Source of the DNA: a virus
Length of the DNA: 64,000 nt
IMG/VR virus record: IMGVR_UViG_3300045972_000140
Span: 62,687-126,686 of that record
Reading direction: 5' to 3' (one strand)
Of the stretch, positions 1 through 64,000 are shown one piece after another (position 1 is the first letter of the stretch; each line of letters opens with the position of its first letter). Position numbers and translations under genes: made by a program. The notes under the pieces are model-generated. The model was not told where the DNA came from. It did not search any database and was given only the letters and a program-made list of their open reading frames with translations.

Positions 1-2
1 TT

Positions 3-182
3 ATTGATAATATTAACGACACAGTTATGCCGGACGGAACTGTATTCCCAGAAAAGCAAGCTGTATCTACTGTAGTAAAACAAAAAGTTGATTTGTACGC
101 GCAACGTAAGAAAGATACAACAACTAAAGAAAAAGCAAGATCTAAGATTGCAGATGATCGAGCTAAGAAGAAACCTAACTAA
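3..182 (+). CDS. 3' end of a gene entering the window, probably a neck/head-completion protein (gp14-like)
   Basis: Frame 3 is open from the window edge: IDNINDTVMPDGTVFPEKQAVSTVVKQKVDLY...KKKPN*, TAA at 180-182. The product call rests only on synteny with the downstream gp15-like gene. Confidence 0.5.
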   Translation: MDNINDTVMPDGTVFPEKQAVSTVVKQKVDLYAQRKKDTTTKEKARSKIADDRAKKKPN

Positions 183-196
183 GCGAGGCATCCAAA

Positions 197-1672
197 ATAG
201 ATTTTTTTTACGATAGTCAAGTAAGACGTTACTTATTACAATTTATGCGGATATTCTCTGACATAAAAGTCAGGAATGGCCCCGATGCTAACGGACTCTA
301 CACTGTCACTCGTATACCAATTGTATACGGCGATCCGTCGTGGGTTGTTGCACAACTTATCAAAGGTGGCAGCGAAAATACATTAATGCCGGCACCTATG
401 TTTAGCGCATACATAGATAATATTAAGATGGTACCAGATCGCAGACAAGATACTCAATTTGTTAGTAAGATGTCTACGGTAGAAAGAAATGTACAAGGTC
501 TATCAAATAGTCTGTGCGACGATAACCAAAATCCTACATATGGTAGTCAACCGGGATTTAGATACGATGTAGATCGATATATGCCTGTGCCCTACGACAT
601 AACATTCAAATTAGATTGCTGGACAACAAATACAACAAACAAATTGCAAGTCTTCGAACAGATTAGTACAGTATTTAATCCATCGATACAATTGCAGCAA
701 AATAGCAACCTTCTAGACTGGACAAGCATCTTCGAAGTATGGATGGAAGATTTTACTTGGACAAATCGCTCTGTACCGCAAGGCGGAGAAGCAGAGCGTG
801 ATGTAATGAGTTGGAAATTTAAGGTACAGGCATGGATTAATCCTCCTGCCAAAGTTAAACGTAGTTCCCTTATCGCTGAAATTGTTACAAACGTGTTCAG
901 TGATATTGATGTGGGGTTAGCTGCCGCAACTATAGACAGTAATGAATATGATGTATTTAGGACTTGTTTTGAAGGCATACCAATGCAAATTATTACAACA
1001 GAAGGCAATTATAAGATTTCTGTTACATTGAACGGTACACAAAACGAAATCGTATTACTGAACCAATATGGGCAAGAAGATCCATTGCTGAACTGGCAAA
1101 GCCTTATACAAAAGTACGGGCAGATTACCCCTAATATCACCAAAATTAGGCTTAAATTAGACCCTAACATCGAAGTAAGCGATTCTGACATTATAGGCAG
1201 TATTACACAAGATCCTGCACGTCAAAATGTACTGTTTTTCGTACCCGATGTGGACACAATGCCTGCAAGTACGATTCCGCCCATTAACGATATTATTGAC
1301 CCAACTGAAGTCACGCCGGGCGATGGTCTCCCTATTGCAGCCGTTGGTCAACGATATCTCCTAACATCGAGCGATAGTGCAGGTGAAGAAACTGCTATAC
1401 CTGCTGGTGTAACTACTAGTCCGTGGGGCCCTAATATCATTGCATATCCTAACGATGTTATCGAGTTTAACGGCGGTAGCTGGAAGGTCATCTTTGATTC
1501 TAAGAACTCGACAGGGTTAAATTATGTAGTAAATAATTCAAATGGCATACAATATACATTTGACGGTAAGAATTGGCACTACACATACCTAGGTATCTAC
1601 AGCCCGGGATACTGGAGAATCGATAATATTATTTCAGCGCCAAATGGAACTACAGTCAACCAATACGACTGA
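197..1672 (+). CDS. Tail terminator / tail sheath stabilizer (T4 gp15-like) with C-terminal extension; probable ATA start at 197
   Basis: gp15-like motifs RIPIVYGD, MPVPYDITFKLDCWTTNTTNKLQVFEQISTVFNPS and WINPPAKVK. The in-frame upstream sequence reads (I)DFFYDSQVRRYLLQFMRIFS, a typical gp15 N-terminus, with GAGG at 185-188. Confidence 0.8.
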   Translation: MDFFYDSQVRRYLLQFMRIFSDIKVRNGPDANGLYTVTRIPIVYGDPSWVVAQLIKGGSENTLMPAPMFSAYIDNIKMVPDRRQDTQFVSKMSTVERNVQGLSNSLCDDNQNPTYGSQPGFRYDVDRYMPVPYDITFKLDCWTTNTTNKLQVFEQISTVFNPSIQLQQNSNLLDWTSIFEVWMEDFTWTNRSVPQGGEAERDVMSWKFKVQAWINPPAKVKRSSLIAEIVTNVFSDIDVGLAAATIDSNEYDVFRTCFEGIPMQIITTEGNYKISVTLNGTQNEIVLLNQYGQEDPLLNWQSLIQKYGQITPNITKIRLKLDPNIEVSDSDIIGSITQDPARQNVLFFVPDVDTMPASTIPPINDIIDPTEVTPGDGLPIAAVGQRYLLTSSDSAGEETAIPAGVTTSPWGPNIIAYPNDVIEFNGGSWKVIFDSKNSTGLNYVVNNSNGIQYTFDGKNWHYTYLGIYSPGYWRIDNIISAPNGTTVNQYD

Positions 1673-1702
1673 AGATAGATCTATTTTGTTGATATATACA
1701 TT

Positions 1703-2149
1703 ATGGACAACATAGATCAAAACAAGATGGGTGTAGGGGCATTAATTGTCTCAGTAAAAACCAGCAGGGTTCTTTTAAATATGAGAGCCCCGCATAAAAC
1801 GCACGCACTCCAATGGTCGTTGTTTGGCGGTATGGTTGAAAAGAATGAACAACCTAAAGATGCATTACTACGCGAACTTAGCGAAGAAATGAATTTTATT
1901 CCCGACATCGAAAAAATTTACCCGTTTGATGTGTATCAAAGCAAAGATAAACATTTCAAATACTATAGTTTTATATGTATTGTAATGGATGAATTTGTTC
2001 CTGAACTTAATCACGAAAATTGCGGATACGCCTGGATAGATGTAGGTGTTTGGCCTAGACCAATGCACCAAGGTGCAAGAATAAGTTTCTGTAATTTAAA
2101 AGCAGAAGAACGAATTAGAATGATTTTAAATCAGCATCCGATAGCATAG
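1703..2149 (+). CDS. NUDIX hydrolase
   Basis: Nudix box GGMVEKNEQPKDALLRELSEEMN (GX5EX7REUXEE). Confidence 0.9.
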   Translation: MDNIDQNKMGVGALIVSVKTSRVLLNMRAPHKTHALQWSLFGGMVEKNEQPKDALLRELSEEMNFIPDIEKIYPFDVYQSKDKHFKYYSFICIVMDEFVPELNHENCGYAWIDVGVWPRPMHQGARISFCNLKAEERIRMILNQHPIA

Positions 2150-2789
2150 GCACTGCACCGCGGTATGTACTAAGTTCGTACCACTTCTTCATTTCTTTAG
2201 TAATATCTCTATTAGAATCAATAAATATTTTATGTACATCTTGACGACGATGATGTTGTTTATCGTGCTGTACCCAATAATATCCGTTAATCGGCACGCA
2301 TAGAGCGCCATTATTGTATGCCGCATCTGTACGCATTAGCCATTCTATTGTCCCACGTATACCTGAACTATTGGCAAGATCAATACACCTAGATGTTATA
2401 CATTTTGTATTGAATGCAGTCATATGGTGTACTATTTGTGGATTAAGCGGAAACTGATCATATTTAACTTTTTTCTCACCTAATTCTTGTCTACCATCTT
2501 TATATACTTTTGTTTCATATGTATAAACAACGCCTGGTTGATATTTACGCATTGCCTCTAATACATAATGCAGGCTGTCTTTAGGAATATAATCATCATC
2601 ATCAACAAATACAACTATATCATTTAATTTAATTGCATCATATCTAGCATATGCTAGTTTTTCTGGTTCTTTTAATTCTATTATTTCGTGTTTGCACCCG
2701 GCGGGTAGGGCATCCTTGACAGATTGAATGCACTTAGATATATCTCTATTCCAATCTGGGTTAGTGTGAGTTATTACTGTTAAATTCAT
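2115..2789 (-). CDS. Glycosyltransferase, GT2/GT-A fold
   Basis: N-terminal LTVIT strand, 'CIQSV', and VVFVDDDDY DxD motif. Confidence 0.75.
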   Translation of the reverse strand: MNLTVITHTNPDWNRDISKCIQSVKDALPAGCKHEIIELKEPEKLAYARYDAIKLNDIVVFVDDDDYIPKDSLHYVLEAMRKYQPGVVYTYETKVYKDGRQELGEKKVKYDQFPLNPQIVHHMTAFNTKCITSRCIDLANSSGIRGTIEWLMRTDAAYNNGALCVPINGYYWVQHDKQHHRRQDVHKIFIDSNRDITKEMKKWYELSTYRGAVPMLSDADLKSF

Positions 2790-2805
2790 TATTATATTTA
2801 GTCAC

Positions 2806-2831
2806 AAAAAAGCCCCTTGCGGGGCTTTTTT
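2806..2831. terminator. Bidirectional intrinsic terminator after the major capsid gene
   Basis: AAAAAAGCCCC-TTGC-GGGGCTTTTTT: GC stem flanked by A and T runs, just downstream of gp23. Confidence 0.9.
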
Positions 2832-2869
2832 ATTTGACTTGTCAAAGAGTTGCAAGCAACTCGGTTGGA

Positions 2870-4042
2870 TCAATAGAACTTCAATGTAGAAGAGTCGATA
2901 CCAACTTTAGACAAGTAATCCGCTGCGTTACCAAAGGAATTAGCTGTATTTGTAAGTTCCAAGTAACCGTAGCGTGTCATAAACGAAACTACTGGTTCAA
3001 ATGTTTGTGGATCCATAACTGGACCAACGCTCATCAATGGAATGTATGGGCAGTAGTATGCTGCTGCGTCTGTTTCTGTAGGACCCTTGTAGCCCATAAG
3101 AATAGCATCGCCATCAGCTGCGTACTGGTTAACATAAACGCGCATTGTGGAGTTCAATGTACCAACAAACTTTGTGTTTGTAGGTGCTTCGAATGTACCT
3201 TCTGTTGTACGTGCAAACGATGATGTTGTTGCAGACTGAAGAATTGTTAACGCTGTAGGCGAAACAACACACCAGTTAGCAGCACCACGACGTGTACGTG
3301 CAGCAATCAAGTTAGCCTGTTGGTTGATCATAACTGCAAGAGCAGCCATTTCGTCACCAACGTATGTAGCTGTACCAGAAACCGCAGCTTGGTTGAATGT
3401 TGTTGGTGCAACTGGAACTAACGAACCTAGTTTGAACAACATTTCTTGGTCGATTTCAACTGTAATTTCTTGTGCAAGAGCTTGCATAATTTCAGCTTCA
3501 ATGTCGATACCGTGGATTGCGTTTGCATCTTGTGCAGCTTCAAATGTCCAACGTGCAGATAACTTACGTGTCTTAGCTTCTACTGTCTCTTTCAAGATTT
3601 GGATGCTAAGTTTGTTACCTGGTACGCCTTCCATACGTGCTGTAGAAGCAGCGCCTGGATCAGCAACAACTTCATTACCCGAATATGCCTTAGCAATTTC
3701 GAATGGACCTAATGCTTCAGTACCAGCAGTAACGCCAGCTGCTGTGTTCGCATAACGAACGCGCAATGTATGGATTTGACCAACAGGGCCAGTCATAGGC
3801 TGAACGCCCATGATTTCGTTAGCGATAACAGTCGGCATAACACGACGGATAAGCGGTAACATTACCTTGTTAAGTACAGCGATATTACCCGCTTGTGTTG
3901 CACCTGCAGTAGCCGATTCAGCTAAGTATCTACGAGTGTTTTCAAACACTACGTCCATAGACTGACGACGGGTTCCTTTAAGGCCTTCTAAAAGGGCTTC
4001 TTTTGTAGCGCCCCAGTTTGATTCAAATAGCTTTGTTGCCAT
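2870..4042 (-). CDS. gp23: Major capsid protein (T4 gp23-like)
   Basis: LIRRVMPTVIANEIMGVQPMTGPVGQIHTLR, KTRKLSARWTFEAAQD, YCPYIPL, FEPVVSFMTRYG are gp23-family motifs. Confidence 0.97.
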   Translation of the reverse strand: MATKLFESNWGATKEALLEGLKGTRRQSMDVVFENTRRYLAESATAGATQAGNIAVLNKVMLPLIRRVMPTVIANEIMGVQPMTGPVGQIHTLRVRYANTAAGVTAGTEALGPFEIAKAYSGNEVVADPGAASTARMEGVPGNKLSIQILKETVEAKTRKLSARWTFEAAQDANAIHGIDIEAEIMQALAQEITVEIDQEMLFKLGSLVPVAPTTFNQAAVSGTATYVGDEMAALAVMINQQANLIAARTRRGAANWCVVSPTALTILQSATTSSFARTTEGTFEAPTNTKFVGTLNSTMRVYVNQYAADGDAILMGYKGPTETDAAAYYCPYIPLMSVGPVMDPQTFEPVVSFMTRYGYLELTNTANSFGNAADYLSKVGIDSSTLKFY

Positions 4043-4055
4043 TATATTCTCCTAT

Positions 4056-5174
4056 TTACTTTCTAATTCCGGCTAAGGATAAAATCTTTTGTAAGTCTGA
4101 CGTATCTTCAGATACTTCAGTTTGAGCGACCACCGCTCTGTCGCCTGACCTGGCCGACAATGTTGCTTCATTCAACTGCGTCTTTCCAGGCGCAGGTTTA
4201 CGTGCTTCAGCTTCATTTAGAACGCTAGGCAAGTACTTGTTGTACGAAGCCTGTAAATTCTTTGTCTGAACCGACTCAAGCAATTCCTTCATTACCCCGC
4301 GTTTGTCTTTCGACAACGGAGCAAGCAACTCATTCATAACTTTCTGTCTTACGACTAAGTCTTGTGATGCCTTAAGTTTTGTATCCATTGACTCAACTAA
4401 AGTCTTGCTCTTTTTAACAGTTTCCTGTAAAGCTTTCATTTGTTGATTCTTAGATTCAACTACCTTCTGCATTTTGCTGATTTCTGTACCTTCGTTAAGG
4501 TAAGAAGTCATAAATTCAGCAGCAACGCTTTCAAAAATCTTACGACCGAAGTCGTTTTCACGAGCAACGCGAATGTCTTCTTTGAACTGACTAATTTCAG
4601 TACGAAGAGTCTTCTCGATGTTTGACTCGATGATTTGTGCAGCACGCTTGATGAATTGTGTCTTTGTCTCTTGTAACTGTTGCTTGCCTTCTGTAACCAT
4701 CTTGACTTTCTGTTCAACTAAGGACTTCTTATCAATACGGAATTCACGAATTTCTTCTGCAAGTTGCTTCAACAAGAAATTTTCAAGTTTTGCGAAGTTT
4801 TCTTTCATCGCTTTCTTTTCAGAGTAAAACTCTTTCATTTCTCTTGCTACTGACTCAGTGATGAATTTGTTTAACATTCCAGTGTGTTCTGTTAGCTTGC
4901 TCTTATAAGCAATGCGTTCTTCGACAAGTTTTCTCTTGTCATCGGCGAATTCTTCAAGTTCAACGCGGACTTTGTCTGTTAAGAAACGATCCATTGATTC
5001 AACTAGGACGCCTTTGTCGTGTTCGAACTTACGTGCAAACTCTTCACGGAGTGTTGACGCAACTTCTTCACGGGCTTCAGCAATCTTAGATTCCCACAAA
5101 CCTACGATTTGTGTTCTAGTATCTTCGGATAATCCAACGCTTTCACTCAAGAGTTCATCTAATTTTTTTGCCAT
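4056..5174 (-). CDS. gp22: Prohead core scaffolding protein (gp22-like)
   Basis: Coiled-coil, Glu/Lys-rich protein lying between gp21 and gp23. Confidence 0.85.
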   Translation of the reverse strand: MAKKLDELLSESVGLSEDTRTQIVGLWESKIAEAREEVASTLREEFARKFEHDKGVLVESMDRFLTDKVRVELEEFADDKRKLVEERIAYKSKLTEHTGMLNKFITESVAREMKEFYSEKKAMKENFAKLENFLLKQLAEEIREFRIDKKSLVEQKVKMVTEGKQQLQETKTQFIKRAAQIIESNIEKTLRTEISQFKEDIRVARENDFGRKIFESVAAEFMTSYLNEGTEISKMQKVVESKNQQMKALQETVKKSKTLVESMDTKLKASQDLVVRQKVMNELLAPLSKDKRGVMKELLESVQTKNLQASYNKYLPSVLNEAEARKPAPGKTQLNEATLSARSGDRAVVAQTEVSEDTSDLQKILSLAGIRK

Positions 5175-5185
5175 CTTGAGTTCTC

Positions 5186-5827
5186 CTAAATTTTTAACTC
5201 TTGAATAAATCTCTGAAGGTCTTTGACAAGCTGTTTCTGTGCTGCGGCTTCAGTTAATGCTTCCCTTGCGGTTACCATTACTCTAGAGCCACCTCTCATG
5301 TTCATAAGACTTTCATATACTGTCCTCGGATACGCATTAGGAGCACTTGGTTGTGCAACGATGTCAACTGTTACAATTTCAAAATCTGAAACTGAACCGT
5401 CGTCACCAACGTTTCCGGAACCACGGGATGAAACCCCCAACTTTGCGCCCGACTTCAGCAATGTACTAATAATGCTACCCATCGGAGTTGGTACGATCTT
5501 CAACTTACCGTAACCATCTGCACCTTCCATCCACATCTCGGTGATAAGGTGACTAACGCGGTCAAGGTTAATAGAAAGCTCTTCCGGGTGGTCAAGCTCT
5601 CCCATAACTGATTGTCCGCTACTTAACTTTTCAGTAATAGTTTTAACTGCTTTAGCAATTTCTCTAGCAGGATAGACACGCTGGTTTTGGTTTCTTACGT
5701 CACCCTGGATAAAGATCCCTTTCATGCAGAGATCTTTACCACCAGACTTATTATCTTCTTCTAATAGAGTTACGTGTGCCTTATCAAAAGACAAGTACTC
5801 GTATAGTTTATTTGCCATAGTTGCCAC
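5186..5827 (-). CDS. gp21: Prohead protease (gp21-like)
   Basis: GIFIQGDVRNQNQRVYP, GELDHP, LGVSSRGSG, DIVAQPSAPNAY. Start is GTG 5827 or ATG 5818. Confidence 0.95.
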   Translation of the reverse strand: MATMANKLYEYLSFDKAHVTLLEEDNKSGGKDLCMKGIFIQGDVRNQNQRVYPAREIAKAVKTITEKLSSGQSVMGELDHPEELSINLDRVSHLITEMWMEGADGYGKLKIVPTPMGSIISTLLKSGAKLGVSSRGSGNVGDDGSVSDFEIVTVDIVAQPSAPNAYPRTVYESLMNMRGGSRVMVTAREALTEAAAQKQLVKDLQRFIQELKI

Positions 5828-5833
5828 TAATCC

Positions 5834-6880
5834 TTACGCTGGCTTCTTTGTTAATGGTGACTTGGAGAATCCGTCGCCTGCAACTTTTCCGCCTGTGTAC
5901 TTAGCTGTAGTATCGGCCTTAATACCGGAGTTCTTAGGAGTGATTTTTACATTGTCTGTAATTGTCTTGTCTGCCGCTGAATCACCGTTATATTTGCCGT
6001 ACTCACCACCAGAGCCGCCGTTGCCGCCGATCTTAGTTGGCTTACCGCCGTAGTCTTTACGTGCTGGAATAGATGTATATGGAGACTTGTTTTGTTCAGC
6101 ACCTAATGGTGTGTCTTTACCAGTTCCAACTAACTTAGCTGTACCGCGTTGACCTGTATCGGCTACTTTAGACAAAAATTGTGTTTCTTCGTCTACTTTC
6201 TTTTCGCCTTTCTTCTTAAGGTCACCCTTCTTAGCTTGTTTAGCTACTTCAAGTTTTTCTGCTTTCTTCTTTTCGTGAATACGTGCAACAACTTCGCCAA
6301 CGACTTGTTCGTCGCCGCCCATACCTGGCATTCCACCTGGTGCGCCGCCCATTTCATCATCGCCGCCGAATTCATCATCGCTGCCGAATTCATCTTCAAT
6401 GCCTTGTTCCATACCACCTAAGTCTGCGTGATTTGGCTCTTGCACTTCTTCGCCCATAAGTGCGTCAAATTCTGCACGAAGTTCAGCAAGTTGAGACTCT
6501 AGGTCTTCAACGCGATCTTCAACATCGCCTTCGCCCATTTCTTCGCCACCGAATTCATCTTCTGCGTCGTCATCGGCAAAATCATCTTCTGCATCACCGC
6601 CTTCTTCGTCGTCGCCTTCTGCTTCGCCGTCGTTTTCTTCGTCGGCATCAATTTCTGCTTCGTCGTCGGATATTTCTTTTGTAAAGTCTTTACTTGGATC
6701 GCCACCGACTTCGTCATCACTGCCAGCTTCTTCTTCGACATCGTCTTCTTCTGTAACAATGCTTTCGTAGATAGTTCTTGCTTTTTCAACGATAATCTGA
6801 TGGAGAATTTCAGCTGCCTGGTCGGAGTCTTCAGATAGTAATAGATCCAATACTCTTTCTAGCTTTTGTTGTTGTGACAT
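5834..6880 (-). CDS. Highly acidic prohead core / internal protein (gp67/gp68 position)
   Basis: D/E-rich low-complexity protein with a basic C-terminus in the head operon. ATG 6880 is preceded by GGGAGA. Confidence 0.6.
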   Translation of the reverse strand: MSQQQKLERVLDLLLSEDSDQAAEILHQIIVEKARTIYESIVTEEDDVEEEAGSDDEVGGDPSKDFTKEISDDEAEIDADEENDGEAEGDDEEGGDAEDDFADDDAEDEFGGEEMGEGDVEDRVEDLESQLAELRAEFDALMGEEVQEPNHADLGGMEQGIEDEFGSDDEFGGDDEMGGAPGGMPGMGGDEQVVGEVVARIHEKKKAEKLEVAKQAKKGDLKKKGEKKVDEETQFLSKVADTGQRGTAKLVGTGKDTPLGAEQNKSPYTSIPARKDYGGKPTKIGGNGGSGGEYGKYNGDSAADKTITDNVKITPKNSGIKADTTAKYTGGKVAGDGFSKSPLTKKPA

Positions 6881-7070
6881 GTATAATCTCCCTTGATTAA
6901 ATAAAGTTCCAATAACCATCTTAAATGGTATTAATGGTATTTAACTCAAAGAGGGAGAATGTGCGTGGATATGGCCGTAAAAGGCGGCTTTTTGTAAGTT
7001 TGTGTGACGCTGTATTTATTTAGTCTGGTATGTGCGCTCATAAACAACTGCTATAAGTTGTTATTAAGTA

Positions 7071-7298
7071 TTACATACCAGGAAGGCCGCCGCCTTCCGG
7101 TTCTGCTGATACGCCATACATATCTGGTAAGAAATTAACGTGCTGGGCTGTTTCAAATCGTTCTATGTCGCGTGCTTTTCTAAGTTTCTGTATGTGAACC
7201 ATAGTAAGGCGTGGGCGACGAGTATCATCCATTTGGGCAATGCCTAACTCGTCATCTGCAGGATTGTAGAATTCTACTAACATTTCTTTTGCTTTCAT
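7071..7298 (-). CDS. Small conserved head-region protein (MKAKEMLVEFYNPADD...RRPRLTMVHIQKLRK)
   Basis: ATG 7298 lies just after the portal stop; the longer track ORF overlaps the portal gene. Confidence 0.65.
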   Translation of the reverse strand: MKAKEMLVEFYNPADDELGIAQMDDTRRPRLTMVHIQKLRKARDIERFETAQHVNFLPDMYGVSAEPEGGGLPGM

Positions 7299-7311
7299 AT
7301 TAATATTTACC

Positions 7312-9033
7312 TTATTGAGAGCCAAAATTATCGACTTCTGCACCAGATGCACCACCTTGCATACCACCGGCATCAGCACCTGCTGCACCATCCATGTCGC
7401 CTTCTGGTGCCATTCCATCGATACCGGAACTAGTAATACCTACATCGGAAAGACCGGCTGCTGGCGAACCTACACCTTGTTGTGGTGCAAACGTCTTAGT
7501 AAGTCTACTACGTTCTTCCTTCCACATACGCTCGTTTTCTTCCATCTGTTGCTCTGTCCAAGCAAGATATGTTTTTAGTACAAATCGTTTAGAAATAAAA
7601 GGAACATCCATTAACGCCGTGAATGTGTTAATGCGTGCAGAATCTAGTTCAAGCTGACGATATTCACTAAACGATTGTGCAGGAGTAAATTTAAGATTGA
7701 ATAAACTGTTGTCAATGCTTACGCCGCGGTGCTTTAAGAATAACTTAAATTCATCATCGAGCGGTTCAATGACTTGCTGTTGATAACGTGTAACAACTTT
7801 AGAGAATCTAAATTCCTGAATAAATGCTGTACCTACCTTACCATCGTTTATTGTTGCTGTACCATCCTCTGGTCCAGTAGGAAGATACGAAGTAGGAACG
7901 CCTAACGCACGCATCATTTTATTATTGAAATAACGCAAGTCGTCAATATCGCCTAAGTTATCACCGCCCGGTAATGTTTCTACTTTAGATCCACGACCGT
8001 CGCTTGTTACAGCAAAGAAGTAATCTTCTAAGATAGACATTGGATTATATGTAGAGTCCATTACATTAGCGCCGCCGCCTGTGCGGCTAGGAATACGCTT
8101 TTGCTGAACTTCATACTTAACACGCTCTAGGTATTGCTGTGCTTTGTTAGGAGGCATTGTGCCTACGTCAATAAAGAACATACGACGCTCAGGTGCACGA
8201 TGTATACGATAGATTAGAATAGCGTCTTCTAGTAGTTCTTTCTGCTTGTAAACCTTATAAATTTGTTCTAAGATGCTTAGACCAAAGGGCCACGACGCAT
8301 TCATACCGTCAGTTAAGGAAATATGCACAATATGCTGTGCATCGACAGCCGTAGCACTACCGTCTTGATAGTTAGCTGTACCGCCACCGCCGAAGCCGCC
8401 CGAGACATAATTCATATTGCCCGTCATAGGAGGGGAGAATACAATACTATTAGATCCAAATGCAGATTGCGAAGCTTTATTTAATTGATTTGTTGCAACA
8501 AGACTCTTCATATTTAAGTCAATGTCTTTAACAAAATAGCTTTCTATCTTTTTGCCTTCGCTTTCGTTTACAATGACTTTTTCAACTTTAGCTGGATCAA
8601 TCCAGAAAAGTTCAAATGTCTCAGGATCGCGAATAAAGAATTGATCACCAAACACTAATGTAGAACGAAAAATTCTCCATAGTCGGCGACTTAATTTATT
8701 TACTCTAATCCATTGTCCTAGAGATTTCTCTAGAATTTGAACTTCAGAGGGAGTAGGATCATCATTATACTCGATTAACAGAGGAAGTTTTGTAATTTCA
8801 TCTGGATCAGTAGCAAAGTCAGCAATGGTATCCAGCGCCGCACTGATTTCGTGATCAAAGTTCATTTGATCGTAAACAGAATATCTTTGTAGTCTGTCTG
8901 GTGGCCCAGCATATACTTCTGGTAGCCAATTACTATATTTAGAAGTGGCGGTAAAAGTCGATGTACTATCGACTGCCCGTTGTTGTACAGGTAGCACCGA
9001 GTTAACAGGCTTAAAGAATTTTTTCCACGTCAT
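7312..9033 (-). CDS. gp20: Portal vertex protein (gp20-like)
   Basis: LLEDAILIYRIHRAPERRMFFIDVGTMP, LEDYFF, GSKVETLPGGDNLGDIDDLRYF. Confidence 0.97.
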   Translation of the reverse strand: MTWKKFFKPVNSVLPVQQRAVDSTSTFTATSKYSNWLPEVYAGPPDRLQRYSVYDQMNFDHEISAALDTIADFATDPDEITKLPLLIEYNDDPTPSEVQILEKSLGQWIRVNKLSRRLWRIFRSTLVFGDQFFIRDPETFELFWIDPAKVEKVIVNESEGKKIESYFVKDIDLNMKSLVATNQLNKASQSAFGSNSIVFSPPMTGNMNYVSGGFGGGGTANYQDGSATAVDAQHIVHISLTDGMNASWPFGLSILEQIYKVYKQKELLEDAILIYRIHRAPERRMFFIDVGTMPPNKAQQYLERVKYEVQQKRIPSRTGGGANVMDSTYNPMSILEDYFFAVTSDGRGSKVETLPGGDNLGDIDDLRYFNNKMMRALGVPTSYLPTGPEDGTATINDGKVGTAFIQEFRFSKVVTRYQQQVIEPLDDEFKLFLKHRGVSIDNSLFNLKFTPAQSFSEYRQLELDSARINTFTALMDVPFISKRFVLKTYLAWTEQQMEENERMWKEERSRLTKTFAPQQGVGSPAAGLSDVGITSSGIDGMAPEGDMDGAAGADAGGMQGGASGAEVDNFGSQ

Positions 9034-11096
9034 GTTCTAATCCGAGTTAAAGATATCATTGTATCGTTATCTTTGTGTATCTTATCTAACTTTTCCAACA
9101 CTTGTTGGGTAAGGTTATTTTGTTGCATCATTAAGGTATTTATGTTCGAAGACGAACCTGCTCGATCCATACCGGTGCCCGATGGCTGGTTTGTATCAGG
9201 TGATTTGTTAGAATCTGCTTTATTAGCATCAGATGGCGTAGCAGGTACAGCAGATGGACTATTTATAGTAGATGATGCAGGAGCATTTAGTTTTGATAAT
9301 TCACCTGCCGCAATTCTAGCCTGGGATTCTGGACTTAATTTTACACCCTCTCTGTGCTTTATATCGTACAGATCTTTAAGAGCCAATCCTAATCTAGAAG
9401 TTTCGTATGCTGCAAAAACACCTGCTGCTATAACACCCAGTGTTGCTGCGCCACCAGCACCTGCTACACCGCCGGCAGCGGTACCTGTTGCCCCGGAGGC
9501 ACCCCCGGCAGCGGCGGTGGCAGCACTTCTACCGAAGAAATTTGCTATACCTTTACCGGCACCGTATATACCTAGTCCAGTACCGACAACACCTGCTGCT
9601 GCTCCTAATCCTACTGCACCTGCACCAATGGCGCTTCTAGCGTGCGGGTTTATTGTATCTATAAGTCCGTAAATTGCTTTGTTTAGTAATTCCATAGCAG
9701 ATGTTACTGCCTTAATTTGATACTCAGCAGGATAAAATGCTGCCTGCATTGATGCTGCTAACTTTTCTTGCTCTGTGCGTAAATTTGCCACAGTAGATGC
9801 TGAACCAGTTGCTGCATCTTTTTGCGCTTGTGTAGCTTTAGAAGTTGTGTCTACCATTCCCTGAATAGATTGCATAGTACGTAATGCGCTTGCTGCGTGC
9901 TGATCCCCTGCCACAGCAAGTTGCTGCTGTTTAGCAATTTCTGCTTGCCACATAGGACTATTTGTCATCCCTTGAAATCTTGCTCTGATTTGTTCGGGTG
10001 ATTCATTGGGTAATGCCTTAACTAACGAATTCATTTGTACAGTAAAACGAGATCCCGATGATGCAAAGTCATTTACAATATTATCAAAACCAACTTGTAA
10101 CCCCTGTCCTGCTAATGCAGAAGATTTCATTAATCCCTGCGAAATATCCTCGGGCATACCCATTAACGATGCAGTAATATGTTTTGTAGCTTCGGGACCT
10201 AATATTGCACTTGATGCAAACGCGTCGGTAGACTTAGATAATGATTTAGCATTAGCTAAAATTTCTTCCCTTGACTTACCAAAGGCCTGCATATTATCGC
10301 GTACACCCTTACCAAATGTTTCTAATTCTTTTGCTAACTCTTTTTCAGATTTACCACGCATGTCGGTATAACTAGACTCCATCGATATGTACGCGCCCAT
10401 CATATCAGCGGTCTGAGTAGAATTGAATCCTAAATTACCCATCGCTTTTGTAGCCGTGCCTACTGCTTTCGCATATTTTTGGAAGTTTACCGCACTCATA
10501 GAGTCTGCGTATTTTGCTGCCGCTGCTTCTAAATTTTCTAAACGTATGCCTGTAAGGTTAACAACCTGGTTGAGAACCTCCATTCCGTCTTTTGTTCTAT
10601 TTGTAGCATCGTAAACACTTACCCCTTGGTCGGATAAGTTTTCCATAGTCTTTAGGTATTGACTATCAACTGCTAATACTTTGTCGCCAATGGCCTTGGC
10701 AACCATTAGCCCACGGGCCAACATATCCCACTTACTGGTAAAGTCTTTTATGCCAAGTAATTGCTTCTTATCCCAATCTTCGCGCTCTTTATCTTGCTTC
10801 TTTTTCTTATCGCCTGTTCTTACACCATCATCGAACAACTTAAATAGGCGTTTTAGCGTTGCTTCAGTCTTAGGATCACCTAGTGTACCGCCGGCACCCC
10901 CGGTGCCACCTTTGCCACGACCTTTTAGTTCGCGAACAATATCGCGCAATGCTTGCGTTTGTACCGCAGAACTTTTGTTGAGTACCTTATACAGTTTAAC
11001 AAGGGTAGCCTCTGTTGCCCAATCGGGCAAACTAGAAAAAGCCTTTTCAAAGGCACCGTCTGCTGCGCCGGTAATGAATACAGAATTATCAGCCAT
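9030..11096 (-). CDS. Putative tape measure / baseplate hub protein (gp29-like)
   Basis: 688 aa, Ala/Gly-rich and predicted helical, with a hydrophobic Gly/Ala segment. Divergent from the gp26-like chaperone gene; ATGA overlap with the portal gene. Confidence 0.55.
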   Translation of the reverse strand: MADNSVFITGAADGAFEKAFSSLPDWATEATLVKLYKVLNKSSAVQTQALRDIVRELKGRGKGGTGGAGGTLGDPKTEATLKRLFKLFDDGVRTGDKKKKQDKEREDWDKKQLLGIKDFTSKWDMLARGLMVAKAIGDKVLAVDSQYLKTMENLSDQGVSVYDATNRTKDGMEVLNQVVNLTGIRLENLEAAAAKYADSMSAVNFQKYAKAVGTATKAMGNLGFNSTQTADMMGAYISMESSYTDMRGKSEKELAKELETFGKGVRDNMQAFGKSREEILANAKSLSKSTDAFASSAILGPEATKHITASLMGMPEDISQGLMKSSALAGQGLQVGFDNIVNDFASSGSRFTVQMNSLVKALPNESPEQIRARFQGMTNSPMWQAEIAKQQQLAVAGDQHAASALRTMQSIQGMVDTTSKATQAQKDAATGSASTVANLRTEQEKLAASMQAAFYPAEYQIKAVTSAMELLNKAIYGLIDTINPHARSAIGAGAVGLGAAAGVVGTGLGIYGAGKGIANFFGRSAATAAAGGASGATGTAAGGVAGAGGAATLGVIAAGVFAAYETSRLGLALKDLYDIKHREGVKLSPESQARIAAGELSKLNAPASSTINSPSAVPATPSDANKADSNKSPDTNQPSGTGMDRAGSSSNINTLMMQQNNLTQQVLEKLDKIHKDNDTMISLTRIRT

Positions 11097-11119
11097 TTTA
11101 TTTGTTAGTTAAGTCCCGT

Positions 11120-11155
11120 GATAAATAAGAGAAAGAGTATTTAAAGCTATTTATC
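11120..11155. promoter_or_regulatory. Pair of face-to-face late promoters (GATAAATA on + at 11120-11127 and on - at 11148-11155)
   Basis: Variant of the T4 late promoter TATAAATA, present on both strands between divergent genes. Confidence 0.65.
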
Positions 11156-11178
11156 AAAGATTTTTCACAAGGGATATT

Positions 11179-12024
11179 ATGGAACATTCAAAACACACAA
11201 ATCCGCTCCAGAAATATTTTAGACAGTTCAAAACTTATCTAAAATTACCAAGCGGTACATCGTATTATGCAAAGGATGTTATTGAGTTCAACGACATGAA
11301 CGAGTTGGGAATTATGCCAATGACCGGCAAAGATGAACTTATTCTTAAAAATCCAGATGCATTACTTAACGGAGAAGCATTAATTGAAGTTATCAAAAGC
11401 TGTGTTCCTGCGGTAAAAGATCCAAGAGTATTACTTACAAACGACATCGATGCGCTCATTACTGCTGTAAGGTATGCTACATTCAATGATAGTTTAGAAA
11501 CTACATTATTCTGCCCAAGTTGTGGTGCTGAAAATTCGTATAAGTTAGATTTGCAGTACGCACTAGACAATATGGAATATTTAGATGACGAATATGTTGC
11601 TAATCTAGATTCCGGTGTAAGTGTGTATGTTAAACCTTACGCATTTCCAGAAATCTTAAAGAATCTACACGCAAAATTCGAACAAGGAAAGTTATCTAGG
11701 GCAATCGAAGGCACTGATATGTCCGAAGAACAACGATCGCAGGTGTTTGCCAAAGCATTTGAAAAGATGTCTGTATTGACATTCGAGTTGATGCTCAATT
11801 CTATTATTAAAGTAGTAGATGAAGAAAATGATATCAATGTAAATAGTAAAGCATATATAAATGAATTTCTATATAACATAGATAAAAAGAGTGTTGATAA
11901 GATTTCCGATCTAATTAACGAGATTAACGAAATAGGTATAAAGAAAACATTTGTGGCCAAGTGTGAAAAGTGTGGTCACGATTGGGAAAGTGCTATTGAC
12001 TTTAATCCTGTAAATTTTTCATAA
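11179..12024 (+). CDS. Baseplate hub / tail assembly chaperone (gp26-like)
   Basis: NPLQKYFRQ..YLKLPS, PMTGKDELILKNPDALLNG, two CxxC pairs (CPSC, CEKC) and C-terminal FNPVNF. Confidence 0.85.
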   Translation: MEHSKHTNPLQKYFRQFKTYLKLPSGTSYYAKDVIEFNDMNELGIMPMTGKDELILKNPDALLNGEALIEVIKSCVPAVKDPRVLLTNDIDALITAVRYATFNDSLETTLFCPSCGAENSYKLDLQYALDNMEYLDDEYVANLDSGVSVYVKPYAFPEILKNLHAKFEQGKLSRAIEGTDMSEEQRSQVFAKAFEKMSVLTFELMLNSIIKVVDEENDINVNSKAYINEFLYNIDKKSVDKISDLINEINEIGIKKTFVAKCEKCGHDWESAIDFNPVNFS

Positions 12025-12251
12025 GGTCCCTAATAGTATTACCACCCGACCAATTAGGCGACCTCATTGATTCATTTGAATCAGAGTCGGAATCACTTAA
12101 AGAGCAGATATCTGATCTTTGTTTTCATATGAGGGGTGGTTTAGAGTATGACTCTGCGTGGGGTATGAGTTTCATGGATAGGGAAATAGCGATTAGAGTA
12201 ATAAACAGACGTCTAAAAGAACAGAACCCTGGCGGTAAAGAATACTTGTAG
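12012..12251 (+). CDS. -1 frame extension of the gp26-like gene (gp51-like / gpGT-like), absent from the ORF track
   Basis: Slippery heptamer A AAT TTT at 12012-12018. The -1 frame is open to TAG 12249-12251: FIRSLIVLPPDQLGDLIDSFESESESLKEQISDLCFHMRGGLEYDSAWGMSFMDREIAIRVINRRLKEQNPGGKEYL. Confidence 0.7.
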   Translation, partial: KFFIRSLIVLPPDQLGDLIDSFESESESLKEQISDLCFHMRGGLEYDSAWGMSFMDREIAIRVINRRLKEQNPGGKEYL

Positions 12252-12259
12252 TATATAAA

Positions 12260-12838
12260 ATGCATAAGAAAATTGAGATAAACGAATTAGATATTCCTAA
12301 AGATGATATTGAGTGCTGGGAAAGATATCCTAAGCATAGATGGGTTTACGATATTTCGCGATTACTAGATTCGCAGAATATCAAGTGGAGTCCATTCAAG
12401 ACAATTGATTTGCAAAATATGGTTGCTAATATGTATCTAGAATCAATAGGTTCTGTTGCATATGCACCAGGATGGATTTATATAAACAATCCATTTGGGA
12501 AGCAGATACTCTCAGAGGTATACATCATTAAAGGAGAGATTAGGCATATACGATATATCGATAATATCACTAGAGCTCAATTAACAGATAATGTGGGAGA
12601 TATAGAGTTACGCATCAGCGCATTCGTAACAATGCACTTTCAGAAGTTCACAGGTGTAATCTCAGTAGAAACCATCGGTAACGACATATATTCTATTCGT
12701 TTAAAACCTATTTCAGGGATATCCTTAACTATAGATGCTAATATAGCAAAACTGGTAAAGAGAATATATAAGAAAAACGATTTAGTTCATATAAACGGTC
12801 TTACAGACCGTACACTGCATGAATCTTATGCTTCGTGA
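12260..12838 (+). CDS. Hypothetical protein
   Basis: 192-aa ORF with ATG start; no motif I can assign with confidence. Confidence 0.7.
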   Translation: MHKKIEINELDIPKDDIECWERYPKHRWVYDISRLLDSQNIKWSPFKTIDLQNMVANMYLESIGSVAYAPGWIYINNPFGKQILSEVYIIKGEIRHIRYIDNITRAQLTDNVGDIELRISAFVTMHFQKFTGVISVETIGNDIYSIRLKPISGISLTIDANIAKLVKRIYKKNDLVHINGLTDRTLHESYAS

Positions 12839-12889
12839 ACTCAGCATCGATTCATTTGTGTAATTTTTTAGAGATATAAAGACTAAGAA

Positions 12890-13310
12890 TAAATGCTTGA
12901 CGGTAGAGCCAGAGAAAGGGTATACAAACAAAGATTAAAAAATAACCGTTGTTTGTATACCCTTTCTGTTGCGCATTTGACAGCGGCACCAGAGACTAAA
13001 CAGACTATTCAAGAAGCATTGGATTGATTATGTCAGCTTCACGCTATTACGCGGCCTGTAAGGGGGAATCAGTAGGTTTGCCTACAACATCCTCGCGGCT
13101 TTAATTGTAACTCCTCTTAGTCAGTTGTTACGCCGCTCGCGGGCCATACCTTACTTTCACTTACCCGCGACAAATTTTAACTCGATCTACTTACTTTGTC
13201 CACTGGGACATTTCTTTAAACCTTGCCACTGTGCATCCAGCGGTCCTGACTGTTGCGCTCCATCCCGAACGACGCGTCACCCGATATAAAGGTTCGGCAA
13301 CCTGTAATGC
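12890..13310. ncRNA. Candidate large structured non-coding RNA (or structured origin region)
   Basis: No ORF of 60 aa or more; locally GC-richer; many nested complementary pairs (see findings). No recognisable tRNA, tmRNA or RNase P hallmarks. Confidence 0.4.
12913..12967. repeat. Perfect 19-bp inverted repeat
   Basis: AGAAAGGGTATACAAACAA (12913-12931) and TTGTTTGTATACCCTTTCT (12949-12967), with a 17-nt spacer. Confidence 0.95.
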
Positions 13311-13358
13311 ATTGAAATTCTATGTGCTGATTGTAGCTTGTTTGATTTTGTTTGTAAA

Positions 13359-13450
13359 GATTTTCGTTTAGATTTGGGTAGATTTGTAAAATTTTAATTA
13401 TTGTGTATGATTTTTAGTTAGATTCGTGTGGATTTATAAAATTTTATATA
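13359..13450 (+). repeat. Imperfect 50-bp-period tandem repeat with helically spaced GATT motifs
   Basis: gattttcgtttagatttgggtagatttgtaaaattttaatta (13359) aligns with gatttttagttagattcgtgtggatttataaaattttatata (13409). Confidence 0.7.
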
Positions 13451-13567
13451 TGCTATTGCTTTAGACGTAAGGCGCATCAACCCTACAATTTTTATTTAAA
13501 ACAACTTTTGTTGTTGCTGTATTTTATCTCTATTACTGACGTACTATCGACAAAATTGGCATAAATT

Positions 13568-13593
13568 AAAATAGCGCAGTTTTGCGCTATTTT
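13568..13593. terminator. Intrinsic terminator downstream of the endolysin gene
   Basis: AAAATAGCGCA-GTTT-TGCGCTATTTT. Confidence 0.85.
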
Positions 13594-13601
13594 ATTGCTC
13601 A

Positions 13602-14177
13602 TTAGTCGAAAGAATTGCTAGAATCTGTTACAAACGCACGCATCTCGTTCACACGACGTAACCACCCTTTTAAGTACTTTCCTTGATCGGGACGTTTTGC
13701 CACAATTGCGTTGTAATATGCCACACGCGCATCACACACTGCATTGCACAGTGTTATTTCATCCTGCTGTTGAATAAGTGCAATAGTTGCAGGGCCAATA
13801 TCTCCATCTGCTGCTGCACCAACTGTTGTTTGTACAAACTTAGCCATTCTGCCTACGCCGTGATTAATACAGCCGTCGAAGTGTAAAGCAGCAAGGCGCG
13901 GTGGCATGTTATTGCAGTCCCCAAGCAACCAATATTCTTTGTAATAAATGCGGAGTACAGCATCCCAATCTAATCCTGCTACGTCTAATTGCAAGTGGGA
14001 ATTCTTAGCAATACCGTATTTTGTTTCACCACCTGGGTCTGTAGGATCATTTACGTATCCACAGGCACGTTTATTCGTACCATCGCGTGCACCAGGTGCA
14101 TCTACATTCCAAAATCCGCCAACTTCGTAAAGCATAGCGTGGTCAACTGCCTTTAAATATGATGTTTCGTATGCCAT
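13602..14177 (-). CDS. Endolysin, glycoside hydrolase family 108 with C-terminal peptidoglycan-binding domain
   Basis: GYVNDPTDPGGETKYGI, FDGCINHG, DGDIGPAT, KYLKGWLRRV. Confidence 0.9.
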   Translation of the reverse strand: MAYETSYLKAVDHAMLYEVGGFWNVDAPGARDGTNKRACGYVNDPTDPGGETKYGIAKNSHLQLDVAGLDWDAVLRIYYKEYWLLGDCNNMPPRLAALHFDGCINHGVGRMAKFVQTTVGAAADGDIGPATIALIQQQDEITLCNAVCDARVAYYNAIVAKRPDQGKYLKGWLRRVNEMRAFVTDSSNSFD

Positions 14178-14199
14178 ATGTTCTCCATTCTAGTTTTGC

Positions 14200-14220
14200 T
14201 ATTTATCTAATTGGTAAATA
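14200..14220. promoter_or_regulatory. Back-to-back late-type promoters (GATAAATA on -, GGTAAATA on +)
   Basis: TATTTATC at 14200-14207 and GGTAAATA at 14213-14220, between the divergent endolysin and resolvase genes. Confidence 0.55.
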
Positions 14221-14236
14221 GTAAAAAGGGGATTTA

Positions 14237-14743
14237 ATGCCATCCAAATCGAAAACTAAGGGAAACGCATGGGAACTAGAAGTAGCTAAGTTCTTGTCGG
14301 CTACATACAATGAATCGTTCTTACGTATACCGAGCAGCGGCGCGTTTGTAGGCGGAAAAAACAGCATACGCAAGGCTGGGCTGGGCGATGCACAGCTACA
14401 GAGCAAAAAGGGCGATATTCACCCTCCGCAAGACTGGAAACATTGGAATTTAGAATGTAAGAGTTACGCTGATTTTCCGTTCCACCAGTTGTGGACTTCA
14501 GACGTGAAAATCCTCGACTCATGGATTGCACAGCAGCATGAAGTCGAGGATGAGGGCGATTTAAACTTGATACTAATTAAGATTAGTCGCAAAGATAAAT
14601 GGGTAGTGTATCAGGAAAATCTAGGGTTTGCGTCTGATCGCTCGATACACTACAAGGGTTGGTACTTTACAAGTTGGGATGATTTTTGGTCTAAACAAAC
14701 GAACTTAGACCTAGTAAAAATGATTTCAACAATATCAGTCTAG
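14237..14743 (+). CDS. Holliday junction resolvase (Hjc-like PD-(D/E)xK nuclease)
   Basis: KGNAWELEVAKFL ... GDI ... LECKSY catalytic pattern. Confidence 0.8.
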   Translation: MPSKSKTKGNAWELEVAKFLSATYNESFLRIPSSGAFVGGKNSIRKAGLGDAQLQSKKGDIHPPQDWKHWNLECKSYADFPFHQLWTSDVKILDSWIAQQHEVEDEGDLNLILIKISRKDKWVVYQENLGFASDRSIHYKGWYFTSWDDFWSKQTNLDLVKMISTISV

Positions 14744-15571
14744 TTTAACTATTGAATTCTGTAAATAAAATGCGTTAAGTCTTTTATTGATATATTCTAT
14801 TTCACTATTAGGTAATTTAGTTTTCTCTGCATAACTATTGATGGCATTTTGTTGAATATATGAATAAAAACTACCATCATATTTTGTCGAGTATTCAAAT
14901 TGTGTACATAACGAATCCGAAAAACGTCTGTAGAGAGCCTTCTTTTTAGTGAATTCTTCTTTGTATTTAGGTGAAATATGTTCTGGCCAATAGTCAGAAA
15001 GATATTCTAATTTTGTGGTAAATTCGTGGGCCCAGTCATTATACATAAATCTAGGTGCAGTTTTATTATTCCTCGACGCGTAGTCTATCATTCGATCTGC
15101 AGCAAGCGGTGTCTCGCTTAATAAAAAGGTGTTGACAGCTAGTAATCTACCATCAGCAAACATACCTTGTGCAATAACAGGATCATTGGCAATTATTGAT
15201 TTTATCATGGCCACATCGTTTGTCATGCCGCCAAATAATCCAACTCCTTGAAGTTGTCCGTTATCACCGTATCTACGACCGTCGTTTCCGGAAGTATGTT
15301 GTTCTGTCTTTACTTCGTAGTGTGCTAATGATATAGGGTGGGTTCCATCGAACGTTGTACTACCGTCAGATGTACTGAACATATTAGGGTTATTGGTTAC
15401 ACCTAACATTCTGCATACTATTTTTTCTCTAATCAGCGAATTCCCTAATTTATCGTGCATTATACATTCAATCATTTCTTGATGATCGGATGTTAACTGA
15501 TTAAACTCAGTATCATCGTGCATTGCGTATTTGTAAAATCTGTCAAGTGTGGCTTCGCTGTATGTTTGCAT
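14735..15571 (-). CDS. Hypothetical protein, possible PD-(D/E)xK endonuclease
   Basis: LIREKIV...TFDGTHPISLAHYEVKTE resembles the E...D...ExK nuclease signature. Confidence 0.5.
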   Translation of the reverse strand: MQTYSEATLDRFYKYAMHDDTEFNQLTSDHQEMIECIMHDKLGNSLIREKIVCRMLGVTNNPNMFSTSDGSTTFDGTHPISLAHYEVKTEQHTSGNDGRRYGDNGQLQGVGLFGGMTNDVAMIKSIIANDPVIAQGMFADGRLLAVNTFLLSETPLAADRMIDYASRNNKTAPRFMYNDWAHEFTTKLEYLSDYWPEHISPKYKEEFTKKKALYRRFSDSLCTQFEYSTKYDGSFYSYIQQNAINSYAEKTKLPNSEIEYINKRLNAFYLQNSIVKLD

Positions 15572-15640
15572 AGTGTCCCTGTTGTTATGATGCTCTTATT
15601 TTATAGACTCTTTTTGCCGAAACGCAACGGTATTCACCGT

Positions 15641-17422
15641 TTAAACCTGAGTATCTGCGGCTTCCAGTGTAGTATACCCACCTTCCTTAATAACTTTCAG
15701 CACAGTTGACACTCTACCCACAAGCTCATCTCGGTGCGAAATTAAGAAAATGTTTCTCTTATGATCTCTTGCCATCTTCTTTAAAATAGCTAAAGATGCT
15801 TCCACACCACTTGTATCTAATCCAGAATCAATTAATTCATCAATAAACAATAGATTAATTTTGCTATTCATAGATTCGAAAACATCGCGCATAGACCAGC
15901 TTAATGATAAGATTAAGCGTGTACGCTCTCCCCTAGAAAGATTATCAAAGTCAAACTCTTTTCCGTACATTTGAATTTCTACTTCTAAGTCAGATTTAAA
16001 CTTAACTTGATGTGGCAATCCAATTTCTGTAAGATAATGTGCAAGCCTGTGATTAAGATATGCAAGATTTTGATCAATGATTTTCTTTCTAATAAAGCTA
16101 TCTTTGTTTGTTAGCAGTTTCAGTAAGAAATCCTGATGATCGCGCAATTTAACTAACTCATTTACTGTATCGAAATTAATTTCTTGTAAACCATCTTTCT
16201 TAAGAGATTCAATCTGCTCAACATACGGGTTAGATGTTGCTAATTCAATTTCTAAGCTATTTCCTAAATTACTAAGCGTTGTCTTATGTCTATAAGCTTC
16301 ATCGACTGAATCATAAAAGGTGCTAGGCAATGTAGGAATAAGCGATTTAACAGTTGACGCAAGAGTTTTTACTTCGTTACATTTCTCTGTTTTAGTTGAT
16401 AACTTTACTTTTTCTTCCTGATGGCTTAATAGATATTCGTTATGCACTTGTGCGTGAGTTTCTTTATCCATTTCCTGCGAACAAGTTGGGCAAATTTTCT
16501 CAACAGAAGATAGCAATACTTTGTCCAATCTAGTTAACGTTTTAGTAGAATCTGCTACATCTCGCTCTAATGCCGCAAGTTCCTTTGTTAGCGCACGGTA
16601 TTCAGTTGATAAATCATCGACTTCTTTCTTAGCCTTATGTAATTCAATTTCGGCATCAATATCTACGGCCATAAATTGTGTTACTGCGTCTTGCAATTCT
16701 TTTACTTTGCGCTTCTTTTCGCGGTCCCACGTAGATGATTTTGTTTCAAGCCCAGTAATGTTTGTCTCAATTCGCTTGTTTGCCGCCGAAACCGCTGATA
16801 TTCGAAGTTCCTCTTCTTTAATTTCATCTTTTGTAACCTTAGATTCTTCTTTAAGCTTTTCTGCTTTTTCAGATAGCTTAGTAATACCTAACAATTGCTC
16901 AATGATAACTCGTTGATCGTTCGTACGCAAAGCAAGAAATGGCTCAACATACGTGTTTAGCGCAAGAATATGCTTAAACATTTCGTGCGTGATTCCGATA
17001 GTACGCACAATTTCTTCTTGTGTATGTCTACCTTCACCTTGCGATTCGTCTGTATCTGTTGCGGTTTCCTCGTCGACATCAGATCCGTCTTCGATAAACT
17101 TAAACACATTTGGCCTGCGCCCACGTTCTATAGTATAGCCCTTACCATTCATTTCGAATTTTAATGTAACCAACATATTTTTCATATTAGATTTGTTGAT
17201 TAAATTGTCTTTCTTGATGTTGGTAAGTGCTGTACCAAACAATGCATAACTTAATGCATTCACAATTGTAGATTTACCTACACCGTTACGATTATCGTTG
17301 CCGCCCAAATCTAGATTTTCACCAAGGACAAGTACTAATTCATCCTTGCTAAAATTAATAGACTGAGTAACATTACCGATACTCATAAAATTCTTAATTG
17401 TCAAACCATTTAGTTGAAGCAT
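15641..17422 (-). CDS. gp46: Recombination endonuclease ATPase subunit (gp46 / SbcC / Rad50)
   Basis: Walker A NGVGKST, zinc hook CPTC, signature LSRGE, Walker B LLFIDE, ISH. Confidence 0.95.
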   Translation of the reverse strand: MLQLNGLTIKNFMSIGNVTQSINFSKDELVLVLGENLDLGGNDNRNGVGKSTIVNALSYALFGTALTNIKKDNLINKSNMKNMLVTLKFEMNGKGYTIERGRRPNVFKFIEDGSDVDEETATDTDESQGEGRHTQEEIVRTIGITHEMFKHILALNTYVEPFLALRTNDQRVIIEQLLGITKLSEKAEKLKEESKVTKDEIKEEELRISAVSAANKRIETNITGLETKSSTWDREKKRKVKELQDAVTQFMAVDIDAEIELHKAKKEVDDLSTEYRALTKELAALERDVADSTKTLTRLDKVLLSSVEKICPTCSQEMDKETHAQVHNEYLLSHQEEKVKLSTKTEKCNEVKTLASTVKSLIPTLPSTFYDSVDEAYRHKTTLSNLGNSLEIELATSNPYVEQIESLKKDGLQEINFDTVNELVKLRDHQDFLLKLLTNKDSFIRKKIIDQNLAYLNHRLAHYLTEIGLPHQVKFKSDLEVEIQMYGKEFDFDNLSRGERTRLILSLSWSMRDVFESMNSKINLLFIDELIDSGLDTSGVEASLAILKKMARDHKRNIFLISHRDELVGRVSTVLKVIKEGGYTTLEAADTQV

Positions 17423-17425
17423 GTA

Positions 17426-18442
17426 TTATAACCTGTCGTAAATTTCTATCAAGGTTGCTGTTTCGTACGAATCACTGTTGATATTTGTAAGTTGTTCAAC
17501 AACTATCTGATCAACAGTCTGGAATGTAATATCGCCCTCGTAGTCTTTATTTGCATCCTCATCGGGATTTCTAATTAACTTAAATTCGCGAACACTATAT
17601 TGATCAACAAATGTTTCGCGCAAGAATGTTGCTTCTTCGTACGTAATGTCGCAATCTAAAATAACCTGTAGATATGTTTTGGGCTTAAGATAGATATCTG
17701 GATTAGCAAGTAACGCAGATAAATTAATGCTAATGAAGCGTGGACCACCTTCGTAATCAATGTACTCAGGCACGCCGCCCCACTCTAAGTACATTGCACC
17801 TCTTTCGAAATCCCACACATCGGCATAATTATGGCCAAAGGGATTTCCAATATAATGTACTTTGCCTTTTTCTTGACGCTTGTGGAAATGACCAGAAAAC
17901 ACTAAGTCCTGGTGCTCAAAGTGTGCAGGGTTTAATGCGCCGTGATCTGGCATTACAACAGATGCATTCATCTTGAAGCCAGGCAGTTCTAAGTGACCAA
18001 AGATATACTTAGTTTTTAGTTTTGCTACTTCTTTCCATTCCTCTTCTACTAGCCACGGAATAAGTGCAACATTACCTTCTACTATTGTTTTATCAACGAT
18101 TTCAATGTTAGCAAACTCGCCGCCGACAATCATAGAATGGATATCGCGTTTCTCGCGATAAAACAAATCATGATTGCCAACCATAATATAAGTTTTCTTA
18201 AAATAGTTGTTTAGTCTTCTTAGGGCCTGCATTGTATAATCCAGCGTAAGAATACTTACGTTGGATCTGTGGTGATGCCAATCTCCTAAGAAGAAGCAGG
18301 TATCACATTCGCGCAAATCGGCTTGTTCTATAACCCACTCGACGAAATCTAAACAATCCTGATTGTGATCTTTTGAATTGTGTCGTAAGCCGAAGTGGAT
18401 ATCAGTAAAACAAATAACCTTTTCAAATAGATTAGTGTTCAT
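17426..18442 (-). CDS. gp47: Recombination endonuclease nuclease subunit (gp47 / SbcD / Mre11)
   Basis: Metallophosphoesterase motifs DIHFG, GDWHH, GNHD, GHLE, SGHFH. Confidence 0.95.
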   Translation of the reverse strand: MNTNLFEKVICFTDIHFGLRHNSKDHNQDCLDFVEWVIEQADLRECDTCFFLGDWHHHRSNVSILTLDYTMQALRRLNNYFKKTYIMVGNHDLFYREKRDIHSMIVGGEFANIEIVDKTIVEGNVALIPWLVEEEWKEVAKLKTKYIFGHLELPGFKMNASVVMPDHGALNPAHFEHQDLVFSGHFHKRQEKGKVHYIGNPFGHNYADVWDFERGAMYLEWGGVPEYIDYEGGPRFISINLSALLANPDIYLKPKTYLQVILDCDITYEEATFLRETFVDQYSVREFKLIRNPDEDANKDYEGDITFQTVDQIVVEQLTNINSDSYETATLIEIYDRL

Positions 18443-19421
18443 CTTTAGCAGATTCCTGTGCATCTTCGCGCAAGTGTCTAATTTCGTTTTCTAATGCAAG
18501 CTGACGAGAAAAGCTAGGGCTTGCACCGCTATCGATTAGTAAGTCGTCACGTAGATCTTGATTTTTCTTTTCTAAATTAAATACACGAGTAAAGCTGTTA
18601 GAAACGCTTGCTGTATAATAGGAGAATGGGTTATCTGATTTATATTCATCAAATTGAAGTCCCATTTGTGACAGTTGCAATAATGCCTGCCCTTTCATTT
18701 CGTCTAAGTAAGTGTAACCGCGCCAGTTACCGCGTTGACCGTACTTATTAACCATTAAGATAAACATCTTTGCTAGTTTGCTAGTAATAGAACCGTGCTC
18801 TAAGCTAAATTTACCTTTTCTTGTGTGACTTCTACCTACTTCTTTAACCGCATTATTTTCAATAATGTAATGCTTGAAGGGATAGAAATTTAATTTAAGA
18901 TAACTGTCGGCTGTAGATTTTGGATTCTTCTTACGTCCGGGTGCAAGCGGAATATGTTCAAAACTTAATACGCGGAATACTAAATCGTCTTGCGATATAG
19001 TGTCTGGTTTAATTTTGTATTCTGCTAGCCTAGGTTTGGTATTCTTTGAAGTTACAATTGTTGTTGCTAGTGCTACTTCGTATGCTTGTGCTGCAATTCT
19101 TGCTGCTTTAGTTGCCTTAGCTTTTTCGATTGTTTCTGGCTTGAAGATATCATTTACATCTTCAACAATTACATCGTAATCGCAATATTTAGGATCAATG
19201 TATTCACAGAAAGTATTCTTACTCTTGTGAATTTCTTTTAACATATCCTTGTTGTTTAGATAATTTATTTTCTTTGCAGGAAATACAGAAGGTGCGGCAA
19301 CAACGTCTTCAACTTCTTCATCATCTTCGATTAGCTCCTCGACTGCTACTTCGTCTATTAATTCTTCTGATTCATCTATTTCTTCTAGAAAATCTTCGTC
19401 GGGGGTATCAATATCTGTCAT
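18432..19421 (-). CDS. gp55: Late-transcription sigma factor (gp55-like) with acidic N-terminus
   Basis: NYLNNKDMLKEI, NWRGYTYLDEM, FDEYKSDNPFSYYT; gp55-gp47-gp46 synteny. AGGAG precedes ATG 19421. Confidence 0.8.
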   Translation of the reverse strand: MTDIDTPDEDFLEEIDESEELIDEVAVEELIEDDEEVEDVVAAPSVFPAKKINYLNNKDMLKEIHKSKNTFCEYIDPKYCDYDVIVEDVNDIFKPETIEKAKATKAARIAAQAYEVALATTIVTSKNTKPRLAEYKIKPDTISQDDLVFRVLSFEHIPLAPGRKKNPKSTADSYLKLNFYPFKHYIIENNAVKEVGRSHTRKGKFSLEHGSITSKLAKMFILMVNKYGQRGNWRGYTYLDEMKGQALLQLSQMGLQFDEYKSDNPFSYYTASVSNSFTRVFNLEKKNQDLRDDLLIDSGASPSFSRQLALENEIRHLREDAQESAKDEH

Positions 19422-19449
19422 TAAGTTTCTCCTAAACAGGGTTAATAGT

Positions 19450-19478
19450 AGTATAGCGGTGGACTTCGCGATAGTCAA
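19450..19478 (-). promoter_or_regulatory. Sigma70-type promoter for the gp55-gp47-gp46 operon
   Basis: TTGACT-N17-TATACT on the minus strand. Confidence 0.8.
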
Positions 19479-19512
19479 GAGTTTCAGTATAAAAGTAGCC
19501 GTTTATGACCTT

Positions 19513-19520
19513 GATAAATA
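19513..19520 (+). promoter_or_regulatory. Late promoter for the baseplate operon
   Basis: GATAAATA 22 nt upstream of ATG 19543. Confidence 0.65.
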
Positions 19521-19542
19521 AGTAAAATAAGAGGATACAGAT

Positions 19543-20226
19543 ATGCCAGTACAAGATTTCAGAGCCAGATTGCAACCAAAAAGTAGGAGTGCGGCTGGAG
19601 ATATTCTTGGTGATAACGATTTTACTAATATCTTGTTTCCTTTATGGCAAACATTTGGGGTATTATTTCCATACACACCATCAGTTTCGACAGGCAGTGT
19701 CGCGGATTACGACCCGACTGGATTTATACATTCCAACTACGGGTATAACGCTTACATTAGGTCATACCCTAAGCCAATATCGATAAGTGCGGAATTTACA
19801 GCGCAGACAAACGATGAGGCACTATATTTATTATCGGTCATCCACTTCTTCCGTGCAGTTACGAAATCTTATTTTGGTGTGAATCCATATAACAAGGCTG
19901 GCACGCCGCCGCCCGTATTAGTTTTCAACTACTTAGGTCAATATCAGTTTAATAACGTACCCGTAGTTGTTAAGAACTTCGACTATACATACGAAGCCAA
20001 CATTGATTATGTACCAATCAATACATCTATGTTTGCTACATCCACATCTATTACTACCAAGCCTGTAAATTTAGCAGGAGCTTCTTCTAACGGATATACA
20101 TACGTGCCAACGCACTTAACTGTTAATTTAGAATTAGATACACAATATGTACCAATCGACTTAAGAAATAATTTTAACTTAGACGATTTTAGAAGTGGTA
20201 AGTTATATAATAAGGGATACATTTAA
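19543..20226 (+). CDS. Baseplate / tail tube initiator protein (gp48/gp54-like)
   Basis: LFPYTP, ISAEFTAQ, HFFRAVTK, GTPPPVL, FNNVPVVV; first gene of the baseplate block. Confidence 0.65.
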   Translation: MPVQDFRARLQPKSRSAAGDILGDNDFTNILFPLWQTFGVLFPYTPSVSTGSVADYDPTGFIHSNYGYNAYIRSYPKPISISAEFTAQTNDEALYLLSVIHFFRAVTKSYFGVNPYNKAGTPPPVLVFNYLGQYQFNNVPVVVKNFDYTYEANIDYVPINTSMFATSTSITTKPVNLAGASSNGYTYVPTHLTVNLELDTQYVPIDLRNNFNLDDFRSGKLYNKGYI

Positions 20227-20513
20227 TGGCTAATAATTTTAAAGATACAAGCCAATATCTCAATACACCGATTGTAAATTGGTATTTAGATTTGTGGGTA
20301 CCTAGGAATGTACCGAGTAGCGAGTTTGATAAGATCATAGTAATTCCTGCAGCGTTCGATCAACGCCCCGACTTATTAAGTCAACAGGAATATGGAACAC
20401 CCAGATTGTGGTGGGTATTCTGTATGCGTAATCCGGATTTAATAATAGATCCTATAAACGATTTCCTAGCAGGACTAGAGATATTTGTTCCACAAAACAT
20501 TTTAAAGCAATAA
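20226..20513 (+). CDS. Baseplate wedge protein (gp53-like, LysM-like)
   Basis: RPDLLSQQEYGTPRLWWVFCMRNPD..DPI.DF.AG. Confidence 0.85.
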   Translation: MANNFKDTSQYLNTPIVNWYLDLWVPRNVPSSEFDKIIVIPAAFDQRPDLLSQQEYGTPRLWWVFCMRNPDLIIDPINDFLAGLEIFVPQNILKQ

Positions 20514-20514
20514 T

Positions 20515-23178
20515 ATGGCATTCGGACCACCAGAAAATTTTAATACTGATTTTTATGCAGGTAAAGGAAATCAGGGAAGCAGGTATTACGGAGTAAGTGA
20601 TAAAAAATTCGGTGGCGGTCGTGGAAGTCGAGGTGGTCCCACCTTAGCCCAGGCAACGTCTGCAAATAACGGCAGCGGCCGTGGCTCCATTTACGAAACA
20701 GTTAACGGAGAAGAGCACAATGCATATGTGCATAAGACAGATAACGTAAATGCGTCAGCTGATAATATTAAATTAGATTTCCAGCCTAATCTGTTAGATA
20801 ATTACGATGCCGTAACATACCATTTCAAATTCTTTATGACATCCTCACAAGATGCATATAGTGGCAATGTATTAGATCCTACAGCTCAGGTTATTATTGC
20901 AGAAAGCGGGGTATCTGACTTAACAATTGACGGTGTAACATTTGATGCTATTGCTGTACCTTCTGTTGAGGCAGGTACAGGAACACAAATACGAGTTAAA
21001 TTTGATATTGTAGAACCTGCAGGCGCCGGTTTATTAGATAAGATATTTTATGAATCGTTAGATTTAGGAATATCTAATTGGGCTACCATGCCTATATTTT
21101 TGCAATTAGAATTTAGAGCCCGGAACCCCGACACATCTAATTCTGACGCCGATGGCGCACCAGGATCATTAGGTAACTTACGTTGGTTGTGGGCATTAAA
21201 AATTAATAATATCAAAGCCGACGTTACGCAAATGGGTACACGATATACATTTGAAGCAATTTTGTATAATGAGTTTGCCCAATCTAATGCGTGCTTTACT
21301 TTATTAAATAACGTATCTCTAGAGAAAATTGATACAGTGCAAAACGCAATTAGCGAATTACAAGATAAATTAAATAAAGATCAATTATTAAGAACGCTAG
21401 ATAACTACGGCCTGCCCGATGTTTATAATTTTGTGATTGATGACAAAATTAAAGGTTATAAGATACATCCTAATAAGAATAATACAGATCCTAAACGTAA
21501 TGACTCATTTGCTACATGGGATGCTAAGTCTGCGCAGTTTACATCTGGTACTAGTATTGATAAGATTATAGACTCTATATTAGCGCATACCGAAGAATAT
21601 CAGAAGGCAATGATAGGTGCCACTGCCACCGGTAATGACGGTGAACCCATTAACGCCGAAATTAGTAAAATGAAAAGCTTCTGGAGAATTATCACAGAAT
21701 CTAGACCGTTTGCGTTTGATAAAAGGCGCGGCGATTATGCTAATGAATTTTCTATATTTGTTATCGATTACGATATCGGTGTATTGGATGCAAATATATT
21801 TCAGACAGCAAACATAACAAAAGAAGATAGTTTAAATAGATTTGCTACCTACGTTAACAAGGGCATTCTTAAGAAGAAATATAACTACATTTTTACAGGG
21901 TTAAATGACCAAATTCTGGGACTTGACTTAGTTTTTAACCAGGCATTCTCTGTTGCATCTTCTAGATACGGCGGTGTATATATTAATTCATCGGCAAGTG
22001 ATTACGGACCTGTAGCGCAAGATGATTCAAAAGATCAACTCGAAGTAACAAAAAAACTGCGTGATTATATAAAAATGCAGAATGATGCTACAACATCAAC
22101 TACATCGTTAGTTAGGGCGCTCGATGATTATATGATATCGTTAGATGCGGCAAAATTACCGGAGCAAACAAAAAACCAGTATGCCGCTGTACTAGCGGCT
22201 CAAAAGCCTGGCGCTAAAATTGATTTATCGGTATACGGCAATAACTATAAACGATTAACAGATAAAACTGTTGAACCAGATAAAGCTCAGTACCCTCGCC
22301 AACTAGCAGGTTATACACAAAATGGATCTGTAGTAACTCCGGCGTTTGTTTCGGACATTAATTTAAAATCAGAACAAACGTTAAATGTATATAAGAACTA
22401 TCTAGCCGGTGGTGCCGGGGGTCAAATGCGCCCTATGTCATTTAGAGAGGGTTCGCAGGAAAAATCAACAGGACAAGGTATTGAATCTGGTAGCGATTCT
22501 GGTGTCGTAAAACTAGCTAATATATTTTCATTGGCACTACATTCCGCGAATGATGTTAATCTCATCAAACTTAAAATTAATATCAAGGGAGATCCGTTTT
22601 GGCTATTTCCACATCCTGTGTCCGGCACATCGATTATACCTAACGCCGAGAAAGACCCAACTGAGGCAATTAATTTCTTAAAAGGTAGTCAGAATACAAT
22701 ACCAAATGCTGTAAATTTATATGGTGCCGATAATTATATTATTGTTAGATTTAGAACTCCGCGGATATATAACATACAAAACAATGACGGCGACTTAGAT
22801 CCGTACACCGAAGTTGACACATTTAGTGGAGTGTATAGAGTTATTAGGGTAAACAGCACATTCGAAACCGGAAAGTTCTCTCAAATGTTAGATTGCCAAC
22901 TTGATTATATTATAAAAATGGAAGACATTCAGGATTTAATAGAAGAGAACGCCAAGTTAAAAGATATTCCTTCTACAGTACAATCATTTTATCCTGCAGC
23001 ACCAGAAAGTACATACGATGCATCTAATGCGCCAGATCAAACTACGGCTGAAACAGCAAGGCTGAATGCCGGCACAATAACACAATCGGCTGCAGAAACA
23101 GCAAGATTAGCTAGAAGTGGTTACCAAACTCAGTCAGACGCACTACAGGCAAGATTAAAGAAGGCAATACAGACATAA
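20515..23178 (+). CDS. Baseplate hub protein (gp27-like), enlarged
   Basis: Lies between gp53 and gp5; C-terminal INIKGDPFWL and FSGVYRVIRVNSTFETGKFSQ motifs are typical of hub proteins. Confidence 0.6.
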   Translation: MAFGPPENFNTDFYAGKGNQGSRYYGVSDKKFGGGRGSRGGPTLAQATSANNGSGRGSIYETVNGEEHNAYVHKTDNVNASADNIKLDFQPNLLDNYDAVTYHFKFFMTSSQDAYSGNVLDPTAQVIIAESGVSDLTIDGVTFDAIAVPSVEAGTGTQIRVKFDIVEPAGAGLLDKIFYESLDLGISNWATMPIFLQLEFRARNPDTSNSDADGAPGSLGNLRWLWALKINNIKADVTQMGTRYTFEAILYNEFAQSNACFTLLNNVSLEKIDTVQNAISELQDKLNKDQLLRTLDNYGLPDVYNFVIDDKIKGYKIHPNKNNTDPKRNDSFATWDAKSAQFTSGTSIDKIIDSILAHTEEYQKAMIGATATGNDGEPINAEISKMKSFWRIITESRPFAFDKRRGDYANEFSIFVIDYDIGVLDANIFQTANITKEDSLNRFATYVNKGILKKKYNYIFTGLNDQILGLDLVFNQAFSVASSRYGGVYINSSASDYGPVAQDDSKDQLEVTKKLRDYIKMQNDATTSTTSLVRALDDYMISLDAAKLPEQTKNQYAAVLAAQKPGAKIDLSVYGNNYKRLTDKTVEPDKAQYPRQLAGYTQNGSVVTPAFVSDINLKSEQTLNVYKNYLAGGAGGQMRPMSFREGSQEKSTGQGIESGSDSGVVKLANIFSLALHSANDVNLIKLKINIKGDPFWLFPHPVSGTSIIPNAEKDPTEAINFLKGSQNTIPNAVNLYGADNYIIVRFRTPRIYNIQNNDGDLDPYTEVDTFSGVYRVIRVNSTFETGKFSQMLDCQLDYIIKMEDIQDLIEENAKLKDIPSTVQSFYPAAPESTYDASNAPDQTTAETARLNAGTITQSAAETARLARSGYQTQSDALQARLKKAIQT

Positions 23179-23179
23179 G

Positions 23180-25471
23180 ATGGCATATTTAGATACAAAT
23201 GCAAGGACAGTTGGTGTACCAACAAATGATAAATTTCAACCGTTAGGTAGATCAAATTCCTTATTTGGTGTTTTTAGAGGATTCGTAAAACGTGCCGATG
23301 ATGTGCAGAAAATGGGTCGACTTCAGGTATGGATTCCCGAATTTGGTTCAGCACCGGCAATCGAAGAAGGTTGGATAACAGTAAGTTACTGTTCGCCATT
23401 TGCTGGGTCTACCAATACGGCAACCGCAAGTAAGGCAGATATTAAACAATTCGAGGGCACAGAAACTTCATACGGTATGTGGATGGTTACACCGGACGTA
23501 AACACACAAGTTCTTGTGATGTTTATTAATGGCGAATCCGATAAGGGTATATGGATAGGATCGTTGTATAACCAATTTATGAATAATATGGTACCTGCAA
23601 TGGCAGCAAGTACTGACAACTATCAATACAACGGCAAATATATACCTGTAGCTGAATATAATAAATGGGACACAAGCGTGGTGCAACCCGATGCTACAAC
23701 TAAACCATATGAAAGCACGAAGTTTAAGGGCGTGGGAAATCAAGGATTAATCAATGATATTCAGCGTGGCGTCACCAGCACAAGTGCTAGGCGTGAATCA
23801 CCTAGTAAGGTATTTGGTATTATTACACCGGGCCCAGTTATTGACGAAAGTGCAACACCCGAAAATATTCGCCGTAAGGGTGGATCATCTTTTATTATGG
23901 ATGATTTGACAGGTAGTGAATATGTTAAGTTAGCTACAAAATCTGGTGCACAGATTACATTAAACGAAACCACAGGCGAGGTTTATTTAATAAACAGAGA
24001 CGGTACTGCCTGGGTACAAATGGATCAGTATGGCAATATAGATATTTTTGGTGCAACTAATATATCTATGCGAGCTCAGCGTGATGTTAATATTCGCGCA
24101 GATAGAAATGTTAATATTGAAGCTGGCCAGAATATCTATATGAAGGCTGCAAAAGATACAACTGAAACCACAACTACATTTACATACGATGTGAATAATG
24201 TCCCTAAACCATCAACAATACCTTACTGGAAATATGTAGGTGAAGGCAAAGGCCAGGGCGGTAATATTGTTACACAAGCACTAAATAGTACACACACTAC
24301 TGTTAAGAATAACGCATATATTACAGTTGATGTTAATATGGAAATAAAAGTAGGTGGCACAATTGACACATCTGCAGCACTTCATAATTTAACAGCATCC
24401 GTTATCACAAACGAAGGTGCAGTAAAGATTGGTAGCGGTAATACCGGGACCCTTGATGTAACAGGTGCAGTTGCGTTCGGATCAACACTCGGTGTTCTTA
24501 ACGGAATAAATGCTGCCAGTGGAAGTTTTCTTGGCAATGTAACAGGCGACCAAGGGCTATTCTATAGTATACCCGGTGTACAAGACGGTAGTGGTGCAAC
24601 ACCAAAGGCCGGTCCCGGTACAGCTGGTAGTTCTGTAACAATTACACCACCTGATCCTCCTATCTCTGCAGAAGTTAAACCAATGCTAGATAAAATGAAT
24701 ATTTTAGCAGTATGGAAAGATCCCGAGTCTAAATTTAAACGTAATGCCGAAGCTATGTCAACTACGGTAACAAGATTACCAACATACGAATCCTGCCCAG
24801 AACACGAAACATTTACCTATAAAGCTGTTTCTGGATATACGCCTAAATTAAATGAAGGCGATAAAACATACGAGGGATCTGGTGGCGCAGGTAATACACC
24901 ACCACCAACTGTTCCCGTTAATACTACACCCGGTGCTAACAACACAGAAATTCCGCAAGAATCGCCAGCAGACAGCGTTGTTACAAAAGATTTTAATATG
25001 GCTGCGTATCAGTGCCAATTAAAGATTCACGAAGGTGTTAAATATGTTTCATATCTAGACTCAGTTGGTTTACCGACAGGTGGTATTGGGCATCTACTAC
25101 GGTCTAATGAAGTGCCTCTATATCCGGTCCCAACGCCTATTCTTGAATCGCAGGTTGCAACGTGGTTTAATCAAGATGCGCCAACATCTATTAAAGGTGC
25201 ACAAGAATTACTAGGCATTGATGTCTGGGGTGATCTATCCGATGTTAGAAAACGTGCGTGCGCAGACTTATGCTATAATATGGGAAAAGGTCGACTTTCT
25301 AAATTTACACGCTTCATTGCAGGTATGAAATCGGGAGACTGGAATCTTGCAGGCGCATCTTTAAGAGACTCAAAATGGTTTACACAGGTTGGTCGCAGAG
25401 GCCCTAACATTATTACAATGGTAGTACAAAATGTGGACCCTAACGGATGTGATAAGAAATTCCCTGCATAA
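23180..25471 (+). CDS. gp5: Baseplate central spike (gp5-like) with C-terminal T4-type lysozyme
   Basis: N-terminal OB-fold (DDVQKMGRLQVWIPEF), beta-helix-like repeats, and a GH24 triad HEGVKYVSYLDSVGLPTGGIGH (E-x8-D-x5-T). Confidence 0.88.
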   Translation: MAYLDTNARTVGVPTNDKFQPLGRSNSLFGVFRGFVKRADDVQKMGRLQVWIPEFGSAPAIEEGWITVSYCSPFAGSTNTATASKADIKQFEGTETSYGMWMVTPDVNTQVLVMFINGESDKGIWIGSLYNQFMNNMVPAMAASTDNYQYNGKYIPVAEYNKWDTSVVQPDATTKPYESTKFKGVGNQGLINDIQRGVTSTSARRESPSKVFGIITPGPVIDESATPENIRRKGGSSFIMDDLTGSEYVKLATKSGAQITLNETTGEVYLINRDGTAWVQMDQYGNIDIFGATNISMRAQRDVNIRADRNVNIEAGQNIYMKAAKDTTETTTTFTYDVNNVPKPSTIPYWKYVGEGKGQGGNIVTQALNSTHTTVKNNAYITVDVNMEIKVGGTIDTSAALHNLTASVITNEGAVKIGSGNTGTLDVTGAVAFGSTLGVLNGINAASGSFLGNVTGDQGLFYSIPGVQDGSGATPKAGPGTAGSSVTITPPDPPISAEVKPMLDKMNILAVWKDPESKFKRNAEAMSTTVTRLPTYESCPEHETFTYKAVSGYTPKLNEGDKTYEGSGGAGNTPPPTVPVNTTPGANNTEIPQESPADSVVTKDFNMAAYQCQLKIHEGVKYVSYLDSVGLPTGGIGHLLRSNEVPLYPVPTPILESQVATWFNQDAPTSIKGAQELLGIDVWGDLSDVRKRACADLCYNMGKGRLSKFTRFIAGMKSGDWNLAGASLRDSKWFTQVGRRGPNIITMVVQNVDPNGCDKKFPA

Positions 25472-25518
25472 TAAACATACCATATAATTTTCTTGATAAA
25501 TAACAAAAAGAGAATAAT

Positions 25519-25938
25519 ATGGCATCAAATCAATCCGGCTTAGTTCAGAAAACAGTAAAAACAAGGAAGCCCTACTTTGTAGGCTTCAACACGGTTGACC
25601 AACCACTGCCACCTTATTCGCTAACGAATGTCGAGTTAATTAAAAGAGATCTAAATAACCAATTTGCAACACCTATGGGTGCTCGTGTAATGCTGCCAAC
25701 ATTTGGCACAAGAATTTACGAGTATTTGTTTGATCCTTTCGACGAATATACTAAGAATACAATCATAGAAGATGCAGTTCGCGTTGTTCAGTCCGAACCA
25801 CGTGTTGAACTAGTAGGAATTGATGTTTACCAAGAAGACCAGGCATTAAATATTGTTATGGTTTTGTTATTTAAACCAGAGTCAATTACTGATAATATGT
25901 TTGTTACATTCTCACTTAAAGACAAGGAATCATTCTAA
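25519..25938 (+). CDS. gp25: Baseplate wedge protein (gp25-like)
   Basis: LIKRDLNNQFATPMGARVMLPTFGTRIYEYLFDP, EPRV. GATAAATA at 25495-25502 upstream. Confidence 0.9.
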   Translation: MASNQSGLVQKTVKTRKPYFVGFNTVDQPLPPYSLTNVELIKRDLNNQFATPMGARVMLPTFGTRIYEYLFDPFDEYTKNTIIEDAVRVVQSEPRVELVGIDVYQEDQALNIVMVLLFKPESITDNMFVTFSLKDKESF

Positions 25939-28900
25939 TGTCAGAATCAATACGCCAGAGTAACTTATTTGCAGCCGAAGATTATCAAAAGGTTTTTAAA
26001 GCCTATCAGTTTATTGATTATACAGCGTATGACTTTGATACTCTTAAACAAGCACTAATTAATTACATACAAACATACTACCCGGAAGATTTCAATGACT
26101 ATATTGAAAGTTCTGAGTTTATTGCTATTATTGAATTGCTTGCATACTTTGGTACAAGCCTTGCATTTAGAACAGATTTAAACAGTCGCGAAAACTTTAT
26201 CGATACTGCTACACGTAGAGAAAGTATTATACGTTTAGCGCAAATGGTCAACTACGTTCCGCGCAGAAATATACCTGCTAGTGGTTTATTTAAAATTGCT
26301 GCGGTACAAACTAATCAGCCATTAACAGATGCAAATGGTATTAATATTAACGACTTAACAATATACTGGAACGATCCTAATAATCCAGATTGGTTTGATC
26401 AGTTTGTACAAATATGCAATGCTTCGTTTAGTACATTAAATCCATTTGGCCGCCCTACAAAGAGTGGCACAATCGGCAGTATTCCTACAGACTTATACCA
26501 ACTTAATAATGTGTTACGCCAGAATGTTGTTTATGCTACATCTATAACAGTTAATGGTCAGTCATTCCCTATCGATGTTTGTAACCCTAATTTTATTACA
26601 AATCAGTCTATATTCGAACGCGCCCCTAACCCGTTAAATCCGTTTAACTTTATATACAGAAACGATAGCTTAGGTGTTGCATCCAATAACACCGGGTTCT
26701 TCTTATACTTTAAGCAAGGTAACTTAATTAATATAGATACTAATTTTGAGTTTCCTGTGCCTAATAGACTATTTCCTATTACTACACAAAATATTAACCA
26801 AGATGACGTGTATGTTCAAGAAACAGATCAAAACGGTAATGTTATTAACCAGTGGCTAAAAGTACCAGCATTGGCAGGTGAGAATATTATTTATAATAGT
26901 ATTCAATATGGCGAACGAAATATTTTCGATGTCATATCTGGTGCTAATGATACAGTTACTATTCGCTTTGCTGATGGTAATTTCGGTAATGTTCCTACGG
27001 GATTATTTAGATCTTGGGTACGTGTAAGTGCTAATCAGGACCTAGTAATCAGGCCAACTGACGCGCAAGGGTTACAGATAATAATTCCGTATATTGGCAA
27101 CGACCAGCAACAATATAATTTAACAGTCTATTTTAATTTAGAAACAACAAGTGGTAATGCTGCTGCGTCTGAAACAAATGACCAAATTAAATTACGTGCT
27201 CCAGAAGTATTCTCTACACAATCACGTATGGTTAACGGTAGCGATTACAATGTGCTACCGCTTGTTTATGGAAATCAGATTGCAAAGATCTCGGCAATAG
27301 ATAGAACCTATAGCGGCCAAAGTAGATATATTGATTTAAATGACCCAACCGGCTTCCATCGCGACCTAATTATATTTGGTCAAGATGGTGCACTATATAG
27401 AGATAATGCCGATGTGCTAGTCCAGGTTTCCAGGGATGCGTCTAACGCCGGAAATATTAATACTATTTTAATCAATTCTATACAAGAAATGTTAAGAGAT
27501 ACAAATGTATCTAAATTCTTTTATGATGAATACATAACCCAATTCGAAGAGAAAATAAGAGTTAATAAGCAAGTACCATCGGACACAGGGTATTCTATAT
27601 TAGATTTAAATAATCCATACCAGACACCACTTATCTGGAGAACAAGTCCTGCTAAGTTTAAGAATACAACAGGGTACTTTTCCGATGTAATAAACGGTGA
27701 CACATCTACAGCGCAGGTTTTAGTTAATTCTCTTGATCCATTAAATACGGCCAGCGGCACATATCAACCTTGGGGTATGATAACAAGTGGATCAGTATTA
27801 GAATTTAATGTGCAATCTGCATCAGTAAATTCTATAATACAAAACGGTTTGCCTCTTATTGCTAATCCATTAAATCCTTATGCAGATATCGGGCCAGTAG
27901 AATTAGGCGTAGACGTGCAAACTAACACAGCAGCTACAAAGTTATATCCCGAATTTAGAAACGAATTAACTACAAACGAAATAAACGAAGTAATATTCAG
28001 AATAAACGACGGTATTTCGTTCTGGTTATATTACGATCTATTAACTAATGAGTGGCATACTTCGACTGCTGCTACACCGGGTATTGCAGATCAATCGCAG
28101 CAACCGTGGATCTATCCGGTACCAACTGCAGGTAGTATATATTCGACGTGGTCAAATCATCCAGACAGCGGCTTGTTATATGTAACTATTGCAAGTAATA
28201 ATGAAATTGCGAGTACAACATATGATTTAACAGCACGTGGTCGTTCGTATGTTTTTGAGTCATACAGAGATGTTAGATTCTATTGGGAACCTAATCAAAT
28301 TATTATTGATAATGCATCGGGTCTTGCATTACAAGATACTATTGAGGTTATGCCTTTTGTTAATACAAATTCTCTTGTGAATAATAATGATCCCGTTATT
28401 CCACCGGCACCTGTACAACCATTTCTTCAATCCGCTGTCAATTTTACTATATCGGGTGTATACACACAAGATGATGGCTATCAGGATGAATCTAAAGTTC
28501 AGGTATCGTTAATAGATGCTAATAACGACGGCATACCAGACGATCCTGCGGGATTCGATAAAGTAGTATCAGAAAAAGATAGAATTGTATTTGAATATTA
28601 CACAAACGAAGTATCGGGCTACCAAAGTACTCGTCCGTGGGTTGCTAACTGGGGATTAGAGTTATCAACTTGGACAGATAAGATTTACGTTTATATTCCA
28701 ATATACTCCGGTGCATTACAGGGTTCTCCGTATCTAACTAATACATATCAACCTGATCCATTAAACCCGGTAGCTACCAAAATTATATACATGAATGATA
28801 CAGATCTTGTGTTCTTACCTAATTCTATAATCCCTGGTGGCAAAACACAAATGGAAGATATAGCTATTCAATTATCTGCGTTCTTTAACGACCCAACAAT

Positions 28901-29756
28901 GGCAGGTATTGATCCAAGTACACGAACAATACTATCTACTTATTTCTTTAATAAGTCTTTCTTAAAATCGGATACTTTACCCGGCCACGGGGTATATTAT
29001 GCACTCGAATACACAAGCACAGCCGACATAGGTACATATTATACCGGTACCATAATTACATCTGTTATAGACACATATCACTACGATAAAAATGGTAAGG
29101 TATTTACACAGAACACATCAATTAATACTGACAATCAATTACCGTTTTACTTTAAGTGGAGTCATTATTCCCCAATTGATCAACGAGTAGACCCTGCAGC
29201 AACAAATATCATCGATATGGTTGTTATTACTAACAGTTACAACACCGATATGATTAATTGGAAAAACAATAACGGTACATTGATTACAAAACCAACACCA
29301 CCAACTACTGAAGATTTAAGAATACAGTTCCAAAATCTAGATCAGTATAAAATGGTCAGCGATTCTATGATATGGAATTCAGGTGAATTTAAGATATTGT
29401 TTGGACCACAGGCCGTACCAGAATTACAAGCAACATTCAAAGTTGTTAAGGCACCTTCGTCTAGTATCAGCGATAACGAAGTAAAAACATTGGTAATACA
29501 ATCTATTGACTTGTTCTTCGATATTAGAAATTGGGATTTTGGTGAAAAGTTCTTCTACACAGAGTTGGCTGCGTTTATTCACCAGCAATTACAAGGCTAT
29601 ATTAGTTCTGTTGTCATTGTCCCAAATAACGCAACTTCGCAGTTTGGTGACTTATTTGAAATTGTTGCAGGTCCAACACAGTTGTTTATGTCAACAGCCA
29701 CAGTAAACAATGTTCAAATTATTGCCAATCTAACAACTCAAAATATGCGTATTTAA
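25938..29756 (+). CDS. gp6: Baseplate wedge protein (gp6-like), 1272 aa
   Basis: YDFDTLKQALINYIQ..YPEDFNDYIESSEF, ENFIDTATRRESIIRLA, FADGNFG, QSRMVNGSDYN. Confidence 0.9.
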   Translation: MSESIRQSNLFAAEDYQKVFKAYQFIDYTAYDFDTLKQALINYIQTYYPEDFNDYIESSEFIAIIELLAYFGTSLAFRTDLNSRENFIDTATRRESIIRLAQMVNYVPRRNIPASGLFKIAAVQTNQPLTDANGININDLTIYWNDPNNPDWFDQFVQICNASFSTLNPFGRPTKSGTIGSIPTDLYQLNNVLRQNVVYATSITVNGQSFPIDVCNPNFITNQSIFERAPNPLNPFNFIYRNDSLGVASNNTGFFLYFKQGNLINIDTNFEFPVPNRLFPITTQNINQDDVYVQETDQNGNVINQWLKVPALAGENIIYNSIQYGERNIFDVISGANDTVTIRFADGNFGNVPTGLFRSWVRVSANQDLVIRPTDAQGLQIIIPYIGNDQQQYNLTVYFNLETTSGNAAASETNDQIKLRAPEVFSTQSRMVNGSDYNVLPLVYGNQIAKISAIDRTYSGQSRYIDLNDPTGFHRDLIIFGQDGALYRDNADVLVQVSRDASNAGNINTILINSIQEMLRDTNVSKFFYDEYITQFEEKIRVNKQVPSDTGYSILDLNNPYQTPLIWRTSPAKFKNTTGYFSDVINGDTSTAQVLVNSLDPLNTASGTYQPWGMITSGSVLEFNVQSASVNSIIQNGLPLIANPLNPYADIGPVELGVDVQTNTAATKLYPEFRNELTTNEINEVIFRINDGISFWLYYDLLTNEWHTSTAATPGIADQSQQPWIYPVPTAGSIYSTWSNHPDSGLLYVTIASNNEIASTTYDLTARGRSYVFESYRDVRFYWEPNQIIIDNASGLALQDTIEVMPFVNTNSLVNNNDPVIPPAPVQPFLQSAVNFTISGVYTQDDGYQDESKVQVSLIDANNDGIPDDPAGFDKVVSEKDRIVFEYYTNEVSGYQSTRPWVANWGLELSTWTDKIYVYIPIYSGALQGSPYLTNTYQPDPLNPVATKIIYMNDTDLVFLPNSIIPGGKTQMEDIAIQLSAFFNDPTMAGIDPSTRTILSTYFFNKSFLKSDTLPGHGVYYALEYTSTADIGTYYTGTIITSVIDTYHYDKNGKVFTQNTSINTDNQLPFYFKWSHYSPIDQRVDPAATNIIDMVVITNSYNTDMINWKNNNGTLITKPTPPTTEDLRIQFQNLDQYKMVSDSMIWNSGEFKILFGPQAVPELQATFKVVKAPSSSISDNEVKTLVIQSIDLFFDIRNWDFGEKFFYTELAAFIHQQLQGYISSVVIVPNNATSQFGDLFEIVAGPTQLFMSTATVNNVQIIANLTTQNMRI

Positions 29757-29811
29757 TTTCCGTGATAAATACGAGAGTAGGTAATGTCCTACTCTTATTG
29801 CGGAAATCTAA

Positions 29812-32800
29812 ATGACACAGTATATTCAAAAGCTTCCTGCCGTTTTTCAGACGGTAACAGAGAAGAAATTCTTTGATGCAACATTCGACCAGGTGTTCTC
29901 TAAGAAAGATAGCGACCAGTTGCTTGGCTACTTGGGACGTAGAACACCCGGCTTATATAATCCTGTTACAGATTTCTATGTACCGGAGCCATCTAAAGAT
30001 CGCACTTGGTGGCAATTAGAAGCTACTGCGTTTTCAAGAAATGCAGATAGTACACGCTCGAATATATTTTTCTATGATGACTTATTAAACCGCATAAACT
30101 ATTATGGCGGTAATACATTAAATCAAGATAGATTATTTGAGTCAGAATATTATAGCTGGGCACCTCCAATTGATTATGATATGTTTACTAACTATCAAAA
30201 TTATTACTGGGTACCCGGTGGCCTTTCTGCAATTCAAATTACAGGCATGACAGATGCAGATATTGATGCTATTTTAGGTCAATATTCTTTCAACACAAAT
30301 CAGATACCGGGCGCCTTACCTGCTAATTTGCAATTTACCACTGGGTTAACTGTGCAGTTTGTTGGATCAGCAAAATATCCCGATAAACTTATTGTCGAGG
30401 TCATCGGTGGTACAACAGGTATTAGATTAGTACCGCCTTGGCCAGGATATACTCCGGGTACATTGTTTGAATTTTTGCCATGGGATGGTATAACAAATCT
30501 TGCGACCGGTCGCACAATACAAAATATATTTTGGGATTCTCAGACCTGGGACGTTGAGCCAGCACCGGGTAATAGTGATTATATTACTATTGAGCGTAGT
30601 TCACCTGACGAAAATGCGTGGTCTAGAACAAATAGCTGGTATCATATTGATGTAATTAATGAAACATTAAAATATACAGGATTACCATTTCCGTCCAATG
30701 CGTCGCGTGCATTGCGCCCTATTATTCAATTTACAGCAGATCTAATTTTATACAAATCTGGCACAACATTTAAGAGTGATATTGAATATGGATTTAGAGG
30801 TGATTTACAAAGTAATCCATTGTTACTATCGGCATACAACAACATATACACTAGAAATCAATTAGATTTGCTATTTGGAATACAATTGCAACAAGGACAA
30901 CTTGCTATTTTTATGCAAGATGTATCTGTTAATAATCAGCTACTTCAGGTCAACATAAATCCAAGTACCGACATAGTTACATTTGATAATGTAGGCTCTG
31001 TTGCTGTAGAACAAGACATTGTATTTGCGACGTTAGATTCGCCGTATAACGGCTTAAAACGCGGCCAAACATACTACTACAGTGCAGGGCAATGGGTAGA
31101 AGCAGTCAACGAAAAATACAAGGCAAATCAACCGCCTATTTTCCAATTATACGATCACAACGGTGTAGCATTAGACGATCCTGCAGTTTATCCAGAAAGC
31201 TCGTTTGCCGGTAGCAAGATATTTTCCTATCAGATTAATTCTACGCCTGGTGCAACAGTCGACCCTGTATTAAAATTCCCAATAGTTTACACAGGATTAG
31301 GCCAATCTACTGATATTATGTTTGAAAATAATTTAGTAACAGACAGATACAAATTCAATCCAGATGGCAAAGATATTAATGGTTATTACTACTATAAGTC
31401 GTACGGTTCTGAATTAATATACAATGCTTGGAATTTATATAATTCAAACTCAATAAATACGCCTAGTTCAATTAATAGTGTTAGTAAACAGCGTGTCATT
31501 GATAAATTTGTAGTCGGCTATGGTGTTGAATATCAGTTTGCATTAAGTGTAACGCCCAATGATTGGTCATCATATAGCCCGGATATTATTGTAACTGTTA
31601 ACGATGTTGAGGTTAAACTAGGTGGCGAAGCTAATCCATCGGGTTACTCATTAGCACTTATAAACAATACGCCATATGTTATATTACAGCGATATTTAAC
31701 AGAATTAATGTTAACACCGCAAACAGTAGCACCTGTTGTGCAAGTAGATTCATATATATCGGGTTATTTAGATCCTAATAATCTTGGCCTCTTAAATCCT
31801 GCCAAGCCCGGCTATTTTGAGATTCCGCAGCAACTAGAAGCTAACCCAACTCAACAAGAAGTTACAACAATTAGCGGTAGTGACTTAATTAATCAGTTTA
31901 CATCGATTATTGCTAATCAAGATAGCATAACCGGTAGAGCATTTGGCGGCCCAAATAATTATAGAGATACATTTAAAAATAATACATTAGGTTCTTTTAT
32001 CTTACAGAATGTAGCGCCTGCACTCAAGACAATGCTAATATCGTCCGGCGATGATGTTGACTTTATCACTGGTGTTCGCTTTAGTCAAGACGAATACACT
32101 AAGTTTAAGAACAAATATTTAAAGGTTGCACAGCAACTTATTAACCAAGAATTTAGTCCAGTACAATATCATAACAATACAATTGTAATTAATGCATGGG
32201 TTGATGAAATCATTAAGGTTGTTAATATATCGAAAGAGTTTTCTAATGCATTTGCATACTCTTATATGATTGCCAATGGTACGCCGTATTTAACAGAAAC
32301 AGCTACAGTACCTGCAGGTGGCATAGTTACCTTAACAAATTATATAGACATTACTGCTGATACAAATGCATTGTATATTTACGATACCACACAGAATCAG
32401 CGTTTGCTAATACTGGGCGTAGATTATATTGTTACATCAACTACAAATCCTATTTCGGTAGAAATTATTAATCCAGATATAATCGGTGATGATATTTATA
32501 TTGCGTTATATAAGAATCCGTTACCGGCGTATATCCCATCTACACCTACAAAGGTAGGCGCGTATAATGCATCTGTACCTAGAATAGAATTAGACGAATC
32601 TTACTCTATACCTACATTTGTTATTATAGGCCACGATGGATCCAAGACTATTACTTACGGCGATTATAGAGATCAACTGTTATTAGAATTAGAAATACGA
32701 ATTTATAATTTGTTGCAGGCACGTTTCCGCGAAGAATACAAATTACCTCTAAGATTAGAAAATGTAAAACCCGGATACTATAGAGCAACACGGTACTCTA

Positions 32801-35800
32801 GAAAAGAGTATCTAAATATAACCGAATCTTATCTTAACAAATGGTCTGCAAAAAACAGAGCTAACTATCGTCACAACGACTGGAATACAGCAAGTGCAGA
32901 TCTAATTGCAGCGTACCCAACTACTTGGCAAGATAGAATTTGGATGCTGTATAACTACTCATTGGCAGTAGCCACCGTTGGTGGTGAAGGTGGTCAGCAC
33001 CTTAATTTACCAGGTAACTGGAAAGGTATTTTCCAATATTACTACGACACTATATATCCTAATACTCGTCCGTGGGAGATGTTAGGATTTTCTGCTATGC
33101 CGTCGTGGTGGATAAGCGAGTATGGCGCGCCTATGTTAAATTCTTCGGGGGAATTAGCATGGGCAGTTGATTACGGCAACGCACAGTATATGCAGATGTG
33201 GACAGATTTGTCTGAAGGCATTATTAGGCACGGTCCGTCTGCTATATTTGATCCTATAACAAATATTGCACAGCCGCAGCCAATGTGGGCACGTTCGGGA
33301 TTATTAGATTATAGTCCGGTAGATAGCATGGGTAATATAATTCCGGTACCGCAGATATTTAATATCACTATGTCTGGTAATCCAGACGCACCGTTCGAAG
33401 GATACAATTATGACTGGGTATATGGAGATGGTGCACCAGTTGAACAGGCGTGGATGTCTACGTCTGGTTATGCATTTAGTGTACAAGAATTTTTATACTT
33501 AATGAATCCAGGCAAGTTTGGCGAATTATTATTTGATACCGTTGGTACAGATATATCTGCAGGTAAAATATATCCTTCTGATCCATATTCTCCAATTTCT
33601 GACTTTAATTGGCAATATGTACAGAACGATACATACACTAGTTCTGATCCGCTATTTGCTTGGATGCGTCCTAAGAATAGTACACAGATAGTACACGCCG
33701 AAACCGTTGATACAGTTGTACAAATCAGATTTGGTTACCAGCGTTGGATTAGTGATAGGATATTATTCTTAGGTAAAGATGTAGGTACTACATTTGGTCA
33801 GAAAGTAAGAACACTAGATGTTAACCTTGCAAATAAACTTGCAGGTTTCACTAATAAAGATACAACAACTACATATATCGAGGGTGTATCTACATCTGCA
33901 ACAACCAACAGTTTATTAATACCTACTAATAACTTCGAAGTAGCACTACATAAAGGTCAGCCAATAAGGACATATTCTTATAGTGGTGTTATCATACGTG
34001 CGCTAGATAATGGTACATTTGCTGTTTACGGCTATGATTTATTAAATTCTGTATTCACAGTATTAAATAGATCTAACGCACAAATGATGGATATTACTGT
34101 TGGCGGTACTCCCGCTGATTATAAAACATATACAAAGGGCGAAACATACAACGCTGGCGATATTATACGATACAACGGTATCTATTATATGAGTATTGGT
34201 ACAATCGTTGCCGGTAAGTTTAACACATCGAACTGGGAAAAATTAAAAGTATTACCTGTCACGGGAGGTGTGTCTGTAGTTTATAAACCAATATCCGAAG
34301 TAACTTCGTATACCGTGCCTTATGGGTCTATATTAACATCAGCACAAGCTGTATTTGATTTACTTATTGGTTGGGGCGCATACCTAGAAACACAAGGTTG
34401 GCAATTTACTGAAGTAAGCTCAGATACAAATCAAATAAGCGATTGGTTGTACTGCGCTAAACAGTTCTTATTCTGGTTAAATTCGAGTTGGGCGCCCGAT
34501 GCATCTATACAGTTAAGTCCTGCAGCAAACAAGGCAATACTTACCGTAAAAGGTGGATACCCGGACGACATAGAAGCAATATCAAACGGCGTGTACAGTA
34601 TATTAGACAAGTACGGTGTCGCTATGCCACCTACAAGTACCTTTGTTGATAGAACGGGTTTAAATGTAACAGTATCTCCTGCAGACTTATCTTCTGGTGG
34701 TATATATTTCGTGCAAGTACATACATCGGAAACAGAACACGTTCTTATATTCGATAACACAACAAGTTTCAATGATGTTGTTTATAATCCATTATTACGT
34801 GCAAGACAACAACGTATTAGATTTAATGGCTTCAGGAGCAACGGCTGGTACGGTAAACAAGAGGCACCTGGCTACTTAGTAATTGGAAATCAATTAGTAC
34901 CAAACTACGATACTATTGTTGATGCAATGAGATATTACTACGATCCAGATGTAACAATCGATAATCATAGTTTAGAAGACTTAGGTCGACACCTTATTGG
35001 ATACGAAAGCAAGAGTTACTTAGATAATTTACAAGTATCTAACGATGTGCAGTATCTATTCTACCAAGGTGCAATTAGGCAAAAAGGTACAGTACAGGCA
35101 TTTGATAAATTGTTTAGATCTACAAAGGTACAAGGCAATGAAATTATTGAGTTGTACGAAGAATGGGCATTAAAACTTGCCGACTTCGGTAACACAATAG
35201 AGCAGGTATCTACTGAATTTATTCTTAAGCCCGAACAAAATACTGGCGAAGTTATTGTTGCACGTATGAACTTTATACCTTCGCATATTGGTTTTGTAAA
35301 AGAAATTAACATATTAAATACACAGAACAAATATACAACAGTACCTAAGGTTGTAATATCATTACCCGATGCTGATCCAACTGATCCTAATTTAACACAA
35401 GCATTGCGTCCTGCTAAGGCATATGCTGTGCTAGATTCAAATGGCGTTATAGCACGCATTGATATGACAGATGGCGGCTACGGATATTTGTCGGCACCAG
35501 GTGTTATATTAAACGCAGGTTCCCAGATTTGCAACTTAGATGAATTCTATGCGGTATGGCAAGGCGAAATTAAGCAAGATGCTACATTAGATAATATTGT
35601 TGATATCGACATCGACGATACAGAAAAATGGATTGTTAGACCAGCCAATCCTACATATTCTTTAGAATTCCCAACAACCAATGTGATAGATTATTCTATC
35701 CCTAATGCAGGGTATGTAAATTACAAAGATGTAAATTGGACAACATTTAACGCTACACAGGCAACGGCAGCGTGGGGATTACCTGCGCTAAATCCTAAAG

Positions 35801-38790
35801 CGAATGAAACAGTCTGGGTTGCAAATACATTTACGCAAGATTGGTGTGTTTATAAGTTGCACAGTGATACAACCTCCTGGCAAGTTACGCAGGATGCAAG
35901 TGGAAATTTATCATTGCTAATTTTAATATCTGCTGGAAAGTTTGTGCCACAGGGATCTAGCGTAATTGGTATACAGACAGATTTTGGAAATTTAATTACA
36001 TTGCAATTAAATTCTACGTCGGTATTAGTTCCATCTGAAAATCACCTTGTTGGTGTTACAGCAGCGCCAGGTGCTAGTCCAACCGATCCGTGGGGACAAC
36101 CTGCAGACGATGCACACCTAGACGAGTTTGGAGTGCTTGTACCGGCAACACATTATGTCTACTCATTAGTAGATTTAGCCGGTACGCCTATTACCGCAAA
36201 CGAGTTAGGTAGCTATGCCGAGTTAACAGATATGTTATTGTTTAAAACAATGCGTTTCTTAACAACACCTGCTATACCATCGTATGTAACAAGTGGCGAT
36301 AAGGTGTGGGTCGACAATGTTAATAATCTTTGGACAGTATTTAAATATACAACATCTTTAACACCATATCGTGTACAAGAGCAATTAATAAATACACATC
36401 TATTTGAAAATGCACAAGTATTCAACGCCAAGACTCAAACAGAGCTTGTATTGTTGCCTGTATATGATCCATTTAAAGATATATTACCGGCACCTGCAAA
36501 ACAAAACTTAACATATATGCTTGAGCAAGATCCTGCACGTTATAACGTAACAGGTAACACACGATTGTTCACAGAAAATATTACATTTGGTAATGCACAA
36601 GTAGGTAAGTTATGGTGGGATTTATCTACAGTACGTTATGCGTACTATGAGCAGCCAAAAGCTATAGATGAAACTGTTACAGAAAATCTTGTATATCGTA
36701 GAGATCGTTGGGGTCAGGCGTTTACAGGAAGCTTGTTTAATATTTACGAATGGACAAAGAGTCCAGTGCCGCCAGCACAATATACAGGTACGGGTATTCC
36801 TAAAGATGTTACAACTTATGTTCAAATTGCAACATCTAATAGATTTACAAACATAACGGAGATTAATTATTATTTCTGGGTGTTAAATCCAACAACAAAA
36901 CCTAATATCGAGAATAGAACACTTGCTGCACTTGACGTATCGAGATTGCTTGCTAATCCTAAGAGTTTAGGTTTTGCATTCTTTAATCCTATACAACAGA
37001 CTGCAATTAATAACTCTTACATATTCTATAATGTGCAAGAAATACTCGCATACCAAGGCGATAATGTTCAGATACAATATCGTGTTGCAGAAAGAAATGA
37101 TCAGAAACATACACAATGGAAATTCTTCCGCGAAGGCGATAGAAACTCTATAGTAACTAATCAATACTGGGATAAGATGGTCGATAGTCTTGCCGGCTAT
37201 ACGAAACTACTGCCAGTATCATCTGAATGGAATAACAGCAATGGATTTGTTATTGGAAAAGATTTACCGTGGGATATTTACGGATGGGATGTTTCACCGT
37301 ACGACGATGCAACAGATGACCTACACGAAGTATACGGCGAAGTATTACCTGTGCCAGATCCATCATTAAGTTCTGCAGAAATGTACGGTATAGATTACAG
37401 ACCACGTCAGGGTATGTTTACTAATTTGCAAGCAGCAAGAAAAATATTTGTTCAATCTGCTAATAATTTATTGAAGCATATTCCTATACGCGAAAGTAAT
37501 CCCTTCTGGTTAAATGGTGCCACAACAGACGCATATCAGGGTGTGTATTGGGATTATGCAGATTGGTACGAAATAGGGTTTGAAGATTCGGTACCTACTT
37601 TAGTATTCCCAACCTTAACTGATGCGCAGGCTGCATTGACTGCTGGCACTCTTCCAGTAAGTACAATTATTGAAGTTGTTAATGGTACGGCAGACGGAAG
37701 ATTTATTATGTACAAGGTAGTGCAGACCAACCCTAATGTTGCTGCATTAAGCTTTGAAACTATTGCTATAGAAAATAGTGCTGTAACCCTTCTTAATTCA
37801 ATTTACACTCAATCTAATGTATTAGAGTTATCATTTGAAATAAGAAGTCTGTTGACTGCATTCCGCACAGAAGTAATGATTAATAATTATTTTGTAGATC
37901 AAAACGAGTTATATTTCTCTATGCTTAACTTTGTTGTTAGTGAGCAGAAAAATCCAGATTGGTTATTTAAATCATCTTACATTTATGTCAAGGAAAATAA
38001 TGTACCTCTAGACCAGCCTGCTCTGTATATACCAGATCAAATCGATAATATCTTAAGCTATATTACTGATTCTAAACCATATCACACACAGGTCAGAGAT
38101 TATACAAGTGTACATACTACATCTGATATTGCAACAGGTGTACCAACACAAAAGTTTACTATTAATGTAAGCACTTTATTACCTGTGGTGTTAGAAGATA
38201 ATACATTAGATCCTGCTAATCCAATACCCGTACCGTTGCCTAATGGTGGTGCCGATGCACAATGCCTTGCAGATATTAACGCTGCAATTGCTGCCGTAGG
38301 AACAAACACTGCAAATAGGATTATATACGGCGAAGGCCATTGGGATGCAAATTGTGATGATCCAGCAATAGATCTTCCGTGGGATTCTAACACAATTGGC
38401 GAAATTGGCCACTGGGATGTTGGTACAATATCGTACTTAACAGTTGATGCAAACTATCAGGAAAATATAGATAGTGTAGGAAGCATAACATTGCTATGCA
38501 ATGGAGATCCTACGTTACCATTGACAAATAGTGGAGACCCGTTACCGAACACAGATGTATGGAATGCAATTGATCCGTTACCGGACACTAGCAGCGGAGG
38601 TACTGTACCGTCGGCGTTGTTTGGCGCCAGCAAATTTGGTACATTCCAATTCAATGAGTCCGACGAGTACTACACACGTATATTAGAGGCATCATTTGGA
38701 GGCATATGGTATACAAATCTAGGCGTAGCACCAATTGGTCAAGTTGCGCAATATTTACGAGAAAACTTTAAGATTATAGAATCTTTATAA
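29812..38790 (+). CDS. Giant baseplate wedge / structural protein (gp7-like), 2992 aa
   Basis: Follows gp6; N-terminal LPAVFQT..KKFFDATFDQ; YQGAIRQKGT..AFDKL; C-terminal KPYHTQVRDY. GATAAATA at 29764-29771. Confidence 0.7.
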   Translation: MTQYIQKLPAVFQTVTEKKFFDATFDQVFSKKDSDQLLGYLGRRTPGLYNPVTDFYVPEPSKDRTWWQLEATAFSRNADSTRSNIFFYDDLLNRINYYGGNTLNQDRLFESEYYSWAPPIDYDMFTNYQNYYWVPGGLSAIQITGMTDADIDAILGQYSFNTNQIPGALPANLQFTTGLTVQFVGSAKYPDKLIVEVIGGTTGIRLVPPWPGYTPGTLFEFLPWDGITNLATGRTIQNIFWDSQTWDVEPAPGNSDYITIERSSPDENAWSRTNSWYHIDVINETLKYTGLPFPSNASRALRPIIQFTADLILYKSGTTFKSDIEYGFRGDLQSNPLLLSAYNNIYTRNQLDLLFGIQLQQGQLAIFMQDVSVNNQLLQVNINPSTDIVTFDNVGSVAVEQDIVFATLDSPYNGLKRGQTYYYSAGQWVEAVNEKYKANQPPIFQLYDHNGVALDDPAVYPESSFAGSKIFSYQINSTPGATVDPVLKFPIVYTGLGQSTDIMFENNLVTDRYKFNPDGKDINGYYYYKSYGSELIYNAWNLYNSNSINTPSSINSVSKQRVIDKFVVGYGVEYQFALSVTPNDWSSYSPDIIVTVNDVEVKLGGEANPSGYSLALINNTPYVILQRYLTELMLTPQTVAPVVQVDSYISGYLDPNNLGLLNPAKPGYFEIPQQLEANPTQQEVTTISGSDLINQFTSIIANQDSITGRAFGGPNNYRDTFKNNTLGSFILQNVAPALKTMLISSGDDVDFITGVRFSQDEYTKFKNKYLKVAQQLINQEFSPVQYHNNTIVINAWVDEIIKVVNISKEFSNAFAYSYMIANGTPYLTETATVPAGGIVTLTNYIDITADTNALYIYDTTQNQRLLILGVDYIVTSTTNPISVEIINPDIIGDDIYIALYKNPLPAYIPSTPTKVGAYNASVPRIELDESYSIPTFVIIGHDGSKTITYGDYRDQLLLELEIRIYNLLQARFREEYKLPLRLENVKPGYYRATRYSRKEYLNITESYLNKWSAKNRANYRHNDWNTASADLIAAYPTTWQDRIWMLYNYSLAVATVGGEGGQHLNLPGNWKGIFQYYYDTIYPNTRPWEMLGFSAMPSWWISEYGAPMLNSSGELAWAVDYGNAQYMQMWTDLSEGIIRHGPSAIFDPITNIAQPQPMWARSGLLDYSPVDSMGNIIPVPQIFNITMSGNPDAPFEGYNYDWVYGDGAPVEQAWMSTSGYAFSVQEFLYLMNPGKFGELLFDTVGTDISAGKIYPSDPYSPISDFNWQYVQNDTYTSSDPLFAWMRPKNSTQIVHAETVDTVVQIRFGYQRWISDRILFLGKDVGTTFGQKVRTLDVNLANKLAGFTNKDTTTTYIEGVSTSATTNSLLIPTNNFEVALHKGQPIRTYSYSGVIIRALDNGTFAVYGYDLLNSVFTVLNRSNAQMMDITVGGTPADYKTYTKGETYNAGDIIRYNGIYYMSIGTIVAGKFNTSNWEKLKVLPVTGGVSVVYKPISEVTSYTVPYGSILTSAQAVFDLLIGWGAYLETQGWQFTEVSSDTNQISDWLYCAKQFLFWLNSSWAPDASIQLSPAANKAILTVKGGYPDDIEAISNGVYSILDKYGVAMPPTSTFVDRTGLNVTVSPADLSSGGIYFVQVHTSETEHVLIFDNTTSFNDVVYNPLLRARQQRIRFNGFRSNGWYGKQEAPGYLVIGNQLVPNYDTIVDAMRYYYDPDVTIDNHSLEDLGRHLIGYESKSYLDNLQVSNDVQYLFYQGAIRQKGTVQAFDKLFRSTKVQGNEIIELYEEWALKLADFGNTIEQVSTEFILKPEQNTGEVIVARMNFIPSHIGFVKEINILNTQNKYTTVPKVVISLPDADPTDPNLTQALRPAKAYAVLDSNGVIARIDMTDGGYGYLSAPGVILNAGSQICNLDEFYAVWQGEIKQDATLDNIVDIDIDDTEKWIVRPANPTYSLEFPTTNVIDYSIPNAGYVNYKDVNWTTFNATQATAAWGLPALNPKANETVWVANTFTQDWCVYKLHSDTTSWQVTQDASGNLSLLILISAGKFVPQGSSVIGIQTDFGNLITLQLNSTSVLVPSENHLVGVTAAPGASPTDPWGQPADDAHLDEFGVLVPATHYVYSLVDLAGTPITANELGSYAELTDMLLFKTMRFLTTPAIPSYVTSGDKVWVDNVNNLWTVFKYTTSLTPYRVQEQLINTHLFENAQVFNAKTQTELVLLPVYDPFKDILPAPAKQNLTYMLEQDPARYNVTGNTRLFTENITFGNAQVGKLWWDLSTVRYAYYEQPKAIDETVTENLVYRRDRWGQAFTGSLFNIYEWTKSPVPPAQYTGTGIPKDVTTYVQIATSNRFTNITEINYYFWVLNPTTKPNIENRTLAALDVSRLLANPKSLGFAFFNPIQQTAINNSYIFYNVQEILAYQGDNVQIQYRVAERNDQKHTQWKFFREGDRNSIVTNQYWDKMVDSLAGYTKLLPVSSEWNNSNGFVIGKDLPWDIYGWDVSPYDDATDDLHEVYGEVLPVPDPSLSSAEMYGIDYRPRQGMFTNLQAARKIFVQSANNLLKHIPIRESNPFWLNGATTDAYQGVYWDYADWYEIGFEDSVPTLVFPTLTDAQAALTAGTLPVSTIIEVVNGTADGRFIMYKVVQTNPNVAALSFETIAIENSAVTLLNSIYTQSNVLELSFEIRSLLTAFRTEVMINNYFVDQNELYFSMLNFVVSEQKNPDWLFKSSYIYVKENNVPLDQPALYIPDQIDNILSYITDSKPYHTQVRDYTSVHTTSDIATGVPTQKFTINVSTLLPVVLEDNTLDPANPIPVPLPNGGADAQCLADINAAIAAVGTNTANRIIYGEGHWDANCDDPAIDLPWDSNTIGEIGHWDVGTISYLTVDANYQENIDSVGSITLLCNGDPTLPLTNSGDPLPNTDVWNAIDPLPDTSSGGTVPSALFGASKFGTFQFNESDEYYTRILEASFGGIWYTNLGVAPIGQVAQYLRENFKIIESL

Positions 38791-38808
38791 ACTGGGCATT
38801 TAATTCTT

Positions 38809-38958
38809 ATGATAAATAAAGAAAACGCAAATAAACCGTTACCAACAGTACCTACTAAGGAGAGTGGGTATGTTGATACAGCAAAGATTGCTGTGTACGG
38901 GCATATTTTAATAAAAGATAAAGATACAGGTGAAATACTTGTAAACAAAAGGGCATAG
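38809..38958 (+). CDS. 49-aa protein missed by the ORF track, paralogous to the N-terminus of the next gene
   Basis: MINKENANKPLPTVPTKESGYVDTAKIAVYGHILIKDKDTGEILVNKRA*, compared with IQGFVKIIDKDTGEVLVDTHN in 38960..39718. Confidence 0.7.
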   Translation: MINKENANKPLPTVPTKESGYVDTAKIAVYGHILIKDKDTGEILVNKRA

Positions 38959-38959
38959 G

Positions 38960-39718
38960 ATGTTAGATTTTATTCGTGGATCAATTCAGGGCTTTGTCAA
39001 AATTATTGACAAAGATACGGGCGAAGTCCTTGTCGATACGCATAACGATGTGCTCTATGGAAATATTTCTACGGCACTAGCGCAGGCGCTCGTAGGTAAT
39101 CCTGATAGCTTTTTATTCTATATGGCATTTGGTAACGGGGGCGCGTATATTGATCCTACCGGTATTATTATGTACAAACCATCGTTTGGTGGTCCAGCAA
39201 GTTTAGTTAAAAATCCTATTGCTAACTTGTATAACACAATATATGTTAAGAAGTTATCCAACAATGCAACATCTGCATTTGATTATGATCCACTATCTAA
39301 GGCATATATTCCAATTGAAAATGCAGCAACAAATTACGAAGATATTGTAATTGATGTAACATTGGGATACAGTGAACTACCTACAAGTGTGATATCATCT
39401 AGCATTATTCAGCAGTCACCGATTGATAATTCAGTAACAGTCGCCGGAACAACTACATCTAGTACCATGAATCCCGGTTCGCTTGTATTTAATGAAATTG
39501 GCTTATTTGCAGGATCAGGTAATATCTTCGAAGGTGGGTTTACCAAGACAGTTGCGGATGTTGATAATTTTGTAAACCAGGGTGTTAATTTTTCAAATAC
39601 CGCAAAGTCAAAATCTAAGCTAATGCTTACACATGTGATTTTTCATCCTGTGCAAAAATCAGCAAACAGATCATTAGAGATTATATATACTCTTAGAATA
39701 CAAATGGGCTCAAATTAA
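38960..39718 (+). CDS. Virion structural protein (baseplate / fibre attachment)
   Basis: MAFGNGG, FNEIGLF, MLTHVIFHPVQKSANRSLEIIYTLRI; located between baseplate and fibre genes. Confidence 0.6.
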   Translation: MLDFIRGSIQGFVKIIDKDTGEVLVDTHNDVLYGNISTALAQALVGNPDSFLFYMAFGNGGAYIDPTGIIMYKPSFGGPASLVKNPIANLYNTIYVKKLSNNATSAFDYDPLSKAYIPIENAATNYEDIVIDVTLGYSELPTSVISSSIIQQSPIDNSVTVAGTTTSSTMNPGSLVFNEIGLFAGSGNIFEGGFTKTVADVDNFVNQGVNFSNTAKSKSKLMLTHVIFHPVQKSANRSLEIIYTLRIQMGSN

Positions 39719-39720
39719 AT

Positions 39721-40974
39721 ATGACATCAATCGTTTACAAATCAGATGGAACACCAGTTTCTATACCAGATTCGGCTATATTCCAAGGGTTTAATAACCA
39801 ATCTGCAAATACCAATAAAGGTATAGGAATACAACTTACAGGACAAAATGCAGGCGGATATGTAGAACCATTTGCACAGACACTAGTACAACTAACTGAA
39901 AATTTTGCATCTACTACAGTATTGTTAGATTCAACTACATTACAGGGCCAACTGTGGTTTCAGAAAATATCCGCATCCTCCGGTGATTTATATGTTAAAA
40001 CAGCAACAACACTCACAGGCATTGCAAATTGGCAAAAACTATTAACTAGTAATGGACTAGCGTCTAGCGCAGTTATATCGTTTAATTCTCGTAATGGTAA
40101 TGTTACGTTAACATCGTCTGATGTAACAACTGCACTCGGGTATACACCCGGGTCAGGTAGTGGCTCAGTTACATCTGTATCTGCTACAGGTTCTTCAGAT
40201 ATTAATGTTAGTGGATCACCTATCACCACATCGGGTACATTATCTTTTTCATTGTCACCGACTTCCGTTTCTGCAGGAAGCTATACAAATGCAGATATTA
40301 CGGTCGATGCTAATGGCAGAATTACTAGTGCATCAAATGGTGCGTCGGGTACCGCAGGAACAGTTACCTCTGTAGCAGGTACTGGTACTGTATCTGGTTT
40401 AACATTATCGGGTACGGTTACAACATCTGGTAATTTAACACTTGGCGGTACATTAACACTTGCGAGCAGCGATGTGACTACTGCACTTGGTTATACACCG
40501 GGGACCGGTACTGTTACCTCTATCGCAGCAACAGGATCTGCAGATATATCAGTTAGTGGATCTCCTATTACATCATCGGGCACGTTAGCATTTTCACTTG
40601 CACCCACAACTGTGACAGCAGGTTCGTATACTAGTTCGAATATTACAGTTGATGCTAACGGTCGAGTTACATCGGCAAGCAACGGGGCTACAGGTGCTGG
40701 ATTAGGGTATAGTCAAACTTGGCAAAATGTAACAAGGTCCGTTGGTGTAACCTATTATAATACTACTGGAAAACCAATATCAGTACACGTAAGGAATAGC
40801 ACATCAACTGATAACGGTATATGGTTAACAATTGGTGGTGTCGAGGCCGATGGTACTCAAAATGGTAATTATTCGGGTACGCAGTCGGCTGTGACAGGTG
40901 TTGTCCCCGTCGGTGGCAGTTATGTAGTTACAAATGTAGGCGCCGGTATAGCTGTTTGGTCCGAACTTAGATAA
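39721..40974 (+). CDS. Tail fibre protein
   Basis: N-terminal anchor (LTENFAS..LQGQLWF), Ser/Thr/Gly-rich repeats, C-terminal GLGYSQTWQNVTRSVGVTYYNTTGKPI...WSELR fibre-tip domain. Confidence 0.75.
   Translation: MTSIVYKSDGTPVSIPDSAIFQGFNNQSANTNKGIGIQLTGQNAGGYVEPFAQTLVQLTENFASTTVLLDSTTLQGQLWFQKISASSGDLYVKTATTLTGIANWQKLLTSNGLASSAVISFNSRNGNVTLTSSDVTTALGYTPGSGSGSVTSVSATGSSDINVSGSPITTSGTLSFSLSPTSVSAGSYTNADITVDANGRITSASNGASGTAGTVTSVAGTGTVSGLTLSGTVTTSGNLTLGGTLTLASSDVTTALGYTPGTGTVTSIAATGSADISVSGSPITSSGTLAFSLAPTTVTAGSYTSSNITVDANGRVTSASNGATGAGLGYSQTWQNVTRSVGVTYYNTTGKPISVHVRNSTSTDNGIWLTIGGVEADGTQNGNYSGTQSAVTGVVPVGGSYVVTNVGAGIAVWSELR
40108..40689 (+). repeat. Intragenic duplication of a ~78-aa fibre shaft module
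   Basis: LTSSDVTTALGYTPG...ITVDANGRITSASNGA recurs as LASSDVTTALGYTPG...ITVDANGRVTSASNGA. Confidence 0.85.
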
Positions 40975-40981
40975 GGAATAT

Positions 40982-41254
40982 ATGTACTACAAAGATACTG
41001 ATAATAAATTACATTGGTTAGATTCTAGCGAGTTTGAGCACTTATTACCTACAGGCAGCTTACAAATCACCGATGCAGAAGCCGAAAGTATACAGGTGCC
41101 AGACGCACCGACTGTTGCCCAGCAGATATTAGCACTAGAAGCAACTGTAACTCCTAGGCGATTACGCGACGCTGTGTTGACACCCGAGGGTAAGATTTGG
41201 CTCGAAGATATAGAATCTAAGATTACAACCCTTCGCCAAGAAATAAAAAATTGA
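40982..41254 (+). CDS. Tail fibre assembly chaperone-like protein
   Basis: Follows the fibre gene; MYYKD...LHWLD...LLP.G...ITDAEAE pattern. Confidence 0.6.
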   Translation: MYYKDTDNKLHWLDSSEFEHLLPTGSLQITDAEAESIQVPDAPTVAQQILALEATVTPRRLRDAVLTPEGKIWLEDIESKITTLRQEIKN

Positions 41255-41283
41255 TAAATAGTAAAAATTAAGGAATTTCACGA

Positions 41284-41853
41284 ATGGCATACACAATTTA
41301 TCACGCAGATGGCACACCAGTAAATGTACCAGACAATGCAATTGATACTGAATTTTACAACTCAAATGCAAACGGCATAGGCATCGGCATTGGTACACAG
41401 TTGGTAGGTCGCAATGCAATTAATTACGGTACACCTACAGCGCAGAACTTCTTGCAAATAACTGAGAATTTTGCAGGCACAGTTATGCCTTCGGATTCTA
41501 TTGCACTACAAGGTCAACTTTGGTTTGAAAAGACAAATACTACATCGGGCAAACTTCACGTAAGAATAGCCAACGCAACATCGGGCAGCGCAGCAAACTG
41601 GCGAGAAATAGTAGCATACGATGCATCAGGTAATATCACAGCAAATAATATCACAGCAACAGGTGAGTTTATAGGTAGTGGTGCTGGTTTATCTAATATC
41701 CCTGTTTCTGCAATTGTTGGACTTAAAAACTGGTCAGTTGTAAATCCAACAGCCGGATCAGAAAAAGATGGCGACATAAAAGTAGTAGGTTCTGTTATAT
41801 CCATATATGCAGCCGGCAGTTGGAACAAAGTATTCCCAGCAATATACTCATAA
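41284..41853 (+). CDS. Short fibre / baseplate-attached protein sharing the N-terminal anchor domain of 39721..40974
   Basis: MAYTIYHADGTPV.VPD.AI...LVGRNAINYG...QNFLQITENFA...LQGQLWF. GATAAATA at 41253-41260. Confidence 0.65.
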   Translation: MAYTIYHADGTPVNVPDNAIDTEFYNSNANGIGIGIGTQLVGRNAINYGTPTAQNFLQITENFAGTVMPSDSIALQGQLWFEKTNTTSGKLHVRIANATSGSAANWREIVAYDASGNITANNITATGEFIGSGAGLSNIPVSAIVGLKNWSVVNPTAGSEKDGDIKVVGSVISIYAAGSWNKVFPAIYS

Positions 41854-41868
41854 TCCGGGGAATAATAT

Positions 41869-42771
41869 ATGACTTATTCTACTGGTAGTCCAATACTAGC
41901 AAATGACTACAATTCATTTGCTGCAGGAATGAATGAAATTTTTGCTGATACAAATCAAGGCGCAACATCGCTTCCTGGCGCCAGCTACGGCTACGGGCAA
42001 TTGCCATTGTTATCGAGTGTATTGTCTGCATCAGATATAACGTCAGCACAGTGGTCTGCATTATTCGACACAATGCGTAAAAGTGGCACTCACCAAGGTA
42101 CAACTGTTGTACCACCTCTTCCGGCATCGGATCCAATAATAGGCAATGACATCATTTCGTACGCAGGTGTTACTGCATTAATAACGACGTTATATTTGAG
42201 TAAATTCAATATAGCAGTAGGTCAAGGCGCATTAACATCCGACTCCGAAGCGCAACCATCCACTGGCTGGACACATACGCTTACATACGATGTTTCTATA
42301 AATTTTAATAGCTGGGATCAGGCTCGATATTTCTTTAATACGGGTGGATATATGTCTTTGTCTGGAACATATGCTCCGATTGTAACGCCGGATGATGCAA
42401 GCTGGTTAGCAGCATTAACAGCAATGGGTACACTCAGATTACAAGCAACATCTAACACTGGCACTACTCCATCGGTGGGGTTTTATAATCTCACAACTTC
42501 GCCAACACAGATCTATTTAGGTCATGCAGGCGGTGGCCACTATTATTCTGGCAACACAATAACAGTTGACGCAAAATTAACTGCAAGTCCCGGAACAGCA
42601 GGCATAATAGGCATAATTTTTACAGTAGTACTTACTGATAATGATCCTGCACACCATTTGCCAATTAAGAGCGGAACTACTACATATACTGTAAGCAATC
42701 TGTGCTCTGTGGGTGCTGTGCCTGTAACTCCACCAATTTGGCCACCAACTCATACATTCGCATCGACCTAA
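41869..42771 (+). CDS. Virion structural protein
   Basis: MTYSTGSPILANDYN, YGYGQ, ITSAQW, QARYFFNTGG; Thr/Gly-rich and beta-prone. Confidence 0.6.
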   Translation: MTYSTGSPILANDYNSFAAGMNEIFADTNQGATSLPGASYGYGQLPLLSSVLSASDITSAQWSALFDTMRKSGTHQGTTVVPPLPASDPIIGNDIISYAGVTALITTLYLSKFNIAVGQGALTSDSEAQPSTGWTHTLTYDVSINFNSWDQARYFFNTGGYMSLSGTYAPIVTPDDASWLAALTAMGTLRLQATSNTGTTPSVGFYNLTTSPTQIYLGHAGGGHYYSGNTITVDAKLTASPGTAGIIGIIFTVVLTDNDPAHHLPIKSGTTTYTVSNLCSVGAVPVTPPIWPPTHTFAST

Positions 42772-42822
42772 AATAAAATCTCCCGTTAAAACTATAGATA
42801 AATAGTGCAAACGGGAGATTTC

Positions 42823-43182
42823 ATGGAAGAACGGCTACAACAAGCACTCGAGTTTGCTAACTACAGACAAACTCTTAATAATCAACTTAGAACAATTAAA
42901 ATTAAGGCCGAAGGCCTTCTTATGTTCTCGGAGTCCGGTGGTACATTCAGTATCGATCAACAACTAATTTGTTTTTTAGATCTACTCGAACGAGAAGGAC
43001 ACACAACAGTTACACTCCTGGATGATAATAAATCTCCAATTCAAATTACAGATGTTACTGATTTTAAGAAGCGAGTAATGGCAAGATACTTTGAAGTAAC
43101 AAACGATTACTTCGGGGAAGCACAGGCAATTAAGAAATCGAGGACAGTAAAATCTATCCTTGATATTAAGGATATAGAATGA
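42823..43182 (+). CDS. Conserved hypothetical protein leading the glycosyltransferase operon
   Basis: MEERLQQALEFANYRQTL; GGGAG SD; GATAAATA at 42797-42804. Confidence 0.7.
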   Translation: MEERLQQALEFANYRQTLNNQLRTIKIKAEGLLMFSESGGTFSIDQQLICFLDLLEREGHTTVTLLDDNKSPIQITDVTDFKKRVMARYFEVTNDYFGEAQAIKKSRTVKSILDIKDIE

Positions 43183-44066
43183 CACGCGGAGTATTGATGT
43201 ACGCACACAACAATACTGAAATTGATTATTTTAAGATTGCGTGTGCCAATGCATTATTAGTACAGAAGAATTTAAAAGTACCTGTAACACTAGTATCAGA
43301 CGAAGGTACAGTGTCGTGGGGTAAGACAGCACTAGGTGAAGATTTTGTCAACCAGTGTTTTGAGCAGATTGTTATTGTAGATAGAGATTATACCTATTCG
43401 AATCCACGAAACTATTCGGACACGTCCTTTTCAAGTAAACCTTTGCAGTTCTATAATTGCAAACATTGGCAAGCATATAAGTTGTCGCCGTACGACGAAA
43501 CATTGTTTATTGATTCGGATTACCTTATAATGAGCTCAGCGTTAAGCAATTGCTGGGGAAGTAATAAAGATATAATGATTAATAAGACAATAATTAATAT
43601 CGTTGATACAAAGGATTCGTATACTAAAACAATAGACGATTTTGGTATTGCACAGTACTGGGCAACTGTTGTATATTTTACTAAAAGTCCATTCTCTGAG
43701 CTGTTCTTTGACATAATCGGTCATATAGAAAATAATTATTCTTATTTCAATCAGTTGTTTTATTTTACGAATCGCATGTTTAGAAATGATAATGCATTTA
43801 GTATTGCAGTCCATATGATGAATGGCTTCGTTGATTCCAGTGAAGTTGTATCTGAGCTACCTATTCCGGGTCTGTTTATGTCATGGGATAAGGATGATAT
43901 TCTAGATATCAACGATGTAAACGAAATAACAATCTACGCAGAAAAGCCAACAAAGGGTACTTATACGCTCGCTAGGTTAAAGAATCAAGATGTCCATGTT
44001 ATGAATAAGTGGGCTATTAACAGATTTAGTGATAAGTTAATTAACTTATGCAAGGAAACAAAATGA
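43179..44066 (+). CDS. GT-A fold glycosyltransferase (GT8-like)
   Basis: AYKLSPYDETLFIDSD DxD motif. Confidence 0.7.
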   Translation: MTRGVLMYAHNNTEIDYFKIACANALLVQKNLKVPVTLVSDEGTVSWGKTALGEDFVNQCFEQIVIVDRDYTYSNPRNYSDTSFSSKPLQFYNCKHWQAYKLSPYDETLFIDSDYLIMSSALSNCWGSNKDIMINKTIINIVDTKDSYTKTIDDFGIAQYWATVVYFTKSPFSELFFDIIGHIENNYSYFNQLFYFTNRMFRNDNAFSIAVHMMNGFVDSSEVVSELPIPGLFMSWDKDDILDINDVNEITIYAEKPTKGTYTLARLKNQDVHVMNKWAINRFSDKLINLCKETK

Positions 44067-44920
44067 CACGCGGATATTTAATTTTAGCACAGAATACACG
44101 AAGCGAAAATTATCTACGTATGGCATATGCTCTTGCGTTAAGCATAAAGAATTCGCAGTCAACTGAACGTAATGTAACGCTCGCAACCGATAATACTGCT
44201 CTTGTACCAATTAAGTACGGGATGGTATTTGACAATATTGTTGAAATTCCGTGGACCGATGCAGCATCGTTATCTAAGTGGAAAATTGAAAATAAGTGGA
44301 AATATTATTATATGACTCCTTATGATGAAACGATTATCTTAGATGCCGATATGGTCTTTTCTTCAGATATTAGCCACTGGTGGAACATTTTATCGCAACG
44401 TGATGTGTGGATTACAGATAAGCCGCAGACATATCGCGGAGAAGTAATTACATCCGACAAGTACAGAAAAACATTCGTTGCAAACGAATTACCTAACGTT
44501 TACACTGCATTTATGTATTTTAAGAAAAGCCAGTTGGCCGCAGATATCTTTAAAATGACTGGTTTAATATTCGACAATTGGGATAGATTTTTCTATACAT
44601 ACTTAGACGAAACACGCCCTAAACATCTTTCGGGCGATGTTGCATTCGCATTGGCTATCAAGATTCTCGGCGTAGAAAACGAATGTTTTGGTAAGTTAGA
44701 TAGTGTTCCGTCGTTTGTGCATATGAAAAGTGATTTACAAAATCTTAAGGAAGTAAATGCGTTCGAAGATTGGACTCAGCATATCCCTACTTACTTCAGG
44801 AACGATGGCGGATTTAAAATCGGCAACTACGAACAAACACTGCCATTTCACTATCATATTAAGGACTGGCTAACAGACGACATTGTTCGTATATTAGAAA
44901 AGAGGATGAGCGAAGTATGA
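44063..44920 (+). CDS. GT-A fold glycosyltransferase (GT8-like), paralogue of the preceding gene
   Basis: MTRGYLILA...YYMTPYDETIILDAD, VHMK, FHYH. Confidence 0.7.
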   Translation: MTRGYLILAQNTRSENYLRMAYALALSIKNSQSTERNVTLATDNTALVPIKYGMVFDNIVEIPWTDAASLSKWKIENKWKYYYMTPYDETIILDADMVFSSDISHWWNILSQRDVWITDKPQTYRGEVITSDKYRKTFVANELPNVYTAFMYFKKSQLAADIFKMTGLIFDNWDRFFYTYLDETRPKHLSGDVAFALAIKILGVENECFGKLDSVPSFVHMKSDLQNLKEVNAFEDWTQHIPTYFRNDGGFKIGNYEQTLPFHYHIKDWLTDDIVRILEKRMSEV

Positions 44921-45525
44921 ATCCACTAATTTTAATGTATGTGTATTTTGATACATCGGGCGATATTAAGGCTATATCACCCGATGTAATTTTGTCGTAC
45001 GAAGGTGTATACCAATCGGCAACATTCTCGTTAGCGCAAGTTTCTACATTTCTAGAAGGTAAAGCAAATACTTTTAACTATTTCATTAAGAAAGATGTTA
45101 AAGGTTTTTCAACCGAATATATAATTGCACCAAAGTCTAGTGTTCAGGTGAGTAATCTACGCACATTGGACAGTTATCTCGAAGATATCTCTAAGAACAC
45201 CGATTTAGAAAATTCAATGATGTGTGTACATAACGATACATTAACAAAAGATATTACGATTATTATCAATCCAGAACTATATAGATTACAAGAAAGTGGC
45301 AACGACAGTGAAAAGAAATTTGTGGAATCGTTCTTAAATATAGGTAGAATTTCTTTATTCTTTACTAGAAAAAATGATCCTTATTATCTAAATTTTACAC
45401 TAGATTTTACAGTAACAGAATTGCATAAGGCAGGAACCCTGTGTGTAGAGCACAATTTAGATTTATCCGATACCAGCATATTTACACGTAAGATAACAAA
45501 TGGATATAGATATATCGAAAGGTAA
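44917..45525 (+). CDS. Hypothetical protein
   Basis: 202-aa ORF coupled to the preceding gene by an ATGA overlap. Confidence 0.7.
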   Translation: MNPLILMYVYFDTSGDIKAISPDVILSYEGVYQSATFSLAQVSTFLEGKANTFNYFIKKDVKGFSTEYIIAPKSSVQVSNLRTLDSYLEDISKNTDLENSMMCVHNDTLTKDITIIINPELYRLQESGNDSEKKFVESFLNIGRISLFFTRKNDPYYLNFTLDFTVTELHKAGTLCVEHNLDLSDTSIFTRKITNGYRYIER

Positions 45526-45527
45526 TT

Positions 45528-46529
45528 ATGGCATTTACAAACTTAAACTTATTTGATGTAATATTTATTAGTTACGACGAAGACAACTGTGAAGAAAATT
45601 GGGCAAACTTAGTTAATAAAGTGCCGTGGGCAAAACGTGTACATAAGGTCGAGGGCTCCGATGCTGCACATAAAGCTGCCGCCAATTTATCCGAAACCGA
45701 TATGTTTATTTCTGTAGATGCAGATAATATAGTCGATCCTACATTCTTTGATATGGAATTAGATTTAGAGCATCCTAAGTTAGCAGGTAAGGCTATTAGC
45801 TGGTCTGCACAGAATGCAATCAATGGGTTAGAGTATGGCAATGGTGGATTAAAGTTGTGGCCTAAATCTCATGTGTTAAACATGAAAACACACGAAGCAT
45901 CTGAATCAGCAGATAAAAGAGCACAGTTAGAATTTTGTTGGGATGACAACTATATTCAGATGACTAATCAGTATTGCACTACATTTCCTAATGGTAGTCC
46001 AAGACAAGCATTTCGCGCAGGCTTTAGGGAAGGTGTGAAGATGAGTTTAGACCAGGGTGGTAAAGTTGACCCATTAAAGTTCAAAGAAATCATTTGGTGG
46101 GGCAATTACAAACGCCTCATTACATGGTGTAGCGTTGGTGCAGATGTGACAAACGGACTATGGGCCATGTATGGCGCTCGCTTAGGTTGCCACATGACTA
46201 ATCTTACAGAGTGGGATTATGTAAATGTTCGCGACTTCGAATATATCAATAAGTTTTGGGCAGATGTTGTTGTTCCCGATTTCCGTGCAACAATTGATTC
46301 GGTTAATGTTGATAAGTGCTACAAGACTAACTTCGTGTGGGACACGGATAAACTATCATCTGAAATTAGCAGACTAGGCGATGCATTAAGAAAAGGTTGC
46401 GGCATCGAAGTTGCAGAGCTAGACCCCATCCAGAGTAAGTTTTATAAATCAGCTATTATTCACGCACCGCGTATGAATAAAATGTTTACAGAAGATGAAC
46501 TCAACGAATTACGACGACTAAATAGATAA
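45528..46529 (+). CDS. GT-A fold glycosyltransferase-like protein
   Basis: DVIFISYDE, AAHKAAA, FISVDADN, NGLEYGNGGLKLW, AFRAGFREGVKM. Confidence 0.7.
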   Translation: MAFTNLNLFDVIFISYDEDNCEENWANLVNKVPWAKRVHKVEGSDAAHKAAANLSETDMFISVDADNIVDPTFFDMELDLEHPKLAGKAISWSAQNAINGLEYGNGGLKLWPKSHVLNMKTHEASESADKRAQLEFCWDDNYIQMTNQYCTTFPNGSPRQAFRAGFREGVKMSLDQGGKVDPLKFKEIIWWGNYKRLITWCSVGADVTNGLWAMYGARLGCHMTNLTEWDYVNVRDFEYINKFWADVVVPDFRATIDSVNVDKCYKTNFVWDTDKLSSEISRLGDALRKGCGIEVAELDPIQSKFYKSAIIHAPRMNKMFTEDELNELRRLNR

Positions 46530-46539
46530 AGGATATAAA

Positions 46540-47490
46540 TTGGAACACGCATATATTAAATTAGAACACCTTAACCCACGGCATGCCGATTGGGTAGTAA
46601 TAAACTGGTGCATCGGGAATTTCTGTAACTACAGTTGCAGTTATTGCCCGAGTGGATTACACGACGGTTCGCGTATGTGGCCCGATAAAAATGCAGTAAA
46701 AGCGTTCATAAAGAATGTGGCAGATCACTATAGTCCAAAGAAAGTCTATTTTGAATTTACCGGCGGCGAAGTAACCCTGTGGACACACTTTTCCGAGATA
46801 TGCAGATATTGTGCAGAAATCGGGGTTAAGGTGGGTTGTATTTCTAATGCATCTCGTACACTACGCTGGTGGCAGGAAAATAAACAATTTATTGATCATG
46901 CATGTCTGAGTTTCCACCCAGAACACGCAAAACCCGACCATTTTATTAGTATTGTAAAAGAAGTACATCAGGATCTTCGAACACACGTTAATATAATGAT
47001 GAGTCCCGAAAAATTCGATTATTGTTTTGATGTTGCACAGAGAGTAGTCGAATTAGGTGATATCAGTATAGCATTGCAGCCACTGATACATGATTTTGGA
47101 GATACACTATTTGACTATACAGATGAACAAAAGCATGTATTTGATCAACAGCACGAATTGTGTGTTAAGAAGATTAAGTATACAAAATCATTTGATTATT
47201 ACCGCGGGGCAATGAAAAAAGTATTTGCCGATGGCGAAGAAGTACCAAGCAGTGCTCATAGATTCATAAGCGACAAAACAAATGACTGGTCCGGCTGGAA
47301 ATGTTACTCTGGTGTTGAACAGTTAATAGTAGATATGGATGGTTCGATTTATCGTGGTTGGTGCAAAGTTGGCAACGAAATTGGTCATATAACAGACACA
47401 GTATTAGAGCTACCGACACAGCCAATTATTTGCAATAAAACAATGTGCCATTGTAATTTTGATATTATGTCAACGAAAGAACCAGTATAA
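46540..47490 (+). CDS. Radical SAM enzyme with C-terminal SPASM/twitch-like Cys domain
   Basis: CNYSCSYC, FTGGEVT; C-terminal WKCYSG...GWC...ICNKTMCHC. TTG start with AAGGA SD. Confidence 0.9.
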   Translation: MEHAYIKLEHLNPRHADWVVINWCIGNFCNYSCSYCPSGLHDGSRMWPDKNAVKAFIKNVADHYSPKKVYFEFTGGEVTLWTHFSEICRYCAEIGVKVGCISNASRTLRWWQENKQFIDHACLSFHPEHAKPDHFISIVKEVHQDLRTHVNIMMSPEKFDYCFDVAQRVVELGDISIALQPLIHDFGDTLFDYTDEQKHVFDQQHELCVKKIKYTKSFDYYRGAMKKVFADGEEVPSSAHRFISDKTNDWSGWKCYSGVEQLIVDMDGSIYRGWCKVGNEIGHITDTVLELPTQPIICNKTMCHCNFDIMSTKEPV

Positions 47491-48869
47491 TGGAACCACA
47501 TGTCAACACCAATAAGCAATTCAGAATTTACGACGTAACCGGTAAATTTAACAGGTTCAGTGTTGACGAAGTTATTGCTAATAATTTCAATCGCTGGAAT
47601 GGCTGGCAATGCAGTGCCGGTGTACGTGGATTATACATCGACTACGATGGTAATGTCTGGATAGGTAATTGTGCAAGTAGTAGCAGAAATAAAAATTCTC
47701 ACTATGATAGCTGGCAAAATTTTATCGATTCGGAGTGGAAAAAAACACGAGATGCAATTTTTGGTCCTATACCACATAGAAAGTGGAGATCGCAGAATAC
47801 GGGTAGAGATAATGTTGTCTTAGATGACACAGCAACAGAATGGGTCTTAACACAAGATGACTGGGATAATTCGGAAAAGATATTAACTGTAAAATTTAAA
47901 GAAGTAGAAACTGAATTCTTTTCTACATTAGAAACAAAACTTAGAAAGAAATTTAATGCCAATGGATCAGGATTTCAATGGCAGGCAACACCCGACGACA
48001 TAGGCAATGTATGGGGGCTATTAGGTAATATCTATAATACATGGTCTACAACAACAGAATGGACAGAATGTAAAATAGAAGCTTGCGGATGCGGGGCCGA
48101 TGTAATACTGAGTAAGAGTAAAGATATAAAATCCAAAGATCATTTGCATGTAACAAAGTATAAGTACAACGGGCAATATGACAGTTTAAATCTACAATCT
48201 AATATATTATCTGAGCACGTTGCTGTAGAAATGGATTTTCCCATTGACTACCAGATATTATGGGATATTAGTAGGCGTTGTAATTTTTCGTGCTCGTATT
48301 GCTGGCCTAGTGTACACAACAATACCGATCCGCACCACGACTGGGAAGTTATACAAGCAACCCTTTATAAGGCAATAAACGAATGGGCATATAATAATCC
48401 TATACGATGGAATTTTGGTGGCGGAGAACCCACATTACATCCAAAATTCCTAGATATTTTAAAGATACTAAAAGATAATAAACAATGGACTATGGTAACT
48501 ACAAACGGTAGTCTAAAGTCTGCGTTTTGGCACAAGGCTAAAAAATTACTTAATTCTGTAAACTTTAGTTGTCATTTTGAAAAAGTTGACGAAGAACAAT
48601 TTATAAATAACGTAAAAATAGTGCTGGACTGGCACGACGAGTGCAACGACGATCTCTGGTGCGAAATAAAATTAATGGCGCCACCAGGCGTAGTTAAACG
48701 AGCACTAGCAATGAAAGACATTATTAATTCATTAGAAACATTTAACCGCCCAGGTCTAAATGGAAGAAAAAAAGGTGCCATTAGTATAGTACCAATTCGA
48801 GGGCTAACAGACTCTAATGCACTTGTTGATTATACAGAAGAAGAACTTGAGATTTTACGCACACAATGA
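47490..48869 (+). CDS. Radical SAM enzyme with N-terminal SPASM/twitch-like domain
   Basis: N-terminal WQCSAG...GNC...ECKIEACGC, then CNFSCSYC, FGGGEPTLHP, TTNG. Confidence 0.9.
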   Translation: MEPHVNTNKQFRIYDVTGKFNRFSVDEVIANNFNRWNGWQCSAGVRGLYIDYDGNVWIGNCASSSRNKNSHYDSWQNFIDSEWKKTRDAIFGPIPHRKWRSQNTGRDNVVLDDTATEWVLTQDDWDNSEKILTVKFKEVETEFFSTLETKLRKKFNANGSGFQWQATPDDIGNVWGLLGNIYNTWSTTTEWTECKIEACGCGADVILSKSKDIKSKDHLHVTKYKYNGQYDSLNLQSNILSEHVAVEMDFPIDYQILWDISRRCNFSCSYCWPSVHNNTDPHHDWEVIQATLYKAINEWAYNNPIRWNFGGGEPTLHPKFLDILKILKDNKQWTMVTTNGSLKSAFWHKAKKLLNSVNFSCHFEKVDEEQFINNVKIVLDWHDECNDDLWCEIKLMAPPGVVKRALAMKDIINSLETFNRPGLNGRKKGAISIVPIRGLTDSNALVDYTEEELEILRTQ

Positions 48870-49723
48870 TAACATTTGATAAAATAAAAAATAGTAATCC
48901 GTTGATATTAGTATACCCGGGAGGATCCGGCGGCGAATTTGTTACACAGACATTATCGGCAGCTAGTGAGTCATTCCACGCATTACCGTCGACATATGAT
49001 GCATCGATAAATCGCATAGAATTATCATCGCCATTACGATTTCAATACCGCTGGCCGGATGTTAATAATCCCGAAACATGGGTAGATCCCGAGTTCATCG
49101 ATACATCCGATGATAACTTAAGATACATTATTAGATTGCATCCCGAAACAACAATAGTCCAAAAGTTAGGACAGCACCTACCTAACGCAGAAATATTGTA
49201 TATGACTCCACTTGCAGAATGTGAATATTTCAGTAAGTTATTATTCTTAAAAACCGCATATAAATTAGAGATACCAACCACTCCAGCCGTTATACGTGCA
49301 GAAGTGGGTCCCGGATTGAATGCATTTCAACTTTATAGAATAGTTAATTGGGTAAATGCACAGTCCGAAGTGTGGTCGCCCGAATTAGGGCACCTATCTT
49401 TCTTATTAAAAGACGGACAAGATATAAACGATGTACCAAATGATGCTAATCCGTACTCACATATTAGGAAGTACAAATATAGCATGTATCAGCGTTATTA
49501 TGAAACTTGTCAGTACTTCGAAGATGTATTTGACGTGGTTCATAATATTAATTCAGATTCATTAACTACCGACGGAATAGAGTTTTGGTCCAGAATAAAA
49601 GAAATAGTACCTAATTTAGATTTAGATTATGCAATATCTAAAACACGTGACTGGATTTCTAAAAACAATGCAATAATTAGTAATTTTGATAATGAAAATA
49701 ACGTTCAACGAAATAAAAAATAG
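48866..49723 (+). CDS. Hypothetical protein, sulfotransferase-like N-terminal loop
   Basis: ILVYPGGSGGEFVTQTL resembles a PAPS-binding/P-loop start. Confidence 0.5.
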   Translation: MITFDKIKNSNPLILVYPGGSGGEFVTQTLSAASESFHALPSTYDASINRIELSSPLRFQYRWPDVNNPETWVDPEFIDTSDDNLRYIIRLHPETTIVQKLGQHLPNAEILYMTPLAECEYFSKLLFLKTAYKLEIPTTPAVIRAEVGPGLNAFQLYRIVNWVNAQSEVWSPELGHLSFLLKDGQDINDVPNDANPYSHIRKYKYSMYQRYYETCQYFEDVFDVVHNINSDSLTTDGIEFWSRIKEIVPNLDLDYAISKTRDWISKNNAIISNFDNENNVQRNKK

Positions 49724-50522
49724 TAACCCATTACTCATTATGTATTCTGCAGGCGTTGGTGGCGAATTTGTAACAGCAACATTATCAAACGCAAGCAAAC
49801 AATTTCATACATCGCCACACAGGATTATTGCCGAAAGAAATAGATTTGCTACAAGATGTCCTATTGACTATTTTACAAACTGGAGCAATCCGGATGACCC
49901 AGATACTTGGATCAATCCAATTTTTGAAAAAACAGAAAACAACGTTCGTTACCTACTCAAAGATCATCCTATGTGTTATTTGCCTAAGTTTTACAAGCGT
50001 CATATGCCCGGTGTATCTATTATATATATGGCCCCGTTTACGGAATCTAATTACTTCAGTAAACTGCTATTTTTAAAAACTGCGACGAAAATCACTACTC
50101 CCATCGACGGCAACTTTATTCTTACTAATGTTAATCGTAATATTCCAGTCGGTCGTCTTCAACATATAGTAAATTGGGCTAATAGACACCCCGAAGTATG
50201 GAAGCACGAGTTAAACAGTGTCAATACTGTTTTGAGCAATGGCGGCGACATTAATAATATATTGCACCAGCCAAATTTACATAAATATATAGTAGAGCAT
50301 CAATCGGTTATACAGAATGATATAGATAGTGTCTTTCCGATTGTAAAAAAGAATATCAGTAATGCAACTTTAATAAATTCGGATTCATTGACCGTAGATG
50401 GAACAGAATTCTGGAAGTCTATAAAATTAATAGTAGGCGATTTAGACTTAGATACAGCAATAACTAACACCCGTGATTGGGTTCGAAACAACAAAGAATT
50501 AATTAATAATTATGAACGATAA
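49692..50522 (+). CDS. Tandem paralogue of 48866..49723
   Basis: Shares ITF..IKNSNPL, GGEFVT.TLS, YFSKLLFLKTA and INSDSLT.DG.EFW. Confidence 0.6.
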   Translation: MKITFNEIKNSNPLLIMYSAGVGGEFVTATLSNASKQFHTSPHRIIAERNRFATRCPIDYFTNWSNPDDPDTWINPIFEKTENNVRYLLKDHPMCYLPKFYKRHMPGVSIIYMAPFTESNYFSKLLFLKTATKITTPIDGNFILTNVNRNIPVGRLQHIVNWANRHPEVWKHELNSVNTVLSNGGDINNILHQPNLHKYIVEHQSVIQNDIDSVFPIVKKNISNATLINSDSLTVDGTEFWKSIKLIVGDLDLDTAITNTRDWVRNNKELINNYER

Positions 50523-52149
50523 ATTTGATTTAACTATTCCAAGATCCAATGATGATCGTGTCCTACTGGCATTAGATAAAGATTGTCCAGTTGACGTACT
50601 ATATACAATGGCAAGATACGATACCGAAAGAGATGTAATGCTTGCGGTTGCATATAATGCAAATGTAACTCCCGAAATTATAAATGTTGTATTGGCAAAG
50701 TTGTCAATGACTGCTGAAGAACTTCAAGTAAAGATTGAACAATATAGGAAAGAAAACGTAATGAACGGTTTGCGGAGTACATTTTGTCCTATACCGTGGA
50801 ATCATGTGAGTACTAACCCCGAAGGAACAGTACGGGCATGTTGCCAAATATTAGATACCAATCAATACGGTACAGCCAATATTGTAAAGGACGACGGCAC
50901 TACATTAACCGGCGCTGATGATTTAACCCAGCACCGAAATGCACCTTTATGGAAATCATTGAGAAGTCAATTCATAAAAGGTGAAAAACCAGAATTATGT
51001 AAACTATGCTGGGACGAGGAATCTAACGGTGTTAATAGTCATAGACAACGAACCTCAAAACTATTTCCTGCAATAATATCTAATGCTGTAAAAAATACAA
51101 ATCTCGACGGTACTATCAAACACATCGATTTTCCTATAGAGTATTGGGATTTACGTTTCGGGAATAATTGTAATCTAAAATGCAGAACGTGTAGCCCGGT
51201 TTCGAGCAATAGTTGGTACAATGATTATATTGCTCTTGCATCTGAAGAAAAGTTAGTCGAAACATTTAAACCGTATATTACTATCGAAAAAATGGATAAC
51301 GGCAAAACTAAGATTACCGATACATATAATTGGTACGACGATAGCAAGATGTGGCAAACTATTATCGACGGTCTCGATCATACTACTAGATTCTATTTCA
51401 CAGGCGGCGAGCCGACTATAAATCAAAAGCATAAAGAACTTCTAAAAATAATTATAGACAGGGGATTGGCTAAAAATATCAACCTAGACTATAATACAAA
51501 TGTTGCAGGCATTCCTAGCGACATGTTTAATTTATGGGCTAATTTTAAAACTGTGAATCTCGGAATGAGTGTCGACGGAATTTATGAACATTTTGAATAT
51601 ATTAGAAACCCGGGTAAATGGTCTGCTGCTGAACGTACATTGCAGAAGATAGATTCTGCACACAATCTAACAAACATAACTGCTGCCTTTTCTGTAACAG
51701 TTAGTACATTAAATGTTTTACACATATTAGATATGCAATGGTGGATGAAAGAACAAAATTGGAAACGAATTATTCCTGCGTTAACACTACATACATTATA
51801 TAAGCCGTACATGTACAATATTCAATATCTCCCCGAAGAGATGAAGTTTTACATTACAAAACGATACACACAATTTATAAACGATATTGTAAGATGTTTC
51901 CCGGACGATGTTGCGTTTATTTCGGTTGTTAGAAAGCAGTGCTCGTCGGTAATAAATTATATGAATGCAGAGACACATGCAAGGCATACATGGAATGAGT
52001 TTGTTGAGTTTTCGGACAGGTTAGACGTTATTCGTGGCGAGAGTTGGAGAGAAAGTTTATCAGAACTCGTAACTCTAGAAGAATATTTTCATACTACTCG
52101 TAAACAAGCCCCTATTATTAAATTACAGGCTACCGAAAAGAAAATATGA
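50512..52149 (+). CDS. Radical SAM enzyme with N-terminal twitch-like domain
   Basis: FCPIPWNH...RACC...CKLCW, then CNLKCRTCSP..S..W, FTGGEPT, YNTN. Confidence 0.9.
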   Translation: MNDKFDLTIPRSNDDRVLLALDKDCPVDVLYTMARYDTERDVMLAVAYNANVTPEIINVVLAKLSMTAEELQVKIEQYRKENVMNGLRSTFCPIPWNHVSTNPEGTVRACCQILDTNQYGTANIVKDDGTTLTGADDLTQHRNAPLWKSLRSQFIKGEKPELCKLCWDEESNGVNSHRQRTSKLFPAIISNAVKNTNLDGTIKHIDFPIEYWDLRFGNNCNLKCRTCSPVSSNSWYNDYIALASEEKLVETFKPYITIEKMDNGKTKITDTYNWYDDSKMWQTIIDGLDHTTRFYFTGGEPTINQKHKELLKIIIDRGLAKNINLDYNTNVAGIPSDMFNLWANFKTVNLGMSVDGIYEHFEYIRNPGKWSAAERTLQKIDSAHNLTNITAAFSVTVSTLNVLHILDMQWWMKEQNWKRIIPALTLHTLYKPYMYNIQYLPEEMKFYITKRYTQFINDIVRCFPDDVAFISVVRKQCSSVINYMNAETHARHTWNEFVEFSDRLDVIRGESWRESLSELVTLEEYFHTTRKQAPIIKLQATEKKI

Positions 52150-54194
52150 AAGATGAACCAATAGTATTTAATAGCAGCGACCGTGATCAAGTTCTGTTGA
52201 CGATGATAGAACATGATTCCGTTAGGCACGCTAATTCCCACTTAGGTGATTCATCTGTTAAAAAAAGAGCATACACCTACAAAAGCGAAATACATCATCC
52301 TCGTGGGTACAAATACTACTCTGAGTTTCGTCCGTTCAGTGTTAACCGAGATAGTATAAGTTTAGTAATGGCCCCTGCCTGGGGAGTTATCTTTCCTCCG
52401 TATAATATTGCTAGGCTATCAGCAATGATACGTAAGCATGGTTATACTGTCAATGTTCACGACGTTAATATTGATTGTTATAATTATGTAATGGACAATA
52501 ACGGAATTGATTATTGGGACGGGGTATATTACTACGCTTGGTTGCTTCCTAAGTTTGAAACCGTAATATTACCTGCCATAAAAAGTGTACTTGATACCGC
52601 AGTTGACAATATTTTGGCCGATAATACTGATATTATTGGTTTTAGTATATATAATACTAATTTAATGGCAACATTATATATGATCAAGCAAATTCGGGAA
52701 AAGAAGCCTGCTGTTACTATAGTAGTCGGCGGCCCCGAAGCATTTGACGATGAGCTTCCCGATAGATTAAGGAATCGTCATCATGTACCAGATGGATCAA
52801 TTAATTATAGAATTAAAGGTGAAGGTGAACATGAAATTTTATTGCTATTAGAGAAATTCAGGGATCTGCCAAAGAATCGGGATTTAGTAGTATTCGGCGA
52901 ACTAAACAGTCGATTAAATTTAAATGAGTTACCGTTTCCCGATTATACCGACTACGATTTGTCGTTATACAAGCAACCAGACGGTGTTAGTATCGAGACA
53001 AGCAGAGGATGTATTGCACAGTGTAGTTTTTGTTCCGAGACATGGTTCTGGAAATTCAGATGGAGGACGTCCGATAGGATAGTTGCAGAAATGCAATACC
53101 AAATTGAAACATATAACATTAACAGATTTTGGTTTGTTGATAGTCTAGTAAACGGTAACCTTAAAGAATTTAGCAGACTTGTTGATTTGATTTTAGAAAA
53201 ACAACTCAATATTAGATGGAACAGTTATGCAAGATGCGACGGTCGAATGGATTTAGATTTTTTTGATAGAATTGCAAAAAGTGGATGTATGGCACTTAGT
53301 TTCGGAGTCGAATCAGGAAGCAAGGTTGTACTAGATGCAATGAAGAAGAAAATCGAAGTTAAGGAAATAGAAGATAATTTGCGCGATGGACATCTAGTTG
53401 GGTTAAAGAATCATGTAAACTGGTTAGTAGGATTTCCACAAGAAGGTCCTGCAGAATTCTTGCATAGCTTACACGTACTACATAATTGCAGAAAATGGAT
53501 GTATGTCATTAGTCCCGGCTTCACGTGCGGTGATGCTGCATTTTCTGATATGCATATAAATTGGAAGGACTACGATATTGCATGGGTTAACAAGCCGCTT
53601 GACAATACATTCTTAGATACATGGTATACAACTGGTTACAAGAACACAATGGTACATCGGTTTATTCGTTTAAAATTTATGCAAATATGGCTAAAATTAG
53701 CAACGACCGCCGGCGAGGGTACAGTCATCAATACACAGGCCTCGCCGGGCCTTAGTTCGTTATATACTATTAATTTATTAGATAAATCACACGGTATTGT
53801 AGACTACTTACCGCAACAGCATAATCAACAATTTGATTATTTTAGCGGTACCACACCTCAAGCACAACTAGCTGCGTCTCTTGCCAACGAATTCTTACCG
53901 TATGCTTGGATCACATATAACGTGTACGGTGGATTTGAAATGTCCATAGAATTTGATTTTGAAAAGGATCTTATAGAATTTAATAATACTATTGTTCGCG
54001 AATACTATGCAACAGTGAATATTAAGGTATCTAACGCCGGTCAACTAGAATTTAATGTAACACATAGATTTAATCACGGTAAGACACATGATTACAAACA
54101 CGCAGACATTACAAAAGTAATCCCAATTGATATGTCATTTACGGAAACTATTCATAGTGTTATTTGCCCGATTAGTATATTTGACGGAGTATAA
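52146..54194 (+). CDS. Cobalamin-binding radical SAM enzyme (class B methyltransferase-like)
   Basis: PPYNIARL, IIGFS, VVGGP, GEGE, ETSRGCIAQCSFC, GVESGS, VGFP. Confidence 0.9.
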   Translation: MKDEPIVFNSSDRDQVLLTMIEHDSVRHANSHLGDSSVKKRAYTYKSEIHHPRGYKYYSEFRPFSVNRDSISLVMAPAWGVIFPPYNIARLSAMIRKHGYTVNVHDVNIDCYNYVMDNNGIDYWDGVYYYAWLLPKFETVILPAIKSVLDTAVDNILADNTDIIGFSIYNTNLMATLYMIKQIREKKPAVTIVVGGPEAFDDELPDRLRNRHHVPDGSINYRIKGEGEHEILLLLEKFRDLPKNRDLVVFGELNSRLNLNELPFPDYTDYDLSLYKQPDGVSIETSRGCIAQCSFCSETWFWKFRWRTSDRIVAEMQYQIETYNINRFWFVDSLVNGNLKEFSRLVDLILEKQLNIRWNSYARCDGRMDLDFFDRIAKSGCMALSFGVESGSKVVLDAMKKKIEVKEIEDNLRDGHLVGLKNHVNWLVGFPQEGPAEFLHSLHVLHNCRKWMYVISPGFTCGDAAFSDMHINWKDYDIAWVNKPLDNTFLDTWYTTGYKNTMVHRFIRLKFMQIWLKLATTAGEGTVINTQASPGLSSLYTINLLDKSHGIVDYLPQQHNQQFDYFSGTTPQAQLAASLANEFLPYAWITYNVYGGFEMSIEFDFEKDLIEFNNTIVREYYATVNIKVSNAGQLEFNVTHRFNHGKTHDYKHADITKVIPIDMSFTETIHSVICPISIFDGV

Positions 54195-54199
54195 GTATA

Positions 54200-54931
54200 A
54201 TGGCACAATTTATTGTAATTTTAAGTCAGCATAGATCGGGATCTAACTATCTAAGTGATATTCTTAGGGCAAATTTTGATATTCGGTCCATGTTTGAGTT
54301 ATATAACAATAACAGTGATTTATCAAATTTAGATACACTATCTACATCAGAGCGCGTCGAATTAAAGAAGATACTTATTAACGAAAATGCGTCTGATAAT
54401 GAATTATCAAAATATATAGAGGATAATCCAGAACAATTGTTTGATGCTATTGATAAATTAGTTACCGGTGTAATATCTTTTAAAATTTTAGCAACTCATT
54501 TGTTAAATGGCCGCCTTGACTGGGTTTTTACAAAACCTAATTGTAATTTTATATTGTTGACAAGAACATCAACTATCGAAATGTTTATTAGTTTACAGCT
54601 TGCGTTGATGCAGGATAAATGGGAAAGCACTGATACAAGCGATAAGAAAATATCAATAGACCCTGTAAATTTTATTAAGTTCAAGCATAACACAACGTAC
54701 TGCAATAATTTATTTAGATACCATATACACAAGAAAGAATATCTACCACTAGTCTATGAAGAGTTGTCAAGTAGTAAGGATGCAATTAAGAAGTGGGCCA
54801 ATAAATTAAATATTATGCTACCAGAAAAAACTCGGCCCGAATCTCTATTTTTTAAAAAACAACAGAAGTCCTTGCCGAGCGATATTATTATAAACTACAG
54901 CGATATTGTAAAATATATAGATAATTTTTAA
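54200..54931 (+). CDS. Sulfotransferase (Stf0-like)
   Basis: ILSQHRSGSNYL 5'-PSB loop, ELY, SFK, ILLTR...FISLQLA, VYEEL. Confidence 0.75.
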   Translation: MAQFIVILSQHRSGSNYLSDILRANFDIRSMFELYNNNSDLSNLDTLSTSERVELKKILINENASDNELSKYIEDNPEQLFDAIDKLVTGVISFKILATHLLNGRLDWVFTKPNCNFILLTRTSTIEMFISLQLALMQDKWESTDTSDKKISIDPVNFIKFKHNTTYCNNLFRYHIHKKEYLPLVYEELSSSKDAIKKWANKLNIMLPEKTRPESLFFKKQQKSLPSDIIINYSDIVKYIDNF

Positions 54932-55548
54932 TTATTTAGGCCACTCACTCTCCTGACAGTATAATCAAGATCTTGTGTATTGCACGCTGTAAAATATTTG
55001 CTATTAGAATTATTTTTTAAAATATCTTCTACTTTTAAATTATCGTCGCTAACCGGAAACTGTAGTAAAGACGATAGGCTCTGTAGGTAAGGCATTCGAT
55101 ATAGGTATATTAGTTCCTGGCTAATGTAGATCGGATTGAGGCCAGATAAATACGGTAGTTGTGATTCGAAGTCACATAGACTTATTCTACCACGAACACG
55201 TGACTGTTGATGTTCTAATATATTTCTGTCTCTTCCGACAATTGCGAACTTTGTATTATACCCTAAGCTATTCGCCGAATCTATAAACGATTTATAATCC
55301 GGTATAACAGTCTGCCCTTTATATGCGTACGGTGCGCTTATACTTGTTACAGCAAAGTTATCAAAATGTATATCTTTAAGTAATGTAGGTTCGTGCCATG
55401 CATTAGCAAATGGTTCTTTATCGTGGCCTATCCAGTATTCTTGCAGTAGTTCACTCCACCCAAAAACATCTGGATGAAGTGAAAATAATTTACTAAACAG
55501 ATGATTGCCCGACCCTTGCGGGCCGGTAACTATCAACAATGTCTTCAC
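54928..55548 (-). CDS. Sulfotransferase-like P-loop protein
   Basis: LIVTGPQGSGNHLFSKLFSLHPDV; GTG start coupled to the upstream gene. Confidence 0.6.
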   Translation of the reverse strand: MKTLLIVTGPQGSGNHLFSKLFSLHPDVFGWSELLQEYWIGHDKEPFANAWHEPTLLKDIHFDNFAVTSISAPYAYKGQTVIPDYKSFIDSANSLGYNTKFAIVGRDRNILEHQQSRVRGRISLCDFESQLPYLSGLNPIYISQELIYLYRMPYLQSLSSLLQFPVSDDNLKVEDILKNNSNSKYFTACNTQDLDYTVRRVSGLNN

Positions 55549-56225
55549 AATTTAAAGGATGTTGTATTCTTTAGTTTTAACAGGAACTCTTCTGTTGCCG
55601 GAGTTCTGTTACCTGTGATTTGCAATGTCACTCGTGGATCGTAACCTGCATTAGCTGTGCTGTGCGGGATGTTTTGCCAATCGAATGTAACGCAATCACC
55701 AGCAGCCCAACGGTTGTGATGGAAGTTACCGTATTCCCAAAACTGTCCTGGCTTCCAATCTGTCAACTGAATGAAGATACGGATAATCTTAGTAGGGTCT
55801 TCGGGGTTCCACTTTTGCAGTTTGTCGATATGCAAGTTCCACATCTCGCCTGGCATCTGTACGTGAATGCGGTTCATTGTCTTTTCCAATGCAAACGCAT
55901 CAGAAATGTCCAGTAAGCATTGTGGGATCTTCCAGTTCAAATGGGACACAGTAAACTTTGGGTCGTATCCTGCACGTTCCAAATCGGCTTCTTCTTTTTC
56001 TAGTTCTTCGGGTGGAGCTTCAATGCCCTCACCTTTGTAACCACGGGTAGCCCAGTTTGCAGGACGAGAGTTTTTAACAATGTCTGCAATTTCGTTTGCC
56101 CATACATTTTCGAACTTACCCAGTCCCACAGCCATGTCCCAACGCGCATCTATTTTTGTTGGGTCGAAGTGGTACGCGCTCTTGGCTTTAGTTTCGTCCC
56201 ATGACGATAGTTTTGTCGTTGTCAT
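55545..56225 (-). CDS. Fe(II)/2-oxoglutarate dioxygenase-like (cupin) protein
   Basis: Facial-triad pattern PGEMWNLHID...IPHSTANAG..PRVTLQITG (HxD...H...R). Confidence 0.7.
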   Translation of the reverse strand: MTTTKLSSWDETKAKSAYHFDPTKIDARWDMAVGLGKFENVWANEIADIVKNSRPANWATRGYKGEGIEAPPEELEKEEADLERAGYDPKFTVSHLNWKIPQCLLDISDAFALEKTMNRIHVQMPGEMWNLHIDKLQKWNPEDPTKIIRIFIQLTDWKPGQFWEYGNFHHNRWAAGDCVTFDWQNIPHSTANAGYDPRVTLQITGNRTPATEEFLLKLKNTTSFKL

Positions 56226-56860
56226 ATTAAATTTACCTTTACATCTGATGTTTCATAATGCTGCCTATATTCAGCCGGGGGATATGTGATGCCTAATGCA
56301 TCACACAGTTGGAGGTTAGTACGAATGTCCGTGTGCTCAAACACAAAATGTTTGCGTTCAGCTTCTAAAATTCCTGCGTTTTGTTGTGATATAATCTTGC
56401 CCATCTCGCGCAAGTTTACATAGTATTTATGGTACAGTGGGTAAGTTATCGCAAAGTGACCACACTTCACCCACCAGCCCAAACATTGGTCATCGTCCCT
56501 GTACACTAATACGATAGGACACTCGGGCCATGTTTTCTTAATGAAGTCAATGTGATTAGCAAAGCAATGAGACTTGATGATGCGTACACCGGTCCCAGAG
56601 AATGGGCGATCAAATTCTGCCTCGCACTCTTCTTTAGTAAACAAATTAAGTCTATCAAAAAAAGACCCAAACTCCATCCCTGGGTCAAAATACGCCCCCA
56701 TATGCAGCAATTCCATTTTGCCTGTTGCATCGTGCGAGTATAATCGCTCTTCGCTATAATCAGTATTGTCTATGTCCCTGGAATAGTAGATGTTTTTGCT
56801 TACGCTACTCCATCTACTTCCAGGAGCGCCTATAATGAAAATGTACTTATAGACGGGCAT
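56222..56860 (-). CDS. Sulfotransferase/P-loop-like protein
   Basis: IFIIGAPGSRWSSV, IIKSH, IVLVYR. Confidence 0.55.
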   Translation of the reverse strand: MPVYKYIFIIGAPGSRWSSVSKNIYYSRDIDNTDYSEERLYSHDATGKMELLHMGAYFDPGMEFGSFFDRLNLFTKEECEAEFDRPFSGTGVRIIKSHCFANHIDFIKKTWPECPIVLVYRDDDQCLGWWVKCGHFAITYPLYHKYYVNLREMGKIISQQNAGILEAERKHFVFEHTDIRTNLQLCDALGITYPPAEYRQHYETSDVKVNLI

Positions 56861-56861
56861 G

Positions 56862-57920
56862 TTAGTGCGCTACCTTGGCGATATTGTCTTTGTAGATCGC
56901 TTCTTGGTTCAGCACAGTAGAAATCCACCATACTAAATCTTTCAGCGCCTTGCGTGTAGTTAACGCTTCCAATGCCTTGTGTGCTTTTGCAACGTCGTTG
57001 CCAATGAACCATTTGTATTTGCCAGTTTCCTTTTCGATGATAGCAAGCGATACTGGATCAGCTAATGTTTCACGTAATGCCTTACGCAATACTTCCCTGT
57101 TAGGATTACCGTGGTCAACATACAATGCCTTTTGCAATACATCACGGTAGTTCTTAATAAGCACCCATGTATCGTATAAATCGCCAGACGGTGCCTCGCC
57201 CCACTTCTTTTGGTACACAGCACGGAAGTCAACTCCTGGGAAGTTAGGGTCAACTGCAATTTTACCAGTCTTCAAATCCAAAACACCTGGATCAAACCAG
57301 TCTACGTTTTGTGGCATAGGACGAATGTTTTTCAAATACGCAGACGGTGTCTCACGAATTGCGTTAACTTCGCCGCGCAGGTATGACAGTTTACGCTCGT
57401 TGCCTGTCATACCGCGCACATATTTGAAATGTTCGTTATAACATGCTGCATATTGCTGCATTGTTTTCCCGGGACCACACACAAGTAATGTCATTGCAAT
57501 AATGTCCGGATTTGTACCTGATGCTGCTGGAAACTTAACTACATCCTTAAACGGATCTGAATCATTGCGACGTCCTACCATAATTGTTAAATTTTGTAAT
57601 CCGATTGGATCGTACAGGGCGTAGTCGTAATCTACGGTTTGATACAGAAAAGATTCTGCGTTGCCTCCGTGTGCAACCATAACCGTCTTTGGGTCTTTGC
57701 GTAGTGAGTTATGGAATTTGTTGAAGCCCGGAATATCGTTTGCTCCCGGAATATTTTCTACTACAATTTTTTCGCCTAATTTCTTTTCCATTTCTCGTGC
57801 AACAATACGTGCCCAAATATCTGTTCCGTTGCCGGGTTCCTGTGGTACAATGAACCTGTAATCTGCATGAGCAATTGCCGCTGTGCTGACGAGTAGTGTT
57901 ATTAAAAGTTTCTTAAACAT
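56862..57920 (-). CDS. tctC: Tripartite tricarboxylate transporter substrate-binding protein (TctC/Bug family)
   Basis: Signal peptide MFKKLLITLLVSTAAIAHA; FIVPQEPGNGTDIWARIVA...VVENIPGA matches the TctC N-terminus. Confidence 0.8.
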   Translation of the reverse strand: MFKKLLITLLVSTAAIAHADYRFIVPQEPGNGTDIWARIVAREMEKKLGEKIVVENIPGANDIPGFNKFHNSLRKDPKTVMVAHGGNAESFLYQTVDYDYALYDPIGLQNLTIMVGRRNDSDPFKDVVKFPAASGTNPDIIAMTLLVCGPGKTMQQYAACYNEHFKYVRGMTGNERKLSYLRGEVNAIRETPSAYLKNIRPMPQNVDWFDPGVLDLKTGKIAVDPNFPGVDFRAVYQKKWGEAPSGDLYDTWVLIKNYRDVLQKALYVDHGNPNREVLRKALRETLADPVSLAIIEKETGKYKWFIGNDVAKAHKALEALTTRKALKDLVWWISTVLNQEAIYKDNIAKVAH

Positions 57921-59361
57921 ATTTGATTGTTGCCTTATTAAAAAATATTCCATAGATAGCTGCAACTATTGCAACTACTATTAATGTGCCACTTATTGGC
58001 CGTGTAAACAGGTCGTGCCACTCATACAATGACATAAATTGTATGAGTGTGGTGTATGCTCTGTTAGCTAAAACAAACCCTATTATGACTGCCGCCCTGC
58101 TTAATTTAAAATATTTGAAGAACATGCCCAATGCTGCGCACCCGAAGAACATTACATAATCTTCCCAATATCCTGTATATTGCACACACGACCAAAGTAA
58201 TAATGCAAGTATTGGCCAGAAATAATACTTAAACGGTGTATTCATTATTCGTATTGCATAACGTATGAAGAGTACGCCTAAGAAGAATGTCAATATAAGA
58301 GCAACAAAATAACTACTACCGAGCACTGTAAAGAATGTCATATTAGTAAGTAAGTCGGGAGAACCTAATTCTATACCTACCATCATAAACAACGACATCA
58401 CAATAGCCTCAAACGGAGCAGCAGGAATACCAAATAATACAGTAGGAACATACGCTGTTGCCTTCTGCGCGTTGTTAGTACCTTCACATCCGATAACACC
58501 GCGCACATTGCCTTCGCCAAATGGGATTTCGTCTTTAGGGTTTGCTGCTACCGTTTGCCCGTACGCTAGCCAGTCTGCAATGCTGCCGCCGATACCGGGT
58601 AGGATGCCAATGAACGCACCAATTGCACCGCCCCGGAAGCCGTCCCACTTATACTTCCATGCATCTCTTACACCCTGTTTCATCTGCGGCCATACTTTAT
58701 CTGCATCTACCTTTGTTGTTTCGACTTTAGAGAAATATGCTTCTATCAATTCAGGAATGGCCATAAACCCGGCCAGCACCGGGGCTATCTGTATTCCTGC
58801 CTGTAAATAATCCCATCCACCAGTAAATCGCGCACCTAGGGTTATTGGATTTTGTCCCACTAATCCGAGGAAGCAACCAGCGGCCAGCGCAAGTATGCCA
58901 CGGAACCAATATTCGGAATTAACAAATGTAACACAGGTAAATGCAAGAAGCATGAATGCAAGCATCTCGGGGATTCCTAATGCCAGTACTACTGAACCAT
59001 AGTACGGAAGAAAAAAGAATACAAGGCCTCCCCAGAATATACCATTTACAGTCGATGTAGTAGTGCCTGCCATTAATGCACGAGCACCTTCGCCACGTCG
59101 GGCCATGGGAAACCCATCTACCATGCTTGCTGCGCTGCCAGCAGCGCCAGGTATGTTCATTGTAATAGACGAAAAGCCATCACCTATTGCACACGATACA
59201 ACAATAGCAGTTGTAAAAACTACAAGGAGCATTGGATCATGCAAGAAAAATCCTAGCATACCGTAAACTGCTACGAGCCCTGTTGCTGCACCGGCTACCG
59301 GAATAATACCTATTACAAAACCATAAACTGTACCCAGGAGTAACCAAACTATGTATTCCAT
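57913..59361 (-). CDS. tctA: Tripartite tricarboxylate transporter permease (TctA family)
   Basis: Multi-pass membrane protein; NIPGAAGSAASMVDGFPMARRGEGARAL, IGILPGIGGS, EGTNNA, LFGIP. Confidence 0.9.
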   Translation of the reverse strand: MEYIVWLLLGTVYGFVIGIIPVAGAATGLVAVYGMLGFFLHDPMLLVVFTTAIVVSCAIGDGFSSITMNIPGAAGSAASMVDGFPMARRGEGARALMAGTTTSTVNGIFWGGLVFFFLPYYGSVVLALGIPEMLAFMLLAFTCVTFVNSEYWFRGILALAAGCFLGLVGQNPITLGARFTGGWDYLQAGIQIAPVLAGFMAIPELIEAYFSKVETTKVDADKVWPQMKQGVRDAWKYKWDGFRGGAIGAFIGILPGIGGSIADWLAYGQTVAANPKDEIPFGEGNVRGVIGCEGTNNAQKATAYVPTVLFGIPAAPFEAIVMSLFMMVGIELGSPDLLTNMTFFTVLGSSYFVALILTFFLGVLFIRYAIRIMNTPFKYYFWPILALLLWSCVQYTGYWEDYVMFFGCAALGMFFKYFKLSRAAVIIGFVLANRAYTTLIQFMSLYEWHDLFTRPISGTLIVVAIVAAIYGIFFNKATIKYV

Positions 59362-59385
59362 TTAAATTTCTTAATAATTTTTCTA

Positions 59386-59414
59386 ATTATACAGCAATTA
59401 TGCTGATCCTGCAA
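59386..59414 (-). promoter_or_regulatory. Sigma70-type promoter of the tctA operon, with a palindrome in the spacer
   Basis: TTGCAG-N17-TATAAT on the minus strand; the spacer contains CAGCA-ATTA-TGCTG (59392-59405). Confidence 0.7.
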
Positions 59415-59422
59415 GCACTCGT

Positions 59423-59475
59423 TATAAATATAGTATATAGGGACAAAAATTTTTACTCTATATCTATTATTTATA
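59423..59475. promoter_or_regulatory. Face-to-face canonical T4 late promoter motifs TATAAATA
   Basis: TATAAATA on + at 59423-59430 and on - at 59468-59475. Confidence 0.5.
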
Positions 59476-59495
59476 CATTTTAAAGAAAATTTACC

Positions 59496-60227
59496 GTGAA
59501 TACAAAAATTTTAGCACTTATTGAGAAAAATCTTAAAGAAGCGTTTCATTTACCAAAATACGATGGTGTTGTTACTATTGATAAAGATACGGTAGTTAAT
59601 GATTTGCCGTGGACACCTGCACAGTATCGTAAGTTTAAAGATACAATGGAAGCCGAATTGAGCCTAATATCGGACTACGTAGGAACAATAGAATCTATAG
59701 TCAACGACCTCGACCAACGTTACTTAACACGATTCTTTGGAGAGATCTGGAGGCCTAATACCGACTTGTACCAATATACTGGATGGAATTTAGTCGAAGA
59801 AATATCTAAAATGGATCCGCAGAATGTCCTAGATGTTGGATGCGGATATCATCCGTTTAAGGGCAAAATTAACAACTTAATCGGTATAGACCCGTTTAAT
59901 AGTGCAGCAGAATATCAAGTTGATATTCTCGACTACAAAGTGAAACCAGGGTCTCACGATCATATTATGGCGCTAGGCTCTATTAATTTCAACTCAAGGG
60001 AAGATATTGAATCACGCTTCTTGCATTGTGTTAATTTGTTACAAGTTGGCGGACATTTATGGATGCGGGCCAATCCCGGTGTTACACACAAGACCGGTCC
60101 GTATGTGGATATTTTTAATTGGACATTTGAAATTGTTGTCGAACTTGGCAACAAATATGGCTTAAAATTACTTAATTTTAAGAAAGATTCAAATAACAGA
60201 TTATTTTTTGTTTATAAGAAACTATAA
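59496..60227 (+). CDS. Class I SAM-dependent methyltransferase with an extra N-terminal domain
   Basis: VLDVGCG, LIGIDP, ALGSINF; GTG start. Confidence 0.8.
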   Translation: MNTKILALIEKNLKEAFHLPKYDGVVTIDKDTVVNDLPWTPAQYRKFKDTMEAELSLISDYVGTIESIVNDLDQRYLTRFFGEIWRPNTDLYQYTGWNLVEEISKMDPQNVLDVGCGYHPFKGKINNLIGIDPFNSAAEYQVDILDYKVKPGSHDHIMALGSINFNSREDIESRFLHCVNLLQVGGHLWMRANPGVTHKTGPYVDIFNWTFEIVVELGNKYGLKLLNFKKDSNNRLFFVYKKL

Positions 60228-60605
60228 TTAGCGCCTCATTCTAGCAATATCGGCAGCATCCTCGGTTCTAAACACAGGTACCGCATTACTCTTATGCAGT
60301 TGCCCGATGCCTAACATTTCTGTGCCAGTGTATTGCATAATCTCTTGCTTAGAACAATCTCCACCAGGAGTGACCATACTAGGGATATTTTTAGGTACTA
60401 CCCTGGATGTACCCATTGCAGGCATAATAGATTCCTGTTTAAATACTTTACGAATTATTTTCTTAGGTTCGTATTTCTTTTGAATCTCTTCCCACTCGCG
60501 TGCAAGCTGTTCTGCTTTATGCTTTGCTTCCGAAGATGCAAATTTATGTTTACCCTTTTTCTTTCCGGTCAGGGTTAAGCCCGGGTTCTCTAAGTGCATA
60601 CTCAT
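60228..60605 (-). CDS. Conserved phage hypothetical protein
   Basis: C-terminal YTGTEMLGIGQLHKSNAVPVF...ADIARMRR motif, familiar from T4-like phages. Confidence 0.7.
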   Translation of the reverse strand: MSMHLENPGLTLTGKKKGKHKFASSEAKHKAEQLAREWEEIQKKYEPKKIIRKVFKQESIMPAMGTSRVVPKNIPSMVTPGGDCSKQEIMQYTGTEMLGIGQLHKSNAVPVFRTEDAADIARMRR

Positions 60606-60811
60606 AAAAGACCGTAACTTTCTCTAATTAAGAAATTAATTCGTTCTACAGCTTCGTGTAGCGTTGTATATTTTCCGGAATCAACATGATGAACATAGTG
60701 CATCATGTCATTGACAAGTAACTCAACTAATGCTTCTATTTGCATTTCGGTGACAGGTTGCCCCGGTACTAAACCTGCTATATCGGCCACAACTTGAGTT
60801 CTAGGGTGCAT
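60602..60811 (-). CDS. Hypothetical protein
   Basis: 69-aa ORF coupled to its neighbours. Confidence 0.6.
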   Translation of the reverse strand: MHPRTQVVADIAGLVPGQPVTEMQIEALVELLVNDMMHYVHHVDSGKYTTLHEAVERINFLIRESYGLL

Positions 60812-60814
60812 GCC

Positions 60815-61066
60815 TTATTTATCGGAATCGAACAAGCTATTACCGTATGCTTTTACTGCATTAGATGCACCTACTGCACCCGAACCAGCATCACCGTCAG
60901 CATAACTTCTTGCGTGATGTGCCGCTGCCGTAGCGCAGTCTTCGATAACAAGTTTAATCAATTTTTCCAGCGGCGCACCGACGATAGTTGATACAGGCCA
61001 GTAACCGGTTGTCTCGGTGCTAAAACCTGCGTTTTTGTATAGATTTTTTAACTTATCGTTTATCAT
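60815..61066 (-). CDS. Hypothetical protein
   Basis: 83 aa; LEKLIKLVIEDC motif; TAATG coupling with the upstream gene. Confidence 0.6.
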   Translation of the reverse strand: MINDKLKNLYKNAGFSTETTGYWPVSTIVGAPLEKLIKLVIEDCATAAAHHARSYADGDAGSGAVGASNAVKAYGNSLFDSDK

Positions 61067-61584
61067 TATACTCTCTTTAGTTGTGCAAACATTTTTAGTA
61101 ATGCTTCAGCATTACCTTTAGCATCATCCACAGGATTATGTGTATGCTTTGTTTCTCGCAGGTGTTTGAATGTACTATAAAGGTCACGCTGCATACCCTT
61201 ATAGAATGATCCCATATTAGCAGAACTCCACCCAAACGGATTGCGGCCCAACTGTTGCCAGAAGTAATAGTTAATGAATGCAAAATCGTATCCATTATTA
61301 TCGCTCCAGAAGATTGGGCGCTTACCATTGGGAATGTTTTTGTTCAACCAAATCTCGAAGTTCTGCATAGCATCACGCGGGTCAGGGAACTTCATGCAAT
61401 CTTCGCGACTGAATCCACTAATTGCTAACGCTTCGGGGATATAAATTTCGGAGACTGGTTTTAGTTCTGCGTAGAACGTTCGCTGCAGGCCTGCTTCGAC
61501 AATGACTGCTCCAAAGCAAATCATACTATGCATTCCGGGGCAAGGCCCATCCGACTCAACATCTACCATTACATTTTGCGACAT
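61066..61584 (-). CDS. DEDDh 3'-5' exonuclease
   Basis: VMVDVESDG, NNGYDFAF, HNPVDDA. Confidence 0.85.
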   Translation of the reverse strand: MSQNVMVDVESDGPCPGMHSMICFGAVIVEAGLQRTFYAELKPVSEIYIPEALAISGFSREDCMKFPDPRDAMQNFEIWLNKNIPNGKRPIFWSDNNGYDFAFINYYFWQQLGRNPFGWSSANMGSFYKGMQRDLYSTFKHLRETKHTHNPVDDAKGNAEALLKMFAQLKRV

Positions 61585-61603
61585 ATACTCTCCTATTAGA
61601 GTA

Positions 61604-61632
61604 AGTATACACTATATCTGTAATAAAATCAA
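61604..61632 (-). promoter_or_regulatory. Sigma70-type promoter upstream of the exonuclease gene
   Basis: TTGATT-N17-TATACT, followed by AGGAG SD. Confidence 0.65.
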
Positions 61633-61994
61633 CCTATAACTGTACCGTTCTGGTATGTGTTGCGTGGAATTGTTGGTAGGATAAGATACTGTAAGTCTAT
61701 CTGACTACGCGGATATTGTTGGAATACAACTTGCTGAATGATTGCAGCCGAACCGTATCTAACCATGAAACTAGCAAGGCCCAATGTTGTGTCTCTATCA
61801 AACACTGTATATACTAGGTTGCCTAATCCGTTATTGAGAGTCTGGAACCAATATACATTTGGGCCACCAAAGTCTCCGTATGGTATAACTGTGTTGGTGT
61901 TAATTGCGTTAACAACTGCCTGCACGTTTGCACCTAAAGCAACAAAGCCTTCTGTTGTGCAAACGCCAAATGTCTGAAAGGGATAATCCATCAA
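61629..61994 (-). CDS. Hypothetical protein, possibly late-expressed
   Basis: 121-aa ORF; GATAAATA on - at 61996-62003 directly abuts the start. Confidence 0.6.
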   Translation of the reverse strand: MMDYPFQTFGVCTTEGFVALGANVQAVVNAINTNTVIPYGDFGGPNVYWFQTLNNGLGNLVYTVFDRDTTLGLASFMVRYGSAAIIQQVVFQQYPRSQIDLQYLILPTIPRNTYQNGTVIG

Positions 61995-62255
61995 CTATTT
62001 ATCATTAAACTTTGTAGACAGTAAGGAACGAATATATGCTTTGATATTTGTTGCCGCCACTGCTATATTGCCAAATAAATGTAGTATGCAGAAAGTAGCA
62101 ATAATAGTCATTATGTTAGTGAACATAAGTGTAAGGAAGATCGATGTGACTCCTATTACTGCAGAAAGGCCACCAGTGATATGTGCTGTAATAAGGTAAC
62201 TCTCTAGTTCGTCCTTAGGTGCATACTTTAGCTTTTCAAACAGATCTTGTGCCAT
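61995..62255 (-). CDS. Small membrane protein with two hydrophobic segments
   Basis: MAQDLFEK...; hydrophobic stretches GLSAVIGVTSIFLTLMF and IIATFCILHLFGNIAV. Confidence 0.6.
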   Translation of the reverse strand: MAQDLFEKLKYAPKDELESYLITAHITGGLSAVIGVTSIFLTLMFTNIMTIIATFCILHLFGNIAVAATNIKAYIRSLLSTKFNDK

Positions 62256-62256
62256 A

Positions 62257-62418
62257 TTAACTTTCTTTGATATCAAAATATGCTTCGGTGAACATTTTAC
62301 CATTATACAGCAATTCTACTTTCCTGTAATCTGGATTCTCCGAAACAGTCTTTACATCTATAGTTATGTCTTTTAACATATTTTCTACAATGCGTTCTAC
62401 GTCAGATCTACTTAACAT
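62257..62418 (-). CDS. Hypothetical protein
   Basis: MLSRSDVER...; AAGGA SD before ATG 62418. Confidence 0.55.
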   Translation of the reverse strand: MLSRSDVERIVENMLKDITIDVKTVSENPDYRKVELLYNGKMFTEAYFDIKES

Positions 62419-62767
62419 TTCTATCCTTTGATTTTGATAATTCACCTGGCTCTGTGTTTCCCCACATTTCGATGCTTTCAATATGATCAAATGTACTATC
62501 GTCTATTATTTTATTTATAATGTCGTGTTGTCTACTGGTTAGGTCAGGTGCCTTCTTTACTATCCTGTTTGGCAGTGGTGGATTCTTAATTACAGGAACC
62601 TGCACCGGTGCCTTCTTTAATCTTTCTTCTCGTGCTAATCTATTAGCCTCTGATCTTGCGGCTGCTTCTTCTATGCGCCGTTGTTTCTTTGACCTAGAAT
62701 TAAGGTAAGAAATTATGGCAACCAGAATTATTGCTAACGGTACAATTACATATAAATTCAAAAACAC
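62408..62767 (-). CDS. Membrane-anchored hypothetical protein
   Basis: N-terminal TM helix followed by a basic coiled segment. Confidence 0.6.
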   Translation of the reverse strand: MFLNLYVIVPLAIILVAIISYLNSRSKKQRRIEEAAARSEANRLAREERLKKAPVQVPVIKNPPLPNRIVKKAPDLTSRQHDIINKIIDDSTFDHIESIEMWGNTEPGELSKSKDRNVK

Positions 62768-62976
62768 GACCCCGAAAATGCATATGCATCTTTAAAATTG
62801 TTAATCCAAAATCCACGAGGGATATTTACTCCATTATAGCAAAGTATTACAGAGTAGTCAAGGGTCCACGCATCAGAGGGCAAATTATTTGTTAACCAAT
62901 CATTAAGGAACAAATAATGGGAATATGCTTCTTTACAGTTTCTGCCGAGTAGCTCCTCAAAATAAAAATACACCAT
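62758..62976 (-). CDS. Small hypothetical protein (F..xDAxxF family)
   Basis: 72 aa; AAGG SD. Confidence 0.55.
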   Translation of the reverse strand: MVYFYFEELLGRNCKEAYSHYLFLNDWLTNNLPSDAWTLDYSVILCYNGVNIPRGFWINNFKDAYAFSGSCF

Positions 62977-63008
62977 ATCCTACCTTTGGCGTTAGCCGCA
63001 TAGGATAT

Positions 63009-63296
63009 TTATCTGAATTGAAATGCAAATAATGTAGCTACTTCGCGATCCTTGAAATACCAAAAGTGACTATTCTCGTTATGATTTCTTAATCTAAATG
63101 TTTGGATGTGATAATCATCACCGTACTCTAATCCCTGCTTTATACACCAGCGTGTCATATGTGCAGAGTGAGAATGCACTACAGCACGCGCCCAAGTATA
63201 GTTGCGCGTAGGATCCTCTTTCTCTATATGGGCAGTTATTATCCCATCTTGTACAGTTTCTAGTACTTCCTCACCGCCGATGATCATCCGCCCCAC
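63009..63296 (-). CDS. Small hypothetical protein (F..xDAxxF family)
   Basis: Ends WYFKDREVATLFAFQFR. Confidence 0.55.
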   Translation of the reverse strand: MGRMIIGGEEVLETVQDGIITAHIEKEDPTRNYTWARAVVHSHSAHMTRWCIKQGLEYGDDYHIQTFRLRNHNENSHFWYFKDREVATLFAFQFR

Positions 63297-63535
63297 CTCA
63301 ATATAAATGCTGTTAGTGCCTGTTCATCTAGAAATTCTAACCCGTATGCAATACGTGATCCTCTATCTATTAGTATATTTTGAGTTACTAATTTACACGG
63401 CCAACCTGCTGCGGTTAAACACGGAGCAATATCTTCTAATTCTAAAACTGTATTAGCACTCACGGCACCCACAGTTAGTACATTCTTAAAAACTCGCTGA
63501 CCTATAGGATCCAAAAATAATAATGTGCTAGTCAT
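63284..63535 (-). CDS. Small hypothetical protein (F..xDAxxF family)
   Basis: Ends LEFLDEQALTAFILRWGG. Confidence 0.55.
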   Translation of the reverse strand: MTSTLLFLDPIGQRVFKNVLTVGAVSANTVLELEDIAPCLTAAGWPCKLVTQNILIDRGSRIAYGLEFLDEQALTAFILRWGG

Positions 63536-63759
63536 ACACCGTGTGTCAATCTAAATAAAATTGCATCCTCGGATTGAGCAAAATAAAAGTCGACAGTTTT
63601 ATCGTCTGCGTTTATTTCTTTTTCCCACAGTACGCCCCTGCTACTTAAAGCATCTTCGCACCATTTTGTTAGGTTAAATACCTTGCCGATGCCCTCGTCG
63701 TATCTTTTACGATTACCCGACGGCATAGGTATAGGTATTTTATTTGGCCAATTTAACAT
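63532..63759 (-). CDS. Small hypothetical protein (F..xDAxxF family)
   Basis: Ends FYFAQSEDAILFRLTHGV. Confidence 0.55.
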   Translation of the reverse strand: MLNWPNKIPIPMPSGNRKRYDEGIGKVFNLTKWCEDALSSRGVLWEKEINADDKTVDFYFAQSEDAILFRLTHGV

Positions 63760-63980
63760 CTGAAGTCTACAAATCTTATCTGAATAAGTGTATCGTTTAT
63801 TATATACGGCAATATCTTCATTGCAATATCTGTTGCCCTATCTGATTTAGTGCAAACTGCTTCATACTTATTCAACACTATTGATTCTATTCTATCAGAG
63901 TTAAGTGCAATATCGCACTTTTCTCTTTCACACATAACTTTAATAACAATACGCACTATTGTTTTAAAGAATGAGTACAT
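63753..63980 (-). CDS. Hypothetical protein
   Basis: 75-aa ORF overlapping the next gene in the chain. Confidence 0.45.
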   Translation of the reverse strand: MYSFFKTIVRIVIKVMCEREKCDIALNSDRIESIVLNKYEAVCTKSDRATDIAMKILPYIINDTLIQIRFVDFRC

Positions 63981-64000
63981 TTTATATGTGTCGCTTGGTT

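Follow-up and report, generated by a model that had tools for sequence, protein, structure and literature searches.

A candidate family of large structured non-coding RNAs in a clade of uncultivated T4-like jumbo phages

What does the longest gene-free stretch of a densely coding phage genome specify, if not a protein? Large, intricately folded non-coding RNAs are rare, and nearly every class that is understood is a ribozyme, the core of a ribonucleoprotein or, lately, a self-assembling RNA cage. In the window (the whole stretch of 64,000 nucleotides of viral DNA analysed here), the longest interval without a gene, counting open reading frames (ORFs) of at least 100 amino acid residues, is 763 nt long and lies at 12839-13601. 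Its left neighbour is a 192-aa ORF on the plus strand that ends at 12838 and belongs to the baseplate operon; its right neighbour is the gene of a GH108 endolysin on the minus strand, which ends at 13602. A PDDEXK/RusA-like resolvase and an SbcC-like nuclease are encoded next to the locus, and 13330-13450 is a C-free AT-rich tract with a GC skew of up to +0.6. A preliminary description, made from the window alone, had placed in this gap a densely paired element that is richer in GC than its flanks. Both the position and the composition hold, as the GC content is 0.45-0.49 across 12950-13324 compared with 0.31-0.37 leftward and 0.27-0.30 rightward. That description had proposed a structured phage non-coding RNA and had left its strand undetermined; conservation and covariation support the proposal, and the strand can now be given as minus. 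We conclude with good, though not full, confidence that 12896-13303 is the gene of an undescribed family of large structured non-coding RNAs of about 410 nt, which is found in a clade of jumbo phages and, in divergent form, in other mobile DNA. The minus strand, the spread of the family, the pseudoknotted consensus fold and the co-varying twin repeats are new over the preliminary description.

The matching loci, 107 in number, reduced to 71 distinct sequences, and 53 of these were full-length; together with the window copy they form the 54 distinct copies of alignments A2 and A4. Nearly all of the 53 further copies sit between the same two convergent genes in uncultivated T4-like jumbo phages, on contigs of up to 385 kb, and in 51 of the 53 loci both neighbours are complete genes that converge. 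Among 12 loci fetched through the neighbouring 192-aa protein, nhmmer found the element in 11, with E values from 1e-28 to 1e-74, and blastn gave 67-82% identity over 280-413 nt in 8 of the loci fetched in this way, while the protein itself is just 52-65% identical. The RNA element is conserved more strongly than the neighbouring protein gene. The locus closest by the 192-aa protein (L003, 65%) showed no detectable homology to the RNA core. We define the family by the 5' start GGUUAGCGAGCC, an invariant 18-nt loop, a 20-nt loop with two GGUAUG motifs, a pseudoknot, and a 3' module composed of a repeat, a hairpin and a second repeat; the window copy carries every one of these features.

A decayed or unusual protein-coding gene can practically be dismissed as the source of this conservation. 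Short ORFs of 44-54 aa do exist in the window, but no ORF recurs in the gaps of the first 12 loci, and the longest frame without a stop is not conserved, its length varying from 53 to 146 aa between copies. Moreover, the substitutions among the copies are pairwise compensatory, and the insertions fall in hairpin tips. In the 71-pair structure on the minus strand, 95.4% of the alignment cells pair, compared with 33-44% in controls with slid partners, and 56 of the 71 pairs show changes on both sides (568 cells). The covariation score is 0.449 versus 0.175 for shuffles, and none of 500 shuffles was as high on all five measures. Because the sequences are related, shuffle controls overstate the significance, and the slid-partner control is the fairer one. 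Of the 62 pairs that RNAalifold predicted, 37 had changed on both sides. At the level of comparative evidence, these results confirm that 12896-13303 is a conserved structured RNA rather than a series of chance hairpins, and about 16 helices and one pseudoknot have been kept through compensatory changes.

Two of the checks that had been proposed from the window alone, namely covariation and a folding energy better than that of shuffled sequence, gave opposite answers. The z-scores for 12880-13320 are -3.3 on the plus strand and -3.0 on the minus strand, but these values are due to a 19-bp hairpin near the left end. For the core alone (12990-13305, minus strand), z is -0.16 against dinucleotide shuffles, 41 of 100 of which fold as well; the expected energy is thus missing. 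Covariation, in contrast, is strongly positive, and as we take it as decisive, the reading as a structured RNA is upheld despite the null energy of the core.

Read on the minus strand, the conserved core (12996-13303) begins near 13302-13303 with GGUU. Its first helix in 5'-to-3' order is 13294-13298/13279-13283, followed by 13270-13278/13248-13257, 13238-13243/13226-13231, and 13217-13222/13184-13189, the fourth of which encloses 13206-13209/13198-13201. Then come 13164-13170/13137-13143, 13132-13136/13095-13099 (enclosing 13127-13131/13107-13111) and 13090-13094/13063-13067 (enclosing 13081-13084/13071-13074). The last domain, closed by 13054-13057/13002-13005, encloses 13051-13053/13042-13044 as well as 13036-13041/13013-17. 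Six of the complementary pairs picked out earlier by inspection correspond to helices with covariation support: the 19-bp hairpin, GTAGG/CCTAC at 13072-13085, GCGGC/GCCGC and the GTAAC/GTTAC that it encloses, TCGCGGG/CCCGCGA, and TGTCC/GGACA. Four do not. Covariation gives no support for AATGCTT/AAGCATT or GACAAA/TTTGTC; one side of TGACA/TGTCA varies without compensation while the other is invariant; and in place of CCGAAC/GTTCGG, covariation pairs 13294-13298 with 13279-13283.

The pseudoknot is formed by 13117-13120, its 5' strand, in the loop of hairpin 13107-13131, and by 12996-12999, immediately 3' of the final multi-helix domain; the pairing emerged from helix scans and mutual information. 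Its two strands read CUGAA/UUCAG in the consensus, and one subgroup has switched to UAUAAC/GUUAUA. On A2, 93.3% of the cells pair and 4 of 5 pairs have changes on both sides; on A4, 88.3% of the cells pair and two pairs have changed on both sides.

Several loops of 12-20 nt are invariant. The 18-nt hairpin loop at 13018-13035 on the minus strand, TTGGATTGATTATGTCA in the plus-strand reading, is invariant in the alignment columns and is the most conserved stretch of the family; a search of the 126.7-kb record that tolerated up to 3 mismatches found it at this one place only. The 20-nt hairpin loop at 13144-13163 (minus strand) is nearly invariant and contains the two copies of GGUAUG. A helix scan found six pairs, GGGUAU/AUACCC, between this loop and the 3' module, 98% of them canonical. 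A second pseudoknot or a switch formed by the 20-nt loop and AUACCC of the 3' module is therefore possible, but the columns are invariant and offer no covariation. The loop at 13258-13269, in the plus-strand reading, resembles what we take to be loop C of 5S rRNA; this likeness was dropped, as about half of the copies have two departures from that consensus.

The assignment of the strand rests on the wobble pairs. In the five best helices, the plus-strand reading contains 0 G.U cells and 91 A.C cells, and A.C on the plus strand corresponds to G.U on the minus strand; because these are the only non-Watson-Crick cells in the best helices, the alignments place the functional RNA on the minus strand, the same strand as the upstream endolysin gene. 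Across pairs with at least two Watson-Crick types, the plus strand has 143 A.C/C.A cells versus 57 G.U/U.G cells. Pairing on the minus strand reaches 100% at 13137-13170 and 99.6% at 13095-13136. Extra pair types number 131 on the minus strand, compared with 107.5 in shuffles (0 of 500 as high), and 117 on the plus strand, compared with 119.7 in shuffles (382 of 500 as high). The RNAalifold energy is -58.65 for the minus strand versus -35.04 for the plus strand; the minus strand is G-rich, which in itself favours lower energies.

We also considered that the functional RNA might be the plus strand, continuing from the baseplate operon through the 192-aa gene. In total, 91.2% of the cells pair on that strand, its fold has the z-score of -3.3 when the hairpin is included, all 54 copies share one invariant G.U pair (A2 columns 222-255), and G.U also occurs at some terminal pairs. 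Against this stand the lack of G.U in the best helices, the higher total pairing of the minus strand with several helices at 100%, and a diversity of pair types that beats shuffles on the minus strand only; in addition, the neighbouring genes of one copy found elsewhere (L185) run with the minus-strand reading. We regard the plus strand as very improbable, and on the minus strand the invariant G.U becomes a bulged or mismatched A. A plus-strand assignment based on the G.U pairs in the RNAalifold output was overturned by the per-pair tally, the reverse-strand helix scan and the minus-strand count. Wobble asymmetry can thus reverse the impression of strand left by a few conspicuous G.U pairs.

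Beyond the core, the 3' module of the RNA consists of two direct repeats flanking a hairpin. Repeat R1 lies at 12896-12915 (TTGACGGTAGAGCCAGAGAA in the plus-strand reading), R2 at 12976-12996 (TTTGACAGCGGCACCAGAGAC, likewise plus), and the hairpin between them, with the invariant segment AAGGGTAT, at 12913-12967. R1 always bears the same variant as R2, with parallel changes in many lineages: although A2 columns 28/115, 29/116, 30/117 and 33/120 vary between copies, the two members match in all 54 copies for each of the first three pairs and in 53 of 54 for the last. The spacing of R1 and R2 ranges from about 50 to 80 bp. At 0 mismatches, their motif occurs exactly twice in the window; allowing up to 2 mismatches raises this to 7, versus 6.6 expected, and a role as a general promoter was rejected. 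Neither exact 6-mer complements in the 700 nt to each side nor 8-mers allowing G.U on the minus strand revealed a partner in cis at a consistent position. Pairing of the repeats with the 18-nt loop or the block-B loop was discarded because those loops stay unchanged when the repeats change. For the plus strand, RNAalifold proposed a long-range helix joining R2 to GCUGUU; this was also rejected, as the R2 variants are uncompensated and mutual information favours a local hairpin (A1 columns 441-469 and 449-462).

The hairpin had been noticed earlier as a perfect 19-bp stem. It does correspond to a supported helix, but the perfect stem belongs to the lineage of the window; the hairpin is long in 12 of 54 copies and has a 7-bp stem in 42. 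In the same way, the direct repeat CTGTTGCGC is present as reported, but only the lineage of the window has its first copy. A scan for intrinsic terminators did not flag the 19-bp hairpin on either strand; there is no U run behind the stem, which is rich in A+U.

Several features would also suit a DNA element: the pair of co-evolving direct repeats, which would be expected if a single protein reads both sites, the perfect 19-bp palindrome, the C-free AT tract with its GC skew, and the adjoining resolvase and nuclease genes. Such an element would be a replication origin or a recombination hot spot, with the repeats as iterons, the palindrome as cleavage site, the AT tract as unwinding element and the structured part as a primer transcript. 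T4 oriF/oriG and ColE1 RNA II are models for an origin of this kind. We judge this reading to be most unlikely, because duplex DNA would not give the asymmetry between G.U and A.C, which is characteristic of RNA. Furthermore, there are just two repeats, their spacing varies, and the palindrome is reduced to 7 bp in most copies. On the strand of the RNA, the AT tract precedes the core and is poor in G, the opposite of the preference of R-loops. Known primer RNAs are far less elaborate than the present structure.

If 12896-13303 is a gene, where does its transcription start? A sigma-70-like promoter, TTTACA-17-TACAAT (10 of 12 matches), is located at 13330-13358 on the minus strand, and transcription from it would start about 20-25 nt before the conserved core. 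The closest copies, L197 and L219, have the same arrangement, and L186 has a comparable one; it is absent in the others. In other copies, a CACAAT-like hexamer occurs 2-16 nt before GGTT (34 of 44 distinct leaders). That 13330-13358 acts as a promoter is inferred from a pattern match only. All 13 sequencing runs listed for 12200-14200 are of DNA, with no RNA run among them. We infer, in the absence of expression data, that the RNA has its own promoter just upstream of 13303, sigma-70-like in the window's lineage and CACAAT-like elsewhere. A second conserved block at 13440-13545, between the endolysin end and the core, contains the box GATAAAATA (13520-13528, minus strand) and hairpins at 13500-13515 and 13467-13472/13481-13486. 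Of the 44 distinct leaders, 38 contain a TAAAATA box; elsewhere in the window, this box does not recur as a general motif. Both hairpins of the block covary, with the strand unresolved, and the block could serve as a 5' leader or as a promoter region, or could be an element of its own. Right after the endolysin stop, a hairpin with U-rich arms (13565-13595) looks, by eye only, like a bidirectional terminator that parts the endolysin message from what follows; a terminator scan did not flag it, nor did a scan find an intrinsic terminator after the RNA on the minus strand. Transcription may also proceed from, or together with, the conserved block after this putative terminator, which is likewise an inference.

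These features bear on another explanation, in which the same RNA has no gene of its own. It would instead be a processed product of the late endolysin message, from its 3' untranslated region, and would act in cis or after release. The RNA follows the endolysin gene in the same orientation in 46 of 53 loci, and 5 of the 7 loci without this arrangement have a contig end within 230 nt. The late motif GATAAATA, also found before many genes, lies about 25 nt before the endolysin start, and the conserved block and the G-poor tract connect the endolysin gene and the RNA. However, the hairpin with U-rich arms stands between the two, promoter-like boxes occur just before the core, and three copies (L185, L224 and L229) carry the RNA without an endolysin neighbour. 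We consider a dependent 3' untranslated region improbable, without excluding it. The late motif was also tried as the promoter of the RNA element and rejected, as it is missing ahead of the element.

Does the RNA belong to a known class? Against Rfam 15 at the gathering score, no family matched anywhere in the 64-kb window. When the threshold was relaxed to E <= 10 for 12700-13700, the 19-bp hairpin drew miRNA-like noise and nothing else matched; 11 further members had no family in common at E <= 5, and the copies from a metagenome-assembled genome (MAG) and the weak-match loci gave nothing usable at E <= 0.1. The GOLLD, ROOL, HEARO and OLE models had no match in the window or in 12700-13700, and none was common to the 11 further members. 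ARAGORN predicted 0 tRNA or tmRNA genes in the window and no Rfam tmRNA model matched; no bacterial, archaeal or nuclear RNase P RNA model matched the window or the 11 members; and no model of a group I or II intron matched, the flanking genes being complete. The earlier view that hallmarks of tRNA, tmRNA, RNase P and introns are lacking and that the element cannot be assigned to GOLLD or ROOL is thus borne out, and the Rfam scan proposed at that time yields no known family. Jumbo phages carry genes of the tmRNA and RNase P RNA type, and about 400 nt with pseudoknots is within the range of these two RNAs. One could therefore suppose a highly diverged tmRNA, RNase P RNA, group I intron, 6S RNA, GOLLD or ROOL that the models missed. 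With no match over the region even at E = 10, none common to the members, no tmRNA found by ARAGORN, and complete flanking genes that exclude an intron, we see very little room for this. We found no published description of the RNA; supplementary candidate lists that our search did not cover could hold fragments of it.

The element is not confined to the endolysin locus. L185 keeps it, including the repeats, beside genes for a P-loop kinase, PhoH, DnaJ and ClpB. A divergent element is present twice in one Burkholderiales MAG, where one copy adjoins two tyrosine integrases. The covariance model of the 5' domain scores 122.7 bits for L140, 85.1 bits for L224 and 76.9 bits for L185. A loop resembling the 18-nt loop is found in L224 and L229, and the MAG copy L229 keeps the GGUAUG motif of the 20-nt loop. 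Of 151 Burkholderiales genomes sampled, 4 had a match at E <= 0.01, which is convincing only in G001. Weak covariance-model matches in L231, L232 and L228 (18-21 bits) were rejected as false, being coding-like and without the family motifs; a further weak match, L230, was neither accepted nor dismissed. The loci L133-L135, L146-L148, L165, L171, L175, L187, L193 and L199, as well as L213, L220, L225 and L226, match only the 24-base search pattern and are otherwise dissimilar; by our own estimate, about a dozen chance matches are expected from the information content of this pattern. Among GenBank phages, blastn gave no match with either the window copy or the L010 copy. The closest cultured relative is PA5oct, with a portal protein 58.6% identical; its syntenic 19.6 kb had no match at E <= 10 by nhmmer with all filters off, and its whole record had none at E <= 1 with covariance model R1.

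As for function, we infer that the RNA acts in trans. An RNA-protein scaffold is the mechanism that we find most likely, and we hold it only tentatively. The ornate core would display the invariant loops, and the twin repeats would offer two sites for one phage-encoded factor or a dimer, although protein binding is pure inference. The specificity of this factor would drift between lineages, and AUACCC of the 3' module could pair with either the local hairpin or the GGUAUG loop and so form a switch. A ribozyme appears unlikely, and a self-assembling RNA-only particle like ROOL or GOLLD even more so. A broader speculation, possible but doubtful, is that the RNA represents a new class of ornate trans-acting RNA machine, a ribozyme or ribonucleoprotein core, with a lineage-specific partner for 3' address repeats. 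Identical, fast-evolving repeats that are read by or paired with a partner would make the RNA a programmable element and not a passive structure.

The comparative support is unusually clean, resting on 54 distinct copies in which over 50 pairs show compensatory change. Because of this support, the fixed genomic place in an environmental jumbo-phage clade and the divergent copies in other mobile DNA, the RNA is a well-defined target for work on structure and function. The parallel evolution of R1 and R2 is a testable puzzle and points to a specific partner.

Among the closest known systems, the lambdoid nut sites are comparable to the twin repeats: the nut signal, a short stretch of RNA or DNA, occurs twice per genome, both copies change together between phages, and one phage protein reads both. 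R1 and R2 resemble them as a short signal in two copies that change together. Unlike nut sites, however, they belong to the 3' end of a structured RNA, separated by 50-80 nt, have no boxB-like hairpin inside each repeat and have no known reader protein. With regard to data source and kind of evidence, the present family is similar to the structured-RNA candidates of 29-151 nt that Fremin and Bhatt (2023; PMC10690425) obtained from IMG/VR by covariation in phage intergenic regions; the accessible part of that paper does not describe the 410-nt architecture, and single hairpins of the present RNA could be among its candidates. For PA5oct, the available part of the published account lists four unexplained non-coding RNAs of 236-619 nt defined by RNA-seq (PMC7318152). 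They are similar in being unexplained non-coding transcripts of a related jumbo phage, but as listed there they lie at other positions (8263, 21951, 103065 and 246116). GOLLD and ROOL, often carried by phages and prophages, are likewise large, multi-helix, pseudoknotted non-coding RNAs that first came to light in metagenomes; their loops are strongly conserved and their function is not known. According to the portion of the cryo-EM report available to us, both assemble into RNA-only multimers (10.1101/2024.12.08.627333). The present RNA differs from them in its smaller size (about 410 nt), its twin co-varying repeats, the absence of a match to their models and the absence of adjoining tRNA genes, none of which occur in the window. 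The partner of R1 and R2 would provide an experimental handle of a kind that GOLLD and ROOL lacked for years.

The source record (126.7 kb; 32% complete according to CheckV) has the gene set of a T4-like myovirus, including a Gp20-type portal, a gp26-like baseplate hub, a GH108 endolysin, a PDDEXK/RusA-like resolvase, and an SbcC-like nuclease. The nearest cultured relative by portal protein is the Pseudomonas jumbo phage PA5oct (58.6% identity). The RNA element (12896-13303) lies in the largest gene-free interval of the window (12839-13601), and the GC content increases to 0.45-0.49 across 12950-13324. The genes on both sides of this gap are convergent: on the left (plus strand), a 192-aa ORF that matches no family, and on the right (minus strand), the GH108 endolysin. 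As both genes are complete, an intron was ruled out. No Rfam family matched the element, and neither a tRNA nor a tmRNA was found in it. These results agree with the preliminary description, which had placed the element in a long, GC-richer non-coding gap and had seen in it no hallmarks of a tRNA, tmRNA, RNase P, or intron. Another 235 nt without a long ORF (12025-12259) lie between the hub gene and the 192-aa ORF.

Homologous loci were first gathered through the 192-aa protein, which gave 12 loci with 52-65% amino-acid identity. The gap DNA is conserved in 11 of them, with 67-82% identity across 280-413 nt in eight. No ORF recurs in the gaps of these 12 loci, and a protein-coding gene was thus ruled out. 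Viral, metagenome, and genome contigs were next searched with two short patterns taken from the conserved blocks. An nhmmer profile used as a filter left 107 loci, representing 71 distinct sequences, of which 53 were full-length. As the largest carrier contigs reach 362-385 kb, the carriers are jumbo phages. The 192-aa gene lies on the left in 51 of the 53 full-length loci. The endolysin gene lies on the right, on the same strand as the RNA, in 46; in five of the other seven, the contig ends within 230 nt. Two unrelated bacterial contigs (L225:4650-5263 and L187:5406-6024) also match the 24-base search pattern, about 440 nt upstream of a tRNA gene pair. They have no other similarity and were rejected as homologues; we attribute the match to chance, followed by inheritance within one lineage.

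The element had been described as densely base-paired, with a folding z-score and covariation in the syntenic gap as checks. The folding energy gave little support: the whole stretch has a z-score of about -3 on either strand, owing to its perfect 19-bp hairpin, but the core (12990-13305, minus strand) has a z-score of -0.16. By itself, folding energy carries little weight, and the comparison among copies is decisive. From the first 30 copies, RNAalifold predicted 62 pairs, of which 37 have changed on both sides. In the plus-strand alignment of 54 distinct copies (A2), 91.2% of the cells of a 77-pair structure are paired, versus 31-40% when the partners are slid by 1-3 columns, and 60 pairs show double changes. 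In the minus-strand alignment of 54 copies (A4), the corresponding values for a 71-pair structure are 95.4% versus 33-44%, with double changes in 56 pairs (568 cells) and a covariation score of 0.449 versus 0.175 in shuffles. The covariation check was therefore positive, and the description of a densely paired structured RNA held. Mutual-information and helix scans refined the RNAalifold prediction and added a pseudoknot between the loop of the hairpin at 13107-13131 and 12996-12999, in which one subgroup has UAUAAC/GUUAUA in place of CUGAA/UUCAG.

A plus-strand reading, based on the few conspicuous G.U pairs, was overturned by a per-pair tally. Where plus-strand pairs show two or more Watson-Crick types, A.C/C.A accounts for 143 cells and G.U/U.G for 57; the five best helices contain 91 A.C cells and no G.U. 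Since an A.C cell of the plus strand reads as G.U on the opposite strand, the wobble tally favours the minus strand, and the same five helices become 98-100% canonical when the reverse complement is scanned for helices. Extra pair types numbered 131 in A4, versus 107.5 in shuffles (none of 500 shuffles as high), and 117 in A2, versus 119.7 (382 of 500 as high). RNAalifold energies were -58.65 for the minus strand and -35.04 for the plus strand, with the caveat that the G-rich minus strand is favoured anyway. As evidence to the contrary, A2 columns 222-255 hold a plus-strand G.U in every copy, which on the minus strand would be a bulged or mismatched A inside a run of C. Judging from these comparisons, the RNA is very probably encoded on the minus strand.

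On the minus strand, from 5' to 3', the conserved part starts at 13302-13303 with GGUU(A/G), followed by hairpin 1 (13298-13279), hairpin 2 (13278-13248) with the 12-nt loop UUCGGRAUGGAG, and hairpin 3 (13243-13226). A helix (13222-13217/13189-13184) then encloses a variable hairpin, the tip of which (A2 columns 387-446, window about 13201-13206) is enlarged in several lineages (among them L153/L085, L005, L144, L057, L141, and L077) by insertions of 20-45 nt, some with their own GC-rich stems. Next come a hairpin (13170-13137) with two GGUAUG motifs in its nearly invariant 20-nt loop, a helix (13136-13132/13099-13095) enclosing the pseudoknot hairpin, and a hairpin with an inner hairpin (13094-13063). 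A three-way domain (13057-13002) holding an invariant 18-nt loop is followed by the 3' strand of the pseudoknot and by the 3' module (12996-12896), consisting of repeat R2 (12976-12996), a hairpin, and repeat R1 (12896-12915). In the 3' module, an invariant AUACCC forms the complement of the GGUAUG loop; the columns concerned are constant and give no covariation evidence either way. In the lineage with a long hairpin, AUACCC is also complementary to the opposite arm of its own hairpin, and the GGUAUG loop and the hairpin type change together between two subgroups. This joint change suggests that the loop and the hairpin arm may compete for AUACCC.

The transcription signals at the RNA locus are all inferred. 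A putative sigma-70-like promoter (TTTACA-17-TACAAT/TATAAT; 13358-13330, minus strand) is present in the window and the two closest copies, and a CACAAT-like hexamer lies 2-16 nt before GGTT in 34 of 44 distinct leaders. The region 13330-13450 is AT-rich and nearly C-free on the plus strand, with a GC skew up to +0.6; it contains a tandem duplication of about 50 nt in the window and one unit in other copies, with AAACCCAAATCT on the minus strand. A replication origin acting at the DNA level is nevertheless unlikely, because the wobble asymmetry is a property of RNA and because, on the strand of the RNA, the AT tract is upstream and G-poor. A conserved upstream block (13440-13545, strand unresolved) directly after the hairpin behind the endolysin stop contains a pair of hairpins that covary, a GCGTATAGG box, and a TAAAATA box, the last of these present in 38 of the 44 distinct leaders. 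GATAAATA occurs at 13 window sites (for example, 11120, 14207 on the minus strand, 19513, 25495, 29764, 41253, and 42797) and precedes many structural genes and the endolysin gene by about 20-30 nt; it is the form that the T4 late promoter takes in this phage and is absent before the RNA element. No intrinsic terminator was found after the RNA.

Three copies occur in different gene contexts. A divergent copy (L185:1053-1536), flanked by a P-loop kinase-like gene on one side and PhoH, DnaJ, and ClpB on the other, is co-oriented with its upstream genes; it scored 77 bits with a covariance model of the 5' domain and retains the repeats and their hairpin. As this copy keeps the 3' module, the module is part of the RNA gene rather than of the adjacent baseplate operon. 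Two divergent full-length copies (L224:3830-4400 and L229:1290-1800; 85 and 22 bits) lie in one Burkholderiales MAG in surroundings of 48-54% GC, one of them adjoining two tyrosine integrases. In both, the 5' start and the GGUAUG loop are retained, and the 18-nt loop is present in a variant form. They also share a conserved upstream stretch, and L229 has a terminator-like hairpin followed by a U run. Among 151 Burkholderiales genomes sampled with the covariance model, only this MAG held convincing copies.

No homologue was found in GenBank phages, PA5oct included. The four published ncRNAs of PA5oct map to other places (PMC7318152). The syntenic region of PA5oct (L157:3456-4968; record 75.7-77.2 kb), about 1.5 kb from the RusA-like resolvase to the baseplate hub, has only four annotated ORFs of 38-50 aa, no homology to the RNA, and none of the four published ncRNAs (PMC7318152); it could be the site of another unannotated RNA. 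In L003, the closest locus by the 192-aa protein (65% identity), core homology was undetectable in the 800-nt gap (L003:4574-5367). Even this gap retains the upstream block, and it has its own direct-repeat pair and several GGTAT words; it may hold a replaced or very diverged RNA.

R1 and R2 have in common the plus-strand pattern yTTGACrG-N7-CAGAsm, and they change in parallel. They are identical at A2 columns 28/115, 29/116, and 30/117 in all 54 copies and at 33/120 in 53, while the first half varies between copies (TGAC, TAAC, TACC, CACC, TGCC, TGGG, and CGAC), as does the second, in the same matched way (CAGAC, CAGAG, CAGAT, CTGAG, CAGGG, and CACAG). By our own count, at least 10 parallel events occurred. 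Direct repeats cannot pair with each other; a search of 700 nt to each side gave no complementary partner, whether or not G.U was allowed, and the motif was not found elsewhere in the window. Gene conversion between the repeats is an alternative explanation of the parallel change. The simplest reading, for which there are no binding data, is that R1 and R2 are two sites for one co-evolving factor.

We found no published description of this RNA in the literature searched. In the part of an IMG/VR survey available to us, the candidates are only 29-151 nt long, and single hairpins of the RNA are possibly in its supplementary lists (PMC10690425). The function has not been shown for any of the following readings. 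The favoured reading, though less likely than not, is a scaffold that would bind a lineage-specific factor through R1 and R2; a ribozyme is improbable, and a self-assembling particle like ROOL or GOLLD is still more doubtful. Invariant long loops, a pseudoknot, compensated helices, and an independent gene that moves between contexts are typical of trans-acting ribonucleoprotein RNAs or ribozymes. We file the RNA as a new family among the large, ornate phage-borne RNAs of unknown function, with the co-evolving twin repeats as its distinctive feature.

Follow-up and report, generated by a model that had tools for sequence, protein, structure and literature searches.

Bacterial transporters of the TTT type (TC 2.A.80), such as Salmonella TctCBA and Bordetella BctCBA, combine a polytopic TctA permease carrying a glycine/proline motif with a TctC/Bug-family binding protein that is secreted and whose gene adjoins that of the permease. 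Where PMC5812351 deals with these systems, complete or orphan TTT genes are described as often adjoining enzymes that use the imported carboxylate, and the remaining component, TctB, as showing little conservation, having no known function, and being missing from archaea in which TctA occurs. The same source describes orphan Bug/TctC proteins of Betaproteobacteria (Bordetella and Cupriavidus) and the orphan AdpC of Rhodopseudomonas, which have no permease gene nearby and are adjoined by enzymes (PMC5812351).

The locus described here lies in a window of 64,000 nt, the whole stretch of DNA analyzed (positions 62,687 to 126,686 of IMG/VR record IMGVR_UViG_3300045972_000140). It shares with bacterial TTT loci the polytopic TctA with its motif, the adjacent gene for a secreted TctC/Bug-family protein, and the enzyme genes beside those of the transporter, but it differs in its gene order (A-C instead of C-B-A, with TctB not found), in its binding protein of about 350 aa, divergent enough to miss the Pfam cutoff, and in being virus encoded and restricted to phage contigs. 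Its TctA is at most 34% identical to the cellular homologs in the 61 Burkholderiales genomes sampled. The best cellular match (31% identity, 205 bits), found in a Burkholderiales genome (L115), adjoins a TctC-like gene 25% identical to that of the window, but the gene order is reversed, and the cellular TctA is longer (658 aa against 482 aa in the phage) and carries some 170 additional hydrophobic residues. This C-terminal membrane extension may stand in for TctB. Most relatives of the cassette are closer in layout to the orphan binding proteins, with no permease gene nearby and enzymes adjoining, but their orphan is encoded by the phage and would need a permease of the host to dock on; the orphan type had no match at an E value of ≤1e-20 in the same 61 genomes.

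Viruses that carry part of a host-type uptake system have been described before. Cyanophage PstS is the binding protein of an ABC system without its permease. On SUP05 viral contigs, tctA has been flagged as a putative viral auxiliary gene, with a role given as not known where these sources mention it (PMC4164917, PMC6359870). The cassette resembles both cases but differs from them in uniting permease and binding protein with tailoring enzymes in a single conserved unit. As for the enzymes, Ox shares its predicted fold and metal- and 2-oxoglutarate (2OG)-binding residues with the free-proline hydroxylases (1e5r and 4p7x), and P2 shares its predicted fold with PAPS-dependent sulfotransferases (TPST, Stf, and the olefin-synthase ST), but identity to the phage proteins is only 10 to 20%, and the phage Ox and sulfotransferase-like families are essentially viral and unannotated.

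Organization of the cassette

The earlier note had placed a minus-strand operon, TctA-TctC-P2-Ox-P1, and a divergent methyltransferase (MT) at window positions 54928-60227, and all six genes were found where it had put them (Table 1). Packing is tight, with overlaps of 8 nt between TctA and TctC and of 4 nt both between P2 and Ox and between Ox and P1, and a gap of 1 nt between TctC and P2. The stop codons of the operon and of the convergent plus-strand block overlap at 54928-54931. The region between TctA and MT, presumably the control region, is not long enough for a TctB gene; promoter-like matches were not enriched in 54000-61200 (18, versus 23.8 ± 4.6 in shuffles).

Table 1. Features of the cassette and its surroundings (window coordinates)
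Feature	Position	Strand	Basis or remark
Third sulfotransferase-like gene, outside the conserved module	54200..54931	+	Last gene of the convergent plus-strand block
P1, second sulfotransferase-like P-loop protein, 206 aa (putative)	54928..55548	-	TGPQGSGNH loop, Atlas
Ox, predicted Fe(II)/2OG-dependent oxygenase, 226 aa	55545..56225	-	AlphaFold2 model, structural matches, invariant residues
P2, predicted sulfotransferase-fold protein, 212 aa	56222..56860	-	AlphaFold2 model and structural matches; N-terminal GAPGSRWSS loop
TctC/Bug-family periplasmic solute-binding protein, divergent, 352 aa (predicted)	56862..57920	-	Profile matches, signal-peptide-like N terminus
TctA-family 12-TM-type permease, 482 aa	57913..59361	-	PF01970
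Divergent TctA-MT intergenic region, 134 nt	59362..59495		Sequence read
MT, predicted class I SAM-dependent methyltransferase	59496..60227	+	Divergent from the operon; motif I, Atlas

Transporter genes

TctA matches PF01970 over the entire profile (positions 1-423 of 423; E value of 1.1e-84, 285 bits against a cutoff of 28.9). It has at least nine strongly hydrophobic segments and carries a G-x3-G-x3-G-x2-P-G-x-G motif at residues 244-259 (GGAIGAFIGILPGIGG), and its homologs in viral contigs are 54 to 74% identical.

The mechanical ORF of TctC (56862-57965, minus strand) begins at a TTG at 57965, and its likely start is the ATG at 57920. Read from there, the N terminus looks like a signal peptide (MFKKLLITLLVSTAAIAHA, then DY), as had been claimed. 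As a single sequence, the protein scores 21.4 bits against PF03401, under the cutoff of 27. A profile of 14 sequences (A4) matches BugD (E value of 2.2e-5) and TctC 6hke (3e-4), as well as 2dvz, 4x9t, and Bug27, and comparison by hhalign with a bona fide phage TctC of the orphan type (L040; 66.8 bits against PF03401) gave an E value of 1.8e-5. Cys148 and Cys160 are invariant. Judged by these profile matches, the window TctC is a divergent member of the TctC/Bug family.

The lack of tctB that had been pointed out agrees with our searches, as PF07331 matched none of five phage records at an E value of ≤0.1, among them the present contig and a record of 383 kb with a completeness rating of 100%, and the operon offers no room for the gene. 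Because TctB is poorly conserved, it counts as not found, its absence being unproven, and a cryptic TctB or one borrowed from the host would be compatible with the null search. From its sequence, the window transporter appears to be a TctB-less two-component variant and not a full tripartite member of the TTT family. Complex prediction gave weak support to the pairing of TctA with TctC, with a score of 0.48 (best of three controls, 0.00), agreement between runs in at least 47% of contacts, and a partner pLDDT of at least 75. Of 80 solved complexes, 58 reach the same mark, as do 2 of 110 mismatched pairs; at scores of ≤0.60, only 7 of those 80 do so, together with both mismatches. These counts apply only roughly here since the alignments used were our own.

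Tailoring enzymes

P2, Ox, P1, and MT had no match in Pfam or PHROGs, and no sequence-level match to solved structures was found for Ox and P2. The AlphaFold2 model of Ox (mean pLDDT of 90.7) matched 2OG oxygenases or DSBH proteins in all 50 VIA-align matches listed, with 49 chains at a Z of ≥8, the best being proline 3-hydroxylase 1e5r (Z of 12.2, rmsd of 3.3, 149 residues aligned); Foldseek gave 221 matches at an E value of ≤1e-3. All 15 sequences compared share H132, D134, H188, and R198, and R198 would bind the C5 carboxylate of 2OG. The modeled structure is a double-stranded beta-helix with an HxD...H metal triad, in line with the dioxygenase first proposed from the sequence. The family is large and not covered by Pfam (1291 relatives at an E value of ≤1e-3, with a Pfam domain in 0 of the 120 matches listed).

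The six best VIA-align matches to the P2 model (mean pLDDT of 88.5) are all sulfotransferases, namely, TPST1 5wri (Z of 11.5, rmsd of 3.5, 169 residues aligned), TPST2 (10.9), tick TPST (10.7), the olefin-synthase ST (9.3), Stf9 (8.9), and Stf1 (8.6), all above the best kinase (8.4). Foldseek returned nothing at an E value of ≤1e-3, its best match being a sulfotransferase at 8.8e-3. Invariant residues are G11, P13, G14, S15, W17, S18, H53, and H98; the N-terminal G-x-P-G-S-x-W-S loop and S97-H98 are conserved, and the Arg that would fit the 3'-phosphate-binding (3'-PB) motif is not invariant. The loop may correspond to the 5'-phosphosulfate-binding (PSB) loop and H98 to the catalytic His. The modeled fold of P2 is the sulfotransferase P-loop fold.

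By its Atlas features, P1 seems to be sulfotransferase-like, its nearest cluster being a viral one of 9886 members (0.98), with sulfotransferase-annotated clusters at 0.94. Motif I of MT reads VLDVGCGY, with D113-x-G115-C-G117 invariant, and its nearest Atlas clusters are viral ones labeled AdoMet_MTases or class I SAM methyltransferase (score of 0.99); its profile (A7) had no significant PDB sequence match. The third sulfotransferase-like gene reached an E value of 1.1e-4 against PF13469 (Sulfotransfer_3; 23 bits, under the cutoff of 27), and a homolog was present in 0 of 18, 0 of 80, and 0 of 79 related loci.

Phage origin of the cassette

The source contig, rated 32% complete, is a fragment of a jumbo myophage whose major capsid protein is 77.7% identical to that of Pseudomonas phage PA5oct. 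Host DNA or an assembly chimera within the phage contig would be an alternative explanation of the module, and GC3, somewhat above that of the structural genes (0.39 versus 0.30; 0.47 in Ox and 0.45 in P2), could be read that way. Against it, the RSCU values of module and structural genes correlate at an r of 0.86, an independently assembled contig of 16,236 nt covers window positions 48000-63866 with 0 differences and spans both junctions, and two further pond metagenomes from other studies contain identical pieces inside and outside the module. Jumbo-phage contigs as long as 383 kb, their capsid genes 69 to 74% identical, contain the same module. Among one genome each of 185,579 species, TctC had only four close matches, all on contigs of metagenome-assembled genomes (MAGs) with the same module, three of these MAGs also holding a jumbo-phage capsid gene (70 to 71% identical); binned phage contigs aside, the cellular genomes searched contained no close relative. 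The artifact is refuted for practical purposes, and the phage-borne nature of the module that the earlier note had claimed is confirmed.

Conservation in related phages

Hundreds of viral contigs contain the cassette. A TctA relative is encoded in 408 of 452 pattern-matched viral stretches, and the best 79 of these loci contain TctC in 76 cases, MT in 70, P2 in 51, Ox in 41, and P1 in 22. Dereplication of TctA at 90% identity left 38 clusters, 33 of them evaluable; TctC is present in all 33 lineages, MT in 32, a sulfotransferase-like gene in 28, and Ox in 24, with the four together in 20. Homologs of the radical SAM genes of the window were near the module in only 4 of the 33, so the link to the radical SAM operon suggested previously is not general. 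A protein with a signal peptide and ending in ...F is encoded between TctA and TctC in 3 of the 33 lineages.

Seeding with Ox led to a different picture of the transporter part. At least 569 of at least 599 stretches encode an Ox relative, and in the best 80 of these loci P2 was found in 73, MT in 62, and P1 in 46, but TctA in only 6, while an orphan TctC-family protein occupies the same slot in 56. In 60 of the 67 evaluable loci, the gene immediately upstream of the enzyme block belongs to the TctC family (53 orphan and 7 window type). The earlier proposal of a unit of TctA and TctC plus enzymes thus stands as far as the joining of a TTT-type pair with the enzymes is concerned, but the conserved core is MT and the series TctC-family binding protein, P2, Ox, and P1, with TctA optional.

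When mapped on a P2 tree (92 rows), the type of binding protein shows 8 changes, of which supported branches force at least 5, compared with 30.6 ± 2.6 for shuffled labels. It follows that TTT binding proteins of both kinds have repeatedly refilled the slot, and the window and orphan types have been swapped at least five times.

Possible functions

We read the segment as one variant of a cassette conserved in a clade of uncultured jumbo myophages that combines a TTT uptake arm with a cytoplasmic tailoring arm, and we consider the chances of this reading to be even. In the envelope, the secreted TctC/Bug-family protein would capture a small organic acid in the periplasm and hand it to the phage-encoded TctA, which would presumably import it without a recognizable TctB; in most relatives, the orphan binding protein would have to use the TctAB of the host. 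In the cytoplasm, the Fe(II)/2OG oxygenase may hydroxylate the imported compound or a close derivative, after which one or two PAPS-type sulfotransferase-fold enzymes and the SAM methyltransferase might decorate it, in this presumed order and with these presumed cofactors.

Several observations count against such a pathway. Ox is not found near TctA in 9 of the 33 lineages and a sulfotransferase-like gene in 5, no binding protein was detected in 7 of the 67 evaluable Ox-seeded loci, and at one locus (L095) Ox stands by itself in unrelated surroundings; to these we add the window TctC falling under the Pfam threshold, the nonsignificant Foldseek result of P2, and the weak pass of the complex prediction. 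Moreover, proteins and not small acids are the substrates of the tyrosylprotein sulfotransferases that P2 resembles best in structure (Z of 10.7 to 11.5) and of many structural relatives of Ox, which matches prolyl and aspartyl hydroxylases (Z of 9 to 11) besides free-proline hydroxylases. This would suit two independent functions in one hypervariable island, in which TctA/TctC scavenges a common di- or tricarboxylate or an amino acid that fuels the infected cell and possibly supplies 2-oxoglutarate, while the enzymes modify a macromolecule, for example, a peptide, a glycan, or a protein of phage or host. Some loci (L002 and L003) have a single transporter but as many as four paralogs of Ox, at least three of P2, and three of MT, which resembles multisite tailoring of one scaffold. 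The Ox, P2, and MT of the window are nearer to their counterparts in orphan-SBP loci (median identities of 57, 59, and 64%) than to their counterparts in most TctA loci, so the two arms recombine. However, the position of a TTT binding protein directly upstream of the enzymes and its replacement in kind can hardly be accounted for unless the function is shared. The genes form a single operon with translational packing, and the window operon, which leaves no intergenic space, showed no conserved ORF for a small precursor peptide. We regard separate functions as the less likely reading.

Two narrower proposals concern what is imported. An organosulfur acid (a sulfonated or sulfated carboxylate) could be taken up and its sulfite or sulfate freed oxidatively by Ox, as TauD and AtsK do, with the sulfotransferase-fold proteins moving sulfuryl groups to or from PAP(S). 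PMC5812351 mentions TTT systems that serve sulfolactate and dithiodipropionate, each locus has several sulfotransferase-like genes, and a frequent neighbor contains an APS-kinase-like domain. The 2OG alkylsulfatase AtsK is the sole named enzyme among the very weak PDB matches of the Ox profile, but at an E value of 0.3 that match is not significant; Ox is structurally closest to proline hydroxylases and not to TauD-type enzymes, and MT, the most constant partner (32 of 33 lineages), would have no role, which makes sulfur scavenging improbable. The frequent neighbor just mentioned, a fused P-loop kinase and NMN-adenylyltransferase-like protein adjoining the module in 24 of the best 80 Ox-seeded loci and 7 of the 33 TctA lineages, could instead indicate capture of a pyridine carboxylate (nicotinate or quinolinate) to feed NAD+ reconstitution by the phage. 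Its C-terminal half matches NadM-type NMNAT (E value of 6.6e-6), and Bordetella Bug27 and Bug69 are reported in PMC11452294 to bind quinolinate with submicromolar affinity. Nevertheless, the fused gene was not found on the source contig at its 32% completeness, its kinase half resembles APS kinases (2yvu, E value of 1.3e-4; PAPSS1 kinase domains, 0.02 to 0.04) and not riboside kinases, and neither the oxygenase nor the sulfotransferase-like proteins nor MT would have a part in it, so NAD-precursor salvage seems quite improbable.

In the literature searched, we found no description of a conserved phage cassette that joins a TTT-type permease and binding protein to tailoring enzymes. As it recurs in many related phages, the cassette looks like an uptake-and-modification pathway run by the phage.

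Carrier phage and layout of the cassette

The window lies at the end of a viral metagenome contig of 126,686 bp, of which it makes up the last 64 kb; the contig has a completeness rating of 32%. Structural genes of T4-like type in the window specify the tail sheath, major head protein, portal, and baseplate hub and wedge. The major capsid protein shares 77.7% identity with its counterpart in the Pseudomonas jumbo phage PA5oct and 65 to 70% with the capsid proteins of further jumbo phages. Downstream of the gene for the baseplate wedge, an ORF of 2992 aa presumably codes for a fibre or other virion protein.

The cassette consists of a minus-strand operon coding for a TctA permease, a TctC-like binding protein, two sulfotransferase-like P-loop proteins (P2 and P1) and, between these, a predicted Fe(II)/2-oxoglutarate (2OG) oxygenase (Ox), together with a divergent gene for a predicted class I SAM methyltransferase (MT). 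The gene positions read by the earlier note were borne out, as all module genes were found at the coordinates listed in the table. Successive genes of the operon overlap or abut (8, 1, 4 and 4 nt), and a spacer of 134 nt separates it from MT. Scans for promoters (18 matches against 23.8 +/- 4.6 expected) and terminators (6 against 4.8 +/- 2.1) performed no better than chance. A plus-strand block that contains four radical SAM genes and ends in a gene with a weak sulfotransferase match converges on the operon; the stop codons of both overlap at 54928-54931, with no terminator-like hairpin between them. The radical SAM genes are accompanied by unannotated partners, homologous blocks are found in two related loci (L011 and L017), and the products include a twitch-domain radical SAM protein (NF033640, 344 bits, cut-off 170) and one that resembles B12-binding radical SAM methyltransferases.

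Features of the window and of related loci (L numbers) compared with it
Feature	Coordinates	Strand	Basis or remark
TctA	59361-57913	minus	PF01970
TctC-like protein	57920-56862 (from likely ATG)	minus	profile match to BugD/TctC structures
P2	56860-56222	minus	sulfotransferase fold by predicted structure
Ox	56225-55545	minus	2OG-oxygenase fold by predicted structure
P1	55548-54928	minus	Atlas features, sulfotransferase-like
MT	59496-60227	plus, divergent	motif I and Atlas clusters
Last gene of convergent block	54200-54931	plus	weak Sulfotransfer_3 match
Radical SAM genes and partners	46540-54194		four radical SAM genes
2992-aa ORF	29812-38790		no Pfam match
RNase T / Rv2179c-like 3'-5' exonuclease gene	61066-61584		downstream of module
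Orphan TctC-family protein, 327 aa	L040:6374-7357 (example)		PF03401
Kinase-adenylyltransferase fusion, ~285 aa (283-289)	L040:9259-10128, L004:8551-9402, others		directly adjoins module
Diiron/amidotransferase pair	L002:8750-10001, L043:3861-5142, others		between MT and transporter or enzymes
Signal-peptide/C-terminal-Phe proteins, ~195 aa	L006:11442-12029, L043:2455-3051		no Pfam match

The earlier note had raised the possibility that the module is host DNA or an assembly chimera, a reading that is now very hard to sustain, as a separately assembled 16,236-nt contig matches positions 48000-63866 with zero differences. Pond metagenomes contain DNA near-identical to the window, and in those of two other studies, identical fragments come from the module itself, the TctA/TctC junction among them, as well as from beyond it. 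In the composition comparison that the note had proposed, codon usage of the module and of the structural genes correlated well (r = 0.86), with a GC3 of 0.39 in the module versus 0.30 in the structural genes and the highest values in Ox (0.47) and P2 (0.45).

A tripartite-family transporter pair with no recognisable TctB

The identity of TctA is unambiguous, with a full-length match to PF01970 (E 1.1e-84); residues 244-259 form the conserved glycine/proline motif, and nine or more segments are strongly hydrophobic. The TctC-like protein falls below the Pfam threshold (21.4 versus 27 bits); it has a signal-peptide-like N terminus and two invariant cysteines, and a profile built from 14 TctC sequences matches BugD (2.2e-5), a TctC subunit (3e-4), 2dvz, 4x9t and Bug27. 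Prediction of a TctA-TctC complex gave a weak pass (0.48, versus 0.00 for three controls), on a scale whose calibration applies only approximately to the custom alignments used. One phage locus, L163, carries two tandem TctA-TctC pairs.

In line with the earlier note, which saw no tctB, a search for TctB (PF07331) gave no match in the contig of the window or in any of four records of related phages, among them a 383-kb record rated 100% complete. Both the permease and the binding protein are of tripartite tricarboxylate transporter (TTT) families; as no TctB was found, the module is filed as a TctB-less variant and not as a full tripartite member. In one view of the family, transport depends at its core on TctA, with TctB in an accessory role (PMC5812351).

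Enzymes of the cassette

None of the six module proteins matched a PHROGs family, and searches of the PDB by sequence and profile gave nothing significant for the enzymes (best E values of 0.2 for Ox, 0.54 for P2, 1.2 for P1 and 0.022 for MT). Ox has no Pfam match, and its predicted structure (mean pLDDT 90.7) adopts a 2OG-oxygenase fold, with proline 3-hydroxylase as the top VIA-align match (Z 12.2, rmsd 3.3, 149 residues); all 50 matches listed belong to the 2OG-oxygenase superfamily, and Foldseek returned 221 matches at E <= 1e-3. Residues H132, D134, H188 and R198 are invariant among 15 sequences. The family comprises at least 1291 clusters, and a Pfam domain was assigned to none of the 120 listed.

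For P2 (pLDDT 88.5), sulfotransferases take the first six places in VIA-align (Z 11.5 to 8.6, with the best kinase at 8.4); Foldseek gave nothing significant, although its top rows were nonetheless sulfotransferases. The Atlas features of P1 lead to a viral cluster of 9886 members, and clusters annotated as sulfotransferases score 0.94. In MT, motif I (DxGCG) is invariant, and its Atlas neighbours are viral AdoMet-methyltransferase clusters. Because hhalign comparisons of P2 with P1 and of P2 with the gene starting at 54200 were not significant, these three P-loop proteins cannot be claimed as paralogues. The enzyme families of the module are large, almost purely viral and unannotated.

Linkage in other phages and the conserved core

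An initial scan with the TctA protein yielded 18 viral loci, nearly all of which held MT, TctA, TctC, Ox and P2 or P1 together. A TctA profile scan of the viral contig collection then gave 408 TctA-encoding stretches; among the best 79 of these, TctC was present in 76, MT in 70, P2 in 51, Ox in 41 and P1 in 22. Dereplication at 90% TctA identity left 38 clusters, 33 of them with sufficient flank, and the linkage that the earlier note had wanted checked was recovered in these lineages: TctC in 33/33, MT in 32/33, a sulfotransferase-like gene in 28/33, Ox in 24/33 and all four in 20/33. The carrier contigs reach 383 kb, and three of five long records tested have capsid genes 69 to 74% identical to that of the window, a fourth giving a short weak match only. 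The note's observation of the module stood, and its interpretation in part. The convergence with the neighbouring radical SAM operon in the window is not a general link, since homologues of those genes lie near the module in only 4 of the 33 lineages.

When loci were collected by Ox, a different picture of the transporter arm was obtained. At least 569 viral stretches contain Ox relatives, and the 80 best of these have P2 (73), MT (62) and P1 (46), while TctA is found in only 6 and the window type of TctC in 10. Most of these 80 code instead for a 327-aa secreted protein between MT and P2, with no permease gene nearby. This orphan is a bona fide member of the TctC family (66.8 bits, with a signal peptide) and occupies the slot filled by TctA-TctC in the window, even though the two types of binding protein are only distantly alike (hhalign E 1.8e-5). 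A TctC-family gene lies directly upstream of the enzyme block in 60 of the 67 Ox-seeded loci having enough upstream sequence (53 of orphan type, 7 of window type). The conserved core is therefore MT, divergent from TTT binding protein-P2-Ox-P1.

On a FastTree phylogeny of P2 (92 rows), the type of binding protein switches 8 times, with supported branches requiring at least 5 of the switches, whereas shuffled labels give 30.6 +/- 2.6; the count is approximate because of some long branches and possible paralogues among the rows. The slot is therefore refilled repeatedly by a TTT binding protein, with its own permease present or absent. Ox, P2 and MT of the window are nearer to loci of the orphan type than to most TctA loci, which, together with the elevated GC3 of Ox and P2, suggests that the enzyme block was recently exchanged between phages.

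Phage specificity

The TctC profile was searched against 185,579 species of bacteria and archaea, each represented by one genome, and only four close relatives were found, all on contigs of metagenome-assembled genomes (MAGs) that carry the module. These MAGs (L021-L024) are assigned to unrelated taxa (Polynucleobacter, Weeksellaceae, Chitinophagales and Legionellales), and since three of the four also contain a jumbo-phage capsid gene (70 to 71% identical), the module there probably stems from phage DNA that was placed in bacterial bins. Among the 61 Burkholderiales genomes sampled, the top match to TctA was 31% identical (highest identity, 34%), a protein of 658 aa with an added hydrophobic C-terminal tail, and the gene beside it is TctC-like (25% identity). 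For the orphan binding protein, these genomes gave no match at E <= 1e-20 and hence no pointer to a host. One of the 61 is flagged as unpublished, and no result depends solely on it.

Among cultured phages (INPHARED), TctA was found in only 7 records at 24 to 28% identity, several of them not convincing phage records; Ox gave a single weak partial match to a cyanophage 2OG oxygenase, P2 matched two records, both of one uncultured marine virus, and a DNA search with window positions 54000-61000 gave no match. Judged by these sequence searches, the cassette is widespread and phage-specific.

Published SUP05 viral contigs include one mention of tctA, by a protein-domain match alone and with no role assigned in that passage (PMC4164917), which recurs in a table of PMC6359870. 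Our literature search, which covered article text, turned up no account of the cassette, its enzyme families or a TctC encoded by a phage; AMG tables in supplements, such as those of PMC4164917, may hold related contigs.

Accessory genes

A ferritin-like diiron protein with weak matches to AurF and the RNR small chain is paired with a class I glutamine-amidotransferase/peptidase C26-like protein in 7 of the 33 TctA lineages. In 3 of the 33, a signal-peptide protein with a terminal Phe lies between TctA and TctC and may be a small outer-membrane barrel; no counterpart of the representative in L006 was found on the window's contig. The accessory genes further include additional sulfotransferase-like genes and a cupin. 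L002 and L003 show expansion of paralogues beside one transporter, with runs of as many as four genes for Ox, four for P2-like proteins and three for MT.

A P-loop kinase fused to an NMNAT-like adenylyltransferase is present in 7 of the 33 TctA lineages and in 24 of the 80 best Ox-seeded loci, and was not found on the window's contig. Its N-terminal domain is nearest to APS kinases (E 1.3e-4 to 0.07) and its C-terminal HxGH domain to NadM NMN adenylyltransferase (6.6e-6). In L004 and L040, where the protein at first sight resembles an APS kinase, a part in PAPS synthesis is kept as a lead rather than a finding, given the NadM-like C-terminal half. The fusion might serve either sulfuryl-donor supply or NAD metabolism.

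Possible function of the cassette

We give about even chances to a coupled model, in which the transporter imports an organic acid and the module enzymes modify the imported compound. During infection, the phage would secrete the binding protein and insert TctA, and the two would import the acid without TctB, which fits the view of TctA as the core transporter and the weak pass of the complex prediction. In the cytoplasm, the compound would be hydroxylated by Ox and modified by MT and the sulfotransferase-fold proteins. The strongest argument that envelope arm and enzymes act together is the repeated refilling of the binding-protein slot, and the cassette parallels bacterial TTT loci, in which orphan or complete TTT genes lie beside enzymes using the imported carboxylate (PMC5812351). 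The repeated refilling also speaks against the rather unlikely alternative of two independent functions, with enzymes that act on a protein or other polymer; the modelled resemblance of P2 to tyrosylprotein sulfotransferases and of Ox to prolyl hydroxylases would favour it, as would the paralogue expansions in L002 and L003.

A more specific and speculative proposal is that in an abundant clade of freshwater jumbo phages an exogenous acid is hydroxylated, O-sulfated and methylated into a phage-specific sulfated metabolite for host takeover, anti-defence or signalling. The acid would be captured by the secreted receptor, in some lineages with a permease and an outer-membrane channel, and the APS-kinase-like/adenylyltransferase-like fusion may be the compact enzyme with which the phage supplies the sulfuryl donor. 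As the role of the module, sulfur scavenging and NAD-precursor salvage both appear improbable.

When phages carry auxiliary genes for transport, these mostly code for one part of a host system. In the present case, one virus carries permease, binding protein and tailoring enzymes as a single conserved cassette. The cassette is frequent among viral metagenome contigs, with 408 stretches encoding TctA and at least 569 encoding Ox. A TTT system without a recognisable TctB would bear on whether TctA is the core transporter. The identity of the ligand would reveal an environmental compound needed by these phages and the sulfated or methylated product made from it, and would open an experimental route to TctB-independent TTT transport.
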